In this document: positions 1 to 63,117 of the stretch, one piece after another
Numbering within the stretch: the stretch's first letter is position 1
Layout: every line of letters begins with the position of its first letter
DNA from: Actinomycetota bacterium
Lineage (GTDB): Bacteria > Actinomycetota > Aquicultoria > UBA3085 > Oleimmundimicrobiaceae
Direction: 5' to 3'
Length of the DNA stretch: 63,117 bases
Assembly: GCA_011046085.1 (NCBI GenBank)
Contig: DSBK01000051.1
Coordinates: 1 to 63,117, forward strand
Translations under genes and position numbers: made by a program
Notes under the pieces: model-generated
Told to the model about the DNA's origin: nothing
Databases searched by the model: none
What the model saw: the letters and a program-made list of their open reading frames with translations, nothing else

Positions 1-387
1 GCCACTCAACGCAAACAAAGAGACGATGTAAGCGGTTTTTTTAGTTTTAAAGAATCCATGCCAACCAATTACGAGAATGGCTGTAAAATAATATAACCAT
101 AGAATTATTGAGCCAATTTGCTTGACATCCCATCCCCAATAAACATCCCATAACTTTTTGGCTTGCAAAAATCCAACAACGAGCGCAGCTGTTAGAAAAA
201 CAAAGCTGATTATTAAGCATATAAGGTTGAATTTGTGTTGATTCTTTGCAAGAAAAATTTTTGATTCAGAATTCAACCCCCCTTTTTTAATTAAGAGATA
301 GGTTCCACCGCCAAGTCCTGATAAAAATAGACCAATTTGGCTTAAGATTGCTAAAATTGAGTGCAAAACACACTTGTCCAAAATCAT
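1..387 (-). CDS. Cytochrome c biogenesis CcsA/CcmC-like membrane protein, truncated by the left window edge (not in ORF track)
   Basis: Manual translation from ATG at 387, with RBS GGGAG upstream, is open for 129 codons to the edge. It begins MILDKCVLHSILAILSQIGLF and contains the Trp-rich WWD-type motif QAKKLWDVYWGWDVKQIGSIILWLYY between hydrophobic helices. Confidence 0.75.
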   Translation of the reverse strand, partial: MILDKCVLHSILAILSQIGLFLSGLGGGTYLLIKKGGLNSESKIFLAKNQHKFNLICLIISFVFLTAALVVGFLQAKKLWDVYWGWDVKQIGSIILWLYYFTAILVIGWHGFFKTKKTAYIVSLFALSG

Positions 388-476
388 GTTTTCTCCCGCC
401 AGTCTTGATTAAAAATTATTTTATAAGAAAATTTTATTAACTTGTTATAAAATAATAACATAGGAGATTAAGTTAT

Positions 477-872
477 ATGGTGGATAATTTAAAATTTTCC
501 AAAAGTCTAGAAAACCAAAAATTTCAAAAAGCGGATGAAGTAAACTTTGCTCACCCAAGTGAGAGAATTTGTGCAAGGATCCTCGATTTTTATCATATTA
601 GGTGGCTTTATGAGCCAACAACTTTTCCTATCGAATGGGACAAAAAAGAAAATATTGTTAAGAGTTTCGCTCCCGACTTTTATCTCCCCGATTTCGATTT
701 GTATATTGAGCTAACAACGTTAAATCAAAGACTGGTTACCAAAAAGAACAAAAAGGTTCGACGACTGAGAGAAATATACCCGGACATCAAGATAAAGGTT
801 TTGTATCAAAAAGATTTTAAGAATTTGTTGATAAAATACGGATTGCAATATCACGAAAAAGTTAAAAATTGA
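477..872 (+). CDS. Conserved hypothetical protein, PD-(D/E)XK nuclease-like fold
   Basis: RBS GGAG upstream. Pattern SE...WLYEP...FAPDFYLPDFDLYIELTT resembles a restriction-endonuclease-like PD-(D/E)XK core. Confidence 0.6.
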   Translation: MVDNLKFSKSLENQKFQKADEVNFAHPSERICARILDFYHIRWLYEPTTFPIEWDKKENIVKSFAPDFYLPDFDLYIELTTLNQRLVTKKNKKVRRLREIYPDIKIKVLYQKDFKNLLIKYGLQYHEKVKN

Positions 873-950
873 TCTTGCATTATTATTAAAGAAATATCTG
901 ACAAATGTGTTAAAATTCATTTTACATTTTTTTTGTTTGGAGGAACACGA

Positions 951-1502
951 TTGAAAAGTGGTTTACACGATGGCGTTGAGAGGGTTTTGTTTTCCAAAGA
1001 GGAAATCGAAGACAGAGTAAGATTTTTAGGCAAGGAGATAAGCCGTGATTATGAAGGCAAAGATCTCTTATTAATTAACATATTAAAAGGCGGGGTGGTA
1101 TTTCTTGCAAACCTCATGGTGAGCATAGACATACACACTTCAATTGACTTTATGGCCATTTCTAGTTATGGTCCATCAACCGAAACAACGGGTGCCGTAA
1201 AATTAATCAAAGATTTAGAAGAAAGCATCGAGGGCAAGGACGTGCTAGTTGTAGAGGATATAATTGATACGGGTCTGACGTTAAACTATTTAATGAAAAA
1301 TTTAAAAGCGAGGCAACCTGCGAGCTTAAAAGTGTGTACTCTTCTGGATAAAGCAGTTCGTCGCCTAATAGATATTCCTATAAGCTACAAAGGTTTTGAT
1401 GTCCCCGATGTTTTTGTGGTTGGATATGGTTTAGATTATGACCAAAAATATCGCAATCTGCCTTATATTGGGGTACTTAAGCAAGAAGTGTATCTTGGCT
1501 GA
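951..1502 (+). CDS. hpt: Hypoxanthine phosphoribosyltransferase
   Basis: PRPP motif VLVVEDIIDTGLT and C-terminal FVVGYGLDYDQKYRNLPYI. Start moved from the track's 933 to TTG 951, which follows GGAGG at 939-943. Confidence 0.97.
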   Translation: MKSGLHDGVERVLFSKEEIEDRVRFLGKEISRDYEGKDLLLINILKGGVVFLANLMVSIDIHTSIDFMAISSYGPSTETTGAVKLIKDLEESIEGKDVLVVEDIIDTGLTLNYLMKNLKARQPASLKVCTLLDKAVRRLIDIPISYKGFDVPDVFVVGYGLDYDQKYRNLPYIGVLKQEVYLG

Positions 1503-1513
1503 TTTTTAACAAA

Positions 1514-3127
1514 TTAAAGTTTTGTTATCTCTCCTTGCGTTGCATATCCGAGATTATTTGCAAGGTCTCCGATTCTTTCAAAGTGATTTATAATGTCAAG
1601 AAACATTATTCCGGCTGCGGAGAGACAGACACCTTCTTTCAATCTACTTATGTGTTCGAAACGAGCGCTTCGTGCTATTTCATCAATTTTGTCTTCGAGC
1701 TCCTGATATTTTTTTACCATCTCTACATCGTCGTTTTCAAAAGCATATATAATGTTGCTATACATCATTTTGACGTCGGTATATAACATTTCCAGTTCTT
1801 TTTCGGCGTGTTTTGAAAAAGGTATCTTTTCATCATTTTTCTCTACGCTTATCTTCATTATGTTTTCGGCGTGGTCTCCGGCTCTTTCGACGTCATTTAC
1901 AACATGCATAAGAATGGTAAGTCTCCTTGACTGCTCGGGACTCATCGATTGCTGTGAAATCTTGGTTAAATATTTAGTTATTTCTCCTGCGAGGTTATCG
2001 ACGGCCTCTTCGCGCTGTTCTACCTGTTTTTTTACTTTGTTGTTTTGGTTAAATATCATTTCTTTATCATAATCCAGCATCTCCACGGTCAAGCGGGCCA
2101 TTCTGGCAATTTCCTTGGTTGCCTGGCCAAAGGCGACGGATGGCGTGCCCGTGATATTCGGATCCAAGTAAATAGGTCCTCTTTGGATGATAACTTCTTC
2201 TCCCGGCACTAAAAAGGTAACTGCTTTTGCGAACAAACCGACCAAAGGCAACCCTATGATGGTGCAAATTATATTCAACGAGGTTTGGGCATTTGCAATT
2301 TGTCTCGCAATGTTTGTAGAGGTGAAAGTCGCGGCTTTAATAATGAACGGTAAAATGGTCAAAAATATTATGGTTCCAAGCACATTGAACATTAAGTGGG
2401 CCATGGCTGAGCGGCGGGCGGCAATGGATGTTCCGATGCTTGCCAACATTGCGGTTATACACGTGCCAATCTCCGCACCCAAAACAATTGGAATGGCTGA
2501 ATTTATGTTAAGCAAACCCGCGGTTGCTGAAGCAATAACGAGACCCATGGTGGCGCTGCTGCTTTGTATCACAGCGGTAAATAGCATACCCACGAGTACG
2601 CCCAAAAGTGGTTTTTGACCAAAAGTGATCAAAACATCAATCAAAGCTTTGCTTTCTTTCAGGGGAGTTACGGCATCTTTCATTAGAGAAATGCCGAGGA
2701 AGAGTATCCCAAACCCAAGCAACGTTTGCCCAAAGAATTTATAAAGTTTTCTTTTACTAAGGAAGGTTATGGCAAATCCTATTCCGATTGCGGGCAACGC
2801 ATACTTATCTATGTGAAAGGCAACCATCTGCCCAGTTATTGTCGTTCCTATGTTTGCTCCCATGATTACGCCGATCGCTTGCTGAAGGTTCATAAGCCCC
2901 GCGTTGACAAAACCAACCAACATCACCGTTGTTGCGCTGCTGCTTTGTATGAGGGCAGTTACGCCCGCTCCAACCATGGCGCCCCTCCAAGGTTTGGTGG
3001 TTAAAACCTCCAACACTTTCCGCATCCTGTCGCCAGCAATTTTTTGTAGGCCATCTCCCATTTCTTGTATTCCGTAAATAAATAGCCCCAGGCCTCCAAT
3101 CATGTTCATGGCTAAATTAATTATCAT
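1514..3127 (-). CDS. Na/Pi cotransporter family protein with C-terminal PhoU-like domains
   Basis: Two QSSSAT repeats (LIQSSSATT, VIQSSSATM), GANIGTT and GAEIGTC motifs, multiple TM helices, and PhoU-like tail motifs DVERAGDHAEN and ERIGDLANN. Confidence 0.93.
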   Translation of the reverse strand: MIINLAMNMIGGLGLFIYGIQEMGDGLQKIAGDRMRKVLEVLTTKPWRGAMVGAGVTALIQSSSATTVMLVGFVNAGLMNLQQAIGVIMGANIGTTITGQMVAFHIDKYALPAIGIGFAITFLSKRKLYKFFGQTLLGFGILFLGISLMKDAVTPLKESKALIDVLITFGQKPLLGVLVGMLFTAVIQSSSATMGLVIASATAGLLNINSAIPIVLGAEIGTCITAMLASIGTSIAARRSAMAHLMFNVLGTIIFLTILPFIIKAATFTSTNIARQIANAQTSLNIICTIIGLPLVGLFAKAVTFLVPGEEVIIQRGPIYLDPNITGTPSVAFGQATKEIARMARLTVEMLDYDKEMIFNQNNKVKKQVEQREEAVDNLAGEITKYLTKISQQSMSPEQSRRLTILMHVVNDVERAGDHAENIMKISVEKNDEKIPFSKHAEKELEMLYTDVKMMYSNIIYAFENDDVEMVKKYQELEDKIDEIARSARFEHISRLKEGVCLSAAGIMFLDIINHFERIGDLANNLGYATQGEITKL

Positions 3128-3216
3128 CTTGTCTCCCTTTAGTGGTGGTTTTGCTGGAAGAAGTATATCAAAAAAAATTTTTAAAAAGAATATATTTTTT
3201 CAAAAAATAAGCAACA

Positions 3217-3245
3217 TTGCTTAGGCGGTTTAATTGTAATAAAAT
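3217..3245 (+). promoter_or_regulatory. Putative sigma70-type promoter for the M23 gene
   Basis: TTGCTT (3217-3222), 17-nt spacer, TAAAAT (3240-3245). The -35 lies inside the palindrome TAAGCAACATTGCTTA. Confidence 0.5.
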
Positions 3246-3272
3246 TAAAATAATTTGAGCATTTCGGGGGCG

Positions 3273-4286
3273 ATGGGAATCCGAAAACTAAAGGTTTTTT
3301 TTGTTTTAAGTTTTTCGATAATTTTGTTATTGGTGTTTTCAGCTTATGGTCTTTGCGCGCCTTCTTCTAAACAAAAACAAGCTAAAGATGCTAAGAGTCA
3401 AATAAACAATCTTCAAATTCAGCTTAATAAGGCAGCAAGAGAATATGATTCGGCTTATGGTGAGTACATTGAAACCGTTTCTGCTGAAGATAAAACAAAA
3501 GCGCGTCTTGTAACCACCGAGAAAGAGTTTGAAACAAAAAAAAATGTCTTAAATTCTCGATTGAAAGCCATTTACACACAAGAAGAACTAAGCTTTTTAC
3601 AGGTTTTTATGGAATCGGTCGATTTTAATGATTTTTTAACGCGTTTTTATTTGTATGAGCGAATTGGCGCCTGGGATGCGAAAATCATTGATGAAACGAG
3701 AAATTTAAAAATAGAACTTCAACAAGAGAAAGAAGAATTAGAGTTAAGGCGGTCTCAACAAAAGGCGTTATTAAAAAGGTTGAGTAAGAAACAAAAAGAG
3801 CTGGATAAAAAATTTAAGGAGACCAAAGGATTACTTTCCAATATTGAGAAGGATCTACGAAATGCACCACGGGTTTCTTCTCGCACAATTAAAGGGGTTA
3901 GAATGAGCTGTTTTCCTGTGGCCAGGCCCTATGCGTACAGCGATAGTTGGTTGGCTCCTCGAAAAGGGCATCGGCATCAGGGTTGCGACATTTTTGCAAC
4001 CAGAGGGACTCCTTGTTATGCTTGTGTAAGTGGAATAGTAAAGACAAGTGGCAGCCGAAATGGCGGGATGACGATATATTTACACGGCGACACCGGCGAT
4101 AATTTTTATTATATGCACCTGAACGGATTTGCTGTTTCTGGCGGTCATGTTGAGGCAGGTCAGATTATAGGTTCTGTTGGCGATACGGGTAACGCAAGAG
4201 GAGGCGCATGCCACCTACATTTCGAAGTTCATCCGGGCGGCGGGAGAGCCGTAAATCCATATCCGATTTTAAGAAGTATAGAATAA
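3273..4286 (+). CDS. Secreted peptidoglycan endopeptidase: PcsB-like coiled coil plus M23 domain
   Basis: N-terminal signal/TM helix, long coiled coil, M23 Zn motifs HQGCD (HxxxD) and HLHF (HxH). ATG 3273 after GGGGG is preferred over the track's TTG 3255. Confidence 0.9.
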   Translation: MGIRKLKVFFVLSFSIILLLVFSAYGLCAPSSKQKQAKDAKSQINNLQIQLNKAAREYDSAYGEYIETVSAEDKTKARLVTTEKEFETKKNVLNSRLKAIYTQEELSFLQVFMESVDFNDFLTRFYLYERIGAWDAKIIDETRNLKIELQQEKEELELRRSQQKALLKRLSKKQKELDKKFKETKGLLSNIEKDLRNAPRVSSRTIKGVRMSCFPVARPYAYSDSWLAPRKGHRHQGCDIFATRGTPCYACVSGIVKTSGSRNGGMTIYLHGDTGDNFYYMHLNGFAVSGGHVEAGQIIGSVGDTGNARGGACHLHFEVHPGGGRAVNPYPILRSIE

Positions 4287-4303
4287 ATGGGTGTTATCTT
4301 AGT

Positions 4304-4332
4304 TTGACGTTTTTCGGAAGTGGCAGTAATAT
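4304..4332 (+). promoter_or_regulatory. Putative sigma70-type promoter of the thi operon
   Basis: TTGACG, 17-nt spacer, TAATAT, directly upstream of the TPP aptamer. A second TATAAT lies at 4338-4343. Confidence 0.6.
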
Positions 4333-4352
4333 GAAGTTATAATCAAATATGG

Positions 4353-4445
4353 ATGCAAGGGGAGCTTTTAGCTGAGAGTTCACCGTCAGAGGCGGCGGGG
4401 AAGACCCTTAAAACCTGTCTGGATAATGCCAGCGTAGGGATGCAA
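4353..4445 (+). promoter_or_regulatory. TPP riboswitch (THI element)
   Basis: Hallmark strings AGGGGAGC...GCTGAGA...GACCCTTAAAACCTGTCTGGATAATGCCAGCGTAGGGA directly upstream of thiamine genes. Confidence 0.95.
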
Positions 4446-4460
4446 GATATCATAAATCCT

Positions 4461-4484
4461 GTCCGCTGTTTGGCGGATTTTTTT
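4461..4484 (+). terminator. Probable attenuator terminator of the TPP expression platform
   Basis: Stem GTCCGC/GCGGAT with a 6-nt loop, followed by a T7 tract, between the aptamer and thiE. Confidence 0.6.
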
Positions 4485-4495
4485 GTGAGGTTTTT

Positions 4496-5140
4496 ATGAA
4501 TTTTTCTTTTTATGTGATCACTTCGGAGGCATTGGATTTTAAAAGAAGCCATCTTGATGTTGTTGAAGCGGCAATAGAAGGGGGCGCAACGGTTATTCAG
4601 TTTAGAGAAAAAAATAAAAACACCGTGGAGTTATTTAAAATCGCTCGTGAGCTTCACAGAAGAACAAGGGCGGCAAATGTTCCTTTAATTATAAATGATC
4701 GACTGGACATCGCTCAAGCGGTTGGAGCGGAAGGAGTCCACTTAGGCAAGGAGGATATGCCCGTAAAAGTAGCCCGACGGATACTGGGTCGCAGTGCTAT
4801 AATTGGCGCTTCTTGTGGGAATGTTAAAGATGCGTTAAAAGCCGAAAGTGATGGTGCAGACTATATTGGTGTTGGTCCGATTTTTCCCACCATTACGAAG
4901 AAAAATGCACGTAAGCCAATTGGAATTGATGGTCTTATCGATATTAAAAATTATGTTGATATCCCGGTTGTGGCTATCGGTGGCATATCAAGCGATAACA
5001 TTCAATCGGTGATGGAAGCAGGCGCGGATGGTGTGGCAATTATCTCTGCGGTGGCCGTTGCTCCAGACATGAAAGAAGAAAGCCATGTCTTATTCGAAAA
5101 AATAAAGAGGTCAAGGAGGTCAAATTGTGAGTCTAAATGA
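4496..5140 (+). CDS. thiE: Thiamine-phosphate synthase
   Basis: [34 protein letters not shown] and VAIGGI motifs. Confidence 0.96.
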
Positions 5141-5900
5141 AGTTACAATTACAAAAGCGATTGTAAAAGAATTTTTAAAAGTTTTTATTGAATATTCCGA
5201 GGTGGATGCCGCGCTGGTGGGAGGGGGACCAGCAAACCTGATCGCTTCAACCTATTTGGCTCGAAAGGGTGTAAAAACCGCGCTTTTTGAGAAAAAACTG
5301 TCTTTGGGTGGAGGAATGTGGGGAGGCGGTATGATGTTTCCCCGTATCGTTGTGCAATCTGAGGCATGTAGGATTCTTGATGATTTTGGAATAAAATATG
5401 CTGAATATGAGCCCGGTTATTACGTTGCAAATTCAATTGAATCTGTAGGCAAGCTTATTAGTGAGGCTTGTGATGCAGGTGTTCAAGTATTTAATTTGAT
5501 GAGCGTTGAAGATGTAATGATACGGGATGATGATGCAGTTATGGGATTGGTGATAAATTGGACTCCTGTTGACATGGCGGGATTGCACGTTGATCCCCTG
5601 TCAATCTCCGCTAAGGTTGTAATAGATGGCACTGGTCATGATGCCGAAGTTTGTCGGGTGGTTGAAAGAAAAATCCCCGAAGCAAAGTTTAATGTTAAGG
5701 GCGAAAAACCCATGTGGGCTGATGTGGGTGAAAGAGTGCTTTTAGATACAACGAAGGAAGTTTATCCCGGGCTTATAGTTGCGGGTATGGCTGCTAACGC
5801 GGTAGCCGGGGGGCACAGAATGGGACCAGTCTTCGGTGGAATGATGTTGTCTGGAGAAAAAGCGGCTCAGATTGCTTTTGAAAAGTTGGGAGTGGGTTAA
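5127..5900 (+). CDS. thi4: Thi4-family thiazole synthase, sulfide-dependent (His) type
   Basis: [25 protein letters not shown] and [13 protein letters not shown] motifs. GTG start with RBS GGAGG. Confidence 0.93.
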
Positions 5901-7211
5901 ATGACTTTAATTACGAGAATTAAAGCAGGAGAAGTTCCTGACGAAATAAAAGCCATTGCAAGAGATGAGGCTTGCAAGGTTGAGTCAATACTGGAGAAAA
6001 TTGTTTGCGGAAAGGTGGTTATACCCAAAAACATTAATCGCCCACATGTTAAACCGGTAGGAATCGGAGAAGGTCTTACAACAAAAGTTAATGCAAACAT
6101 AGGCACATCAGAAGAGTACCCTTTGTTTAAAGAAGAACTTAAAAAATTGGAAGTTGCAATTGAAGCAAAGGCCGATACCGTTATGGATCTCAGCACGGGT
6201 GGTGATTTAAACAAGATTCGCAAAGAGATTATTAAAAGATCGTCCGTTCCAATCGGAACAGTTCCGATTTATCAAGCGGCAATAGATGCAAAATCAAAGT
6301 ACGGGAATATTGTTGATATGACGAAAGACCATATCTTCGAAGTTATTAGAGAACAAGTGGTAGATGGAGTAGATTTTATAACGGTTCATTGCGGGGTTAC
6401 TCGTAAGGCAATAAGTGTCTTAAACGAAGAAGGCCGCGAGATGGATGTGGTAAGTCGCGGGGGCGCTTTTATGATGGGATGGATATTGCATAATAATAAA
6501 GAGAATCCTCTTTATGAAGAATTTGATGAACTCCTTTCCATCGCAAAAAAATATGATGTTACTTTAAGTCTTGGCGATGGAATGCGTCCGGGTTGTATAG
6601 CTGATGCTACAGACTGTGCGCAAATTCAAGAACTCTTGACGCTTGGCGAGCTGGTTGATAGAGCGAGAGAAGCGGAAGTTCAAGTGATGGTGGAGGGTCC
6701 GGGACATGTACCGCTCAATCAAATTGAAACAAACATAAGGTTGGAGAAAGAAATCTGTAAAGATGCTCCTTTTTATGTACTCGGCCCCATCGTGACCGAT
6801 GTTGCCCCGGGATATGACCATATTGTATCAGCAATAGGCGGCGCTTTTGCAGCTTCGGTGGGAGCAGATTTTCTATGCTATGTGACTTCGCGTGAGCATC
6901 TTGGTTTGCCAACCGCAAACGATGTCAAAGAAGGAGTCATCGTTTCAAAAATAGCAGCTCATGTTGCAGATATTGCTAAAGGGCTCCCAGGAGCAAAAGA
7001 TTGGGATTTAAGGATGACGAAAGCCAGACGTCGTTTAGATTGGGAAAATGCGCTAAAGTTAGCAATTGATCCAGAAAAAGCAAGAAATGCTTACGAAGAG
7101 AGAAAGAAGGAAGGCAAAGATGTTTGCACGATGTGCGGGGATTTTTGTGCTTTAAAGTTGGTTGATGAATATCTGGGAAAAGCTAAAACAAGGAAAATGG
7201 GTAAAGGGTAA
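5901..7211 (+). CDS. thiC: Phosphomethylpyrimidine synthase
   Basis: KVNANIGTS, DTVMDLSTGG, SRGGA, SLGDGMRPG, EGPGHVP, GYDHI, EHLGLP and C-terminal CTMCGDFC Fe-S motif. Lies in a TPP-controlled operon. Confidence 0.95.
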   Translation: MTLITRIKAGEVPDEIKAIARDEACKVESILEKIVCGKVVIPKNINRPHVKPVGIGEGLTTKVNANIGTSEEYPLFKEELKKLEVAIEAKADTVMDLSTGGDLNKIRKEIIKRSSVPIGTVPIYQAAIDAKSKYGNIVDMTKDHIFEVIREQVVDGVDFITVHCGVTRKAISVLNEEGREMDVVSRGGAFMMGWILHNNKENPLYEEFDELLSIAKKYDVTLSLGDGMRPGCIADATDCAQIQELLTLGELVDRAREAEVQVMVEGPGHVPLNQIETNIRLEKEICKDAPFYVLGPIVTDVAPGYDHIVSAIGGAFAASVGADFLCYVTSREHLGLPTANDVKEGVIVSKIAAHVADIAKGLPGAKDWDLRMTKARRRLDWENALKLAIDPEKARNAYEERKKEGKDVCTMCGDFCALKLVDEYLGKAKTRKMGKG

Positions 7212-7215
7212 AGGA

Positions 7216-8229
7216 ATGTATATCGAAGATATTGGTGAAATTGAATTGATAAAAAAAATCTCCAATTTAGCTGGGGTTCAAAATAAAGATATAATTGTTC
7301 CCATTGGAGATGATGCCGCAGTTGTCAATATCCCTTCGGATTACAACACCGTTTTAACAACAGATATTTTAATTGAAGGAGTCCATTTTGAACTCACCAA
7401 AATTTCGGCATATCAGCTGGGACGGAAATCAATGTTGGTCAATATCAGCGATATTGCCGCAATGTCAGCCATGCCCGCTTATGCATTAATTTCAATGGGT
7501 GTTATGCCCAAAACCGAGGTTGAATTCATCGAAGAAATTTACAGGGGAATGTTGAACGTTGCCAAAGAATATAATTTTTCGATAGTCGGTGGCGATACGG
7601 CTCTGTCCCCACATTCTTTGATAATCAACGTTGCCATGGTGGGTAAAGTCGAATCTAATTTTGCGACAAAAAGAAGTGATGCAAAAGTGGGAGATAAAAT
7701 TTTAGTAACGGGTAGTCTTGGCGCCTCATCTGCAGGACTTTTTTTATTAAGTTATAAATCGGCAATTACGGATAATAATCTGATAAGTGCTCTTTTGGAA
7801 CCCACCCCTCGATTAAAAGAAGCCAGGATTGCCAAAACTTGTGGGGCGCATGCAATCGAAGACGTAAGCGATGGTCTTGCTGGGGAGATAAGGCACATTT
7901 GCGATGCCAGCAAAGTAGGAGCCGCAATTTATGAAAAAAGTTTACCTATTCCTGAGACTGTTGAAGAAGTTGCAAGTATTGCTAAAAAAGCGCCCAAGGA
8001 TTTTGCTCTTTATGGCGGCGAAGATTATGAAATTGTTTTGACCGTCTCTCCCGAAGACGCAGAAGAGATCATTCGATGCATAGAATCTAAAACGGGGACC
8101 ACGGTTAAGTTGATCGGAGAAGTCTTGGAGAAAGAAGAAGGAATATATCTTTTAACCAAAGAGGGTTCAAAGGAACCATTGCTGGAAGGGTACGAGCATT
8201 TTAAAAAGGGGTGTTTTAATTGGAAATAA
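7216..8229 (+). CDS. thiL: Thiamine-monophosphate kinase
   Basis: IGDDAAV, TTDILIEGVHF, NISDIAAM, GGDT, DVSDGL and GGEDYE motifs. ATG 7216 preferred to the track's 7162, which overlaps thiC. Confidence 0.95.
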   Translation: MYIEDIGEIELIKKISNLAGVQNKDIIVPIGDDAAVVNIPSDYNTVLTTDILIEGVHFELTKISAYQLGRKSMLVNISDIAAMSAMPAYALISMGVMPKTEVEFIEEIYRGMLNVAKEYNFSIVGGDTALSPHSLIINVAMVGKVESNFATKRSDAKVGDKILVTGSLGASSAGLFLLSYKSAITDNNLISALLEPTPRLKEARIAKTCGAHAIEDVSDGLAGEIRHICDASKVGAAIYEKSLPIPETVEEVASIAKKAPKDFALYGGEDYEIVLTVSPEDAEEIIRCIESKTGTTVKLIGEVLEKEEGIYLLTKEGSKEPLLEGYEHFKKGCFNWK

Positions 8230-9011
8230 AGAAATTGTTGGTGATCGGCGGATCGGATCCCAGCGGTGGCGCCGGTATTCAAGTAGATAGATTTACCGCT
8301 GCTGATCTGGGGGTTTTTCCATATAGCGTTTTAACGGCAGTAATTGCTCAGAATAGTTCTGGTGTATCAAGCATAGAAAAGTTGTCTAAGGAAATAATTT
8401 CCAAACAACTGGAAGCTGTTTTTGCAGATACAAATGTTGATGCCATAAAAACGGGGATGCTTGCTTCGAGAGAATCAGTGGAGGTAATTTCAAATATTGT
8501 CGATGAAATAGAAGTAAAAAATTTTGTTATAGATCCTGTTTTTCGATCTTCTAGCGGGACAACTTTTTTGAGCGCTTCTGCAATTTCGCTTACAAAGGTT
8601 CGTTTGTTTGCTAAAGCCCGTATCATTACTCCAAATATTCCTGAAGCGGAAAGACTTGCGGGGTTTCCAATAAAAGATTTTAACGATGTAAAAAAGGCCG
8701 CGAAGGAAATAAAAATGTTTGGCTCGGAATGGGTATTAATTAAAGGCGGGCACCTTCCGGGTGGTGAGTGTATAGATTTTTTGTTTGACGGAATTGTTGA
8801 GTATAAATTTTCTGATAAAAAAATAAACAAAGATGTTAGGGGAACCGGTTGTATTTTTTCCACTGCGCTTGCTTCTCAGCTAGCCTTGGGACAAGATGTG
8901 CCAGAAGCGGCAGAATTTGCCAAGAAATATGTTGGCGATAGGATCGCCGGCGCAATTTGTTTTGGTAAAAACTCTTTTCAAACACTCCCATCATTTATTT
9001 CTCAACTTTAA
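8220..9011 (+). CDS. thiD: Hydroxymethylpyrimidine/phosphomethylpyrimidine kinase
   Basis: GGSDPSGGAGIQ, IKTGML, IDPV, ITPNIPEA, IKGGH and GTGC motifs. Confidence 0.93.
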   Translation: MEIKKLLVIGGSDPSGGAGIQVDRFTAADLGVFPYSVLTAVIAQNSSGVSSIEKLSKEIISKQLEAVFADTNVDAIKTGMLASRESVEVISNIVDEIEVKNFVIDPVFRSSSGTTFLSASAISLTKVRLFAKARIITPNIPEAERLAGFPIKDFNDVKKAAKEIKMFGSEWVLIKGGHLPGGECIDFLFDGIVEYKFSDKKINKDVRGTGCIFSTALASQLALGQDVPEAAEFAKKYVGDRIAGAICFGKNSFQTLPSFISQL

Positions 9012-9079
9012 CTATAAAGTTTTTCTGTATGGTGTCGATATAAAATATGCATTGTTAAATCGTGCAAAGGGGTATATAG

Positions 9080-11041
9080 ATGAAAAAAGATAAGTTGCCT
9101 ATCATTTTAGGCATATTTTTTTCTTTGGCGATCATCACGTTTCTTATTTATATTAGAGAAGGTAAACCAACGTACTACTCTCATCTTTACTACATACCCA
9201 TAATAGTCGCTGCATTTTATTGCGGATTAAGGGTGAGCTTAATTGTAGCGATTCTGGCAAGTACACTCTACGTTCCTTTCAATCTGACTTTATTTTCTAA
9301 AATTTTCTCATCTGAAGTTGCTACTGAGGGTTTAATCGTGCGTTCAATTGTTTTTCTTACTGTTGCCTTGGTTTCAGGATTTTATACTGAAATTGAAAAG
9401 AAAAGAAAAGAAAAAGCGGAAGGTTGTTTGGATGATTATTTATTTTTTCAAAAAATCAGCGGTTCGATTTTATCAACCTTAGACTTAGAAAAACTTTTAG
9501 ATGAAATTTTGAAATTTTCTTGTGACATTATAAAAGGAACCGAAAGAGGACTCATTCTTTTCAAAGGCGATCAGGGAAATACTGTGAAGATCGGCTCGGT
9601 TTATGGATATTCTAAAGAGATGAAGGGGCGTGTGGTGGAATCCACAGATCCTCATATAAAATATCTTTTCCAATCAAAGGAAGCCAGTGTTTTCTTAGGC
9701 TCAAAAATAAATGAACACCGGCATTGTTTGTCTCAAATATTAGAAAATCCCGAGGACTCAAAATCGGCTTCAGTTATAGAAGCCCCCATAGTATTTGGCG
9801 GCTGCGTAAGAGGGGTAATAATCTTGCATAATATGTCATCTCATGATGCGTTCTCTCAAAAAGATGCAAATTTGCTTCAATCAGTTGTTGAACAGGTTGC
9901 AGTTTCTATCCAAAACGCTGAATTGTATAAAGGGACACAACAAAAAGCAGCGGAGTTTACTATTCTATATGAAGTGGGCAAAGCATTTGCTTCAACATTG
10001 GATTTGGAAAAATTGCTCAATTTTATGTTGGAATGTTGTTTAAATACAATGGAGGCCGATACGGGTTCGATCATGTTGCTGGACAAAAATACAAACACCT
10101 TAAAGATTAACGCAGCTAAAGGAATAAACAAAGAAACGAAAGGAGTAACTAGTTTAAAGCAAGGAGAGAGCGTTGCTGGTTGGGTTGCTATGAAGGGAGA
10201 GCCGTTGCTTTTGGGTGACCTTTCAAAGGATCCCCGTTTTAAACATCTTAAAGGCAGAGATGATATTTGCTCAGCTCTTTCGGTGCCACTTAAAATAAAG
10301 GATGATATTATAGGCGTAATAAATATCGGATCACGATCTCAACGGAAGTTTTCTTATGACGATCTTAGATTTCTTTCCACTCTTGCCACGCAAGCCGCTG
10401 TATCAATACATAATGCTCAACTCTTTGACCAGCTGGAAATATTTTATATGGAAACGGTTAAAGCGTTTGCGGAGACAATTGAAGCAAAAGATTCTTATAC
10501 AAGGGGTCATTCTGATAATGTAGCGAAATATTCAATAGAGATCGCCAAAAAAATGAAACTAACAGGAGAGGAAACAGGAGCCCTACATACGGCCGCGCTC
10601 TTACATGACATTGGAAAAATTGGAGTAAGAGAAGCAATTTTAAACAAATCTACAAATTTAAATGACGAGGAGTATGAGTTGGTTAAAAAACATCCGAGGA
10701 TAGCTACTCAAATCATCGGCAGCATTCCAAAACTAAAGGAAGTTGTGCCATTAATTCTTCATCACCACGAAAGGTATGATGGGAATGGTTATTTGGCTGG
10801 CCTTAAGGGAGAAAATATACCGTTTGGTTCCAGAATTTTAGCTGTTGCAGATTCTTTTGATGCGATGACTTCTAAGCGACCCTATCGCAAAGCCCTAAGT
10901 GTTGAAGAAGCAATTCAGGAATTATTAAAAAATTCAGGCAAACAATTTGACCCTGAAATTGTATCTGTGTTTGTGGGGTTAATTAGAGAAAAATTTAGAA
11001 ACACAAGGAATGTTAAGTATTTTGCCAGCGTACAATCTTAG
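9080..11041 (+). CDS. Membrane-anchored sensor HD-GYP phosphodiesterase (TM region, 2 GAF domains, HD-GYP)
   Basis: About 4 N-terminal TM helices, two GAF-like segments ending QVAVSIQNAELY and QAAVSIHNAQLF, and HD-GYP motifs YTRGHS, LHDIGK, HHERYDGNGY, DSFDAMTSKRPYR. Confidence 0.9.
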   Translation: MKKDKLPIILGIFFSLAIITFLIYIREGKPTYYSHLYYIPIIVAAFYCGLRVSLIVAILASTLYVPFNLTLFSKIFSSEVATEGLIVRSIVFLTVALVSGFYTEIEKKRKEKAEGCLDDYLFFQKISGSILSTLDLEKLLDEILKFSCDIIKGTERGLILFKGDQGNTVKIGSVYGYSKEMKGRVVESTDPHIKYLFQSKEASVFLGSKINEHRHCLSQILENPEDSKSASVIEAPIVFGGCVRGVIILHNMSSHDAFSQKDANLLQSVVEQVAVSIQNAELYKGTQQKAAEFTILYEVGKAFASTLDLEKLLNFMLECCLNTMEADTGSIMLLDKNTNTLKINAAKGINKETKGVTSLKQGESVAGWVAMKGEPLLLGDLSKDPRFKHLKGRDDICSALSVPLKIKDDIIGVINIGSRSQRKFSYDDLRFLSTLATQAAVSIHNAQLFDQLEIFYMETVKAFAETIEAKDSYTRGHSDNVAKYSIEIAKKMKLTGEETGALHTAALLHDIGKIGVREAILNKSTNLNDEEYELVKKHPRIATQIIGSIPKLKEVVPLILHHHERYDGNGYLAGLKGENIPFGSRILAVADSFDAMTSKRPYRKALSVEEAIQELLKNSGKQFDPEIVSVFVGLIREKFRNTRNVKYFASVQS

Positions 11042-11226
11042 ACTTTAGCTACTTTGTTGGATTTGACGCATCTGGTGCAAACATTGGTTCTTTTTGTTTT
11101 TCCGTCTACTACTACTCTTTTGTTTTGAATGTTTGCTTTCCAAGTCTTCAGTGTTTTCTTATGTGAGTGACTTACATTTTTCCCAAATTGCGGACCCTTC
11201 CCGCAGACTTCACATTTACTTGACAT
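11038..11226 (-). CDS. rpmB: 50S ribosomal protein L28
   Basis: KCEVCGKGPQFGKNVSHSH...WKAN...VCTRCVKS. Divergent from the Asp23-DAK2 pair, as is commonly conserved. Confidence 0.97.
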   Translation of the reverse strand: MSSKCEVCGKGPQFGKNVSHSHKKTLKTWKANIQNKRVVVDGKTKRTNVCTRCVKSNKVAKV

Positions 11227-11316
11227 ATAAAAACGCTCCTATTTCAATTTATCTTTTTTGCTTGACAAATGTTAACATTATGAAAGACCTTTTGCAAGGA
11301 GAACCTCATTTTTTTG

Positions 11317-11325
11317 TGTTATAAT
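11317..11325 (+). promoter_or_regulatory. Extended -10 promoter element for the Asp23-DAK2 operon
   Basis: TG-T-TATAAT about 40 nt upstream of the Asp23 start. Confidence 0.5.
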
Positions 11326-11365
11326 CCGCATAAGTTTTATGCATTTTTTACAACAGGAGGTTTAG

Positions 11366-11722
11366 ATGCCCAAAGATAAAGAAAGTGCTGGTAAAATTAA
11401 CGTTGCAAACGATGTCATAGCGGATCTGGCGGGATATGCCGCATTTGAAAGTTATGGCGTCGTTGGTATGGCTAGCCCCAACACCAAGGCTGGAGTTGCT
11501 CAGCTACTGACTCGGGATAAGCTAAAAAAGGGTATAAAGATAGATATTTTAGAAGATGGCACAGTTGAGGTTGGTTTGTATGTGATAATCGAGTATGGGA
11601 CAAATTTAAGCGAAGTTGTTCGAAATCTTGCTGGGCGTGTTAAACATGAAATCGAGAAATACGCTAGATTAAAAGTGAGCAATGTTGATGTGCACATTCA
11701 AGGGGTTAAGATAAGAAAATAA
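11366..11722 (+). CDS. Asp23/Gls24 family protein (YloU-like)
   Basis: ESYGVVGMA, VGLYVIIEYGTNL and VDVHIQGV motifs. Lies between rpmB and DAK2. Confidence 0.92.
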   Translation: MPKDKESAGKINVANDVIADLAGYAAFESYGVVGMASPNTKAGVAQLLTRDKLKKGIKIDILEDGTVEVGLYVIIEYGTNLSEVVRNLAGRVKHEIEKYARLKVSNVDVHIQGVKIRK

Positions 11723-11738
11723 TCTACGAAAAGAGTTA

Positions 11739-13331
11739 TTGTTTATGCTTAAGCTTACAGCAAAAGACCTCCCTAATCTAATAAAAGCCGCTTTGGATGC
11801 TCTTAAAAAACACCAAGAAGAGATAGACATGCTTAATGTTTACCCAGTTCCCGATGGAGATACGGGAACAAATATGGTTTTAACCATGAAAGCTGTTGAT
11901 GATGAGTTAAGAAAATCTAAATCCGATACCTTGGAAGACGTTTGCAAGGCGCTTGTACACGGTTCGCTTATGGGTGGTCGCGGTAATTCGGGTGTAATAC
12001 TTTCTCAAATAATTAAAGGTATCTGTGAGGTTTTGTCTTCGAAAGAGTTCATAACATCTACGTATCTTAAAGAAGCTCTTGAGAATGGTGCGCGGGTTGC
12101 TTATAGGGCCATCAGAAAACCCGTAGAAGGAACGATGCTTACCGTCATCAAGGATGCGGCGGCGGCATCAAATAATTTTGATAAAGAAACCGAACTGGAT
12201 GTATTTTTAGAGTATATATTAAACGAGGCAAAGAAGTCCGTTATACGAACACCGGAGCTATTGCCAGTTCTAAAAGAAGCGGGAGTGGTGGATGCGGGCG
12301 GCTGGGGTTTAGCTATTATGATGAGCGGAGCATTATCTTTCATGAGAGGTGAAGTTGAAAGCGAGGAATTGAACGATTACAATGCACCTGTTTTGCAACT
12401 TGCCGAAGATATTTCATTAGAATATCGGTACTGTACTGAATTTATTTTAATAAGCGACGGTATTGATATATCGAAATTTGAAGAACAGCTTGACTCCCTT
12501 GGTGACTCCATTTTGGTTGTGGGTTCAGAAACCCTTACTCATGTTCACATACACACCAATGAGCCAGGCAAAGTGCTGGAAATGGCCACCGATAGGGGCT
12601 CTATATCCGAGATTAAAATTAATAATATGCAAAATGAAAGCGAACAAAAGGTAAGGCAACTGGCTCAGGATATAGGTGGAATCGGTCTTGTCGCAGTTGC
12701 TAATGGCGCTGGAATTAAGAAGATACTTGTAAGCTTGGGTGTTCAAGGGATTGTAAATGGTGGTCAAACAATGAACCCAAGCGCTTCCGATATTCTAAAG
12801 ATAGTTGAGGATACGGGTGCATCAAAAACGATCATTCTTCCCAATAATAAGAATATAATTTTGGCTGCTCAGCGGGTGAGAGAACTGACAGATAAGGAAG
12901 TCGGTGTCGTGCCAACCAAGTCGATTCCTGAGACGTTTGCAGCCCTTTTGGCTTACAATGAGGATGAATCTTTTCTCTCAAATATTGAAAATATGACGGA
13001 CTCTCTGTCTAGCGTGAAAACTGGTGAGATTACTAAAGCTGTTAGAGATTCCGAGACCCCGATTGGCAAGATAAAAAAGGGTGATTTTATCGGACTTATC
13101 AATTATAAGATTGGTGTTTCTGGAAAATCATTTATTAAAACAGCCGCCGATTTATTAAATAAAATGATTGGCGATGAAACCGAAGTTGTGACTCTTTTAT
13201 CTGGCGAAGAAGTTGATGAAAAGGATTTAGACGAATTGCAGAAAATTATTGAAAAAAATTATCCTGGTGTTGAGGTAGAAGTTCATGAGGGAGGACAAGC
13301 TCTTTACCCCCTAATCATTGGGGTCGAATAA
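11739..13331 (+). CDS. fakA: DAK2-domain fatty acid kinase catalytic subunit (FakA/YloV)
   Basis: LNVYPVPDGDTGTNM, RGNSGVILSQ, PVEGTMLTV, VVDAGG, YCTEF, HVHIHT and GGQTMNPS motifs. Confidence 0.93.
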   Translation: MFMLKLTAKDLPNLIKAALDALKKHQEEIDMLNVYPVPDGDTGTNMVLTMKAVDDELRKSKSDTLEDVCKALVHGSLMGGRGNSGVILSQIIKGICEVLSSKEFITSTYLKEALENGARVAYRAIRKPVEGTMLTVIKDAAAASNNFDKETELDVFLEYILNEAKKSVIRTPELLPVLKEAGVVDAGGWGLAIMMSGALSFMRGEVESEELNDYNAPVLQLAEDISLEYRYCTEFILISDGIDISKFEEQLDSLGDSILVVGSETLTHVHIHTNEPGKVLEMATDRGSISEIKINNMQNESEQKVRQLAQDIGGIGLVAVANGAGIKKILVSLGVQGIVNGGQTMNPSASDILKIVEDTGASKTIILPNNKNIILAAQRVRELTDKEVGVVPTKSIPETFAALLAYNEDESFLSNIENMTDSLSSVKTGEITKAVRDSETPIGKIKKGDFIGLINYKIGVSGKSFIKTAADLLNKMIGDETEVVTLLSGEEVDEKDLDELQKIIEKNYPGVEVEVHEGGQALYPLIIGVE

Positions 13332-13360
13332 AATGACATACGGCAAATAGCTGATGCATG

Positions 13361-13375
13361 CCCGCCTCTGGCGGG
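13361..13375. repeat. GC-rich palindrome CCCGCC-TCT-GGCGGG (REP-like)
   Basis: Perfect 6-bp inverted repeat in an AT-rich intergenic region. Near-copies lie inside the TPP (4383-4395) and FMN (56516-56528) aptamers. Confidence 0.55.
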
Positions 13376-13643
13376 GCTTATAGCACATATAAGGGTAATG
13401 TGTAAAGAAAGGGGAAGGTCATTGCGAGTGGAGCGTGGCAATCTCTGGTTAAAATATAGTGGTATATTAATTGGCTGATGGTCGAAAGGGAGAAGTTTAA
13501 AATTAAAGGTGAAAAATTTTGGGTAGAAGGTATGGGGCATGGAAATCAGCAAACTAATAAATTATCTTAACCGCTCGGAGTTTTAAATTAAGAACAAATA
13601 ATGGCTAAAAACTGATAATCAAAGTGTAAGTGGAGGTAAAAAG

Positions 13644-14489
13644 ATGGAAAAAGTTGCAATTGTGACCGATAGTACCGCTGATTTTGAACTATCTTATTAC
13701 GAAAAGCATGATGTTAGCATGGTTCCTTTAACTGTTCGCTTCGAAAATGAAATGTTCAAAGACTGGATCGATATTAAACCAAAAGAGTTTTATCAAAAAC
13801 TGATGGCTTCCAATGTTCTTTCCAAGACTTCGCAGCCGACCGTTGCTGAATTCGAAGAAGTTTATAAAAGGCTTTCTGAGAAATGTTCTCATATAATTTC
13901 GATACATCTTTCATCAAAATTGAGCGGTACTATTCAATCAGCTCAGATAGCCAGTGAAAATGTTGATATTCCCGTAACCATAATTGATGGCAAGTTAGCT
14001 TCTTTGGCAACAGGTGTTCTGGTAGATTTAGCCGTTAAGGCACGCGATGAGGGGAAAACGGCTAAGGAGATTATTCAGGTTGTGGAAAAAGCGAGTGAAA
14101 AGACAAAGATTTTATTTATTGTAGATACTTTAAAGTATCTACAATTAGGTGGCCGCATAGGGAAGGCACAGGCCTTGGTCGGAAGCTTGTTAAATGTTAA
14201 ACCAATTCTTACCCTTGAGGATGGAGTGGTGGCCCCATTAAAAAAAGTTAAAGGAACCAAGAAAGCTATTCAAGAAATTGTTTCCATCGTTAAGAAAAAC
14301 ATAAATCAGAGCAGGCCCTATTATTTGGTTCTCGCGCATGGCAATGCACCCGACAATCTTTCATATTTAAAAATAGTTTTTGCAGAAGCGGAACTTAAGC
14401 CGACATGGTTGGTTGAGGGAGAAATTGGTTCTGTGATTGGAACTTATACCGGGCCCGGAGCCATGGCAGTGGTTTATTATCAGGAATAA
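13644..14489 (+). CDS. DegV family fatty-acid-binding protein (FakB-like)
   Basis: IVTDSTAD, KTSQP, SSKLSGT, YLQLGGRIG and IGTYTGPG motifs. Confidence 0.95.
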   Translation: MEKVAIVTDSTADFELSYYEKHDVSMVPLTVRFENEMFKDWIDIKPKEFYQKLMASNVLSKTSQPTVAEFEEVYKRLSEKCSHIISIHLSSKLSGTIQSAQIASENVDIPVTIIDGKLASLATGVLVDLAVKARDEGKTAKEIIQVVEKASEKTKILFIVDTLKYLQLGGRIGKAQALVGSLLNVKPILTLEDGVVAPLKKVKGTKKAIQEIVSIVKKNINQSRPYYLVLAHGNAPDNLSYLKIVFAEAELKPTWLVEGEIGSVIGTYTGPGAMAVVYYQE

Positions 14490-14494
14490 TCTTT

Positions 14495-16792
14495 ATGGTT
14501 GACGAGAAAAGAGCAATTGAGCTTGAAAAAAAACTAGGGATGAACAACATCTCGGTAATAGGTGGTTTTGCGGAATATCTTCAGAGCATAAATTACGATT
14601 TTGTTTGTTCAAGCTCTTATTCAGCCAACGAAGAAGCTAATATCTCAAAGCGTTTCGACAGCCTTCCAAAATTTGATTCTATAAAGATCGACGCTTTTCT
14701 CGATCAGCCAATCGAATCGGCAAAACACGTTGGAAGCATTATGGGTAAGCGATTTAGGCGGTTGGGAATAGATACATTTGAGAATCTTCTCTACCATTTT
14801 CCTCATCGATATTTGAATTTTGCTGAGATAAAAAAGATATCTCAGATTAAGGAAGGTGAGGAGGTTACTGTATTTGGCAAAGTTGTGGATATAAAAAAAT
14901 ATAAGGGTCAAAAGGGAACAAGGGTTTTAAGTGTGGGAATTTTTGATGACACGGGTTACCTTTACGGGACTTGGTTTAATCAGGATTATGTTGTCAAAAA
15001 ATTAAGAGAAGGAATGCAAGTTGCTTTCAGCGGTAAAGTTACTTATAAGTATGGGCTGATACAAATTCAAAATCCATTGTACGATATTTTAAATGAACCA
15101 GATTCTTCTGTCGGTGAAGATGGTTGGCAAAAAGGAGTCCATACTGGCCGGATAATTCCGATACATCCAGCAACTCAAGATTTATCACCCACCTTGATTA
15201 GAAAGGTAATTAAAAACTTGCTAGATAAATTTATAAATATTTCCGATTATATGCCCATCGAAATGAGAAAAAAATTAAAGATCCCCAGTTTGTGTTTTAG
15301 TTTGAAAGAAATACATTTTCCCTCAACGAAAAATACTTTAAATTTAGCCAGGAAGCGGTTGCTTTTTGATGAACTCTTTTTAATGCAGTTGGCTTTAGCT
15401 TTTAAAAAGAAGAGGTTTGAACAAAGCGCAACAGGGATAAAGCATATCATCAGAAAAGAAGAGATCGCTTCTTTTCTCAATCTGCTTCCCTTTAAATTAA
15501 CCAAAGACCAAATAAGGGCAATTGAGGAAATCTGCAAGGATATGGTCAGCCCGCTACCCATGAATCGTTTATTACAGGGTGAGGTTGGTTCGGGAAAAAC
15601 TATTGTAGCTTTAGCAGCATTATTTGCAAGTGTAAAAAGTGGTTATCAGGGTGCGATTATGGCGCCAACGGAGGTTCTTGCAAATCAGCACTTTTGTAAG
15701 ATAAAAGAAATTTTGGATAAGCTTAAAATGGTCTCTGTAAATTTAACTGGCAGCTTGACTTCTAAGAGAAAAAAAGAACTTCAAGATGAAATAAAAAAGG
15801 GAAATATTGATGTTGTCGTCGGCACTCATGCATTAATCCAAGAAGGGGTTGAGTTTAATAATTTGGGATTGGTTGTTGTTGATGAACAGCATCGTTTTGG
15901 AGTTGAGCAAAGGGTAAGGTTGAAGGAGAAGGGTGTTTGTCCAGATTTTTTAATAATGACTGCAACTCCTATACCGAGAACGTTATCTCTAACCTTATAT
16001 GGCGATCTTGATGTGTCAGTAATAAAAGAACGACCAGGAGGGCGGGATTTGTCTGATTATGTTGAAACCTTTGTTTGCGATAATCGGCATCGAAAGAGAG
16101 CATATGAAAAAATTAGAGACGAAATAAAAAATGGAAGGCAAGCCTATGTTGTATGTCCTTTGATTGAAGAGTCGGATAAGCTTGAAGCAAAGGCCGTTAT
16201 GGATGAAGTCGTGCGTTTAAAAAAAGAAATATTTCCCGACTTTGCGGTGGAGGTTATTCATGGGAAAATCAAGACCGCAAACAAGGAAGAGATAATGAAA
16301 GATTTTCGCGCGGGTAAAATTGACATACTAATCTCAACAACCGTGATTGAAGTTGGTATCGATGTTCCCAACGCTTCAGTTATGCTGATCGAAAATGCAG
16401 ATCGATTTGGTCTTTCACAACTTCATCAACTGAGAGGCAGGATAGGTCGCGGAGAACATAAGTCTTATTGCATACTCTTTGCCGACCTTTCTACCGATGA
16501 ATCCAGGGCAAGAATGAAGGCAATAAAAAATATACAAGATGGTTTTAAACTGGCGGAGGCCGATTTACAAATAAGGGGAGAAGGACAACTTTTTGGTACT
16601 CGTCAGTCGGGGCTTCCCGATCTTATGCTTGCCAAATTGACGAGGGATATAGATGTTCTTATTCAAGCCAGAGAAGAAGCTTTCGCTATAATCGAGAAAG
16701 ATCCCGAACTCGCATTATCGATTCACAAACCACTAATGAGGGCAGTTAAAAGAAAATTTTCCAAAAACCTAGATTGGTTATTTTTTAGTTAG
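14495..16792 (+). CDS. recG: ATP-dependent DNA helicase RecG
   Basis: LLQGEVGSGKT, MAPTEVLANQH, DEQHRFGVEQR, MTATPIPRTL and QLHQLRGRIGRG motifs. Confidence 0.97.
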   Translation: MVDEKRAIELEKKLGMNNISVIGGFAEYLQSINYDFVCSSSYSANEEANISKRFDSLPKFDSIKIDAFLDQPIESAKHVGSIMGKRFRRLGIDTFENLLYHFPHRYLNFAEIKKISQIKEGEEVTVFGKVVDIKKYKGQKGTRVLSVGIFDDTGYLYGTWFNQDYVVKKLREGMQVAFSGKVTYKYGLIQIQNPLYDILNEPDSSVGEDGWQKGVHTGRIIPIHPATQDLSPTLIRKVIKNLLDKFINISDYMPIEMRKKLKIPSLCFSLKEIHFPSTKNTLNLARKRLLFDELFLMQLALAFKKKRFEQSATGIKHIIRKEEIASFLNLLPFKLTKDQIRAIEEICKDMVSPLPMNRLLQGEVGSGKTIVALAALFASVKSGYQGAIMAPTEVLANQHFCKIKEILDKLKMVSVNLTGSLTSKRKKELQDEIKKGNIDVVVGTHALIQEGVEFNNLGLVVVDEQHRFGVEQRVRLKEKGVCPDFLIMTATPIPRTLSLTLYGDLDVSVIKERPGGRDLSDYVETFVCDNRHRKRAYEKIRDEIKNGRQAYVVCPLIEESDKLEAKAVMDEVVRLKKEIFPDFAVEVIHGKIKTANKEEIMKDFRAGKIDILISTTVIEVGIDVPNASVMLIENADRFGLSQLHQLRGRIGRGEHKSYCILFADLSTDESRARMKAIKNIQDGFKLAEADLQIRGEGQLFGTRQSGLPDLMLAKLTRDIDVLIQAREEAFAIIEKDPELALSIHKPLMRAVKRKFSKNLDWLFFS

Positions 16793-16843
16793 CCAAAGAT
16801 TAAATTTTAATTTAGTAGTTTTTATAAAATTGAGGCCAAAAAA

Positions 16844-17401
16844 ATGCGCGTTATCGCTGGTGTTGCTAAAGGGCATAAGTTAATATCGCCGAAAGGGTTG
16901 GGAACAAGGCCAACCTCTGACAGAGCAAAAGAGTCAATTTTTAATATAATTGCAGATAAAATTCCTGAAGCAAAAGTTCTTGATTTGTTTGCTGGTTCAG
17001 GAGCTTTCGGGATTGAGGCTTTAAGTAGGGGTGCCCAAACGGCTGTATTTGTTGAAAACAATCAAATAGCGATCGATATAATTTATAAAAATCTTGCTAA
17101 GACTTCTTTGGATAAGAGAGCAGTTGTATTAAAAAAATCGGCGCATAACTTTTTTGTAAATTATACCGACAAGAATGGGCAATATGATTTGATTTTTTTT
17201 GATCCCCCTTATAAAATAAATTACGGTGTGCTAGACTCCTTACTTAAAGAACTTGTGGCAAGAAGAGTATTAAGCGATAATGGTTTGGTAATTTTGGAGC
17301 ACTCATCAAAAGTGTCTCCCGTGGCAATTGAAGTAAATTTAAATTTGAAGTTTACTCGTATATATGGGGATACAAGCGTAAGTTTTTTTGAATTAGTTTG
17401 A
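16844..17401 (+). CDS. rsmD: 16S rRNA m2G966 methyltransferase
   Basis: MRVIAG, TRPTSDRAKESIFN, LDLFAGSG and DPPY motifs. Confidence 0.95.
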   Translation: MRVIAGVAKGHKLISPKGLGTRPTSDRAKESIFNIIADKIPEAKVLDLFAGSGAFGIEALSRGAQTAVFVENNQIAIDIIYKNLAKTSLDKRAVVLKKSAHNFFVNYTDKNGQYDLIFFDPPYKINYGVLDSLLKELVARRVLSDNGLVILEHSSKVSPVAIEVNLNLKFTRIYGDTSVSFFELV

Positions 17402-17411
17402 AGGGAAAATA

Positions 17412-17915
17412 ATGCAGATAGCTGTTTGTCCTGGTAGCTTTGATCCGGTAACCAACGGACATCTTGATATAATTGGAAGAGCGGCACGTTTGTTTGATAA
17501 AGTTGTTGTGGGAGTTTTTGAAAGTATGGACAAAAAACCACTTTTTTCGTTAGAAGAAAGGGTAAAATATATTCAGTTGGCAGTTGAGAAGGATTTAAAA
17601 CTAGATAATGTTGAGGTTGAGTCGTTTGAAACGCTTCTGGTTGAATTTGCGCAAAAACACGGGGCCTCGGCAATAATCAAAGGGTTAAGGGCAGTTTCAG
17701 ATTTTGAGCACGAGTTCCAAATGACTCAGTTTAATCAAAAATTGGATCCAAGTATTGAAACGGTGTTTATGATAGCAAACACACAGTATGGGTATCTAAG
17801 TTCAAGCGCAGTAAAAGAAATTGCAATGTTTGGCGGATGCGTGGAAGGACTCGTTACTTCAGAGGTTAGAGAAGGTTTGAGAAAAGTTTTCCAAGCCAAA
17901 AAAGGAGGACATTAA
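17412..17915 (+). CDS. coaD: Pantetheine-phosphate adenylyltransferase
   Basis: PGSFDPVTNGHLDII, KGLRAVSDFEHE and SSSAVKE motifs. Confidence 0.97.
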   Translation: MQIAVCPGSFDPVTNGHLDIIGRAARLFDKVVVGVFESMDKKPLFSLEERVKYIQLAVEKDLKLDNVEVESFETLLVEFAQKHGASAIIKGLRAVSDFEHEFQMTQFNQKLDPSIETVFMIANTQYGYLSSSAVKEIAMFGGCVEGLVTSEVREGLRKVFQAKKGGH

Positions 17916-17919
17916 GTAG

Positions 17920-18378
17920 ATGGATATAATGACATTAGTTGATAAATTTGAAGATGTTATTGCTACAGCAAAGAGAGTTCCTTTTGGTAATACAATAATG
18001 TTAAGTGAGCAAAAATTATATGATATTATCGATGAAATGCGCTCTGCCTTACCTGACGAATTAAAGCAAGCTCGTTGGATTGTAAAAGAAAGGCAAGAGA
18101 TGTTAAATGAAGCCGAAAAAGAGGCAAATAGAATTATTGAAGAAGCTCGCGAAAATGCTAGCGCGATTGCTTCCGAACAAGAAATCGTTAAAATGGCCGA
18201 ATCTCAAGCAAGCGAGATTGTTGCCAATGCAAAAGAAAAAGAAAGGGAGATTCGTTTGGGAGCCGAAGATTATGCAGATGAAATGCTTGCCAATTTGGAA
18301 GTTAATCTTGGTAAATTACTTTCCGCAGTTCAAAGAGGCAGGGATCGATTACAAGGGAAAATACAGCCCAAATCTTAA
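17920..18378 (+). CDS. DivIVA/SepIVA-like coiled-coil protein
   Basis: Acidic coiled coil (LPDELKQARWIVKERQEML...GAEDYADEML) at the conserved coaD-X-DUF177-rpmF position. Confidence 0.7.
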   Translation: MDIMTLVDKFEDVIATAKRVPFGNTIMLSEQKLYDIIDEMRSALPDELKQARWIVKERQEMLNEAEKEANRIIEEARENASAIASEQEIVKMAESQASEIVANAKEKEREIRLGAEDYADEMLANLEVNLGKLLSAVQRGRDRLQGKIQPKS

Positions 18379-18479
18379 ATTTTATTGACCGGCTAATGAG
18401 ACAAAAGTTCTTGTAATAGAAATTTGCAAGAACTTTTTTTATGTATAGCTTGTTTATGTTAAAATAACAAAGTTTTATT

Positions 18480-19013
18480 TTGAGTGATATGAGCGAATTA
18501 ATTATTAATGTATCTGACATACTTAGAGTTTCGGGCGCGAAGAAAGCGTTTGAACAAAATTGTGAATTTAGGCCACTGCATAACAAAGAAAAGTTGAATT
18601 TTTCTAGCCCGGTTCATTTTAAATTTTCAATTGAGAATATTGGCAACCAGTTGTTTGTGAGGGGGAAAGTTAGCGGAACATTACGTTTAACTTGTTGCCG
18701 TTGTTTAAGAATATTCGATATTGAAGAAGAGGTTTTGCTCGATGAAGTTTTTTTACCGGCAAACATTTTTAAAGAAGTGGAAGAATCTTTTAAAATAATT
18801 AATAATAAAATAGATTTGAGACCAGCAATTGAGCAATCATTTTTATTATGCTTACCCATTAAATCTATTTGTGATGAGAATTGTAAAGGGCTTTGTCCCA
18901 GGTGCGGTAAGAATTTAAATGATGATTATTGTGATTGTCCGAAAAATGAGATTGATTTAAGGTTTTTAAAATTAAAAAGAATTAAAGAAGAACTTGAAAA
19001 AAGGGAAGAGTAA
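18480..19013 (+). CDS. YceD/DUF177 family protein
   Basis: CCRCL, plus PIKSICDENCKGLCPRCGKNLN and CDC motifs. Directly upstream of rpmF. Confidence 0.92.
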   Translation: MSDMSELIINVSDILRVSGAKKAFEQNCEFRPLHNKEKLNFSSPVHFKFSIENIGNQLFVRGKVSGTLRLTCCRCLRIFDIEEEVLLDEVFLPANIFKEVEESFKIINNKIDLRPAIEQSFLLCLPIKSICDENCKGLCPRCGKNLNDDYCDCPKNEIDLRFLKLKRIKEELEKREE

Positions 19014-19028
19014 AAGGAGGTTTTTTGG

Positions 19029-19208
19029 TTGGCAGTTCCAAAAAGAAAGAAATCCAGAGCAAAGCGCGATTCTAGACGAGCGCATCATAAAAAAGTTAAG
19101 CAATATACGGCCTCTGAATGTCCACAATGTCATCAGCCAAAGATGCCGCACCATGTTTGTCCTGAGTGTGGTCATTACGACGGTAAGCAAGTTTTGGAGG
19201 TTAAGTAA
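19029..19208 (+). CDS. rpmF: 50S ribosomal protein L32, Zn-ribbon form (not in ORF track)
   Basis: TTG 19029 after GGAGG. Manual translation gives MAVPKRKKSRAKRDSRRAHHKKVKQYTASECPQCHQPKMPHHVCPECGHYDGKQVLEVK (59 aa). Confidence 0.97.
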   Translation: MAVPKRKKSRAKRDSRRAHHKKVKQYTASECPQCHQPKMPHHVCPECGHYDGKQVLEVK

Positions 19209-19213
19209 TTAAA

Positions 19214-20203
19214 GTGACCCCACCTTCAGTTACGGTTGCAGTTGATGCCATGGGCGGAGATTATGCTCCTAAAGAAATAATAAAAGGGGCTCATCTTGCT
19301 GCCGAGGATAAGGAATTGTCCATAATATTAGTTGGGCAAGAAGAACAAATAAACAACGAATTAAGAAAACTAAGCCCGTGTGCAAATATTCGAGTAAAAC
19401 ACGCACAAGATGTAATTGAGATGGGGGAACATGCTGCAAGGGCTGTAAAGACCAAACAAAGTTCATCGATCTCTATAGCGGCGCAACTTGTGAAAGAGGG
19501 CGAGGCTTGCGCCATGGTGTCTGCGGGAAATTCTGGCGCAACCATGAGTGCGGCGATGTTGAAAATCGGAAGGATTAAGGGGGTTTTAAGACCAGCGATA
19601 GCCGTTATAATTCCCACCTTAAGTAAGCCAACTGTTCTTTTAGATGCGGGAGCAAATGCAGAGTGCAAGCCGAAAAATCTATATCAGTTTGCAGTAATGG
19701 GGAAAGCTTATGCGACAAAGGTTTTGGATATCAAATCACCAAAAATTGGGTTATTAAATGTGGGGGAAGAACGCGGGAAAGGCGGAGAACTATTACAGAA
19801 ATCATACGAACTTATGGGATCGATCGAAGGTTTTGTCGGCAACATTGAAGGAAACGATATTCCCAGCGGTAAGGTTGATGTAGTTGTTTGTGATGGCTTT
19901 GTTGGAAATGTTGCGCTTAAATTAATGGAAGGCTTGGCGTCAACATTTTTTTCCCAGATTAAAGTTGTGGTTAAATCTTCGTTTATAAAAATAATTGGAG
20001 GAGTGTTGCTTGCCTCATCCTTTAGGAAATTAAAGAGCGAGCTTGATCATGAAGAATATGGCGGAGCCCATCTGCTTGGAATAAATGGTGTTTGTGTAAT
20101 TGGTCATGGAAGATCCAACGCTAAGGCTGTTAAAAATGCAATTATGGTGGCAAAAAGGGCTGTTTTGGAAAATATTGTTTCGGAAATAAGTGGTGGGATT
20201 TAG
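19214..20203 (+). CDS. plsX: Phosphate acyltransferase PlsX
   Basis: AVDAMGGDYAP, SAGNSGA, RPAIA, LDAGAN, VVVCDGFVGNVALK and GHGRS motifs. Confidence 0.96.
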   Translation: MTPPSVTVAVDAMGGDYAPKEIIKGAHLAAEDKELSIILVGQEEQINNELRKLSPCANIRVKHAQDVIEMGEHAARAVKTKQSSSISIAAQLVKEGEACAMVSAGNSGATMSAAMLKIGRIKGVLRPAIAVIIPTLSKPTVLLDAGANAECKPKNLYQFAVMGKAYATKVLDIKSPKIGLLNVGEERGKGGELLQKSYELMGSIEGFVGNIEGNDIPSGKVDVVVCDGFVGNVALKLMEGLASTFFSQIKVVVKSSFIKIIGGVLLASSFRKLKSELDHEEYGGAHLLGINGVCVIGHGRSNAKAVKNAIMVAKRAVLENIVSEISGGI

Positions 20204-21226
20204 GTGAAAACAATTTTAAAGAAAGAAACGTTTGCAGGAATAATCGGAATAGGTTCTCATCTCCCCAGCAAAACGTTAACCAATTTTGATTTGGAAAAAA
20301 TTGTAGATACAAGCGATAAGTGGATAAAAACAAGGACGGGTATATCAGAACGAAGAATTATAGATGACAATACGGGCCTTTCTGATTTAGCCGTTTCGGC
20401 TAGTAAGAAAGCTTTATTTGACGCGGGTTTGGAAATTACGGATATCGATTTAATAATCTTGTCAACCTGCTCGCCCGAAATGGTGATGCCCTCAACTGCT
20501 TGTCTTGTTCAACAAAAACTAGGTGCGAAAACTATTCCTGCTTTTGATATATCCGCTGGTTGCACAGGATTTATATATGCCGTTGCCATTGGGGCTCAAT
20601 TTATTGAGACCGGTTGTTATAAAAAGGTTTTGGTAATTGGAGCAGACGCTCTTTCCAAGCACCTTGACTGGACCGATCGTGGCACATGTGTTTTGTTTGG
20701 AGATGGCGCGGGCGCGGTAGTTCTTGGGGTCGTAGAGCAGGGCTATGGCATCCTTTCAAATTATCTGGCGGCAACTGGCGCGGGGGCTAATCTTTTGAAA
20801 ATTCCAGCTGGAGGATCAGGCTTGCCCGCCACAAAAGATTCTTTTGTAAAGAAACTTCACTGTGTTCAAATGAACGGAAATGAGGTTTTTAAGTTTGCTG
20901 TTAGAGCTCTACCGCAAGCGACAAATGCCGCTCTAAGAAAAGCTAATTTAACGGTGGATGACGTTGATTACTTTATTCCTCATCAGGCCAATATTAGGAT
21001 TCTTGAAACCGCGGCTAGAAAATTGGGGGTTGGCTTTGATAAAATCGTCAACAATATCGACAAATATGGCAATACATCAACCGCCTCGATACCGGTTGCC
21101 CTAGATGAGCTTTGGCAAAGCGGCGTGATAAAAAAAGGGGACGTTATGCTTTTGGTTGGGTTCGGAGCGGGCCTAACCTGGGGAGCCAACGTAATCAAAT
21201 GGAGCAAAACGACTTCGTCGAATTGA
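20204..21226 (+). CDS. fabH: Beta-ketoacyl-ACP synthase III
   Basis: Catalytic triad contexts AGCTGF, PHQAN and YGNTS, plus LFGDGAGA and GFGAGLTWG. Confidence 0.96.
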   Translation: MKTILKKETFAGIIGIGSHLPSKTLTNFDLEKIVDTSDKWIKTRTGISERRIIDDNTGLSDLAVSASKKALFDAGLEITDIDLIILSTCSPEMVMPSTACLVQQKLGAKTIPAFDISAGCTGFIYAVAIGAQFIETGCYKKVLVIGADALSKHLDWTDRGTCVLFGDGAGAVVLGVVEQGYGILSNYLAATGAGANLLKIPAGGSGLPATKDSFVKKLHCVQMNGNEVFKFAVRALPQATNAALRKANLTVDDVDYFIPHQANIRILETAARKLGVGFDKIVNNIDKYGNTSTASIPVALDELWQSGVIKKGDVMLLVGFGAGLTWGANVIKWSKTTSSN

Positions 21227-21311
21227 AGATTGAAGATTGAAGATTTTATGGTTTTTCAAAGAAATAAATAAGTTTCAATCGAAAATTTAATATTTAAAAT
21301 TTTCATTTTCC
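21223..21311. repeat. Heptamer-periodic repeat pair: (TTGAAGA)x3 followed by a degenerate inverted heptamer run
   Basis: TTGAAGA x3 at 21223-21243. TTCAATC GAAAATT TAATATT TAAAATT TTCATTT at 21274-21308. Confidence 0.6.
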
Positions 21312-21340
21312 AACAAAGAATTTAGAAGGGGGTCGATTCT

Positions 21341-22498
21341 TTGAATTACATGTTAACTGACGACCAAAAGATGATAAAGGAATTAGCTAAAAAAATATCT
21401 GACGAGAAAGTAATTCCTGTTCGAGCCGAGCTTGACGAAAAAGAGGAGTTTCCTTGGGAAGTTATTAAAGCTTTATCGCAGGCTGATTTATTTGGTCTTT
21501 ATATACCCGAAGAATATGGTGGTATGGGCTTCGGGTGCTTTGAGACAGTTCTTGTCGTAGAGGAGTTAAGCAGAGCTTGCTGCGGGGTATCTGTAAGCTA
21601 TGCTGCCAGTGCTCTGGGGGCGTATCCCATAGTTCTATTTGGTCACGAGGAGCAAAAAAAGAAATATCTTCCGGCCATTGCTTCCGGCGAAAAACTTGCA
21701 GCCTTTGGTCTCACGGAAGCAAATGCGGGGAGCGATGCTTCGGGTATTCAAACTACCGCCAAAAGAGACGGAAATCACTATGTTTTGAATGGGACAAAGC
21801 AATGGATAACAAATGGTGGTGAAGCTGAAATTTATGCCGTGATAGCCATAACGGATCGAAATAAAGGAAGTCGCGGGGCCTCGGCGTTTGTAATCGAGAA
21901 AGGAACGGAAGGATTTTCTTTTGGGAAAAAAGAAAAGAAAATGGGGATAAGGTCCTCCGCAACCAGGGAACTTGTCTTTGACAATTGCAGGATTCCTAAA
22001 GAGAATTTAATTGGCCGAGAAGGAATGGGCTTTATTGTTGCCTTAAAAACATTGGACATAACACGGCCCGGGATTGGGGCGCAAGGGGTGGGTCTTGCTC
22101 AGGGAGCTTTAGATGTCGCTTTAAATTACTCGCGGCAGCGGACGCAGTTTGGCCAAACAATATCATCCTTTCAAGCTATACAGCATATTTTGGCTGATAT
22201 GGCCATCCAGACCGAAGCGGCTCGCGCATTAGTCTATGCCACTGCCAGAATGATCGATGGTGGGGAAAAGACTTTTTCCAAAGACTCTGCAATCGCAAAG
22301 ACTTTTGCTACCGATGTAGCCATGAAGGTTTCTGTCGATGCTGTTCAAATACTTGGTGGCTATGGTTATATGAGGGAATATCCCGTTGAAAAAATGATGC
22401 GTGATGCAAAAATTCTTCAAATTTACGAAGGAACAAATCAGATACAAAGAAATGTAATTGCTCTTCAACTAATTAAAGAGAACTCTGGCAAAAACTGA
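21341..22498 (+). CDS. Acyl-CoA dehydrogenase, butyryl-CoA dehydrogenase (Bcd)-like
   Basis: FGLTEANAGSDA, GTKQWITNG, KMGIRSSAT, RTQFG, QILGGYGY and catalytic IYEGTNQIQR motifs. Confidence 0.93.
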   Translation: MNYMLTDDQKMIKELAKKISDEKVIPVRAELDEKEEFPWEVIKALSQADLFGLYIPEEYGGMGFGCFETVLVVEELSRACCGVSVSYAASALGAYPIVLFGHEEQKKKYLPAIASGEKLAAFGLTEANAGSDASGIQTTAKRDGNHYVLNGTKQWITNGGEAEIYAVIAITDRNKGSRGASAFVIEKGTEGFSFGKKEKKMGIRSSATRELVFDNCRIPKENLIGREGMGFIVALKTLDITRPGIGAQGVGLAQGALDVALNYSRQRTQFGQTISSFQAIQHILADMAIQTEAARALVYATARMIDGGEKTFSKDSAIAKTFATDVAMKVSVDAVQILGGYGYMREYPVEKMMRDAKILQIYEGTNQIQRNVIALQLIKENSGKN

Positions 22499-22514
22499 TA
22501 ATTGGGGGATTATT

Positions 22515-23303
22515 TTGAATATTATCGTTTGCATTAAACAAGTTCCTGCTACAACGGAGATAAAGATAGATCCGGCAACAAATACGCTTGTAAGAGAGGG
22601 AACAGAAAGTATAGTCAACCCATTTGATGTTTATGCGCTGGAAGAAGCAATCAGGATAAAAGAGGAGTTTGGCGGGAAAGTCACCGCAATAACTATGGGG
22701 CCGCCTCATGCCGCAGAGGCATTAAAAGAAGCGATTGCCGTGGGTGCCGATGATGTAATTTTGCTTTCAGATAGGGCTTTCGCTGGGGCGGATACTCTCG
22801 CAACTTCACATACCTTGTCAAAAGGAATAGAAAAGCTTGGGGATTTTGATCTCATAATTTGCGGAAAACAGACGATGGATGGCGATACAGCGCAAGTTGG
22901 ACCTGAAATTGCTGAAAAACTGGGAGTACCAATTGTAACTTATGTAAGCCAGATTAAAAAGATAGAAGATGGACACATCCAATTGCAGCGCATGGTTGAA
23001 GATGGTTATGAAGTGGTTGAAACAGAAAAACCCTTGGTTATCACCGTTGTAAAGGAAATAAATGAACCAAGAGTGCCTTCACTACGTGGCATGATGAGAG
23101 CGAAAAAAGCCGAGATACCGGTCTGGACGGCCAAAGATATAAATGCTGAGGAAGAGAAAATTGGGTTATTGGGTTCGCCGACTCAGGTTGTAACAATTTT
23201 CGTTCCCGAAGTTTCAAGAAAAGGCGAAAGGTTCGAGGGCGAAGCGGACAAAATCGTTGAACAACTGATCGGCAAATTGAAGGAAGACAAGGTATTGAAT
23301 TGA
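22515..23303 (+). CDS. etfB: Electron transfer flavoprotein beta subunit
   Basis: VCIKQVP, NPFDVYALEEA, DRAFAGADTLAT, GKQTMDGDTAQVGP and NEPRVPS motifs. Confidence 0.95.
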   Translation: MNIIVCIKQVPATTEIKIDPATNTLVREGTESIVNPFDVYALEEAIRIKEEFGGKVTAITMGPPHAAEALKEAIAVGADDVILLSDRAFAGADTLATSHTLSKGIEKLGDFDLIICGKQTMDGDTAQVGPEIAEKLGVPIVTYVSQIKKIEDGHIQLQRMVEDGYEVVETEKPLVITVVKEINEPRVPSLRGMMRAKKAEIPVWTAKDINAEEEKIGLLGSPTQVVTIFVPEVSRKGERFEGEADKIVEQLIGKLKEDKVLN

Positions 23304-23333
23304 CCTTATTTTACGTTTGTTGGGGGTTTTTGT

Positions 23334-24524
23334 TTGAGCATAAAAATTGATTTAAGCAAATGTACGGGTTGCAAGCTTTGCAAGAAAGCATGTATGTACA
23401 ATGCAATCGATATTGTTGAAAAAAAGGCATATGTGAACGATAAATGTACCTTATGCGCTGCGTGCGTCTCAGTTTGCAAATATGAAGCTATTTTTATAAA
23501 GAAAGAGAATAAGCCCATTTTAAATTTATCTGAATATAAGGGTGTCTGGGTCTTTGCCGAGCAGAGGCGGGGCGAGTTGGCTGGTGTTGTTTTTGAACTG
23601 CTTGGCGAAGGGCGCAAATTGGCCAAAGATCTTAAGGTTGAGCTTTCCGTTGTTTTGCTTGGAGAAAATATAAGCAATTTGGCCGATGAACTTATATATT
23701 GTGGAGCTGATAGAGTTTATTTGGTTGATGATCCCATTCTGAAGGATTGTTTAGAGGATGTTTATTCTAATACTCTTGTTCGAATGATTGAGAAGTATAA
23801 GCCGGAAATCGTTCTCGCGGGAGCCACCTCTTTTGGTCGCTCCTTAATTCCTAAAGTTGCAGCAATTTTGGAGACTGGTCTTACCGCCGACTGTACGGGT
23901 TTAGATATTGATAAAGAAAACAGATTATTGTTGCAAACGCGACCCGCTTTTGGCGGAAATATTATGGCAACGATTATATGTCCGAACAGGCGGCCACAAA
24001 TGGCTACTGTGAGGCCAAAGGTGATGAAGAGGGCTCAAAGGGATAAAAAGAGAGTGAAAGAAATAGTTAAGGAAACCGTATCAAAATCTATGGTATCCAG
24101 AGTAAAATTACTCGATTTTATCGAGGATTTATCCGAGAAGATTAACTTAGAGGAAGCGGAAATTATTGTTGCAGGTGGGCGAGGTTTGGGAAAAGAAGAA
24201 AATTTTAAGATGATGGAAGAATTGGCCTTATCGTTGAATGCAGCAATTGGCGCTTCAAGGGCGGCGGTTGACGCAGGGTGGATATCTTATTCACATCAAA
24301 TTGGGCAGACAGGTAAAACGGTTTGCCCAAAACTGTACATCGCTTGCGGGATTTCCGGAGCAATTCAACATCTTGCTGGCATGCAGACTTCCGATTGCAT
24401 TGTTGCCATCAACAAGGATCCCAACGCTCCGATTTTCGACGTTGCCAATTATGGGGTGGTGGGTGATTTGTTCGAAATTGTTCCCATGATTACAGCAAAA
24501 CTTAAGCAGCGTAACGGGGGTTAA
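23334..24524 (+). CDS. etfA: Electron transfer flavoprotein alpha subunit with N-terminal 2x[4Fe-4S] ferredoxin domain
   Basis: CTGCKLCKKAC and CTLCAACVSVC at the N-terminus, then GLTADCT, RPAFGG, ASRAAVD, QIGQTGKTV and GISGAIQH. Confidence 0.95.
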   Translation: MSIKIDLSKCTGCKLCKKACMYNAIDIVEKKAYVNDKCTLCAACVSVCKYEAIFIKKENKPILNLSEYKGVWVFAEQRRGELAGVVFELLGEGRKLAKDLKVELSVVLLGENISNLADELIYCGADRVYLVDDPILKDCLEDVYSNTLVRMIEKYKPEIVLAGATSFGRSLIPKVAAILETGLTADCTGLDIDKENRLLLQTRPAFGGNIMATIICPNRRPQMATVRPKVMKRAQRDKKRVKEIVKETVSKSMVSRVKLLDFIEDLSEKINLEEAEIIVAGGRGLGKEENFKMMEELALSLNAAIGASRAAVDAGWISYSHQIGQTGKTVCPKLYIACGISGAIQHLAGMQTSDCIVAINKDPNAPIFDVANYGVVGDLFEIVPMITAKLKQRNGG

Positions 24525-24527
24525 TTC

Positions 24528-25469
24528 TTGGAGAAAAAAATTGCTTTTGTTTTTCCCGGTCAAGGTTCCCAATATGTTGGGATGGGTCAAAATTTAAAAG
24601 AATCAATGGAAGAAATCAGCGTAATCTTTGAAAAAGCCGATGAAATTTTACAAAGGCAGATTTCGGACATCTGTTTTAAGGGACCTAAAGGCGAGTTAGA
24701 TAAGACAATAAATACCCAACCCGCAATTTTTGTAGTAAATTATGCCTGTTATAGAGCGTTGTGTTCAGAGGGAATAGAGCCGGACATAGTAGCCGGACAT
24801 AGTCTTGGAGAGTATAATGCTTTGGTTGCTGCCGGGGTATTGGACTTTGAGACAGGGTTGCGGTTAATTGAAAAAAGAGCATATCTTATGGAAAAAATTG
24901 CATCGAATAATCCGAGCAAAATGATCGCAGTTCTTGGGTTAAGCTCAAAAGAAGTTGATGAAGTGATAAATTTATTAAAAGTAAAAGGAATAATCAATGG
25001 CGCAAATTATAATTGCCCAGGTCAAATTGTAGTTTCAGGAGAAAATTTAATCATCGATGAGGCCATACAACTTTTTAAGCAATCTGGCGCAAAGAGGGTT
25101 GTTGAGCTTCCTGTAAATGGTGGATTTCACTCTAACTTAATGGGAGAGGCAGAAGATGAATTTTCTAAATTTTTAAAAGATGTTTCATTTAAAAAGGCGA
25201 AATGTGGAGTTGTCTCCAATTTTAGCGGCAAATTTTCGACAAATCCAATGGAGTTAAAGACGGCTTTAAATAGGCAGATTACAAGTTCGGTTCGATGGGA
25301 AGAGTCGGTTAACGAAATTTGCTCTTTTGGAGCGAAAATATTTGTTGAGGTTGGACCGAAAAAAATCTTATCGGGACTTGTTTCTAGGATAGTTCCAGAT
25401 GTAGCGCAATTAAACGTGGAAGATGTCGGCACTTTAAAGAAAACTGTTTTTTCGATAAGGAGAGGTTAG
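24528..25469 (+). CDS. fabD: Malonyl-CoA:ACP transacylase
   Basis: FPGQGSQ, TQPAI, GHSLGEY, ANYNCPGQIV, GGFHS and EVGP motifs. Confidence 0.96.
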   Translation: MEKKIAFVFPGQGSQYVGMGQNLKESMEEISVIFEKADEILQRQISDICFKGPKGELDKTINTQPAIFVVNYACYRALCSEGIEPDIVAGHSLGEYNALVAAGVLDFETGLRLIEKRAYLMEKIASNNPSKMIAVLGLSSKEVDEVINLLKVKGIINGANYNCPGQIVVSGENLIIDEAIQLFKQSGAKRVVELPVNGGFHSNLMGEAEDEFSKFLKDVSFKKAKCGVVSNFSGKFSTNPMELKTALNRQITSSVRWEESVNEICSFGAKIFVEVGPKKILSGLVSRIVPDVAQLNVEDVGTLKKTVFSIRRG

Positions 25470-25470
25470 A

Positions 25471-26214
25471 ATGAATTTTGAGAATAAGGTTGCACTTGTA
25501 ACAGGGAGCGCGCGTGGGATAGGAAGAGAAATTTGCTTAAAGTTCGCTGAGCTTGGTGTGGATATAATTGTAAACGATATAGCGAACGAGGATGCAGCCA
25601 ATGAGCTCGTTTCTATAATTGAAAATATGGGAAGAAGAGCGGTGTTCATTAAAGCTAACATTGCAGTTTCCAAAGAAGCGGTAATGTTAATTGAGCAAAG
25701 TATTGATAAATTAGGCGGAGTGGATATATTGGTAAATAATGCTGGAATAACGCGCGATAATCTTTTAATTCGAATGAAAGAAGAAGAATGGGATGCTGTT
25801 ATAAGTATAAATTTGAAGGGAACATTTAATTGCATCCAGGCCGTGTCTCGCCACATGATAAAAAAACGTTATGGCGCAATTGTAAATATTGCTTCGGTTG
25901 TGGGTGTATCCGGAAACCCCGGTCAAGCAAATTACTCAGCTTCTAAAGCTGGGGTAATCGGTTTAACAAAGACTGTTGCAAAAGAGCTTTCATCGCGAGG
26001 AATAAGGGTTAATGCTGTTGCCCCAGGTTTTATTCAGACTGAGATGACAAAAAAATTACCCGAAGATGTAAAAGCAAAAGTAATAGAAAGTGTCCCTCTT
26101 GGCAAATTTGGTACACCGAAAGATGTTGCAAATCTGGTTGCTTTTTTGGCATCGGACGAGGCTGCTTATATTACTGGGCAGGTTGTTAATGTCGATGGTG
26201 GAATGGTAATGTAG
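25471..26214 (+). CDS. fabG: 3-oxoacyl-ACP reductase
   Basis: TGSARGIG, NNAGITRD, YSASKAG and NAVAPGFI SDR motifs, in the fabD-fabG-acpP order. Confidence 0.96.
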   Translation: MNFENKVALVTGSARGIGREICLKFAELGVDIIVNDIANEDAANELVSIIENMGRRAVFIKANIAVSKEAVMLIEQSIDKLGGVDILVNNAGITRDNLLIRMKEEEWDAVISINLKGTFNCIQAVSRHMIKKRYGAIVNIASVVGVSGNPGQANYSASKAGVIGLTKTVAKELSSRGIRVNAVAPGFIQTEMTKKLPEDVKAKVIESVPLGKFGTPKDVANLVAFLASDEAAYITGQVVNVDGGMVM

Positions 26215-26267
26215 TTAAAGTTTTAATTTTGTTTTATAAATCTTAATTTTAAAAGGAGGAGATTTTT

Positions 26268-26501
26268 ATGTCGAACGAAAATTTTGACAAGGTCAAAAAA
26301 ATTATTATTGAGCAATTGGGGGTAGATGAGTCTGCCGTAAAGTCTGAGACATCTTTCATAAATGATCTCGGAGCGGATTCCTTGGATATTGTTGAGTTAA
26401 TAATGGCAATTGAAGAGGAGTTTGGTTTGGAAATATCAGATGAAGACGCAGAGACAATAACAACCGTGGGCCAAGCTGTCGAGTATATTGAAAACAAATA
26501 A
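26268..26501 (+). CDS. acpP: Acyl carrier protein
   Basis: [12 protein letters not shown] phosphopantetheine site in an acidic 77-aa protein. Confidence 0.97.
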
Positions 26502-26522
26502 TAAGGGGATATTGGTGATGAT

Positions 26523-27509
26523 ATGAGTTTACCGGAGTTAACAATCTGCAATTTAAAATCATCCTTGCCAATTATTCAAGGAGGGATGGGTGTACGTATA
26601 TCTCTTGCCCCTTTGGCAGCCGCTGTGGCCAATGAGGGTGGCATAGGACTGATAGCCGCCTCTGGGGTTCATCCTCCAGAGCTTGCTGAACACATAAGGA
26701 AGGCGAAAGAACTAACCGATGGCATAGTGGGAATAAATATTATGGTTGCGGTCAGAGAATTTAAAGAGCTTATATTAACCGCGATACAAGAGAAAATCGA
26801 TTTAATTGTTGCCGGTGCTGGTTTTTCCAGGGACATTTTTCAACTGGGGAAGGAACATAATGTTCCCATCGTTCCCATTGTGTCTTCGGATCGCGTTGCT
26901 CGTCTCGCCGAGAAATTTGGCGCATCAGCTGTTATTGTTGAAGGGAAGGAAGCTGGTGGACATCTTGGGACGGATAGGCCTCTTTTTTCGATTTTGCCAG
27001 AAATAATTAAAGCTGTGCAAATACCTGTAATTGCTGCTGGAGGAATTCTTAAGGGCTCAGATATTGTAAAAGCTCTTTTCATGGGAGCCAAAGGTGTTCA
27101 AATGGGCACCCGCTTTGCTGCCAGCGAGGAGAGCAGCGCCGCGCCTGCCTGGAAAGAAGAATATGTGAAGGCAAAAGCGGAAGATGTTGTATTGATTAAA
27201 AGTCCCGTTGGTTTACCTGGGCAAGCTCTTAACACATCTTTTGTCAGGGATTTATTTGCAAACAAAGTGCCTGCATTTAAAGACATTAAAAGGTGTGTTG
27301 CTTGTTTGAAGCATTGTAAAAAAGATTTCTGCATCATAGAAGCACTTGAGAATGCCCAGCAAGGAAACATAGAAAAAGGTCTTATTTTTTGCGGTGAACG
27401 TGTGGGAGAAATTAAAGACATTCTTTCAGTAAAAGAAATCATCGCAAATCTCATAAAAGAGTTCAAAGAAAGTGTGGCCAACGGAGGAAGAGAATGGAAA
27501 GAAGGGTAG
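26523..27509 (+). CDS. Nitronate monooxygenase-family flavoenzyme (FabK/FabX-like) with C-terminal Cys cluster
   Basis: [22 protein letters not shown] and VQMGTRF motifs, plus [13 protein letters not shown]. Lies between acpP and fabF. Confidence 0.85.
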
Positions 27510-28732
27510 TTATTACCGGTCTTGGGCCGATTGCTCCCGTTGGGATAGGGAAGGAAGCTTTCTGGAAGTCTTTGGCTGAAGGAAAATCGGGAATTGGAAA
27601 AATTACATGTTTCGATACAGAAGGTTTCGGTTCGCGTATCGCAGGGGAAGTTGATGAATTTAATCCAAATGACTATTTGGAAGCAAAAGAGGCACGAAGG
27701 ATGGATAGATTCAGCCAGTTTGCTGTGGCTTCCGCAAAACTAGCTCTCGAAGATGCAAATTTAAACATAACCGACTCTATTGCTGAACGAGTTGCGGTTA
27801 TCGTTGGCTCAGGTATCGGCGGGCTAAAAACCCTGGAGGATCAACATAGAATTTTAATCGAAAAAGGGCCTCAAAAAATTAGCCCTTTTCTCGTTCCCAT
27901 GATGATAACCGATTTAGCGGCAGGCAATATCTCAATTTTTTTTGGAGCTAAGGGCCCAAATTTTTGCACCGTGACCGCTTGTGCCTCCTCTACTCATGCA
28001 ATCGGAGAGGCCTTTGAAGTTATAAAACGAGGTGCAGCTGATATTTGTATTGCAGGCGGAGCGGAAGCGCCCATAACTCCTTTAGGTATCGCAGGTTTTT
28101 GCGCGGCTCGCGCTCTTTCAACCAGGAATGATGAGCCAGAAAAAGCAAGTCGGCCATTTGACGCAAAAAGAGATGGTTTTGTAATTTCCGAAGGTGCTGG
28201 AATAGTAATTTTAGAGACATTGGAAAGCGCCATAAACAGAGATGCCCATATCTATGCGGAGATTGTGGGATATGGAGCCACGGGAGATGCTTATCATATC
28301 ACTGCTCCTGCTCCAGATGGAGAGGGGGCGGCTCGTGCGATGAGAGAAGCCATCGAAGAATCCGGAATGGATTACAAACAAGTAGATTATATAAATGCTC
28401 ATGGAACCTCAACGTTGTTGAACGATGAGTTTGAGACATTGGCCATAAAGAAGGTTTTTGGTGAACACGCTTATAGCTTAACTGTTAGTTCAACCAAATC
28501 CATGACTGGCCACGCTTTGGGAGCAGCTGGCGGTATAGAGATGATTGCGTGCGCTCTTTCCATTGAAAAAGGTGTTATCCCTCCAACCATTAATTACGAG
28601 TACCCTGATCCCAAATGCGACTTGAATTATGTCCCAAATAAAGCGATTGAGAAGAAGGTTATGGTAGCAATGTCCAATTCTTTAGGTTTCGGTGGTCACA
28701 ATGCTAGCATAATGATAAGAAAGATCGGGTAA
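27494..28732 (+). CDS. fabF: Beta-ketoacyl-ACP synthase II
   Basis: [23 protein letters not shown] and NSLGFGGHN (Cys-His-His triad). Confidence 0.97.
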
Positions 28733-28904
28733 TTTTTTTTGTGAAAGGTTTGAAATAAGACTTAGCTGATGCATTTACCATCTACGGAAGAGTAAAAGTA
28801 TGGATTGCTGAGCCCAAACTTAACGGTGAAGGAATAAGGTTGTCTTGATTGGTTTCAAAAAAAACGCAAAGAGAGCAAAAATATTAAATGATAATGGTGA
28901 TTGA

Positions 28905-29609
28905 ATGCTTATAAAAGACACCGTAGGTAAAGCTGAGAAATATTTGGGCCTCACTTTTTTTAACAAGGTTCTGCTTAAGATGGCGTTAACTCACAGATCG
29001 GTTATTTCTGAATTGCCCGAGGGAGCTGAATCAAATGAGCGTTTGGAATTTTTAGGCGACGCTGTCCTAGAATTTGTAATAACAGACTATTTGTATAATC
29101 ATTATCCAGATCTTGAGGAAGGTGATTTGGCGATGCTTCGGGCAAACATTGTAAACTCCGAAGTGTTGGCAAAAATAGCACGAAATATTCATCTGGGCGA
29201 ATGTATTTTAATGGGGAAAGGGGCTGAAGTCACAGGCGGGAGAGAGCAAGTTTCAATTTTAGCGGACTGTTTGGAAGCTATTTTAGGGGCTGCATGTTTA
29301 GATCAAGATATTAAAAAGACCGAAGAGTTTGTTCTGGGCCTTTTTCTAGAAGAAATCCACGAACAGGCATCGAGAGAAAAATATTTGGATTTAAAAACGA
29401 GTCTTCAAGAACACACCATGAAAAAATTGAAAATGTTGCCTTCGTATAAGATAGTCCGAGAAGAAGGACCTGTTCACGATAAGATCTTTTTTGCGGAAGT
29501 TTATATTGGGGATAAGGTTTGGGGTAAAGGAAGGGGCAAAAGTAAAAAGAGAGCTGAACAGCAAGCAGCAAAAATAGCCTTGCAAGAACTCCAAAAATTG
29601 CACAGTTAA
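28905..29609 (+). CDS. rnc: Ribonuclease III
   Basis: NERLEFLGDAVL signature, and dsRBD with KTSLQE and GKSKKRAEQQAA. Confidence 0.97.
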   Translation: MLIKDTVGKAEKYLGLTFFNKVLLKMALTHRSVISELPEGAESNERLEFLGDAVLEFVITDYLYNHYPDLEEGDLAMLRANIVNSEVLAKIARNIHLGECILMGKGAEVTGGREQVSILADCLEAILGAACLDQDIKKTEEFVLGLFLEEIHEQASREKYLDLKTSLQEHTMKKLKMLPSYKIVREEGPVHDKIFFAEVYIGDKVWGKGRGKSKKRAEQQAAKIALQELQKLHS

Positions 29610-29735
29610 TCTTTTTATTAATTAACAAAAAAGTATTTAAAAACTTATCATTGTTGAGTTAATATAAATATAATATAAAATTAAAAAAGTATTGTCGGGG
29701 GCAATGCTTTTATTGTTCAAAGGAGAGGTGAAAAT

Positions 29736-30464
29736 ATGGAGACTCCAAAGATTGCAATAGGCAACGGTTTTGCATTTACAAATGCTCAAGAGCTTTCGAA
29801 CTGGGCCAATCTTGCAATCGATTGGAATTTAAATCCATATCGATTGCCCCTACTCAAAGACGAGGTGGCTGCTCTTTTAAAAATGGCAAAAACTCGACGG
29901 GGGGATATTGAAATTAGATTTTGTTGCTCCGATCCGAAGATAGACATATCGCATCAAGATGAAAGATTGAGTGATATGTCGGAAAAGATTTTACAATCTT
30001 GCATCGAATATATAGGAGAAATGGGTGGAGGTTATTTTACAATTGGTCTTCATTTTATTTCTCAAGACTCGTGGGAACAAGTCACAAAAAAATTAAAAAA
30101 ATTGGTCGATTGTGGGAACAAAAATGGGGTTGTTGTTTGTGTTGAAAATATATCGTCAGGACCTTTATCTGAACCGAAGCGATTTAAAGAATTATTGGAT
30201 AAAACGGGAGCCATGGTGACATTCGGGTTATTTAATGGCGAGAGCTCATCTGAGTTTTTAGATCTTTTAAAAATGGTCTCCGATAGAATCGTAAACGCTC
30301 ATCTTCATAACCGTACTTTTTCAAAAGATTCCTTAAAAGATATTTTAGATGCCTTGTTGGAGACGGGGTGTTCATGGTGGAGCGTGGACTTGAGCGGGAT
30401 CGATGAAGTAAAGTCTTCGAGGGAGTTGCTTGGCCGTTTTTTGAAAGAAAAAGGTTACGCTTAA
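29736..30464 (+). CDS. Xylose isomerase-like TIM barrel protein with degenerate metal site
   Basis: VVVCVEN and IVNAHLH segments recall the sugar-phosphate isomerase/AP-endonuclease-2 barrel. Strong RBS GGAGAGGTG. Confidence 0.55.
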   Translation: METPKIAIGNGFAFTNAQELSNWANLAIDWNLNPYRLPLLKDEVAALLKMAKTRRGDIEIRFCCSDPKIDISHQDERLSDMSEKILQSCIEYIGEMGGGYFTIGLHFISQDSWEQVTKKLKKLVDCGNKNGVVVCVENISSGPLSEPKRFKELLDKTGAMVTFGLFNGESSSEFLDLLKMVSDRIVNAHLHNRTFSKDSLKDILDALLETGCSWWSVDLSGIDEVKSSRELLGRFLKEKGYA

Positions 30465-30521
30465 AGTTTTTTAAACATATTCATGTTTCATAAAGAAAAT
30501 ACGGCAAGTAATTTTACTTTA

Positions 30522-30548
30522 AAAAGACCGCGGCAAAAGCGGTCTTTT
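30522..30548. terminator. Intrinsic terminator (bidirectional shape)
   Basis: AAAAGACCGC-GGCAAAA-GCGGTCTTTT perfect 10-bp inverted repeat. Confidence 0.8.
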
Positions 30549-30647
30549 GCATATTATTTTCCAAAGTTCAGCATCTCTAAAATTTATTCACCCCTTATTG
30601 TAACTGTGATAAAATATTTCGGGGTTTTAAAGGAGGATTTTTGACTT

Positions 30648-33600
30648 TTGTACCTTAAATCACTGGCTATCCGAGGGTTTAAATCATTTGCCGATAAAAC
30701 GACGTTGAAATTTGAGCCCGGAATAACCGTTATTGTTGGGCCTAACGGTAGCGGAAAAAGTAATATTACAGATGCTGTTCTTTGGGTCTTAGGGGAACAG
30801 AGTGCCCGATCTTTAAGAGGGGCAGCCATGGAAGATGTAATATTTACAGGAAGCTCAACTCGCTCACCCCTTGGGATAGCCGAGGTTTCTTTGTGTCTTG
30901 ATAACTCCGATGGGCATCTTCCCATAGAATACTCCGAAGTAGTGGTCACTCGCAAGATGTCACGGTCGGGAGAGAGCGACTATTTTATAAATGGCTCTTC
31001 ATGCAGGCTTCTTGATGTTCAAGATATATTATCGGACACGGGGCTGGGAAGGCAGACCCACTCAATTATAAGCCAGGGGAAAATTGAGGAGATATTAAAC
31101 AGCAAACCTGAAGATAAACGATTTTTAATAGAAGATGCTGCCGGGATCCTAAAACACAGAAAACGCAAGGAAAGGGCCTTGGGAAAACTTGTGGCAATGG
31201 ACAGAAACCTCACGAGGATAAGAGATATTCTCCACGAAGTTGAACGACAGCGTCAACCGCTTAAAAAACAAGCCATGCAGGCCGAAAAATCATTGAAATT
31301 AAATCGTCAATTAAAGGACACAGAGATAGGTTTAGCCGTTGTCGAACTCAAAGAATTCCAAAATTTTTGGGAAAAAGCATTAAAGCAAGTAAATTATTTA
31401 AACAATGAGCTTTCTTCGCTTAAGAAAAAATCGACAAAGAAACAGTACGAGATGAATGAAACTCAATCAAACATTGAGGCAAAGGGCGATTATGTCGGTG
31501 ATATTGGAGAACATCGACGTCGGTTAAAAGGAATTATTGAGAGATTAAATTCGGGGCTTCTGCTCTTAGAAGAAAAAGGGAAACATCTTATAGAAAAGCT
31601 TAGCGATCTTCGGATGCAAATTTATAAGGCTGAAAGGCAAATAAGCAATAAATCAGATGAACTTGATGAAGTGAAATTAAAAATACTTAAATATCAAGGC
31701 GCTATCGATGAATTGTTGGATAAGATTTCTAAAACGCAAAAAAACGAAGAATCCATACAAAAGAAGATAAAAAGGACTGACGAGAGTCTTAAAGATTTAA
31801 AAGAGAATAGAAACAAGAAGTTCAAACAGTTGGAGATCGATGAAAGTGAAGTCAAAAATCTATCAACTTGTTTACATACGACAGAGGCTGAAATTAAGTA
31901 TATAGAAGAAAAAATTTCTTCTTTGGAGAAAGAAAAAAATGCGTTAGCCCGTCTTTTAACCGAAAAAGGTGAAGAAAAAACGCTTATAGAGTCAACGATG
32001 AGCAAATTAATGGACTTTTTCAATAAGAAAAGGGACGAAATTTCAAAAAAATTAGCAGAATTAGATGAACTAACAGCTCAAGTAAACGAGTCTGAAGGAA
32101 AAATCTTCGGAATAAAAACAAAAATTTCTGCACTGGAAGAAGTCGAAAAGAAATTAACTGGATATCCTGAAAGTGTAGTGTGGCTGACCTTCGAGAAAAA
32201 AATACCAGGGTTGGTGGGTGTCGCTGGAGATTTAATCGAAGTTAAAAAAGGGTATGAGAAAGCAATTGAATCCGTGTTAAGCGAACACGTATATAGTGTA
32301 ATAGCCAGAGATATTGAAACGACCGTCAAGATTGTAGATATGTTAAATGAATCAAGTCAGGATTTAACATCCATTATTCCTCTTGTTGGGCTAAAAACAA
32401 AATTTGATAATTTGCCAAAAGACTCAGGCGCTACGTTGGCAACAGATGTTGTAATGGCAGATGCAGAAATTGAAGCTGCAATTAAATCACTTCTAGGAAA
32501 TGTTTTAATAGTAAAAACTCTTGACGATGCTCTTGCTATGGCAAATAAAGACGTAGGCAACCGCGTCTTTGTTACCTTAAATGGTGAGGTTATTTTGCCC
32601 CAAGGGATAATAAAAGGAGGTAATTTAGGCTCGGCAAATCCACTTTCTCGCAAAAGAGAGCTTGCCAAATTAAAGAAGGATGAAAAAACCTTAAATGTAA
32701 ACTTCGAAAAAATGGGAGATAAAATTCAAAAATTGCGGTTGGTCTTGAAATCTCTCAACAAAGAAAAGGATTCCCTTGAGGAAAAAATAAGAGTTACGCA
32801 AATTGAAAAGCAAAATATTGTAAGTGATTTATCATATTCTAAAAAAAATGAGACTGAAAAGATTAACGAAATAAGAAGGTTCTCGATTCAAGCTGAACTT
32901 TTAAAAAAGAAAGTTGATTTGAAGAAAGAAAAAATCAAAAAACTGGACGGAATAAGCAGTTTGCTAAAAAAAGAGATTGCTTCGATAAACAGTTCCATCG
33001 CTAAGGCAGAAGACGAGAAACAAGAATGGTTAACTAAAAGGAATAAATTGATTGGGGAGAAAGCGAAGCTTGAAGCCGAAAACGAATCACTTCTTGGTCA
33101 ATTAGAATTTGTAAAAAAACAACACGATACTATTTTAGCGGAGGTTAATGAATTTGATCTCACATTAAAATCTGAACATCAAACGGTTGAAGCTCTTGAA
33201 AATCTGAGAGCAAGGATACAACCTCTTCACGAGCTATTTTCCACCTTGTATAACAAGGCTGAAAATTGGGATGAGAAGCTGTTGTCTTTAACAACAGACG
33301 AAAAAACCGATACGAAAAAATTGCGTGAAAAATATAAATTCTTGCAAACAGAAATTACGGAACTGGCTGAAAAAATTGATATTATTCAAGACGAAATCAA
33401 AGAAATTGAGGTGAACCGTGCGCAGCTGCAGATTAAGGTCCGAGAACTAACCGAAAAAATTATAAACGAATTTGATGTCCCGATTGAAAAAGCCCTGAAA
33501 ACATATTCTAACGAAGGACCAAAAGAAGAATATGAAGAAAAGATAAAAAAGATTAAAGCAAAGTTGGTCAACTTGGGTCCCGTAAACTCAATTGCCGTTG

Positions 33601-34205
33601 AGGAACACCTGGTATTAGAGAAGAGATATAAGTTTCTGAATGATCAGATCGTTGATTTAAAAATGAGTCGAAAGACTCTGGAAAAAATCATTAGAATAAT
33701 TGAGCAAAAAATGAAAGATAGGTTTTTGGAAACTTTCAATGAGATAAATCTTCATTTTCAAAATATATTCTCATACTTATTTCCTGGGGGGAAAGCGCAA
33801 CTTATATTGATGGATGAAGATAATCTTCTTACAACGGGTGTAGAAATTGAAGCTCATCCGCATGGCAAAAGACTTCAAAGAATGACACTTTTATCCGGCG
33901 GTGAAAAATCACTTGTTGCGTTAACGCTACTTTTTGCAATATATCAAATAAGTCCGAGCCCCTTTTATATACTTGACGAAGTTGAGCCTGCTTTAGATGA
34001 CGCTAATTTACAGCGATTTATTATGCTTCTTAAAAAAGAAAAAGATGGTACGCAATTTATAATAGTTACACATCAAAGAAGAACCATGGAGATAGCTGAC
34101 TGTCTTTATGGTGTAACCATGCAGGCGGAAGGTGTCTCAAAACTTGTTTCTCAAAAGATGAGTGATTTGGATGAGACAAATCAAATTAGCCAAGCGGGAA
34201 GGTAA
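30648..34205 (+). CDS. smc: Chromosome segregation protein SMC
   Basis: Walker A GPNGSGKSN, long coiled coils with central hinge, LGPVN, signature LSGGEKS, Walker B ILDEV and ITHQ-like VTHQ. 1185 aa, followed by ftsY. Confidence 0.96.
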   Translation: MYLKSLAIRGFKSFADKTTLKFEPGITVIVGPNGSGKSNITDAVLWVLGEQSARSLRGAAMEDVIFTGSSTRSPLGIAEVSLCLDNSDGHLPIEYSEVVVTRKMSRSGESDYFINGSSCRLLDVQDILSDTGLGRQTHSIISQGKIEEILNSKPEDKRFLIEDAAGILKHRKRKERALGKLVAMDRNLTRIRDILHEVERQRQPLKKQAMQAEKSLKLNRQLKDTEIGLAVVELKEFQNFWEKALKQVNYLNNELSSLKKKSTKKQYEMNETQSNIEAKGDYVGDIGEHRRRLKGIIERLNSGLLLLEEKGKHLIEKLSDLRMQIYKAERQISNKSDELDEVKLKILKYQGAIDELLDKISKTQKNEESIQKKIKRTDESLKDLKENRNKKFKQLEIDESEVKNLSTCLHTTEAEIKYIEEKISSLEKEKNALARLLTEKGEEKTLIESTMSKLMDFFNKKRDEISKKLAELDELTAQVNESEGKIFGIKTKISALEEVEKKLTGYPESVVWLTFEKKIPGLVGVAGDLIEVKKGYEKAIESVLSEHVYSVIARDIETTVKIVDMLNESSQDLTSIIPLVGLKTKFDNLPKDSGATLATDVVMADAEIEAAIKSLLGNVLIVKTLDDALAMANKDVGNRVFVTLNGEVILPQGIIKGGNLGSANPLSRKRELAKLKKDEKTLNVNFEKMGDKIQKLRLVLKSLNKEKDSLEEKIRVTQIEKQNIVSDLSYSKKNETEKINEIRRFSIQAELLKKKVDLKKEKIKKLDGISSLLKKEIASINSSIAKAEDEKQEWLTKRNKLIGEKAKLEAENESLLGQLEFVKKQHDTILAEVNEFDLTLKSEHQTVEALENLRARIQPLHELFSTLYNKAENWDEKLLSLTTDEKTDTKKLREKYKFLQTEITELAEKIDIIQDEIKEIEVNRAQLQIKVRELTEKIINEFDVPIEKALKTYSNEGPKEEYEEKIKKIKAKLVNLGPVNSIAVEEHLVLEKRYKFLNDQIVDLKMSRKTLEKIIRIIEQKMKDRFLETFNEINLHFQNIFSYLFPGGKAQLILMDEDNLLTTGVEIEAHPHGKRLQRMTLLSGGEKSLVALTLLFAIYQISPSPFYILDEVEPALDDANLQRFIMLLKKEKDGTQFIIVTHQRRTMEIADCLYGVTMQAEGVSKLVSQKMSDLDETNQISQAGR

Positions 34206-35105
34206 ATGTTAGATAATTTAAAAGGTAGTTTGAGAAAAAGCAGAGAGGGTTTCGCTAAACAGATTTCCAGCTTGTTTGGCGCCTCATCAATCGATGAAAG
34301 TTTCTGGGATGAAATGGAAGAAATATTGATACGGGCGGACGTTGGAATTCATGCGACAACGCAAATTATAGATAAGCTTAAAATGCGAGCAAAAGAAAGA
34401 AATGCCAAAGAAGCCGAAGAAATAAAAGAACTTTTTAAAAGCGAAATGGTAGAGATTTTAACCGTTGAAAATGGAAATTTCATCAATGAGGATTCCTTAA
34501 ACGTATTGCTTCTGGTTGGGGTAAATGGGGTTGGTAAGACCACCACAATTGCTAAAATGGCTTATAAGTTCATTGGATCCGACAAAAAAGTGCTTTTGGC
34601 TGCTGCCGATACCTTTAGAGCCGCCGCTATAGAACAGCTGCAGGAGTGGGGCAAGCGCCTAGGTGCGGATGTTGTCAGACATCAAAGGGGTGGAGATCCT
34701 GCCGCGGTTGTTTTTGATGCGATAAGCGCGGCGCGAGCCCGGAATATGGATATCCTTTTAGTTGATACTGCGGGCAGACTTCACACTAATGTTAATTTAA
34801 TGGAGGAATTAAAGAAGATAAAAAGAGTTGTTTTAAAAGAGCTACATGTGGATTCGGTAAAAATTGGTTTAGTTGTAGATGCGACGAGTGGACAGAATGC
34901 TATTTCTCAGGCGCGGCTTTTTAACGATGCCCTTGGACTTGATTTTGTGGTCTTAACGAAGTTGGATGGTACGGCTAAAGGTGGTATAGTTGTTGCTATA
35001 GAGGATGAATTTAAGATACCCATTTGGCTTATCGGTACAGGTGAGGGTTTGGATGATTTAAGACATTTTAATCCTCAAAAATTTGTTGAAGCTCTTTTTG
35101 GATGA
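34206..35105 (+). CDS. ftsY: SRP receptor FtsY
   Basis: GVNGVGKTTT, ADTFRAAA, DTAGR and TKLDGTAKGG motifs. Confidence 0.97.
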   Translation: MLDNLKGSLRKSREGFAKQISSLFGASSIDESFWDEMEEILIRADVGIHATTQIIDKLKMRAKERNAKEAEEIKELFKSEMVEILTVENGNFINEDSLNVLLLVGVNGVGKTTTIAKMAYKFIGSDKKVLLAAADTFRAAAIEQLQEWGKRLGADVVRHQRGGDPAAVVFDAISAARARNMDILLVDTAGRLHTNVNLMEELKKIKRVVLKELHVDSVKIGLVVDATSGQNAISQARLFNDALGLDFVVLTKLDGTAKGGIVVAIEDEFKIPIWLIGTGEGLDDLRHFNPQKFVEALFG

Positions 35106-35114
35106 CAAACAAGT

Positions 35115-35143
35115 TTGAAAGTCATTTTATCCTTTTGTAATAT
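35115..35143 (+). promoter_or_regulatory. Putative sigma70-type promoter of ffh
   Basis: TTGAAA, 17-nt spacer, TAATAT. Confidence 0.5.
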
Positions 35144-35174
35144 TTCAATTCAGCAGTAAAGTCTGGGAGAATAT

Positions 35175-36518
35175 ATGTTTAATAGTTTGTCTTCAAAATT
35201 ACAAAATATTTTTTCGAAATTAAAGGCTTATGGAAAGCTTGGCGAGAAGCAGGTTGAAGAAGTTTTAAGAGAAATACGTCTTGCTCTCTTAGAGGCAGAT
35301 GTCAACTTCAAAGTGGTTAAAGATTTTATTTCTAATATTAAGGAACGCGCTGTGGGTGTTGAGGTAATGGAGAGTCTTACGCCCGCTCAACAAGTTGTTA
35401 AAATTGTCAATGAGGAGTTGACAAAACTTATGGGTGGCGTCTCTAACAAGGTGACCTTTGCCTCAAAACCACCCACCATCTTCATGCTCGTTGGGCTTCA
35501 GGGTTCAGGAAAGACAACTTCGAGCGCAAAGTTTGCCAATTATCTTAAAAATATGGGCAAAAAACCATTTCTTGTAGCGGCGGATATATATCGGCCAGCA
35601 GCGATTGAGCAACTTGAATCTTTGGCTAACGAGCTTGGCGTATCTATTTATTCAGATAAAAAAAGCGGAGCGTGTAAAGAAATTGTCCGCGCGGGCATTA
35701 AACAAGCCATCAGAGAGGGAAGCGACGTTGTTGTGGTCGATACCGCGGGAAGGCTTCATATTGATGAAGAAATGATGAAAGAGGCACGGGAAGTCAAAGA
35801 AGCGACATCGCCGCATCAGGTATTGTTGGTTGTCGATGCCATGACGGGGCAAGATGCAATAAATGTTGCGGAATCCTTTAAAGAAAAACTCGGTTTTGAC
35901 GGTATAATTTTAACAAAACTAGATGGTGATGCGAGAGGTGGGGCAGCGCTTTCAATAAGAGCGGTTACTAAAAAGCCCATAAAATTTATTAGCATGGGTG
36001 AAAAACTCGACAGCTTGGAAGTTTTTTATCCCGACAGAATGGCAAATAGAATTTTAGGAATGGGCGATGTTCTCACTTTAATTGAAAAAGCGGAAGCGAC
36101 CGTTGATTTAGATGAGGCTGAACGGTTGGTAGAAAAAATTCGCAAACAAGAATTTTCATTAGATGATTTTTTGGTTCAAATGCAGCAGGTTAAAAAGATG
36201 GGCTCTTTAGATCAAATTTTAGGAATGTTGCCAAAAATTCCAGGGATGCCAAAGTCGGCGGTAAGCAATATTGATGAAAGACAAATAAAAAAAATTGAGG
36301 CAATTATTACCTCAATGACTTCGGAAGAGAGAGGGAACCCAAAAATTATCAATGGCAGCAGGCGGTCACGAATTGCCAGGGGAAGCGGAACATCTCCGGG
36401 CGAGGTGAATAAATTATTAAAACAATACTCTGAGACAAAAAAAATGATGAAGAGATTTAGTAATTTTGGCCCTCGTGCTAAAATGGATAAAAAAATTTCG
36501 CCCTTTTTCAATTTTTAA
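35175..36518 (+). CDS. ffh: Signal recognition particle protein
   Basis: [31 protein letters not shown] and Met-rich M domain with [11 protein letters not shown]. Confidence 0.97.
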
Positions 36519-36532
36519 GAGGAGGTGAAGAT

Positions 36533-36808
36533 TTGGCAGTTAAAATTCGACTAAGCAGAGCGGGTAGTAAAAAGAAGCCATTTTATAGAGTGGTAGCGAC
36601 TGATTCCAGAATGCCAAGAGATGGAAGATTTATAGAGATTGTGGGTCGTTATAACCCAACAACGGAACCATCCTTTATAGAGTTTGACAAAGAAAAGGTA
36701 TTTAAGTGGCTTGCTTGTGGCGCACAGCCGACAAATACGGTTGAGAAGCTTTTAAGTGTTGTTGGAATTAGAGAGGAATTCGAGACCAATAAGTCCAAGC
36801 TCAGGTAG
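36533..36808 (+). CDS. rpsP: 30S ribosomal protein S16
   Basis: [10 protein letters not shown]...[23 protein letters not shown] start after GGAGGTG. Confidence 0.98.
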
Positions 36809-36821
36809 GGAGGTAATTGTA

Positions 36822-37052
36822 GTGAAGGAATTATTGCAAACTCTTGCTCAAGCCCTTGTTGATAAACCCGAAGAGGTTAAAGTAAGTCAGATTGATGGTG
36901 AGAAGTCAGTTATATTACAACTTCAGGTGGCTTCAGATGATGTGGGCAAAGTTATTGGAAAGCAAGGACGGATTGCTAAGGCGTTAAGAACAATAGTTAA
37001 AGCATCAGCCACAAAGGAAGGGAAAAGAGCGATAGTTGAGATACTGGACTAA
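36822..37052 (+). CDS. khpA: KH-domain RNA-binding protein KhpA
   Basis: DVGKVIGKQGRIAKALR. GTG 36822 after GGGAGG is preferred to the track's 36756. Confidence 0.93.
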   Translation: MKELLQTLAQALVDKPEEVKVSQIDGEKSVILQLQVASDDVGKVIGKQGRIAKALRTIVKASATKEGKRAIVEILD

Positions 37053-37077
37053 AAATAGTAAATTTGAGTGATAAATA

Positions 37078-37590
37078 TTGAAACCTACCACTTTAACTAT
37101 CGGTAAAATTGTTGGAACGCATGGGATAAAAGGTGAAGTAAAAATCGTAAGCTTAACAGACTTTCCTGCTCGCTTTAGAGCTGGTTTGTCTGTTTTTATA
37201 TCACCACCTTTGCCGAATAATGCCAAGTTAGAAATCGAACGAGTTAGGATTGGGTCTAAAAACATCCTAATTAAATTCAAGGAAATTGATGATTGTGCGT
37301 TGGCAGAAACTCTTAGAGGGTCATATTTGCAAGTTTCAACAAAAGAGGCCCAATCTCTTCCAAAAAATACATACTGGGAACACGAGATAATTGGTTTAGA
37401 AGTGATAACGATAGATGATGAGATTATAGGAAGAGTTACCGATATATTGAGAACTGGCAGCAATGATGTATATGTTGTAACTTCAGAAAAAGGCGAACTC
37501 TTAATTCCGGCAATAAAGGAAATTGTAAAAAAAATCGACTTGAAAAATGGTTGCATGCTAATAGAACCGATGCAAGGCTTGTTGGAGTGA
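37078..37590 (+). CDS. rimM: Ribosome maturation factor RimM
   Basis: GKIVGTHGIKGEVK, YWEHEIIG, GSNDVY and LIPAI motifs. Confidence 0.96.
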   Translation: MKPTTLTIGKIVGTHGIKGEVKIVSLTDFPARFRAGLSVFISPPLPNNAKLEIERVRIGSKNILIKFKEIDDCALAETLRGSYLQVSTKEAQSLPKNTYWEHEIIGLEVITIDDEIIGRVTDILRTGSNDVYVVTSEKGELLIPAIKEIVKKIDLKNGCMLIEPMQGLLE

Positions 37591-37597
37591 TTAAAAA

Positions 37598-38347
37598 TTG
37601 CAAATTGATGTAGTTACCATCTTTCCTGAGTTTTTTGATTGTTTGTTAAAAGAGGGAATGATATCGGTTGCTGTTAAAAAAAATATCTTAAAGATAAACG
37701 TCCACAATCTGAGAAATTTTACTCATGACAAGCACAAGCAAGTTGATGATACGCCCTATGGGGGCGGTCCAGGAATGGTTATGAAACCGGAGCCATTTTT
37801 TGAGACAGTTACCTCAATTACTCAGTGCAATTTAAAGGAATTAAAGAAGTCTTTTAGAGTTATTTTATTTACGCCACAAGGTAAATTTTTAGAGCAAAAA
37901 AATGTTCAGGAATTCGCCAAAGAAGAGAGAATGATACTGTTGTGTCCGCGTTATGAAGGTATTGATGAGCGCGTAAGAGAGCATTTAATAACCGATGAAA
38001 TCTCAATTGGCGACTTTGTGGTGTCGGGAGGAGAATTCCCTGCGATAGTTTTTATGGAGGCAGTAACCCGCATGATACCAGGAGTGCTCGGTGATGAGCT
38101 ATCTCTTGTCGAAGAATCTTTTTCTGATGGATTGTTGGAATATCCTCAATATACCAGACCGCGCAAGTTAATAGATTGGGAGATTCCTGAAATTCTTTTA
38201 AGCGGGAATCATGCAGAAATTAAAAGATGGCGACGGAAGGAAGCGCTTAAACGAACAATGGAACGACGGCCGGATCTTATAGAAAGAGCATCCCTAACTG
38301 ATGCAGATAAGAAATTGCTGCGTGAAATCAAGAAAAAAATTTATTAA
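37598..38347 (+). CDS. trmD: tRNA (guanine-N1)-methyltransferase
   Basis: [37 protein letters not shown] and YPQYTRP motifs. Confidence 0.97.
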
Positions 38348-38372
38348 ATCATTAGAAACTAGTTCTACGCTG

Positions 38373-38381
38373 TGTTATAAT
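38373..38381 (+). promoter_or_regulatory. Extended -10 promoter element of rplS
   Basis: TG-T-TATAAT, with TTAGAA 18 nt upstream. Confidence 0.5.
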
Positions 38382-38409
38382 TTCAAATTGTTGTTAAAAG
38401 GAGGTAGTG

Positions 38410-38754
38410 ATGCATAACATAATTGAGGCATTAGAAAAAGAACAGGTTCGAGACGACTTGCCTGATTTTCGCGTTGGCGATACGGTAAATGTTCATTTAA
38501 AGATCGTTGAGAGTGGAAAAGAAAGAATTCAGGTTTATAAAGGTCTTATAATTCGAAAACAAAACGGTGGCGCTAGAGAGACCTTTACGGTTAGGAAAAT
38601 CTCTTTTGGCGTTGGTGTAGAAAAGACCTTTCCTGTTCATTCTCCAAAAATTGCTAAGATTGAAATTTTAAGCAGGGGCCACACTCGCCGCGCAAAACTT
38701 TATTTCCTGAGAGAAAGAGTGGGTAAGCGCGCTAAGCTTAAAGAAAAAAGATAA
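38410..38754 (+). CDS. rplS: 50S ribosomal protein L19
   Basis: [30 protein letters not shown] and RRAKLYFLR motifs. Confidence 0.98.
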
Positions 38755-38776
38755 TAATCATAGGGGTTTTAGATGT

Positions 38777-39316
38777 ATGCAAAATAAAAGTTCCCAAGGC
38801 AGGGGTTTATTTAGTTTTTTATGGGAAACACTGCTCCTTATAGTTGCGGCCTTTTTAATCGCCGCTATCATAAAGATATTTATTGTTCAGCCCTTTTATA
38901 TTCCTTCAGAGTCCATGATGCCCACGTTAAAACCTGGAGATAGATTGTTAGTAAATAAATTTATTTATCGTTTTAACAAGCCCAAGCCCGGCGACATAGT
39001 TGTTTTTTTATCTCCGACTGATTCGAAAAAAGATTATATTAAAAGAGTAATAGCCGTTGGAGATGAGGAGATTGAAATTAATGATGGGCAGGTCTTTATC
39101 AACAATGAACCCATTAAAGAATCTTATGCTGAAAAAGATGGCGACATGAGTGATTTTGGACCAATTAAAATTCCAAAAGGCTCTGTATTTATGATGGGAG
39201 ACAACAGAGCAAATAGCAGCGATAGCAGAGTTTTTGGCCCAGTTAAAACAAAATTTATATTAGGGAGTGCCTTTGCCACTTATTGGCCGATTAACAGAGT
39301 AAATTTAATCCATTAA
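38777..39316 (+). CDS. lepB: Signal peptidase I
   Basis: One TM helix, Ser box IPSESMMPTL, Lys box YIKRVI and GDNRANSSDSR. Confidence 0.96.
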   Translation: MQNKSSQGRGLFSFLWETLLLIVAAFLIAAIIKIFIVQPFYIPSESMMPTLKPGDRLLVNKFIYRFNKPKPGDIVVFLSPTDSKKDYIKRVIAVGDEEIEINDGQVFINNEPIKESYAEKDGDMSDFGPIKIPKGSVFMMGDNRANSSDSRVFGPVKTKFILGSAFATYWPINRVNLIH

Positions 39317-39353
39317 TAAAAAATCCCAAGCTTGTAAGGATTGGGATTTTTTA
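39317..39353. terminator. Intrinsic terminator after lepB
   Basis: TAAAAAATCCCAA...TTGGGATTTTTTA 13-bp inverted repeat. Confidence 0.8.
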
Positions 39354-39423
39354 TTTGCTTCCTTTATTAGAAGGACGTTTGGTTCTTATATCGAAATATT
39401 TCAATCATGAATATCTCTAAAGG

Positions 39424-40113
39424 ATGAGCAAAAATATGCAACTTTTACAGAATAAAAAGTCCGGAAAAGAAATAAAATTGAACCTTGGGGAACTCTCCAA
39501 ATTCGAAAATCTTTTGCGTGAAGAGGGTTTTTCATTAATAGCGGGGGTAGACGAAGCAGGAAGAGGATCATTAGCTGGGCCGCTGGTGGCAGCCGCGGTT
39601 ATTTTGCCAAAAGAGATTAATATGCCTAATCTGAAAGAAAGCAAGCAGGTCTCACCCAAAAAAAGGCTCAAACTTTTTAAAGAGATAAAAGATGCGGCGA
39701 TAGCTTTAAGTATCGTTATTATACAACCAAAAGATATCGATGAATTCGGTGTTCATAAGGCAAACTTAAAAGCGCTTGGGCAAACTTTTTTGGAATTAAA
39801 TCCTCAACCTGATTTTTGTTTGGTCGATGGCTTTTCTCCAACCGGGCTTGATAAACCTTTTTTAGCGCTGAAGAAAGGTGATGAGAGGAGTATTTCTATT
39901 GCTGCGGCCTCGATAATTGCCAAAGTAACCAGGGATGAGCTGATGATTGAATTTCATAACGAGTATCCAAATTACGGATTTAAACATCACAAGGGTTATG
40001 GAACAAAAGAACATATTGAAAAGCTTATGAGTTTTGGACCCTGCAAGCTTCATAGGACATCTTTCTCGCCGGTTCAGCAAGCGTTAAGGAAGAGCGAAAA
40101 GGTGATCGTTTGA
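39424..40113 (+). CDS. rnhB: Ribonuclease HII
   Basis: AGVDEAGRGSLAGP, LVDG, KGDERSISIAAASIIAKVTRD, KGYGT and HRTSF motifs. Confidence 0.96.
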   Translation: MSKNMQLLQNKKSGKEIKLNLGELSKFENLLREEGFSLIAGVDEAGRGSLAGPLVAAAVILPKEINMPNLKESKQVSPKKRLKLFKEIKDAAIALSIVIIQPKDIDEFGVHKANLKALGQTFLELNPQPDFCLVDGFSPTGLDKPFLALKKGDERSISIAAASIIAKVTRDELMIEFHNEYPNYGFKHHKGYGTKEHIEKLMSFGPCKLHRTSFSPVQQALRKSEKVIV

Positions 40114-40454
40114 GCAGTCTTGGCAACAAAGGAGAAGGGCTGGCCTGCAGGTATCTTAAACGCAATGGTTATCAAATAGTGAAAAACAATTATCGGTGTA
40201 GAATTGGCGAAATAGATATCATTGCGAAAAAAGATGAGTGCTTAGTTTTTGTTGAAGTTAAAACTCGTTTAAATAAAGAATTTGGCGAGCCCTTTGAATC
40301 TGTGACCAGTTATAAACAAGAGCGCCTGCGGCGCTTGGCCGAGATTTATGTTGCTTCGCAAATTAAAGAGCAATTGCCATGTCGTTTTGATATTGTTTCA
40401 ATCTTGTTTGAAAAGGGAAAACCGGTTATTCATCATATAGAAAATGCTTTTTAA
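40110..40454 (+). CDS. YraN/UPF0102 family endonuclease-like protein
   Basis: GEIDIIA, VFVEVKTR and RFDIV motifs. Confidence 0.94.
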   Translation: MSSLGNKGEGLACRYLKRNGYQIVKNNYRCRIGEIDIIAKKDECLVFVEVKTRLNKEFGEPFESVTSYKQERLRRLAEIYVASQIKEQLPCRFDIVSILFEKGKPVIHHIENAF

Positions 40455-40468
40455 AGAAAGGAGTTTCC

Positions 40469-42013
40469 TTGCTTGCAAAAATTGAAAGCTGCTCGATTTT
40501 AGGAATGGAAGCATTTTTGGTTGAAGTTGAGGTTGATATTTCAAATGGATTACCTGCCTTTAATATTGTCGGACTGCCTGATGCAGCTATTCAAGAATCA
40601 CGCGAGAGGGTAAGATCCGGCATATCAAATTCGGAATTTGAATTTCCCTTAAAAAGAATAACAGTAAATTTAGCCCCTGCGGACCTTCGAAAAGAAGGGC
40701 CTTCTTTTGATCTTCCCGTCGCTGTGGGAATTTTGGCCGCCACCAAGCAAATTTCACGAGACATGTTATCTGATTATCTATTTGTCGGCGAACTTTCACT
40801 TACGGGAGAAATTAGGCCTGTTAATGGTGTTTTACCGATGGCGCTTCGCGCAAAGGAGAGCAAAAAAAAGGGCTTTATTGTGCCCAAAGAAAATGCAAGC
40901 GAGGCCGCCCTGATTGGTGGATTAAAAATCATTCCAGCATCATCGCTAAGTGAAATTGTTAAATTTTTCTCTGGTGAAAAGGAAATTGAGCCAATCACTG
41001 AAGATATAAAAAGATTATTTATGAACAACACTGTAAGCGATAATATTAATTTTTGTGATATTAAAGGTCAAGAGCATGCAAAGCGTGCCATTGAGGTTGC
41101 TGCTGCCGGGGGACACAATTTGTTGATGGTTGGCCCGCCTGGTTCCGGAAAAACGATGCTGGCAAGACGGATGCCCTCCATCTTGCCAGATATGACTTTT
41201 GAGGAAGCCATAGAAACAACAAAAATTTATAGCATTGCAGGAATGTTGCCATCCAAAGTCGCCCTAGTAACCTCGCGCTCCTTCAGAGCTCCCCATCACA
41301 CAATTTCTACAGCCGGGTTAGTGGGCGGGGGTCAACATCCTCGTCCTGGAGAGATAAGTTTGAGCCATAATGGAGTTTTGTTTTTGGACGAGTTTCCCGA
41401 GTTCACCAAGAGTGCTCTCGAAGTTCTGCGTCAACCCTTGGAGGACGGAATCGTGACAATTTCGCGCGCATCGTCCACGTCAACTTTTCCGGCAAGATTT
41501 ATGCTAGTTGCGGCGATGAATCCATGTAGATGCGGATACTTAGGAGACAAAATCAAAGAATGTGTCTGTGTGCCATCCAGCATAAGACAGTATAAAAGCA
41601 AAATATCCGGTCCCCTTTTAGATAGAATCGACATTCAAGTTGAGGTCCCTCGTCTTACAAAAAAAGAACTTGTTGGAGTATCATCAGGAGAATCTTCGGA
41701 GACGATAAAAGAACGTGTCCAACGCGCAAGAGATCGTCAACAAAAAAATATTGGTGACAGCAATCTTTCTTGTAATGCTCAAATGAGCCCACGTCTGTTG
41801 AAAAAATATTGTAAACTTTCTGATTCTGCACAAAATTTTTTAGAGAATGCCATCGACAAACTGGGATTAAGCGGTAGAGCGTATGATAAAGTATTGAGGA
41901 TAAGTAAAACGATAGCGGATTTGGGCGAGCGGGACTTAATCGAGGTTGAGCATCTGGCGGAAGCCATACAATACAGGTGTTCTAATAATTCAAACAATTA
42001 TTACAATTTTTAA
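40469..42013 (+). CDS. comM: YifB/ComM family Mg-chelatase-like AAA+ ATPase
   Basis: IVGLPD, NLAPADLRKEG, GPPGSGKT, RAPHH, HNGVLFLDEFPEF, MNPCRCG and SGPLLDRID motifs. Confidence 0.93.
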   Translation: MLAKIESCSILGMEAFLVEVEVDISNGLPAFNIVGLPDAAIQESRERVRSGISNSEFEFPLKRITVNLAPADLRKEGPSFDLPVAVGILAATKQISRDMLSDYLFVGELSLTGEIRPVNGVLPMALRAKESKKKGFIVPKENASEAALIGGLKIIPASSLSEIVKFFSGEKEIEPITEDIKRLFMNNTVSDNINFCDIKGQEHAKRAIEVAAAGGHNLLMVGPPGSGKTMLARRMPSILPDMTFEEAIETTKIYSIAGMLPSKVALVTSRSFRAPHHTISTAGLVGGGQHPRPGEISLSHNGVLFLDEFPEFTKSALEVLRQPLEDGIVTISRASSTSTFPARFMLVAAMNPCRCGYLGDKIKECVCVPSSIRQYKSKISGPLLDRIDIQVEVPRLTKKELVGVSSGESSETIKERVQRARDRQQKNIGDSNLSCNAQMSPRLLKKYCKLSDSAQNFLENAIDKLGLSGRAYDKVLRISKTIADLGERDLIEVEHLAEAIQYRCSNNSNNYYNF

Positions 42014-42036
42014 GTCGATCTAGAAAGTGGATAGAA

Positions 42037-43113
42037 ATGGATAAGAGGTTTTGGCTGGGATTAAAGCTTATCCCGGTTCTAGACAAAAAGATTAAAACCA
42101 TAACGGATTCATTTGAGTCAGCTGAAAGAATTTGGCTTGCGGACAGAAATGGTTTGTCAAAAATTGATGGCATAGCAATCAACGAGGTAGATGAAATAAT
42201 AACTCGGAGAAATAATATCGATTTAGAGCGGTGGTGGCAAAGATATAAAAATATTGGAATCAATATTTTAACTATTTTCGATGATGATTATCCCCCGTTG
42301 CTAAGAGAAATAACCAATCCGCCGACTGTTCTTTTTTTTAAAGGTGATTTGATATTGAATTATTCAAACGCGGTGGCCATTGTTGGTTCACGGCTCGCAT
42401 CTATTCACGGAAGCATCATTGCCGAGGAGCTAGCATCTGAGCTTTCCAAAGAAGGTGTAACGGTGGTTAGCGGTGTTGCGCGAGGAATAGATGGTTCAGC
42501 GCACAAAGGCGCCATGCGAGGCCAAGGTGGCACGATTGGTGTGCTTGGATGTAGTCTAGATGTCATCTATCCACCTGAAAATAAAAAGCTTTATGGAGAA
42601 ATTTGTAAACATGGAAGTTTGGTGTCTGAATATCCGATCACAACCAAGCCCTTAAAATGGAATTTTCCTGCTCGGAACAGAATAATAAGTGGATTGACTA
42701 AAGGGGTTGTAATAGTAGAGGCTTCCGAAAAAAGCGGAGCCTTAATAACCGCCGATTTTGCCTTAGAGCAGGGGAGAGAAGTTTGTGCTGTTCCTGGAAA
42801 CCCAAAAAACAAATTGAGCAAGGGCCCGCACAAATTATTAAAAAGTGGCGCTTATTTGGTTGAGGACGCTGGTGATATTTTAGACGTCTTGGGTTTAATT
42901 GGGCACTCGGAAAAGAAGAAAGAAAGTTCTGTAGAAATTTCTTTAGATGAACAGAGGGTTCTTAATTTTATCGATTGGGAACTTAAACACGTCGATGAAA
43001 TAACAAGAGAATTGAATGTTAGCTCCTCTGATGCAGCAATTTTATTGACAATCCTAGAAATAAAAGGACTTATTAAACAGGATATTGGAAAAAGGTATCT
43101 TAGAATCCATTAA
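42037..43113 (+). CDS. dprA: DNA-processing protein DprA
   Basis: AIVGSR, VSGVARGIDG, FPARNRIISGL, VEASEKSGALITA and C-terminal winged helix. Confidence 0.95.
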   Translation: MDKRFWLGLKLIPVLDKKIKTITDSFESAERIWLADRNGLSKIDGIAINEVDEIITRRNNIDLERWWQRYKNIGINILTIFDDDYPPLLREITNPPTVLFFKGDLILNYSNAVAIVGSRLASIHGSIIAEELASELSKEGVTVVSGVARGIDGSAHKGAMRGQGGTIGVLGCSLDVIYPPENKKLYGEICKHGSLVSEYPITTKPLKWNFPARNRIISGLTKGVVIVEASEKSGALITADFALEQGREVCAVPGNPKNKLSKGPHKLLKSGAYLVEDAGDILDVLGLIGHSEKKKESSVEISLDEQRVLNFIDWELKHVDEITRELNVSSSDAAILLTILEIKGLIKQDIGKRYLRIH

Positions 43114-43130
43114 CCTGGAAGGCGAGAATT

Positions 43131-44015
43131 ATGGAAGAGCTGGTTAAAAAGTTTTTACAATATCTTTTTGCAGAAAGGAATATGTCGAAACATACGATAA
43201 AAGCGTATAATTGCGATCTTGAACAATTTATCGATTACTCAAAAAGGTGTGATTGTCAGATTGAAAAAGTAAACTACCTCTACCTGAGACGTTACTTGGC
43301 ATATCTTCAAACTATAGGTTATACAAGAGCAAGCATTGCAAGAAAACTTACCGCCGTTCGTTCTTTTTTTGGATTTCTTCAAAGAGAGGATTTGATGGAT
43401 TCCAATCCAGCGCCTTTAATTTCTTTTCCAAAACTAGAGAAGAGACTTCCGAAGGCGGTGCGAATAGGGATGATAGATGCTCTTTTAAATTCACCGGATA
43501 CAAGTAGCGCAAACGGGCAGAGAGATAGGGCATTATTAGAAATTCTGTATGGAACGGGGATTCGGGTTGGTGAGCTGGTGCAATTAAATTTAGAAGATAT
43601 TAACTTTGCGCAACAAGAGGTCAGAGTTTTCGGTAAAGGCAACAAGGAAAGGGTGGTTCCCATCAACCAAGAAGCATTAGGGTCTGTTAAAAATTATCTT
43701 TTAAGGAGAAAAAAAAGTTATTTAAAAGACAAAGATGGGTCGGCGTTGTTCTTAAATAATCAGGGGGGAAGATTAACAGACGGATCTGTCAGGCGAATTA
43801 TAAAAAAATATGTTAGACAAGCTGGCATCGAAACAGGAATAACTCCCCATGTATTAAGACACACTTTTGCCACGCATCTGTTAGAAGCTGGCGCGGACTT
43901 GCGCTCGATACAAGAACTTCTTGGTCACGTTGATTTATCATCAACTCAAATTTATACTCAGTTAAGTAGGGCCAGATTAAAAAAGATTTATTTGCAGACA
44001 CATCCGAGGGCTTAA
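43131..44015 (+). CDS. xerC: Tyrosine recombinase XerC/XerD-type
   Basis: Catalytic R (TGIRVGEL), GKGNKER, HVLRH, LLGH and Y (TQIYT). Housekeeping position after dprA. Confidence 0.88.
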   Translation: MEELVKKFLQYLFAERNMSKHTIKAYNCDLEQFIDYSKRCDCQIEKVNYLYLRRYLAYLQTIGYTRASIARKLTAVRSFFGFLQREDLMDSNPAPLISFPKLEKRLPKAVRIGMIDALLNSPDTSSANGQRDRALLEILYGTGIRVGELVQLNLEDINFAQQEVRVFGKGNKERVVPINQEALGSVKNYLLRRKKSYLKDKDGSALFLNNQGGRLTDGSVRRIIKKYVRQAGIETGITPHVLRHTFATHLLEAGADLRSIQELLGHVDLSSTQIYTQLSRARLKKIYLQTHPRA

Positions 44016-44032
44016 TCTTTAAGCGGAGGGGC

Positions 44033-44830
44033 ATGTTGATAAAAGAAGAGTCAGCTCTCAAGAAAATATGGTTTGAGTATCAAAAAGAAAGGTCTCGGGA
44101 GATTAGAGACAAACTTGTTCTTAATTACGCACCTTTGGTTAAATATGTTGCTGGACGAGTTTCGATTGGTTTGCCTCGCAATATTGAAAAGGCCGACCTT
44201 ATAAGTTATGGCATGTTTGGGCTCATTGATGCCATTAAAAAATTTGATCCCTCAAAGAACATAAAATTTGAAACATATGCGATTTCCCGTATAAGGGGCT
44301 CCATAATTGACGAGATACGCTCAATGGATTGGGTTCCTCGTTCAGTTAGGAGAAAGGAAAAACAGCTTGAGAAAGCGTATGTTGAGCTTGAGAACAAATT
44401 TAAGCGCACCCCAACGGACGAAGAGATTGCGGAGAAAATGGAAATCTCAATTAAAGAATTACAAAATCTTTACAACCAGTTAAGCTACACCTCTCAAGTC
44501 GCCTTGGAGGAATTCTGGAATATGGGCAGCTCGCCAGACGATCAGATAAGTTTGCTTGATACAATCAAAGACACAAAGGGCTACGAGCCATCAAAGGTTT
44601 TTGAGCGTGAAGAAATTAAAGAAATTCTGGCAAAAGCAATTGACAATCTCCCCAAGAGAGAAAAGATGGTAGTAGCTTTATATTATTACGAAGGTTTAAC
44701 TCTAAAAGAGATAGGCGAGGTTCTCAGTGTTACGGAGTCGAGAATATCTCAGCTTCACACAAAAGCTGCTTTGCGATTGAAGGCTCACTTAAAAGAAAAT
44801 GTATCGGAGTTTTTGGAGGTTAAAAAATAA
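44033..44830 (+). CDS. whiG: FliA/WhiG family sigma factor, WhiG-like
   Basis: PLVKYVAGRVSIGLP, DLISYGMFGLIDAI, RIRGSIIDEIRSMDWVPRSVR and LSVTESRISQLH. Position after dprA-xerC matches actinobacterial whiG. Confidence 0.85.
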   Translation: MLIKEESALKKIWFEYQKERSREIRDKLVLNYAPLVKYVAGRVSIGLPRNIEKADLISYGMFGLIDAIKKFDPSKNIKFETYAISRIRGSIIDEIRSMDWVPRSVRRKEKQLEKAYVELENKFKRTPTDEEIAEKMEISIKELQNLYNQLSYTSQVALEEFWNMGSSPDDQISLLDTIKDTKGYEPSKVFEREEIKEILAKAIDNLPKREKMVVALYYYEGLTLKEIGEVLSVTESRISQLHTKAALRLKAHLKENVSEFLEVKK

Positions 44831-44874
44831 CATATCTTTAAAAACTCATAAAATGGTCACAATATAAGGTAACT

Positions 44875-44903
44875 TTGACTTATTGTCAGAAATTTGATAA
44901 TTT
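44875..44903 (+). promoter_or_regulatory. Putative sigma70-type promoter of metK
   Basis: TTGACT, 17-nt spacer, TAATTT with TGn extension, just upstream of the SAM aptamer. Confidence 0.55.
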
Positions 44904-44916
44904 TAATTGATTATTA

Positions 44917-45025
44917 CTCACTTATCCGGAGAGGTGGAGGGACTGGCCCTAAGAAACCTCAGCAACCTGCCTAGAAAATGGGCGTGGTGCTAATTCCTAC
45001 GGAGGAAGTCTGAAAGATAAGGGAG
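44917..45025 (+). promoter_or_regulatory. SAM-I riboswitch (S-box)
   Basis: CTTATC...GAGAGGTGGAGGGACTGGCCC...GAAACCTCAGCAACC...GGTGCTAATTCC...GAAAGATAAG. P1 is CTCACTTATC/GATAAGGGAG. Upstream of metK. Confidence 0.96.
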
Positions 45026-45043
45026 GGTAAATACAGATAATGT

Positions 45044-45077
45044 AAACCCTCTTTTCTTTTGAAAAGAGGGTTTTTTT
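45044..45077 (+). terminator. Attenuator terminator of the SAM riboswitch
   Basis: AAACCCTCTTTTC-TTTT-GAAAAGAGGGTTT-TTTT. The left arm can alternatively pair with GAGGGT at the 3' side of P1 (antiterminator). Confidence 0.9.
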
Positions 45078-45099
45078 AAAATCACAAGGAGGGTTTAAA

Positions 45100-46302
45100 T
45101 TGAGAAAGAGAAGTTATTTTTTTACGTCAGAATCCGTAACAGAGGGGCATCCCGACAAGTTGGCAGATCAAATTTCGGATGCCATCCTCGATTCCATTAT
45201 TGCCAAGGATCCCATGGCCAGAGTGGCTTGTGAAACGTTCTTAACAACAGGTCTGGCTGTTATCGGTGGTGAGATTACAACAAAGACATATGTTGAAATT
45301 CCTGGCATCGTGAGAAAAACAATCAAAGAAGTGGGTTATACGAGAGCGAAGTATGGATTCGATGGAGATACTTGTGGCGTTATAGTGTCGATAGATCCTC
45401 AATCTCCAGATATTGCGCAGGGAGTTGCTTGTGCATATGAAGAGAGGACGGGAGAGAGCAGTGAAGATGAAATGGATAAAATCGGGGCAGGAGACCAGGG
45501 CATGATGGTTGGTTACGCCTGCACAGAAACATCTGAACTTATGCCGATGCCCATCATGTTTGCTCATAAACTAGCGCATCGACTAGCAGAGGTTAGAAAA
45601 TCTAAAATCTTAACCTATTTGAGGCCGGACGGGAAAACCCAGGTAACCATGGAGTATGAAGACCATAAACCTGTTGCGGTTAAAACAATAATTATTTCTT
45701 CTCAGCATAAGGGTGAAGTTGATGTCGATACAATTTTAAAACCAGACTTGATTGAACACGTTATAAAACCAATTATACCTGAAGATTATATTGATTATGA
45801 CAAGGCAAATATTTTAGTAAATCCTACAGGTAAATTTGAAAAAGGTGGTCCATCGGCAGACACTGGTTTGACTGGACGAAAAATCATCGTTGATACTTAC
45901 GGAGGAGCTGCTCGAACTGGTGGAGGATGTTTTTCCGGCAAAGATCCAACCAAGGTGGATAGATCCGCTCATTATGCCGCACGCCATGTAGCAAAGAATG
46001 TTGTTGCTGCGGGACTTGCGGATAGATGTGAAGTGCAATTAGCATATGCTATCGGTGTTGCCCATCCGGTATCCATAATGGCTGAATGTTTTGGAACAGA
46101 AAAGATTGACCCTAATAAAATTGAGGATTTGATAAACGGATGTTTTGATTTGCGGCCAGGAGCAATAATTAAAAAATTCGATTTAAGAAGACCAATTTAC
46201 AAAAAAACGGCATGTTACGGTCATTTTGGCCGAAACGACAAGGATTTTACGTGGGAAAAGACTGATATGGCCGAGATTCTTCGGAAAGAAGCGCGCCTGT
46301 AA
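45100..46302 (+). CDS. metK: S-adenosylmethionine synthetase
   Basis: [47 protein letters not shown] and YGHFGR motifs. Confidence 0.98.
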
Positions 46303-46394
46303 GTTGCAAAGATTTTGATAACAAGGAATTCATCGAAGTTTTAATGTGTACACGGGGGAGTCGGCTTAAAAAGAATTGATGGTTTCATGATTTA

Positions 46395-46808
46395 ATGCGA
46401 TTATTTAACTTAAAAGAAATCGCTAGAAGAAAATTCAAAAGGAGCGCCAAAGTGTTTAAACGGAAAGGTAAAAGTTTAAAAAAGAACGGTGTGGCGATAG
46501 ATTCTTTTGTTTCAGGACACGTGCGGCCAGGACTTTTTCAACGCGAAAGACAAGAATATGCCCAGCTTAAAAAGTATCTTAAAATCTTAAAGAGGATTTT
46601 GGAAGATAAATTAAAAACTGACAGGGTGGTCGAGAAGACATATGAGAGATTGAAAAGATATTACAACAGAAAAGGGAAGATTCTTTTTAAACTAAATTTC
46701 TGCGAGCTCAATATGTTTTTAAAATGTTTAAAGAGCGCTGATTCTAAAGATTGCGAGAAATTAGCTGCTATAATTGAGATTCAGTCAAAACAATCATCAC
46801 CTGAATAA
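46395..46808 (+). CDS. Hypothetical Lys/Arg-rich protein
   Basis: 137-aa open frame filling the gap after metK. Very basic, no recognised motif, weak RBS. Confidence 0.5.
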   Translation: MRLFNLKEIARRKFKRSAKVFKRKGKSLKKNGVAIDSFVSGHVRPGLFQRERQEYAQLKKYLKILKRILEDKLKTDRVVEKTYERLKRYYNRKGKILFKLNFCELNMFLKCLKSADSKDCEKLAAIIEIQSKQSSPE

Positions 46809-46860
46809 TTAATGTTTTTTAAAGATCGGATCATTTGAAATCAAACTTTGGGAGTTTTAA

Positions 46861-47247
46861 ATGAATATTTCTGAGAAACTTTTTGGCTCAAAAGTACGAG
46901 CTAAAATACTGGAGGTCATATTCTCAAACGCAGAAATTAAATATTATGGAAGACTTCTCCAAAAAACCACAGGTTTAGATCATAAGGCAATATGGAAAGA
47001 ACTAAATTTTCTTGAAAAAATCGGGTTCCTTGCTTCGGAAAGTGATGGTAGATTAAAGAGGTATCGAATCGTGCCCTTCCCGGGCTCGGAAGATCTGGCA
47101 AAGTTTATACTTAAATCGAATAAGAAGATGGGGATAACAAAAAAGCGCTTACGCGGAAAGCCAAAAAAGATAAAAAATGATGCTCATCAATACAAAAAAT
47201 CACTTGAAAAAGCAAAGCAATTGATGCTTGAGTTGGATGGGCTTTAG
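46861..47247 (+). CDS. Winged helix-turn-helix protein with basic C-terminal tail
   Basis: LFGSKVRAKIL...YYGRLL...AIWKELNFLEKIGFL...GRLKRY resembles the wHTH found N-terminal to minimal nucleotidyltransferases. RBS GGGAG. Confidence 0.7.
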   Translation: MNISEKLFGSKVRAKILEVIFSNAEIKYYGRLLQKTTGLDHKAIWKELNFLEKIGFLASESDGRLKRYRIVPFPGSEDLAKFILKSNKKMGITKKRLRGKPKKIKNDAHQYKKSLEKAKQLMLELDGL

Positions 47248-47268
47248 CCAAAAGAGTAGGGAGGAATT

Positions 47269-48060
47269 TTGACTCCAAAAATAGCGCTTATCGGTGGAAG
47301 CGGCATCTACGAGTTAAAAAATTTACAACAAGCAAGAGAAGAAAAATTGAATACACCCTTTGGGGAAATTATTTTTTATAGCGGCAAATGGGGCGGAAAA
47401 GACATAATCTTTCTGCCACGGCACGGGAAAGATCACAAAATACCACCTAATAAAATAAATTATAGGGGAAATATTTATGCCCTTAAATTCATTGGCATAG
47501 AAAGAATCTTATCGACCTCTGCTACCGGGAGTTTAAACCCGCAAATAAAGGTGGGCAGTTTTGTAATTATAGACCAGTTTATAGACTTTACAAAAGATAG
47601 ACCCCCAGCTTTATTTACCGAAGGCGACGTAATTCATATAGATATGTCTGAACCATATTGTCCCGAATTACGTAATATTCTCATATCTGTTTCTGATGAG
47701 TTGAGATTTAGTTTTTACCCAAAAGGAACATATATATGCACCGAAGGACCGAGGTTTGAAACGCCCGCTGAAATAAAAGCATTTAAGGTGATGGGCGCCG
47801 ATCTTGTAGGTATGACAAACGTTCCAGAAGTAGTTTTTGCAAGGGAGGCGGGAATTTGTTATGCAAGTGTGGCAATCGTAACCAATATGGCTGCAGGAAT
47901 TAAAGGAGGTAATCTCACATCGACCGAAGTATCCCAAAAGATGAAAGAGGCGGCCCAAGAAATAACGGAACTTTTTCTAAACGCTATAAAAGAAATCCCA
48001 AATAAAAGAGGATGTGTTTGTGGAAGTGTTTTAAAAGATTCTAAAATGAAACCCCTTTAA
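47269..48060 (+). CDS. MTAP/PNP-family phosphorylase, probably 5'-methylthioinosine phosphorylase
   Basis: IGGSG, LPRHG, NYRGN, DQFID, EGPRFET and GMT motifs. Base-specificity loop VTNMAAG has Asn (6-oxopurine type). Confidence 0.85.
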   Translation: MTPKIALIGGSGIYELKNLQQAREEKLNTPFGEIIFYSGKWGGKDIIFLPRHGKDHKIPPNKINYRGNIYALKFIGIERILSTSATGSLNPQIKVGSFVIIDQFIDFTKDRPPALFTEGDVIHIDMSEPYCPELRNILISVSDELRFSFYPKGTYICTEGPRFETPAEIKAFKVMGADLVGMTNVPEVVFAREAGICYASVAIVTNMAAGIKGGNLTSTEVSQKMKEAAQEITELFLNAIKEIPNKRGCVCGSVLKDSKMKPL

Positions 48061-49366
48061 GTTTTTGTGAAAAGGTTCGTGCTTCGCTCAGTATCTTTTC
48101 CTCATCGCAAACCAGTGAATTACCGTTCTCTATAACCAAATTGCCGTCTATAATAACCATGTCTACATCGGAACTTTTAACAGAATAGACAAGTTGTGAA
48201 TGAGCATTATATAGTGGAGTTAGATGTGGTTTGTTCAAGTCGATGAGCACGATATCGGCCTTCTTGTTGGACTCCAAAGAACCAATTACATCTCCAAGAC
48301 CCAAGACCTCAGCTCCTCCTTTTGTTGCCATCCATAGAGCTTCCTTAGCGTTAACCACGGTGGGATCTTTTCTTGTAATTTTATGAAGTCTGGCTGCGGT
48401 TTGCATCTCGCCAAACATATCCAAATCATTATTGCTAGTTGCTCCATCTGTACCCAGTCCGATTTTTATGCCGGCCATTAAAAGGTCTGGCACCGGGCAT
48501 ATCCCTGTTGCAAGCTTCATGTTACTTTGCGGGTTATGCGCAACTCCTATTTTTGTTTCTTTTAGTATCTCAATATCTTCACCTGAAACCCAGTTAACAT
48601 GCGCCGCGATCGTTCGTTCAGATAAAACACCAAGTTCTTTTAGATAAGCGATTGAGCTCATGCCCTTTTCCGACATAATTTTCTCGTTTTCCCACTTTTC
48701 TTCGGAGAGATGAATATGTAAGGGGATTTTATATTCTTCGGAAATCTCCGCTGCGCGCATCAAGAGCTCAGGAGAACATGTATAAAGCGCATGTGGCGCT
48801 ATCGCTGGCATTATCCGCTCATTTCCGCGGAGTTTTTCAATAAGATTTTGAGCGTTTCTTAGGCATTCATCGGCGGATCTGCTAACCGGCGTGGGCAGAT
48901 CGAGCAGCGGGCCGCCAAGAATGGCTTTTATCTTCATCTTTTCCAGAACTTCTGCAGCTACATCTGGTAAAAAATACATGTCACAAAAGATGGTTGTTCC
49001 GCTTTTGAGCATTTCTAATGCGGCAAGGCTTATGGCATTTCTTATGAATTCGGCGTTTACGTATTTAGACTCAGCGGGCCAGATGTGATTTTCCAACCAG
49101 TCTTTTAGCGGTAAATCGTCGGCCAATCCTCTAAAGTAGACCATGGCCGCATGTGTATGTGTGTTTACTAAGCCGGGAATGGCAAGTTTATTTTTGGCAA
49201 TTATCGTTTTTTTTGCCTCATAATTTGGTACTATTTTCTCATTTTTGTCGATGGCAATAATTTTGCCTTTGTCTATCGCGATTCCAGCATTTTCGATAAC
49301 CGAGAACTTATCATCGACGGTTACTGCCAAGCATTCTGAAATCAATAAATCAATCGATTTTGGCAT
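48041..49366 (-). CDS. mtaD: 5-methylthioadenosine/S-adenosylhomocysteine deaminase-like amidohydrolase
   Basis: NTHTHAAM, APHALYT, HLSE, HNPQSNMKL and GTDGATSNNDLDM motifs. RBS GGAGG. Confidence 0.85.
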   Translation of the reverse strand: MPKSIDLLISECLAVTVDDKFSVIENAGIAIDKGKIIAIDKNEKIVPNYEAKKTIIAKNKLAIPGLVNTHTHAAMVYFRGLADDLPLKDWLENHIWPAESKYVNAEFIRNAISLAALEMLKSGTTIFCDMYFLPDVAAEVLEKMKIKAILGGPLLDLPTPVSRSADECLRNAQNLIEKLRGNERIMPAIAPHALYTCSPELLMRAAEISEEYKIPLHIHLSEEKWENEKIMSEKGMSSIAYLKELGVLSERTIAAHVNWVSGEDIEILKETKIGVAHNPQSNMKLATGICPVPDLLMAGIKIGLGTDGATSNNDLDMFGEMQTAARLHKITRKDPTVVNAKEALWMATKGGAEVLGLGDVIGSLESNKKADIVLIDLNKPHLTPLYNAHSQLVYSVKSSDVDMVIIDGNLVIENGNSLVCDEEKILSEARTFSQKLKGVSF

Positions 49367-49416
49367 CTATTCCTCCGTCTTAATGGTGTTTTTGAGGTTT
49401 AACTGAAAAAGAATTA

Positions 49417-50292
49417 TTATAAAACTTCAAGACTTACGTAACATAGTCCACTACGCGGAGAGCAAATCTTTGAAAAGGCAGCTTTTGAAAGATCTATTAC
49501 TCGCCCAGGAACATATGGTCCCCTATCAATTATTTTTACCGTTACCTGTTTTCCGTTTACAAGATTTGTGACTCTGACCACCGTTCCCTTAGACAGTGTT
49601 TTATGAGCGGCCGTATATCCTGAAATGCCATACCAGCTGGCCCAACCTTTTTCAAAAATTACCGATGAAGCCGGGATTTTGCTACGAGATGGGGTATCTT
49701 TCGATATCTCCTTTTTACTTTCTAAACTTAAAAGCTTTGCTTCCTTAGTTTTTGGCTCATCATTAAGCTCATTTTTTAACCTGGTTATTTTGGCAATCAA
49801 CTTTTTGTGTTGCTTATAACTTTCTTCCAATTTCTCCAACTGACACAAAAGTTCCGATTGTGAGTTTTGAAGATTTGCAATCAACCCAGCATCCTTTTTT
49901 GAAATTCTTATCAATGCGTCTAATCTATAAAAGAAATCGTGAACATTTTCGCTGTCAATTAAAACAAACGCGGATAAAAAATTCTCTTGTTTATAAATGT
50001 TTACAACTCTATTGTTTAAGTTTTGAACCGAGCCATCCAGATCTTTTTCTGCTTTTTCTAAAATATTTTCTGTTTTAACTATCTCTTTTTTTAATTTTTG
50101 TGACTTTAAACTTATGTCATTGTATTCGGCTATCGTTTTGTTTAATTTGCTTTTAGTCTTTTCAACTTCATCTTGGAGTGTTGATCTAGGTTTAGCCGTA
50201 ACCAATAGGGGATTTAAAGAAAATGTCATCAATACCGTGATTGTTAAAAAAACCAGTTTGTTTATTGAATTTTTTGAGGAAATTGAATCCAA
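49417..50292 (-). CDS. Secreted PcsB-like coiled coil plus RlpA-like (DPBB) lytic transglycosylase domain
   Basis: Signal peptide, coiled coil, and C-terminal GWASWYG...TAAHKTL...VTNLVNGKQVTVKIIDRGPY...RVIDLS. TTG 50292 after GAGGGTGA is preferred to the track's 50322. Confidence 0.88.
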   Translation of the reverse strand: MDSISSKNSINKLVFLTITVLMTFSLNPLLVTAKPRSTLQDEVEKTKSKLNKTIAEYNDISLKSQKLKKEIVKTENILEKAEKDLDGSVQNLNNRVVNIYKQENFLSAFVLIDSENVHDFFYRLDALIRISKKDAGLIANLQNSQSELLCQLEKLEESYKQHKKLIAKITRLKNELNDEPKTKEAKLLSLESKKEISKDTPSRSKIPASSVIFEKGWASWYGISGYTAAHKTLSKGTVVRVTNLVNGKQVTVKIIDRGPYVPGRVIDLSKAAFSKICSPRSGLCYVSLEVL

Positions 50293-50425
50293 ATTGATCA
50301 CCCTCAAATATATTTGCGGCACAAAGTTAAAAAAATTATAGCATAGATGATAAGATTTAAAAGGATTGATGGAATAATATATGATTATAAAAAACTCTAA
50401 TTTTTATAGTTGGGAGCGTAATTTA

Positions 50426-52876
50426 TTGGAAAAAATTGCCCGGGTAATTGTCGACATTATATCTCAAAACGTTGATCGTCCCTTTGATTATTTGGTGCCT
50501 TCAGATCTTGCGTCAAGGGTCCAAGTGGGTTCTCAAGTACTGGTTTCTTTTAGACATCGCCTGCAATTAGGTTATGTTGTGGGGTTTACTGCCAAACCGG
50601 CTGTAAAAAACCTGAACTTGATTATCGATGTATTGGACGAGGATGTGGTTTTTGACGAGAAGATGTTAAGTTTATGTCGTTGGATAGGAAGACGTTATAT
50701 TTCATCTTTGAGTGAGACTTTAAAGCTTACTTTTCCACCAGGGAAAAATAGACATCTCAAGCAGGAGATAATCTTGCAAACAGAAGATGATGTTGGTTTG
50801 CGCAACCTTGCTCAGGAAGAGGCGGGATTAGTCGAAGTATTAAGAGAAATGGGCGGGAAGGCAGACGTTAATAGCATTCGAAAGCTTTATCCGAAAGGAC
50901 TGCCTAATTTAATTGGCAATCTTGAAAGAAAGAATATTATTACTAAAAAATATTTAATTTCAAATCCTCGGATAAATATGAAAACGGAGGAGTGCGTCAC
51001 ATTAAACACCTCGGCAGAGGAGGCGGTTAGCTTAATGGATTGCCTAAGAACAAGGGCTCCAAAACAAAAGAGGATATTATCTCTTTTAGTGAAAGAAAAA
51101 GTTATGCCGGTGAATGAACTTCTTTTTAGCGCCAACAGCTCTCGTCAGTCGTTAAAATCTCTCGTTGATAAAAATGTTGTCACATTAAGCAAAAAACCTA
51201 CATTTAGAGAGCCTGATTTTTTTTATCCAGAAAAAATTCCGCTCTCAATTAAGTTAACCGACGAACAATGCGATGTGCTTGCACAAATAAAAAATTCTAT
51301 TAATAAAGAAGGGTTCGTTGTTCAGCTCCTTCAGGGGGTGACGAGTAGCGGAAAAACAGAAGTTTACCTACAAGCTATAGCTGAGATTTTAAGTCGAGAC
51401 AAAACGGCGATAGTATTGGTTCCCGAAATAGCGCTAACACCACAAATGGTTCACAGATTTCGCTCACGTTTTGGGAACACCGTCGCAGCGCTTCATAGTG
51501 GACTTGGACTTGGTGAACGTTTTGATCAATGGAAAAGAATCAAGCATGGCGACTTCAAGGTCGTAGTTGGAGCGAGGTCGGCTCTGTTCGCGCCCCTGAA
51601 AAATCTAGGGCTCATCATCATTGATGAGGAATACGAGGTCACCTACAAGCAAAATTGCAATCCACGCTACCATGCAAGGGAGGTTGCCAAAAAAAGAGCT
51701 CAGCTAAGTAACGCCCTGTTGCTTTTAGGTAGCGCCACTCCAAGCATAGAAAGCAAACATGAGGCGGAAAGAGGAGCGTATGAGCTTCTCAGACTCACAA
51801 AGAGAGTTGGGGATAGAAAATTTCCGCAAATCGAAATAGTGGACATGAGGGCAAGAGATAAGGTTGCAAAATGGGGAATTTTCAGCGATGTCCTTCTTCG
51901 GGAAATAGAAACATGTATAGATTTAAATAAAAAAATAATTCTTTTTTTAAACAGAAGAGGATACGCGGGATTTGTTTTGTGCAAAGATTGCGGGCATGTC
52001 TTAAAATGCAAAAGATGCGATGTTTCTCTAGTTTACCATGCGGACGATAAGACCATGCGCTGTCACCATTGTGGATATATCATCCACCCCCCCGATACGT
52101 GTCCAAAATGCAAAGGCTACAAGATGGGGCGTTTTGGTATCGGGACTCAGCGGGTTGAAAGCGAGGTTAAAAAATTTTTCCCGGATATTCCCTTGATACG
52201 AATGGACGCGGATACGACCCAAAAAAAGGATTCTCATCGCAAAAAACTAATTGCCTTTAAAAATTTGGAGTGTGGGATACTGCTTGGTACGCAAATGATC
52301 GCGAAAGGACTCGATTTTCCCGATGTTGCATTGGTCGGCGTCATAAATGCTGATACGGCGCTTCATTTACCTGATTTTCGAGCGAGCGAGCGAACATTTC
52401 AGCTTTTAATGCAATTAAGCGGCAGGGCCGGCAGGGGCAAGGTTCCGGGGAAAGTTATAATTCAAACTTATTGTCCGGATTCATATGCAATTTCCGCTGT
52501 AAAAAAATATACCTACGATGAATTTTATAAAGAAGAGATAGAAATAAGAAAAGAACTTGACTACCCTCCGTTTTCTGAACTTGTTAATATTATATTTTCC
52601 GGCAAGGAAGAGAAGTGTGTCATGAAAGAAGCACACTTGTTTAATAAACGGCTCGATGAAATTAAAGATAAAGAATGGTTAAAAGATTGCTTGGGTCCAG
52701 CGCCTTCGCCGCTATCGAAAATTAAGTGCAAATACAGATGGCACACCATCTTGAAAACTAAAGACTCCGCGATGGCCGCAAGCTTTCTCAAGGAACATTT
52801 GAGTGATTTAATTTCCAAGAAAAGCCCAAGGGATGTTAATATAACAATAGACATCGATCCAATCTGGACTCTTTGA
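50426..52876 (+). CDS. priA: Primosomal protein N'
   Basis: FDYLVP, QGVTSSGKTEVY, VPEIALTPQ, DEEY, GSATPS, Zn-binding CxxC pairs and GTQMIAKGLDF. TTG 50426 after GGGAG is preferred to 50381. Confidence 0.97.
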   Translation: MEKIARVIVDIISQNVDRPFDYLVPSDLASRVQVGSQVLVSFRHRLQLGYVVGFTAKPAVKNLNLIIDVLDEDVVFDEKMLSLCRWIGRRYISSLSETLKLTFPPGKNRHLKQEIILQTEDDVGLRNLAQEEAGLVEVLREMGGKADVNSIRKLYPKGLPNLIGNLERKNIITKKYLISNPRINMKTEECVTLNTSAEEAVSLMDCLRTRAPKQKRILSLLVKEKVMPVNELLFSANSSRQSLKSLVDKNVVTLSKKPTFREPDFFYPEKIPLSIKLTDEQCDVLAQIKNSINKEGFVVQLLQGVTSSGKTEVYLQAIAEILSRDKTAIVLVPEIALTPQMVHRFRSRFGNTVAALHSGLGLGERFDQWKRIKHGDFKVVVGARSALFAPLKNLGLIIIDEEYEVTYKQNCNPRYHAREVAKKRAQLSNALLLLGSATPSIESKHEAERGAYELLRLTKRVGDRKFPQIEIVDMRARDKVAKWGIFSDVLLREIETCIDLNKKIILFLNRRGYAGFVLCKDCGHVLKCKRCDVSLVYHADDKTMRCHHCGYIIHPPDTCPKCKGYKMGRFGIGTQRVESEVKKFFPDIPLIRMDADTTQKKDSHRKKLIAFKNLECGILLGTQMIAKGLDFPDVALVGVINADTALHLPDFRASERTFQLLMQLSGRAGRGKVPGKVIIQTYCPDSYAISAVKKYTYDEFYKEEIEIRKELDYPPFSELVNIIFSGKEEKCVMKEAHLFNKRLDEIKDKEWLKDCLGPAPSPLSKIKCKYRWHTILKTKDSAMAASFLKEHLSDLISKKSPRDVNITIDIDPIWTL

Positions 52877-52889
52877 TAAGGAGAGGAAA

Positions 52890-53396
52890 ATGGCAATTTT
52901 AACGATTAGAGAATTTGGCGATCTTGTTCTTAGGGAAAAAGCGACACAAGTTGAGGATATTGACAAAAGTTTAAAGAAACTTGTAAAAAATATGGCGGAT
53001 ACAATGTACGATGCGCCCGGGATTGGACTTGCCGCGCCTCAAATAGGAGTTCTTAAAAAAATTTTTATTTGTGATTTGGGTGATGGTCTTCAAGTATATA
53101 TAAATCCAGAAATTGTGAGCGCCGAGGATGAGACGGAAGAAGAAGAGGGCTGTTTAAGCATTCCCAATATTAGAGTTCCCGTCAAACGGGCAAAGAAAGT
53201 TAAGATTGCCGCCTTAAATATGGATGGAAAAAAGGTTACTTTCGTAGCCGATGATTTATTGGCAAGGGTTTTTCAGCATGAAGTTGATCACATAAACGGC
53301 TTAGTTATCTTGGACAGAACCAGCGGTGAAAACAAAAGAAAAGCTTTAAGAGAGCTAAGCGAGTGTTCAGATAAGCCAGCTGGAGGAAGTTATTGA
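52890..53396 (+). CDS. def: Peptide deformylase
   Basis: GIGLAAPQIG, EGCLS and QHEVDH motifs. Confidence 0.97.
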   Translation: MAILTIREFGDLVLREKATQVEDIDKSLKKLVKNMADTMYDAPGIGLAAPQIGVLKKIFICDLGDGLQVYINPEIVSAEDETEEEEGCLSIPNIRVPVKRAKKVKIAALNMDGKKVTFVADDLLARVFQHEVDHINGLVILDRTSGENKRKALRELSECSDKPAGGSY

Positions 53397-54325
53397 AGAT
53401 TATTTTTATGGGAACACCGCAGTTTGCAATCCCTTCACTTAATGCTTTGCTCGACTCTAAACACCAAGTTTTAGCAGTTGTAACTCAACCTGATCGTCCA
53501 AAAGGAAGGCGGTTAAGGTTATCCCTTTCTCCCGTAAAAGAATTGGCATTGAAGAAAAAAATACCCATCATCCAGCCATCAAGCTTAAATGATGATGAAT
53601 TTAAAAAACAGATAACCAACCTAAATCCCGATATAATAATTGTCGTCGCGTTTGGGCGGTTAATTCCATCTTGGTTGCTTAATTTGTCTACATACGGTTG
53701 CGTAAATCTACATGCCTCTCTCTTGCCAAAATATCGCGGGGCGGCGCCTATCCAAAGAGCGATCATGGATGGGTGTGCAGAAACGGGAGCAACAACGATG
53801 TTTATGGATGAGGGCCTTGATACGGGTGATGTTTTATTGCAAAAGAAGGTGCCCATACTTGATGATGAAACTGCCGGTGAACTTCACGATAAACTCTCAT
53901 ACTTGGGTCCCGATCTAATTTTAAAGACCGTCAAGGGCTTTGAATCAAATTCAATTAAGCAGATTAAACAAATTAACGCGGAAGCAACATTTGCACCTAA
54001 AATCGAAAAAGATGAGGCTAAAATTAACTGGAATAAACCTGCTCAAGAAGTAAGAAATCTTATCCGTGCTTTAAATCCTGTCCCGGGGGCACACACTCTC
54101 TTTAACGGTGAGCGCTTAAAAATATTGAGGGCAAAAGAGGTAGAAAACAAATCTTCTTTATCCGTCGGCTTGATCATCGATATTAAAGAAGGAGCTGGTT
54201 TTGTAATCTCCTGCAAAAAGAACGCTCTTTTGGTCCTTCAAGTTCAACCTGAAGGGAAAAAAGCTATGGGTGCGGACGAATTTACAAGAGGACATACTGT
54301 TAAAAGGGGAGATAAGTTCGAATAA
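53393..54325 (+). CDS. fmt: Methionyl-tRNA formyltransferase
   Basis: FMGTPQFA, VTQPDRP, NLHASLLPKYRGAAPIQ and GLDTGD motifs. Confidence 0.97.
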   Translation: MKIIFMGTPQFAIPSLNALLDSKHQVLAVVTQPDRPKGRRLRLSLSPVKELALKKKIPIIQPSSLNDDEFKKQITNLNPDIIIVVAFGRLIPSWLLNLSTYGCVNLHASLLPKYRGAAPIQRAIMDGCAETGATTMFMDEGLDTGDVLLQKKVPILDDETAGELHDKLSYLGPDLILKTVKGFESNSIKQIKQINAEATFAPKIEKDEAKINWNKPAQEVRNLIRALNPVPGAHTLFNGERLKILRAKEVENKSSLSVGLIIDIKEGAGFVISCKKNALLVLQVQPEGKKAMGADEFTRGHTVKRGDKFE

Positions 54326-55668
54326 TGCCAAAAACCGCAAGAGAGCTAGCATTAGATATCATCTACAAAGTTCACAAAGATAAAATTTACGCAAACCATC
54401 TTTTGCCGGAGGCGCTAAGGACAAAAGACTTATCCAGCCAGGACAAATTCTTTGTAACTGAACTTGTTTGTGGTGCTTTGAGAATGGAGGGAAGCATCGA
54501 TTGGGTTTTGTCGAACTTTTCATCTAAAGAAATGAACAAAATACCTCCCAAGGCTCTTGATATTTTAAGACTGGGAACGTATCAGCTCTTATATCTTGAT
54601 AGAGTGCCGTCGAGAGCCGCCGTTGATGAATCAGTAAAAATTGCCAAAAAAAACTTTCATCAGGGGATAGCAAATTTCGTAAATGGAATCCTCCGCGAAA
54701 TAAGCAGAAACAAATCCGAGATAAAATTTCCAAAAAAAGACAATGAACCGGTTGCGCACATATCGTTAAAACACTCGCATCCCGAATGGCTTGTTAGAAG
54801 ATGGATTAATGAATTTGGAGTTGAAGAAACCGAGAAGCTATGTATGGCAAACAACATAAGGCCCCAAGTTAAATTGAGAACAAACCTCTTAAAAATCACT
54901 CCAAGACAATTAGCAAATATGCTTAATAAACGAGGCGTCACAACCTCCCAAAGCACTCTTTTGAATGAAGCGTTAATAGTTGATGAAGCGGCAAATTTGA
55001 CCGACACAATGGAGTTTAAAAACGGTCTATTTTTTATTCAAGATGAAAGTTCCATGATGGTTTCTCATATTGTAAATCCTCAGCCGGGCGAAACTGTCCT
55101 CGATACCTGTTCCTCACCTGGAGGTAAAACAACGCATCTCGCTGAAATGATGAGAAATAAAGGATTGATTATAGCGGTTGACAAACAACCAATGCGCTTA
55201 AAATTACTTGAAAAATCTTGCGCCCGAATGGGTGTTGAAATTGTTGCCATCGCTCAAGCTGATGCAACTAAATTAAACGAAATATTGAGCAAACCCGTAG
55301 ACAAGGTTTTAGTAGATGCTCCCTGCTCTGGTTTGGGAGTTTTAGCGCGAAAACCGGATGCAAGATGGCGCAAAACTCCAGAACAAATTGTAAAATTGGC
55401 GAAGTTACAGCAAAACTTGCTTTCATCTGCCAAACAATTCGTAAAAATAGGCGGCAGACTAGTGTATTCGGTTTGTACAATCTCAAAAGAGGAAACCCTT
55501 GATATCGTTGATTTCTTTCTTGATAATTCCGGTGAATTTGAGTTAGAAGATATTGGGGATCGTCTTTCTGTTCAATTCGGGGAGAAAAAAAAGTGGGTAC
55601 AACTACTGCCACACAAACACAAGACCGATGGTATGTTTATAGCTAGTTTTGTTCGTGTTGGCGGTTAA
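54325..55668 (+). CDS. rsmB: 16S rRNA m5C967 methyltransferase
   Basis: NusB-like N-terminus, IQDESS, LDTCSSPGGKT, LVDAPCSGLG, YSVCT and DGMFIA motifs. Confidence 0.95.
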   Translation: MPKTARELALDIIYKVHKDKIYANHLLPEALRTKDLSSQDKFFVTELVCGALRMEGSIDWVLSNFSSKEMNKIPPKALDILRLGTYQLLYLDRVPSRAAVDESVKIAKKNFHQGIANFVNGILREISRNKSEIKFPKKDNEPVAHISLKHSHPEWLVRRWINEFGVEETEKLCMANNIRPQVKLRTNLLKITPRQLANMLNKRGVTTSQSTLLNEALIVDEAANLTDTMEFKNGLFFIQDESSMMVSHIVNPQPGETVLDTCSSPGGKTTHLAEMMRNKGLIIAVDKQPMRLKLLEKSCARMGVEIVAIAQADATKLNEILSKPVDKVLVDAPCSGLGVLARKPDARWRKTPEQIVKLAKLQQNLLSSAKQFVKIGGRLVYSVCTISKEETLDIVDFFLDNSGEFELEDIGDRLSVQFGEKKKWVQLLPHKHKTDGMFIASFVRVGG

Positions 55669-55733
55669 TAAGTTTGAAGAAGACCTATTCCAATGGTAAA
55701 ATCTAAACACTCTTTGTCAAGAAAGGAACGATA

Positions 55734-56399
55734 ATGAGAAAAGTTAAAATTGCTCCCTCAATTTTATCGGCTAATTTTGCGCGATTGGGTGAAGAGGTTA
55801 AGCTTATCGAGGCGGGCGGGGCGGACTATATCCATATAGATGTGATGGATGGGCACTTTGTGCCCAATATAACAATTGGCCCGCAGGTTGTAAAATTTTT
55901 AAGCAAAGAAACAACCGTTCCGCTAGATGTTCACTTGATGATAAACAATCCGGATTTTTTTCTCGATGATTTTGTCGCGGCTGGGAGCAACTTGCTATCG
56001 GTTCATGTGGAGGCAAGCACCCATCTGCATCGGACAATTCAAAAAATTAAGTCATATCCAAATGTAAAAGCCGGGGTTGCCCTAAATCCGGCTACAGCGC
56101 TTACCAATTTAATAAATATTTTAAATGAGATCGATTTCGTCTTAATTATGACCGTAAATCCCGGATTCGGCGGACAAGAATTTATTACTCAAATGCTTAA
56201 TAAGATTAGGTTTTTAAAGGGATTGATCAAGGATGGAAATTTGCCCGTTGAAATAGAGGTTGATGGTGGAATCAATATCGATAATGCAAAGAAAGTGTTT
56301 GATGCAGGCGCCGATACGTTGGTGGCTGGTTCCTCGATTTTTTCCAAAAGCGACCCAAAAAAAGCCATTGTTGATTTGAGAAATGCTGTTAATGCTTAG
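55734..56399 (+). CDS. rpe: Ribulose-phosphate 3-epimerase
   Basis: IAPSILSA, HIDVMDGHFVPN, DVHLM, MTVNPGFGGQ and EVDGGI motifs. Confidence 0.97.
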   Translation: MRKVKIAPSILSANFARLGEEVKLIEAGGADYIHIDVMDGHFVPNITIGPQVVKFLSKETTVPLDVHLMINNPDFFLDDFVAAGSNLLSVHVEASTHLHRTIQKIKSYPNVKAGVALNPATALTNLINILNEIDFVLIMTVNPGFGGQEFITQMLNKIRFLKGLIKDGNLPVEIEVDGGINIDNAKKVFDAGADTLVAGSSIFSKSDPKKAIVDLRNAVNA

Positions 56400-56428
56400 T
56401 TGATTTACGTATCTTTATCTGGTATTAT
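56400..56428 (+). promoter_or_regulatory. Putative sigma70-type promoter of the rib operon
   Basis: TTGATT, 17-nt spacer, TATTAT with TGn extension, upstream of the FMN aptamer. Confidence 0.55.
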
Positions 56429-56443
56429 ATTTTAAATTAAATA

Positions 56444-56581
56444 AATTTTCGGGACAGGGTGACCTCGCATTAAGCAAAGCGAGGAATTCCTTACCGGCGG
56501 TAAAGCCCGCTAACCCCGCTAATGGCGGGGCCGATTCGGTGAAATTCCGAAGCCGACAGTAAAGTCTGGATGGGAGAAAGG
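56444..56581 (+). promoter_or_regulatory. FMN riboswitch (RFN element) with an atypical L2 insertion
   Basis: TCGGGACAGGGTGA[22-nt insert]AATTCCTTACCGGCGGTAAAGCCCGC...GATTCGGTGAAATTCCGAAGCCGACAGTAAAGTCTGGATGGGAGAA, upstream of ribD. Confidence 0.95.
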
Positions 56582-56632
56582 TTTATTATTAAGTCAAGGA
56601 CTTTTCTGCCTTGGCTTATTTAATTTGGAGAG

Positions 56633-57739
56633 ATGAGCGAATTGGAAAAAAGATATATGCAAAAAGCGATAAAATTGGCTGAAAAGGGCAGGGGAAGAAC
56701 CAGCCCAAACCCGTTGGTGGGCGCGGTTGTTGTTAAAAACGGAATGGTTGTCGGGGAAGGTTATCATGCCAAAGCGGGAGAGCCACACGCAGAAATAATT
56801 GCAATTAGAGGTGCGGCGAAAGCAGCGAGGGATGCAACGTTATATGTGACCTTGGAACCATGCTGTACGTATGGAAAAACCCCGCCTTGCACTGAAGAAA
56901 TAATATCTTCGGGAATAAAAAGGGTTGTGATTGGTTTAATTGATCCAAATCCTAAGGTAAACGGCAGAGGCGTTGATGAGCTTAAAAAAGCTCAAATTGA
57001 AGTATTGACTGGTCTCCTTGAAAAAAAAGTAGCAAAACAAAATGAGATTTATGTTAAATATATCACCACGAAATCACCGTTTGTTCTTATGAAGTCGGCG
57101 ATAAGTTTTGACGGAAAAATAACTTCAAAAAATGGCCAACCTGCTTGGATTACAAATGAAAAATCTAGAAGGATTGTTCATGAATTAAGAAACACATACG
57201 ACGCAATCTTGATCGGAGTAAACACAATTATTGCAGATAACCCCATTTTAAACACGCGATTGAATAGAAATAATCTTAAAAATCCTTTAAGAATTATTGT
57301 CGATAGCAACGCAAGAATTCCTCTCAAAGCAAAGGTTGTTGAAACGGCTAAAGAAATACCCACGTTATTAGCAACAACCAAAAACGCACCGGCCAAAAAA
57401 ATTGAAACCTTAAATAAAATGGGTGTTCAAATTTTAGAATTACCCGATGAAAAAGGAGAGGTTGATTTAAAGAGTCTTTTAAAAGAACTCGGCAAAAAGG
57501 AAACTGCCAGCATAATTTTGGAAGGAGGGGCTCGTCTGAACTCATCCTTTATTAAAAAAGGATTTGTGGACAAAATGATATTTTTTGTTGCACCCAAAAT
57601 AATCGGCGGAAATAAATCTTTAAATTTCATCACAAACACCGATGTTTCAGTCGATTTTATTTTTGATAAGATCAGGTTGGCACAAGGCGATCTGTTGATA
57701 GAGGCATATCCAAAGGCAAATCAGATTGTTGAGGGATAA
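56633..57739 (+). CDS. ribD: Bifunctional riboflavin deaminase/reductase
   Basis: PNPLVG, HAE, LEPCCTYGKTPPC, SFDGK, NTIIADNP and EGGARL motifs. Confidence 0.97.
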   Translation: MSELEKRYMQKAIKLAEKGRGRTSPNPLVGAVVVKNGMVVGEGYHAKAGEPHAEIIAIRGAAKAARDATLYVTLEPCCTYGKTPPCTEEIISSGIKRVVIGLIDPNPKVNGRGVDELKKAQIEVLTGLLEKKVAKQNEIYVKYITTKSPFVLMKSAISFDGKITSKNGQPAWITNEKSRRIVHELRNTYDAILIGVNTIIADNPILNTRLNRNNLKNPLRIIVDSNARIPLKAKVVETAKEIPTLLATTKNAPAKKIETLNKMGVQILELPDEKGEVDLKSLLKELGKKETASIILEGGARLNSSFIKKGFVDKMIFFVAPKIIGGNKSLNFITNTDVSVDFIFDKIRLAQGDLLIEAYPKANQIVEG

Positions 57740-57742
57740 AGA

Positions 57743-58402
57743 ATGTTTACTGGAATAATTGAAGAATTGGGAAGAGTGCAATCAATCAGAAAAACTGGGA
57801 ATTCCCGTTCAATTGCAATCTCGGCTTCAAAAACAATTAAAGATGCTCAGATAGGTGATTCGATTGCAGTCAATGGTATTTGTTTGACCGTAACAAAGTT
57901 AAGAAAAGATGTCTTTGAAGCGGATATTATGCCCGAAACTTTGAAAAAAACAAATCTTCGAGTATTAAGGCGTGGCGAAGCGGTAAATCTTGAGAGGGCC
58001 CTTAAGTTTTCAGATCGTATCGGGGGGCATATCGTCTCCGGGCACGTTGATGGGTTGGGTAAAATAATTTCAAAAAAATCAAAGGACGGCGCCATAATCT
58101 TAACGATTAAAACAAAACCGCAAATTACACAATTTCTCGTATCCAGGGGGTCTGTTGCGGTTGATGGCATAAGTCTAACTGTAGTCGATGTTGCACACGA
58201 TAGGTTTAGTGTTTCAATCATTCCTCATACCGCCGAAACAACAACTTTGGGAATTAAAAAAAGTGGAGCGACCCTAAATATAGAAACCGATGCGATGGGT
58301 AAATACGTTGAGAGACTAATAAAGAAATCGGAAAAGGACATATCTCGCAAAACATTCATAAAATATAGACTTCCAAGAAAGGAGGATAAAGATGCCGTTT
58401 GA
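57743..58402 (+). CDS. ribE: Riboflavin synthase (alpha chain)
   Basis: [48 protein letters not shown] and IIPHT motifs. Confidence 0.97.
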
Positions 58403-59597
58403 TTTGATAGAAGAGGCCATAAGCGATATTAAGAATGGAAAAATAGTAATTGTTTGTGATGACGAAAATAGAGAAAACGAAGGCGATTTTATTATAGCTG
58501 CAGAAAAAGTGATTCCTGAATCGATAAATTTTATGGCAAAACACGGACGGGGCCTTATTTGTATGCCATGTTTAAACGAACGACTTGATGAACTTGAGAT
58601 TCCGTTAATGGTAACGAATAACACAAATACACACGAGACAGCTTTTGCTGTTTCGGTTGGAGCAAAAAACAAAATAACAACGGGAATTTCGGCTCATGAC
58701 AGAGCGGCCACAATCCTATCAATTGTAGATCCCCAAACAAAAGCCTCCGACATGTCGATGCCCGGTCACATTTTTCCCTTACGCGCGAAAAAGGGTGGTG
58801 TTCTTGAAAGAGCTGGTCATACGGAGGCAGCCGTGGATTTGGCAAAATTAGCCGGACTTTTTCCTGCGGGTGTCATTTGTGAAATTATGAATGACGATGG
58901 CACCATGGCAAGGGTTCCCGAGCTCGAAAAAGTAGCCAAGAAATTCAATTTAAAGATGATAACCGTGTCTGATTTGATAAGATATCGCCGCCGTAATGAA
59001 AAACTGGTTAAACAAGTTGCTGAAATAAATTTGCCTACTGAGTTTGGAAAATTTAAGGCGATAGCTTATGAAAGCTTTGTGGACAACGAATGTCATATTG
59101 CCATAGTTAAAGGTGATGTAGCTGGCAAAAGAAATGTTCTTGTCAGGGTTCATTCCGAATGTCTGACGGGTGATATTTTTCATTCATTGAGATGTGACTG
59201 CGGCAGTCAATTAAAGAATGCCCTCAAAAGAATTGACGATGAAGGTGAAGGTGTATTGCTTTATATAATCGGTCAAGAAGGTAGAGGCGTGGGGCTTATA
59301 AATAAACTTAAGGCCTACGAGTTGCAAGAGAAAGGGGTAGATACCGTTGAAGCCAACGAGCAACTTGGATTTCCGGCGGATTTACGAGATTATGGGATAG
59401 GCGCTCAAGTTCTTGTTGACCTCGGGCTAACTACCATTCGTTTAATGACAAATAACCCAACAAAAATTGTCGGACTGGAGGGATATGGTTTAAAGATTAC
59501 CGAAAGGGTTCCTTTGGAAATAATGCCCAACAAAGAGAATATTGAGTATCTAAAAACAAAAAAAGAAAAACTAAATCATTTATTAGATAACGCATAA
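58392..59597 (+). CDS. ribBA: Bifunctional DHBP synthase / GTP cyclohydrolase II
   Basis: [17 protein letters not shown] and VICEI, then [26 protein letters not shown] and LMTNNP. Confidence 0.97.
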
Positions 59598-59616
59598 AAT
59601 ATTTAGGAGGAATGCT

Positions 59617-60081
59617 ATGAAAACCTATAAAGGGAAATTGATTGCCACAAATTTAAAATTTGGAATTGTGGTAAGCAGATTTAATGATTTCTTAAGCGCC
59701 AAACTTTTAGATGGCGCGTTGGACGCTCTTAAAAGGCATGGCGCAAAAGAAGATGATATTGATATCGCTTGGACGCCTGGTTCTTATGAACTTCCACTAA
59801 TAATTAAGAAAATGGCCGGTAACGGAAGATATAATGCTTTAATTTCTTTAGGGGTAATCATCAGGGGAGACACTCCTCATTTTGAGTATGTGGCAAACGA
59901 GGCTGCAAAGGGTATAGCTAAGGTTAGCCTAGATTCAGGGACCCCAATTGCATTTGGTGTTATTACTTCAGATGATCTTGAGCAAGCAATAGAACGTGCG
60001 GGCGCAAAATCGGGTAATAAGGGTTGGCAAGCCGCTCTTTCGGCCATCGAAATGGCAAACCTTGTTAAAGAAATACATTAA
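59617..60081 (+). CDS. ribH: Lumazine synthase
   Basis: [35 protein letters not shown] motifs. Confidence 0.97.
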
Positions 60082-60093
60082 TTAACTTAGGCG

Positions 60094-60447
60094 GTGATAA
60101 AAATGCTTATAAAAAAACCTTGGGGTGAATTTAAACAGCTCGCCCTCAACCAAACATGCTCGGTCAAGCTTCTCACGGTGAACCCCGGGCAGGAGACAAG
60201 CTTGCATTATCACAACTTAAGGGATGATATGTGGGTAATATTAGATGACGGAATAAGTGTCCAGATTGGCGAGAAGACTTACGAAACAAGGCCGGGCGAT
60301 GAATTTGTCATACCTGCCGAGGAAAATCATAGAATAATCTCCTCAACAGAGAAGGGGCGTGTCCTTGAGATTGCTTTTGGTTATACAAACGAGGAAGACA
60401 TAAATCGATTGGCCGATGATTACGGGAGAAGTTCAGAAAGGAATTAG
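60094..60447 (+). CDS. Cupin protein resembling the type II phosphomannose isomerase C-terminal domain
   Basis: KPWGEF, VKLLTVNPGQETSLHYH...W, FVIPAEENHRI, LEIAFG and EEDINRLADDYGR. Confidence 0.8.
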   Translation: MIKMLIKKPWGEFKQLALNQTCSVKLLTVNPGQETSLHYHNLRDDMWVILDDGISVQIGEKTYETRPGDEFVIPAEENHRIISSTEKGRVLEIAFGYTNEEDINRLADDYGRSSERN

Positions 60448-60579
60448 AAACCTTAAAAAATCGAGATAATTTTTTTAAAAATATTATTGAAATACTAAAG
60501 TATTATTGAAGTGCTGTCGATAAAATTAATTATAAATAAGAGATCGTTTTTTAGTTTTAAAAAAGAGGGGGGGGTAAAA

Positions 60580-60762
60580 ATGTCTGAATGTCCAAATTTA
60601 GAAAAGTGTCCATTTTTTAAAAATCTTAGTTTGGCATCAACAGCCGAGGTTTTAAAAAATAATTATTGTCGCGATAACTTTGAGAATTGTGCTAGGAAAA
60701 AAATCAAGGATTCTGGAGAGCCTGTTCCAGAGAATCTCTGGCCAAATGGCAAAATGGGTTAA
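60580..60762 (+). CDS. Small 4-Cys hypothetical protein (60 aa)
   Basis: ATG 60580 after a G-rich RBS. Sequence MSECPNLEKCPFF...YCRDNFENCAR...VPENLWPN. The track starts it at 60511. Confidence 0.7.
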   Translation: MSECPNLEKCPFFKNLSLASTAEVLKNNYCRDNFENCARKKIKDSGEPVPENLWPNGKMG

Positions 60763-60829
60763 TAAGAATTTTTGTGGTTTGCTTTAAAGTTAAATAAATT
60801 TGTTGACAAAAAAAAATAAATTAAGCGTA

Positions 60830-60866
60830 TAAAAAACGATTAAGAGTATCTTTTAATCGTTTTTTA
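60830..60866. repeat. 14-bp perfect inverted repeat (operator or bidirectional terminator)
   Basis: TAAAAAACGATTAA-N9-TTAATCGTTTTTTA, just downstream of TTGACA (60803-60808) and upstream of the ECF sigma start. Confidence 0.6.
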
Positions 60867-60892
60867 CGTTTTTAAAATAGGAAGGGATAATT

Positions 60893-61453
60893 TTGCAGCA
60901 AGAAGATGATATAAAGGTTGTTGTGGAAGAAGCGAAAAAAGATCCCCAAGCCTTTGTAAAGATATATGATTTGTTCTTTGAAAAAATTTACACTTATGCC
61001 TACTACAAGGTTGGAAATGCAACAGAGGCAGAGGATATAACGGAACAAGTTTTTTTAAAAGCTTTGGAAGCGATCGGAAGATATACGTGGAAAAAAGGGG
61101 TTCCGTTTTCGTCTTGGATTTTTAAGATAGCGCACAACCAAGTAGTTGATTATTTTAGGGCGCAGGGAAAGGTAATAAATAAAGCTATAGACGAAGAACA
61201 GATAAATAAACTCCCTGATGAAAAAAGAAGTTTTGAAGAGGAAGTTGATCTTAAACTGTTATTAGAAGATGCGCAGAAAGCAATATCCAAGTTAAACGAG
61301 GATCAGCAAAGCGTAATACTATTAAAATTTCTAAGCGGTTTTAGTAACGCAGAAATAGCAAATTTTCTTAATAAATCTGAGGGAGCCGTAAAATCCCTTC
61401 AGCATAGGGTGTTGGTTTCGCTAAGGGAGCTTTTAAAGGAGCGCTTCAAATGA
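60893..61453 (+). CDS. ECF-family RNA polymerase sigma factor
   Basis: AEDITEQVFLKA, FSSWIFKIAHN, and region 4 EIANFLNKSEGAVKSLQHR. Confidence 0.94.
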   Translation: MQQEDDIKVVVEEAKKDPQAFVKIYDLFFEKIYTYAYYKVGNATEAEDITEQVFLKALEAIGRYTWKKGVPFSSWIFKIAHNQVVDYFRAQGKVINKAIDEEQINKLPDEKRSFEEEVDLKLLLEDAQKAISKLNEDQQSVILLKFLSGFSNAEIANFLNKSEGAVKSLQHRVLVSLRELLKERFK

Positions 61454-62427
61454 ATCGAGATTTCGAGGAAATTTTAGATAATTGTATAAATCAAATAATT
61501 TTTAGCGAAAAAAGCGTTGAAGAGTGCTTGGCAAAATACCCCGAACATAAAGAAAAATTAAAACACCTCCTTGCCACGCTTTCCAACGTAAGAAAGATAC
61601 CAAAACCGATACCGTCTGCATGCTTTAAGACGGCGCTAAAAGATCGTTTAATAAGACAATTGGAACCGAAAAAAGTAATCCCTTTGTCCGCAAAAAGAAC
61701 GTGGATAGAGAAGTTGTCATCTTTAAAACCAGCAATCGTACAAGTTGCCGCGGGAATTCTAATATTTGTCTTTTTAAGCAGTGGGGTTATGATGGCTTCC
61801 GCGAATAGTTTGCCGGGCGATTCGCTTTATCCCATAAAAATTGCTAAGGAAAATATTCAACTAGCTTTAACCTTTAACAAAATGGCAAAAGCTGAGTTAC
61901 ACCTACAGTTTGCTCAAAGACGTTTATCGGAAATTGAGACGGTTTTAAGAGATGAGAGAGATGCCGATCTCAACAATATAGTAAATTCAATGATAGAGCA
62001 TACAAACGAAGTCGCCGTTTTAGCGGATGAAATTTCAAACAAAAAAAGAGAAGAAATATTAATTAAATTATCAAATTTTATTCAACATAAACAAGAATCC
62101 TTGAAAAAAATTATGGATAAAGCACCAGCTAAAAATAATGATGCCATAAAAGAGACCATAAAAGAGACCATAAAAGAGACCATAAAAGAGATAATCAGGG
62201 TAAACGAGCAGGAAGATATAAAGAATAACCAAGAAAGAAATAATTTGAAAACAACCCCCGAAAAAGAACCCTGTGAAAGAATTGAAAAACAAGATACTTA
62301 CGAGCAAAAAGGAGTCTCGGAGAACTTGGACGATGACTCAAGTGGTCAGGAAGGCGAAGATGAAAATTCAGTGCCAAAAAATGAAATCATAAATGATATG
62401 AACAACATCAGATACGACAAAAAATAG
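61450..62427 (+). CDS. Putative anti-sigma factor (cytoplasmic N-domain, one TM, DUF5667-like domain, acidic tail)
   Basis: 4-nt overlap with the sigma gene, TM helix at about residues 94-117, and SLPGDSLYPIKIAKENIQLALT motif. Confidence 0.8.
   Translation: MNRDFEEILDNCINQIIFSEKSVEECLAKYPEHKEKLKHLLATLSNVRKIPKPIPSACFKTALKDRLIRQLEPKKVIPLSAKRTWIEKLSSLKPAIVQVAAGILIFVFLSSGVMMASANSLPGDSLYPIKIAKENIQLALTFNKMAKAELHLQFAQRRLSEIETVLRDERDADLNNIVNSMIEHTNEVAVLADEISNKKREEILIKLSNFIQHKQESLKKIMDKAPAKNNDAIKETIKETIKETIKEIIRVNEQEDIKNNQERNNLKTTPEKEPCERIEKQDTYEQKGVSENLDDDSSGQEGEDENSVPKNEIINDMNNIRYDKK
62144..62191 (+). repeat. In-frame tandem repeat, 4 x 12 bp (CCATAAAAGAGA)
   Basis: Four exact copies encoding IKET-IKET-IKET-IKEI. 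Confidence 0.95.
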
Positions 62428-62476
62428 GTTTTAGTTTATATTAAAGCTTTTAACGATGTTTGCCGATAAACATTAT

Positions 62477-62562
62477 AAGAACCCTGAGGTTGCTAGGTAA
62501 GACTCTTGAGGGGGATGATCCCTAAAAAACGACCTAGATAACCCCGGTAGGGTTCTTTTTTT
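62477..62562. other. Extended interrupted hairpin ending in a T tract between convergent genes
   Basis: AAGAACCCT/AGGGTTCTT, GGTT/AACC and CTAGGT/ACCTAG nested pairings, followed by T7. Confidence 0.6.
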
Positions 62563-62803
62563 AACTCTTCTTACTTTCTGCTTTATCTGAAGATTTGTCG
62601 CTTGAGGAAATGGGTTTTTCTTTACTTTTTTTTGAATCGGTTTTATAGAAACCAGAACCTTTAAATACGATTCCTACGGGTTGAAAGATCTTCTTTGTTC
62701 TTCCTCCGCAAAATTCACATCTAATCCCCGGTTCTTCATTTATCCCATGATGAACTTCAAAATTAGATTCGCACTCTACGCACCTATATTCATATGTTGG
62801 CAT
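62561..62803 (-). CDS. FmdB family zinc-ribbon protein
   Basis: MPTYEYRCVEC...CEFCGG...FKGSGFYKTD with a Ser/Lys tail. ATG 62803 after GAGG is preferred to the track's 62818. Confidence 0.92.
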   Translation of the reverse strand: MPTYEYRCVECESNFEVHHGINEEPGIRCEFCGGRTKKIFQPVGIVFKGSGFYKTDSKKSKEKPISSSDKSSDKAESKKS

Positions 62804-62828
62804 ACAGTATAACCTCACTCATTACATA

Positions 62829-62958
62829 TTAAGTCCCAAACAACCTTACATTTTCTGAATTCATCTCTTTCTGTACGCGGGTCTTCTTGCCAAAAAGCAA
62901 ATTGATTACCGCGTACTTTCCGAGATAAAAAGATATGTGTCGGCTTCTTGGGACTTAA
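62829..62958 (-). ncRNA. Compact 6S RNA-like rod-shaped ncRNA (putative)
   Basis: 11-bp terminal inverted repeat TTAAGTCCCAA/TTGGGACTTAA with nested stems AGCC/GGTT, ACAT/ATGT, ATCTC/GAGAT, GTACGCGG/CCGCGTAC, TTGC/GCAA and a central bubble. A promoter points at the 5' arm. Confidence 0.55.
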
Positions 62959-62962
62959 ATTA

Positions 62963-62990
62963 ATAATATCAAGCAATTTTTAAAAGTCAA
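62963..62990 (-). promoter_or_regulatory. Sigma70-type promoter for the rod RNA and fmdB
   Basis: Minus strand TTGACT, 16-nt spacer, TATTAT with TGn extension. Predicted +1 is near 62956, the first base of the terminal stem. Confidence 0.65.
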
Positions 62991-63117
62991 TGCTCCGAAT
63001 TGACTCATCAAAAAAGTATCTGAAATTGATTCGTTGCCTCACATAAAAAAGTATTCGAAATAATTGGTCCGCCTAGACTATCTTTGTTACGCATAAGATG
63101 GTCTAAGGAGGCCAATA

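Follow-up and report, generated by a model that had tools for sequence, protein, structure and literature searches.

The closest described counterparts of the gene module analyzed here pair an acyl-CoA dehydrogenase (ACAD) with an Etf. In the caffeyl-CoA reductase-Etf of Acetobacterium woodii (CarCDE; PDB 6FAH), which works in phenylacrylate respiration, the gene order is ACAD, EtfB, EtfA, and the low-potential electron exits through the N-terminal two-cluster ferredoxin domain of EtfA. The Bcd-EtfAB complexes (C. difficile 5OL2; A. fermentans 4L1F/4KPU) also combine an ACAD with a bifurcating EtfAB, but without a ferredoxin domain. Other proteins of the ACAD fold act oxidatively on carrier-protein-bound thioesters in secondary metabolism (MbtN, the prolyl-ACP dehydrogenase 4IRN, and TcsD, 6CXT). 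FabK, the FMN-dependent enoyl-ACP reductase II (TIGR03151), is a TIM-barrel enzyme that takes NADH directly and conserves no energy.

We analyzed an ACAD-etfB-etfA module in a 63,117-nucleotide stretch of DNA from an Actinomycetota bacterium (hereafter, the window). It shares with CarCDE the gene order and the ferredoxin domain of EtfA, and its EtfB matches CarD at 260 bits, but its dehydrogenase scores higher against Bcd (426 bits to C. difficile 5ol2_C, the best PDB match, and 398 bits to 4l1f_A) than against CarC (320 bits), and it lies in a fab operon, where the proposed substrate would be an ACP thioester. With Bcd-EtfAB it shares the catalytic glutamate and the FAD domains. On the other hand, the Bcd dehydrogenases are only ~55% identical to the window ACAD, compared with 68–82% among its orthologues across phyla, and the clade lacks thiolase, crotonase, and 3-hydroxyacyl-CoA dehydrogenase neighbors. 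The carrier-protein dehydrogenases are far more remote relatives (MbtN model, 91 bits; 4IRN and 6CXT structures, 210–226 bits), and the window enzyme is proposed to act reductively, in primary fatty acid synthesis. In collinear clusters, FabK takes the same position between fabH and fabD, and the proposed step of the pathway is the same, but fold and cofactors are unrelated: the window module joins an ACAD to an Etf, has three FADs and two [4Fe-4S] clusters, and is proposed to conserve energy. Our literature search found no description of an ACAD-etfBA module as an enoyl reductase of a fab operon, and such an enzyme of type II fatty acid synthesis (FAS II) is seemingly undescribed.

Results

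Operon layout

Open reading frames and domain matches place yceD-rpmF-plsX-fabH-(ACAD-etfB-etfA)-fabD-fabG-acpP-NMO-fabF-rnc on the plus strand (Table 1); from rpmF to fabF, this is the order that a sequence-only reading of this DNA had proposed. The gaps that it gave, 16 and 30 nt inside the ACAD-etfB-etfA block and 3 nt from the etfA stop to the fabD start, are exact, and there is no terminator-like site between fabH and fabD. The same reading had reported that fabI, fabZ, and the usual Bcd partners are missing from the cluster; phmmer scans of the 63-kb window with E. coli FabI, FabZ, FadA (thiolase), and FadB (crotonase/3-hydroxyacyl-CoA dehydrogenase) at E ≤ 1e-4 returned no homologue, and no true FabK was found there either. 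At the head of the rpmF-plsX-fab cluster, yceD is conserved and precedes it in most related loci; rnc is the conserved downstream neighbor of the cluster. The fabF and NMO genes overlap by 16 nt, and the rpmF reading frame differs from the longest ORF at its position.

Table 1. Features of the fab operon in the window.
Feature	Coordinates	Strand	Basis
yceD (DUF177)	18489..19013	+	PF02620 on called gene
rpmF, ribosomal protein L32, 59 aa	19029..19208	+	PF01783 on called gene; translation of correct frame
plsX, phosphate acyltransferase	19214..20203	+	TIGR00182 363.7 bits, cut-off 243.4
fabH, beta-ketoacyl-ACP synthase III	20204..21226	+	TIGR00747 426.6 bits, cut-off 292.1
fabH-ACAD spacer, 114 nt, AT-rich	21227..21340	+	sequence
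ACAD, acyl-CoA-dehydrogenase-family flavoprotein, 385 aa	21341..22498	+	three ACAD Pfam domains
EtfB, small subunit, bifurcating type	22515..23303	+	bit scores vs EtfB structures; motif GKQTMDGDTAQVG
EtfA, large subunit	23334..24524	+	Fer4, ETF and ETF_alpha Pfam matches
fabD, malonyl-CoA:ACP transacylase	24528..25469	+	TIGR00128 321.5 bits, cut-off 260.9
fabG, 3-oxoacyl-ACP reductase	25471..26214	+	TIGR01830 344.8 bits, cut-off 297.75
acpP, acyl carrier protein	26268..26501	+	TIGR00517 112.5 bits, cut-off 70.45
NMO-family flavoprotein	26523..27509	+	FabK model below cut-off; four-cysteine motif
fabF, beta-ketoacyl-ACP synthase II	27494..28732	+	ketoacyl-synt and Ketoacyl-synt_C on called gene
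rnc, RNase III	28905..29609	+	Ribonuclease_3 and dsrm domains

The spacer between fabH and ACAD had gone unmentioned in the earlier reading. It begins with three copies of TTGAAGA (21223–21243) that overlap the fabH stop codon, and a GAAGGGGG ribosome-binding site stands 7 nt upstream of the TTG start of ACAD. Within the spacer, we found no terminator, no strong promoter match, no significant fold (z = −0.43), and no Rfam match. In the nearest relative (L001), the fabH-ACAD gap is 18 nt rather than 114 nt; the relatives have 18 nt from fabH or plsX to ACAD and 3–9 nt from etfA to fabD. Because such a long spacer precedes ACAD in the window, an internal promoter at this point is possible.

ACAD, EtfB, and EtfA

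The ACAD contains all three Acyl-CoA_dh Pfam domains (N, M, and C), and its catalytic glutamate, E363, lies within YEGTNQIQ and is shared by 81 of the 85 members of the clade. It scored under the cut-off of every NCBIfam equivalog model, the top one being AcrC (454 bits; cut-off 640). Furthermore, it lacks the one-residue helix-E insertion present in both butyryl-CoA dehydrogenase structures (5ol2_C and 4l1f_A). Going by the M. elsdenii and MCAD structures, this insertion shortens the acyl pocket. On these two counts, the curated CoA-substrate cut-offs and the short-chain pocket insertion, the ACAD does not classify as a butyryl-CoA dehydrogenase. Its closest characterized relatives all use CoA esters. 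Sequence comparison revealed no obvious ACP-docking patch among ten clade-specific conserved residues, and the only hint toward ACP is a net charge that is less negative in the clade (−2) than in the references (−5 to −15).

The ACAD tree follows taxonomy, with a long branch separating the clade from the Bcd reference sequences; on sequence grounds, the clade is one old orthologous group. Across phyla, the median share of the self-score that ACAD retains is 73%, compared with 34–59% for Fab proteins encoded at these loci, a comparison biased upward for ACAD because the loci were picked by ACAD similarity.

The EtfB scores 244–260 bits against CarD, LctB, and the A. fermentans and C. difficile EtfBs but 82–92 bits against non-bifurcating ETF-beta, and its DGDTAQVG segment is identical in these four bifurcating EtfB structures. 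By both measures, it belongs to the FAD/NADH-binding (bifurcating) rather than the AMP-binding type; Garcia Costas et al. reportedly named the EtfB motif in 2017 as diagnostic of the former.

The EtfA is of the Car type, with a C-terminal ETF_alpha FAD domain (PF00766, 131 bits) and an N-terminal 2x[4Fe-4S] ferredoxin domain (aa 1–60, nt 23334–23513; Fer4 matches on aa 3–59) whose cysteines, C10/13/16/20 and C38/41/44/48, form two CxxCxxCxxxC motifs. It matches CarE (6fah_A) along its full length, ferredoxin domain included, at 441 bits. The ferredoxin domain had escaped the earlier reading. In the related loci, 48 of 49 neighboring EtfBs carry the bifurcating motif, and both cluster motifs are present in 44 of 46 EtfAs. 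Domains, motifs, and the EtfB and EtfA matches together uphold the proposal of a Bcd/EtfAB-type module embedded in a FAS II operon.

Linkage of ACAD to fab genes across lineages

A neighborhood survey, which the sequence-only reading had called for, covered ±10 kb around each ACAD gene, so that its counts refer to loci rather than to whole genomes. Of 79 classified genome loci, 46 have the ACAD or ACAD-etf block no more than 1.5 kb from a fab gene, and L055 is likely the 47th. The possibility that the arrangement is unique to one genome, which the earlier reading had named as grounds for refutation, is thereby dismissed: at least nine phylum-level lineages have it, at several insertion points. 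All loci were fab-adjacent in Thermodesulfobacteriota/Deltaproteobacteria (14/14), Actinomycetota (2/2), Omnitrophota (3/3), and, with one locus each, Margulisiibacteriota, Saganbacteria, Edwardsbacteria, Rokubacteria, Ratteibacteria, and Pseudomonadota. Nitrospirota are divided (14 of 35 loci fab-adjacent, 20 of 35 not beside fab genes), and in Bacillota, none of the 10 genome loci has its ACAD beside fab genes. ACAD is inserted between fabH and fabD, between plsX and fabD, after fabF or rnc, or before yceD, and this variety indicates that the linkage survived repeated rearrangement. No etf genes lie next to ACAD in 18 of the fab-adjacent loci.

In 32 of the 79 loci, there is no fab gene within 10 kb, and the unlinked ACAD copies are surrounded by unrelated housekeeping genes. 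One unlinked Nitrospirota copy lies ~3 kb from a heme-copper oxidase gene, so the clade is not confined to strict anaerobes. No thiolase, crotonase, 3-hydroxyacyl-CoA dehydrogenase, FabI, or FabZ is encoded nearby in 86 related loci (~1.4 Mb), so the gene company of a butyrate/crotonyl-CoA pathway is missing there as it is in the window. Judged by these neighbors and by its own sequence, the ACAD clade is not a butyrate or beta-oxidation enzyme.

FabK and ACAD-etfBA in the same slot

We compared clusters that are collinear with the window and have a four-cysteine NMO gene between acpP and fabF. In 41 of them, the slot between fabH and fabD holds FabK or a FabK-like protein. Five are genome clusters (Heliomicrobium modesticaldum, Anaerospora, an Anaerolineae MAG, a Ca. 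Aquicultorales MAG, and an Actinobacteria MAG), in which the slot protein exceeds the FabK equivalog cut-off (488–506 vs. 453 bits); the other 36 are metagenome clusters with a FabK-like protein. In four clusters (the window, L001, L007, and L057), the slot holds ACAD-etfB-etfA. FabK and ACAD-etfBA occur together in none of the collinear clusters compared. The block thus lies within fab operons, and in this slot it stands in the place of a known reductase.

The four-cysteine NMO gene

The NMO gene downstream of acpP, labeled FabK-like in the earlier reading, does not encode FabK: it scores 214 bits on the FabK equivalog model (TIGR03151; cut-off 453), and its orthologues score 175–215 bits, whereas the true FabKs of the same clusters are all above the cut-off. 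It has the motif C258-x2-C261-x3-C265-x4-C270, whose four cysteines do not vary across 44 homologues and which is not present in three FabK structures. In its C-terminal part, the protein is similar to the [4Fe-4S] subdomain of FabX, the H. pylori decanoyl-ACP dehydrogenase/isomerase (7E1Q), judging from the best match of this part (7e1q, E = 2e-10) and from the alignment of three of the four FabX cluster cysteines (C304, C308, and C320) with NMO cysteines. The fourth is placed differently (C-x3-C-x3-C-x11-C in FabX). Both proteins are NMO-family TIM barrels with the catalytic GGH histidine, but the NMO barrel is closer to T. maritima FabK than to FabX. Two metagenome clusters (L108 and L155) have the four-cysteine NMO with neither FabK nor ACAD, and the protein could itself be a reductase. 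Among ACAD-type clusters it is accessory, occurring in a minority of them (3 of 86 loci).

Discussion

Could an ACAD-Etf complex carry out the enoyl reduction of FAS II? Our preferred reading, to which we give somewhat better than even chances, is that ACAD, EtfB, and EtfA together act as an enoyl-ACP reductase in place of FabK, probably with reduction of ferredoxin alongside. The case is one of comparative genomics, built on gene content, domain types and motifs, on the conserved fab linkage across phyla, and on the positional replacement of FabK. The first of three models in the sequence-only reading, an enoyl-ACP reductase, is favored because ACAD-etfBA occupies the slot of a true FabK in otherwise collinear clusters; it has to be amended in that the displaced enzyme is FabK rather than FabI. 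A FabI, FabV, FabL, or FabK encoded elsewhere in the genome may supply all enoyl-ACP reduction.

An enoyl-ACP reductase that conserves no energy, with Etf merely relaying electrons from NADH or reduced ferredoxin and no net ferredoxin reduction, would fit the context evidence for a reductase role equally well. It would also suit the fab-adjacent loci that have no etf beside ACAD, and the best NCBIfam match is the acryloyl-CoA reductase of Clostridium propionicum, which reportedly does not bifurcate. We nevertheless regard this alternative as unlikely, as the EtfB carries the full bifurcating-Etf signature and the CarE-type ferredoxin domain is kept in nearly all of the related EtfAs.

Supply of butyryl-CoA or branched acyl-CoA primers to FabH by an ordinary short-chain enoyl-CoA reductase, the second model of the earlier reading, draws on the butyryl-CoA dehydrogenases being the closest solved structures and on the position of ACAD directly after fabH in the window. 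It is improbable: neither the window nor the 86 loci encode the thiolase, 3-hydroxyacyl-CoA dehydrogenase, or crotonase that would make crotonyl-CoA, many clusters have ACAD by plsX or fabF with no adjacent fabH (e.g., L005, L015, L050, L063, and L066), and the clade lacks the Bcd-type insertion and stays under all CoA-specific cut-offs. Moreover, branched primers would be oxidized, not produced, by an ACAD.

We give equally little credence to the absence of any direct role in fatty acid synthesis, that is, to a housekeeping redox or CoA-ester enzyme that came to lie near rpmF-plsX-fab by shared regulation or hitch-hiking. The loci without a fab gene within 10 kb and the housekeeping surroundings of the unlinked copies would agree with it, but the linkage has held at four insertion points in at least nine lineages, the ACAD block and FabK are mutually exclusive in one slot, and the junctions to fab genes are just 3–18 nt.

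Least probable is an oxidative or FabX-coupled role, also raised in the earlier reading, in which ACAD would oxidize saturated acyl-ACP to trans-2-enoyl-ACP for cis-3 isomerization as in FabX while Etf, possibly with NMO, removes the electrons: ACADs can work in either direction, the fourth gene downstream encodes a FabX-like NMO, and we know of no anaerobic route to unsaturated fatty acids in many of these ACAD-bearing lineages, but the Etf is of the NADH-linked bifurcating type, whose reverse run would cost about +40 kJ/mol (calculated from standard potentials), trans-2-enoyl-ACP is already formed in each cycle, most ACAD-type clusters have no NMO, and NMO keeps its position in the 41 FabK-type clusters without Etf, so it is not Etf-dependent.

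If the module is an energy-conserving enoyl-ACP reductase, ACAD, EtfB, and the ferredoxin-domain EtfA would assemble into a complex like CarCDE or Bcd-EtfAB, co-transcribed with the fab genes. NADH would reduce the bifurcating FAD of EtfB, from which one electron would pass via the FAD of EtfA to the FAD of the dehydrogenase; after two rounds, this FAD would reduce trans-2-enoyl-ACP to acyl-ACP, with Glu363 as a proton relay and ACP rather than CoA as the carrier. The other, low-potential electron would reach ferredoxin by way of the two [4Fe-4S] clusters in the N-terminal domain of EtfA. The net reaction, running in the reductive direction, would be enoyl-ACP + 2 NADH + Fd(ox) → acyl-ACP + 2 NAD+ + Fd(red). 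One reduced ferredoxin would thus be returned per elongation cycle, and the ~300 mV that separate NADH from the enoyl thioester would not be wasted. If this reading is correct, bacteria of many phyla would complete each round of fatty acid elongation with an energy-saving enzyme.

Organization of the fab Cluster and Type of the Embedded Module

The ORF listing and profile searches bore out the fab-operon order that had been read from the sequence alone, with ACAD, etfB and etfA embedded in it (see the table). The claimed gaps of 16, 30 and 3 nt match exactly, the stretch from fabH to fabD is indeed without a terminator-like hairpin, and homologues of fabI, fabZ, thiolase, crotonase and hbd, all reported as missing, are absent from the whole 63-kb window, as is a true FabK homologue. 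We additionally observed an AT-rich spacer of 114 nt between fabH and ACAD, which the sequence-only reading did not mention; the same junction measures 18 nt in the closest relative. The search of this spacer for a regulatory RNA gave no significant fold (z = -0.43) and no Rfam match, and no terminator was found in it. It opens with three perfect tandem copies of TTGAAGA (21223-21243) overlapping the fabH stop, a repeat that is probably missing from the closest relative because of its short junction. Judged by the tight junctions, ACAD-etfBA is likely co-transcribed with the fab genes, and a promoter could lie within the spacer. The nearest named relative, Candidatus Oleimmundimicrobium (Actinomycetota, class Ca. 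Aquicultoria), has an identical gene order and an ACAD that is 80% identical; furthermore, run SRR7787775 yields a contig identical to that of the window.

Genes of the fab cluster and its flanks in the window (yceD to smc from the ORF listing and profile searches)
Gene	Position	Strand
fakA	11739-13331	
degV	13644-14489	
yceD	18489-19013	+
rpmF	19029-19208	+
plsX	19214-20203	+
fabH	20204-21226	+
ACAD (acyl-CoA-dehydrogenase-family gene)	21341-22498	+
etfB	22515-23303	+
etfA	23334-24524	+
fabD	24528-25469	+
fabG	25471-26214	+
acpP	26268-26501	+
NMO-family gene	26523-27509	+
fabF	27494-28732	+
rnc	downstream of fabF	+
AP_endonuc_2 gene (AP-endonuclease fold)	29736-30464	+
smc	downstream of the AP_endonuc_2 gene	+

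The window ACAD has all three ACAD domains, and its catalytic glutamate is E363, within YEGTNQIQ. Its scores stay under all curated NCBIfam equivalog cut-offs, the top match being the acryloyl-CoA reductase AcrC (454 bits vs 640), and its closest solved structure is C. difficile Bcd (426 bits), with CarC at 320 bits. Against four structurally characterised bifurcating small subunits (CarD, LctB and the EtfBs of A. fermentans and C. difficile), EtfB reaches 244-260 bits, and it shares the segment DGDTAQVG with them; against non-bifurcating ETF-beta, it reaches just 82-92 bits. EtfA aligns with CarE end to end (441 bits), and this match extends over an N-terminal domain, overlooked earlier, in which CxxCxxCxxxC occurs twice. 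Because of these matches of all three subunits, ACAD-EtfB-EtfA is best classified, by sequence, as a Car/Bcd-type bifurcating complex; its gene order is also that of carCDE.

Could the ACAD itself betray its substrate? In the helix-E region, both butyryl-CoA dehydrogenase structures carry a one-residue insertion that the window ACAD does not have. In a by-eye alignment with an MCAD sequence, Ser84 and Ala88 of the ACAD presumably correspond to MCAD Gln95 and Glu99, and such small residues are compatible with a deeper acyl pocket, a lead rather than a test. The search for an ACP-docking signature gave ten clade-specific conserved positions in the ACAD and no clear basic patch among them; the sole hint of ACP use from this residue comparison was a less negative net charge of the clade.

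ACAD-EtfBA in the Operon Slot of FabK

Five clusters found through homologues of the window's NMO protein are collinear with the window, in the order yceD-rpmF-(fapR)-plsX-fabH-[X]-fabD-fabG-acpP-[four-cysteine NMO]-fabF-rnc-smc. Slot X is occupied in each of the five by a second NMO protein above the FabK cut-off (488-506 bits); in the window, in its closest relative (L001) and in the related loci L007 and L057 (Margulisiibacteriota), it is occupied by ACAD-etfB-etfA. Both states occur within Ca. Aquicultoria: FabK fills the slot in the order Aquicultorales, and ACAD-EtfBA fills it in the window's Subteraquimicrobiales relatives. When metagenomes were scanned with the four-cysteine NMO alignment, 38 further clusters showed the fabH|fabD slot, which held a FabK-like gene (called by phmmer with Heliomicrobium FabK as the query) in 36, was empty in 2 and contained an ACAD in none. 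In its slot, ACAD-EtfBA has replaced a known enoyl-ACP reductase to which it is unrelated, and this is the strongest evidence here for its proposed function as an enoyl-ACP reductase.

Distribution and Descent of the fab-Linked ACAD

Among 5.8 billion proteins searched, ACADs 73-82% identical to that of the window occur in MAGs named Actinomycetota, Nitrospirota, Deltaproteobacteria, Bacillota and Bacteroidota, which is unusually high conservation across phyla. Neighbourhood look-ups showed an actinobacterial fab cluster containing the ACAD in the same order as in the window, a digester Firmicute with ACAD-etfB-etfA-yceD-rpmF-fapR-plsX-fabH-fabD-fabG-acpP-fabF, and a Desulfobacterales MAG with yceD-rpmF-plsX-ACAD-etfB-etfA-fabD-fabG-acpP-fabF. 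A genome scan limited to one genome per species gave 80 loci (ACAD 68-77% identical to that of the window), whose six-frame ORFs were annotated using the window's own proteins, with flanks of +/-10 kb per gene. A fab gene lay within 1.5 kb of the ACAD or ACAD-etf block in 46 of the 79 classified loci, and L055, a partial ACAD match, is likely a 47th. The arrangement is thus not unique to one genome, a possibility that the sequence-only reading had raised, but recurs in many lineages. It was present in 14/14 loci of Thermodesulfobacteriota/Deltaproteobacteria, 3/3 of Omnitrophota, 2/2 of Actinomycetota and the single loci (1/1 each) of Margulisiibacteriota, Saganbacteria, Edwardsbacteria, Rokubacteria, Ratteibacteria and Pseudomonadota, in 14/35 of Nitrospirota and in 0/10 of Bacillota.

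The insertion point of the ACAD varies by lineage (fabH|fabD, plsX|fabD, after fabF or rnc, before yceD), and in 18 loci the ACAD sits inside the fab cluster with no etf genes beside it; therefore, the ACAD-fab linkage has survived repeated rearrangement. Where etf genes are neighbours, DGDT[AG]QVG is present in 48 of 49 EtfBs and the two-cluster domain in 44 of 46 EtfAs. Four Nitrospirota loci (L008, L009, L040 and L061) have several kilobases inserted at the ACAD-etfB or the etfA-fabD junction, and four others (L019, L024, L028 and L058) show only the four-gene unit ACAD-etfB-etfA-fabD, away from the remaining fab cluster.

ACAD copies away from fab genes have unrelated housekeeping neighbours (arginine, folate and aromatic amino-acid biosynthesis genes, peptidyl-prolyl isomerase). 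One Nitrospirota copy (L035, 10001-11155) is a lone ACAD with no adjacent Etf, about 3 kb from SCO1 and haem-copper oxidase subunit I (14190-16593), and because of this location the clade extends beyond strict anaerobes. In a neighbour-joining tree, the ACAD clade tracks taxonomy, with fab-linked and unlinked members intermingled, and a long branch divides it from the Bcd references and two actinobacterial ACAD references. The clade is an old orthologous group and not an island that spread recently. The ACAD retains, across phyla, a median of 73% of its self-score, compared with 34-59% for the PlsX, FabH, FabD, FabG, AcpP and FabF proteins encoded in the same loci, a figure biased upward because the loci were chosen by ACAD similarity.

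Elsewhere in the genome, the module may be accompanied by FabI, FabV, FabL or a distant FabK. Searches with E. coli FabI, FabZ, FadA and FadB as queries detected no FabI in 86 loci (~1.4 Mb), nor any FabZ, thiolase or crotonase/3-hydroxyacyl-CoA dehydrogenase. We also considered a hidden reductase or dehydratase family in the clusters; however, clustering of 220 unassigned ORFs returned only known flanking genes, including rpiB, glyA, dCMP deaminase and coaD, and no recurrent family.

The Four-Cysteine NMO and the Flanking Genes

The NMO-family gene between acpP and fabF had been labelled FabK-like. We rejected it as the FabK of the cluster: with the FabK equivalog model it reaches only 214 bits (cut-off 453; true FabKs 488-506), and its motif C258-x2-C261-x3-C265-x4-C270 is absent from the FabK structures of T. 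maritima, C. difficile and P. gingivalis. The motif is kept in three related ACAD-type clusters and is invariant in 44 homologues. For the C-terminal 107 residues, H. pylori FabX is the best match (E = 2e-10; FabK 7e-5 or worse), and three of the four [4Fe-4S] ligands of FabX, numbered as in PMC8626469, align with this part. Homologues of 60-65% identity occur in cultured Heliobacteria and Negativicutes and in MAGs of Anaerolineae, Ca. Aquicultorales and other actinobacteria. In Heliobacteria, Negativicutes, Anaerolineae, Aquicultoria and many gut and digester metagenome contigs (besides the window, loci L091-L095 and L096-L175), the gene lies between acpP and fabF, usually together with a true FabK. 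The protein may be the anaerobic unsaturated-fatty-acid enzyme of these groups or a ferredoxin-linked reductase, and in some organisms it could itself be a reductase. The two metagenome clusters with an empty slot (L108 and L155) have the four-cysteine NMO and neither FabK nor ACAD in that position; their reductase is either encoded elsewhere or the NMO itself.

The flanks of the window (11366-18378 and 28905-36518) have a gene order typical of Firmicutes, in an organism with deep-branching Actinomycetota as its closest relatives: asp23, fakA, degV, recG, rsmD and coaD precede yceD-rpmF-plsX, and rnc-smc lies on the other side, followed by two ORFs that are probably ftsY and ffh. The fatty-acid kinase pair fakA/degV suggests that external fatty acids are taken up. 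The AP_endonuc_2 gene between rnc and smc (242 aa, xylose-isomerase-like TIM barrel) has no counterpart detected in related clusters outside the window contig.

Proposed Function and Significance

We consider it somewhat probable that ACAD-EtfBA is the enoyl-ACP reductase of FAS II in the window organism; that it is both this reductase and bifurcating is a more tentative proposal. By analogy with Bcd-EtfAB and CarCDE, from which all steps are inferred, the bifurcating FAD of EtfB would take electrons from NADH and pass one through the FAD of EtfA to that of the dehydrogenase, which, after two rounds, would reduce trans-2-enoyl-ACP, and the low-potential electron would exit to ferredoxin via the two [4Fe-4S] clusters of EtfA. 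From the pathway context, the carrier of the substrate would be ACP and not CoA. The standard potentials are about -320 mV for NADH, -10 mV for the enoyl/acyl thioester couple and -420 mV for ferredoxin, from which we calculated that the forward reaction yields about -40 kJ/mol. Oxidative working of the complex, an earlier suggestion, is unlikely because of this energy release.

The view that no such system had been described held in the full-text literature open to us without subscription, where an ACAD/Etf module in FAS II does not appear. The survey of bifurcating enzymes by Poudel et al. (2018) lists Bf-Bcd for Firmicutes, Fusobacteria and Bacteroidetes alone and leaves acyl carrier protein unmentioned. 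The module, a Car/Bcd-type bifurcating complex that FAS II would have recruited, is a candidate new class of enoyl-ACP reductase. In bacterial fatty-acid synthesis, no step varies more than the enoyl-ACP reductase step, which is also a major target of antibiotics: triclosan, isoniazid and afabicin all act there. It is conceivable, although we hold it with some doubt, that an ACAD flavoprotein with a bifurcating ferredoxin-domain Etf is a widespread, vertically inherited and unrecognised class that replaces FabK/FabI in Thermodesulfobacteriota, Nitrospirota, anaerobic Actinomycetota (Aquicultoria), Omnitrophota, Margulisiibacteriota and others, and regains one reduced ferredoxin in each elongation cycle, which would make the synthesis of membrane lipids partly energy-conserving.

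If so, the ACAD-Etf reductase would be a mechanistically unrelated addition beside FabI, FabK, FabL and FabV, and the first case of flavin-based electron bifurcation in core biosynthesis instead of catabolism. Thousands of genes labelled "acyl-CoA dehydrogenase" or "butyryl-CoA dehydrogenase" in subsurface, sediment and digester genomes would need re-annotation, as these labels imply a butyrate or beta-oxidation metabolism that possibly does not exist in those organisms. Energy-starved anaerobes would regain about 7 reduced ferredoxins per palmitate, which, via Rnf or Ech, could offset part of the cost of making their membranes.
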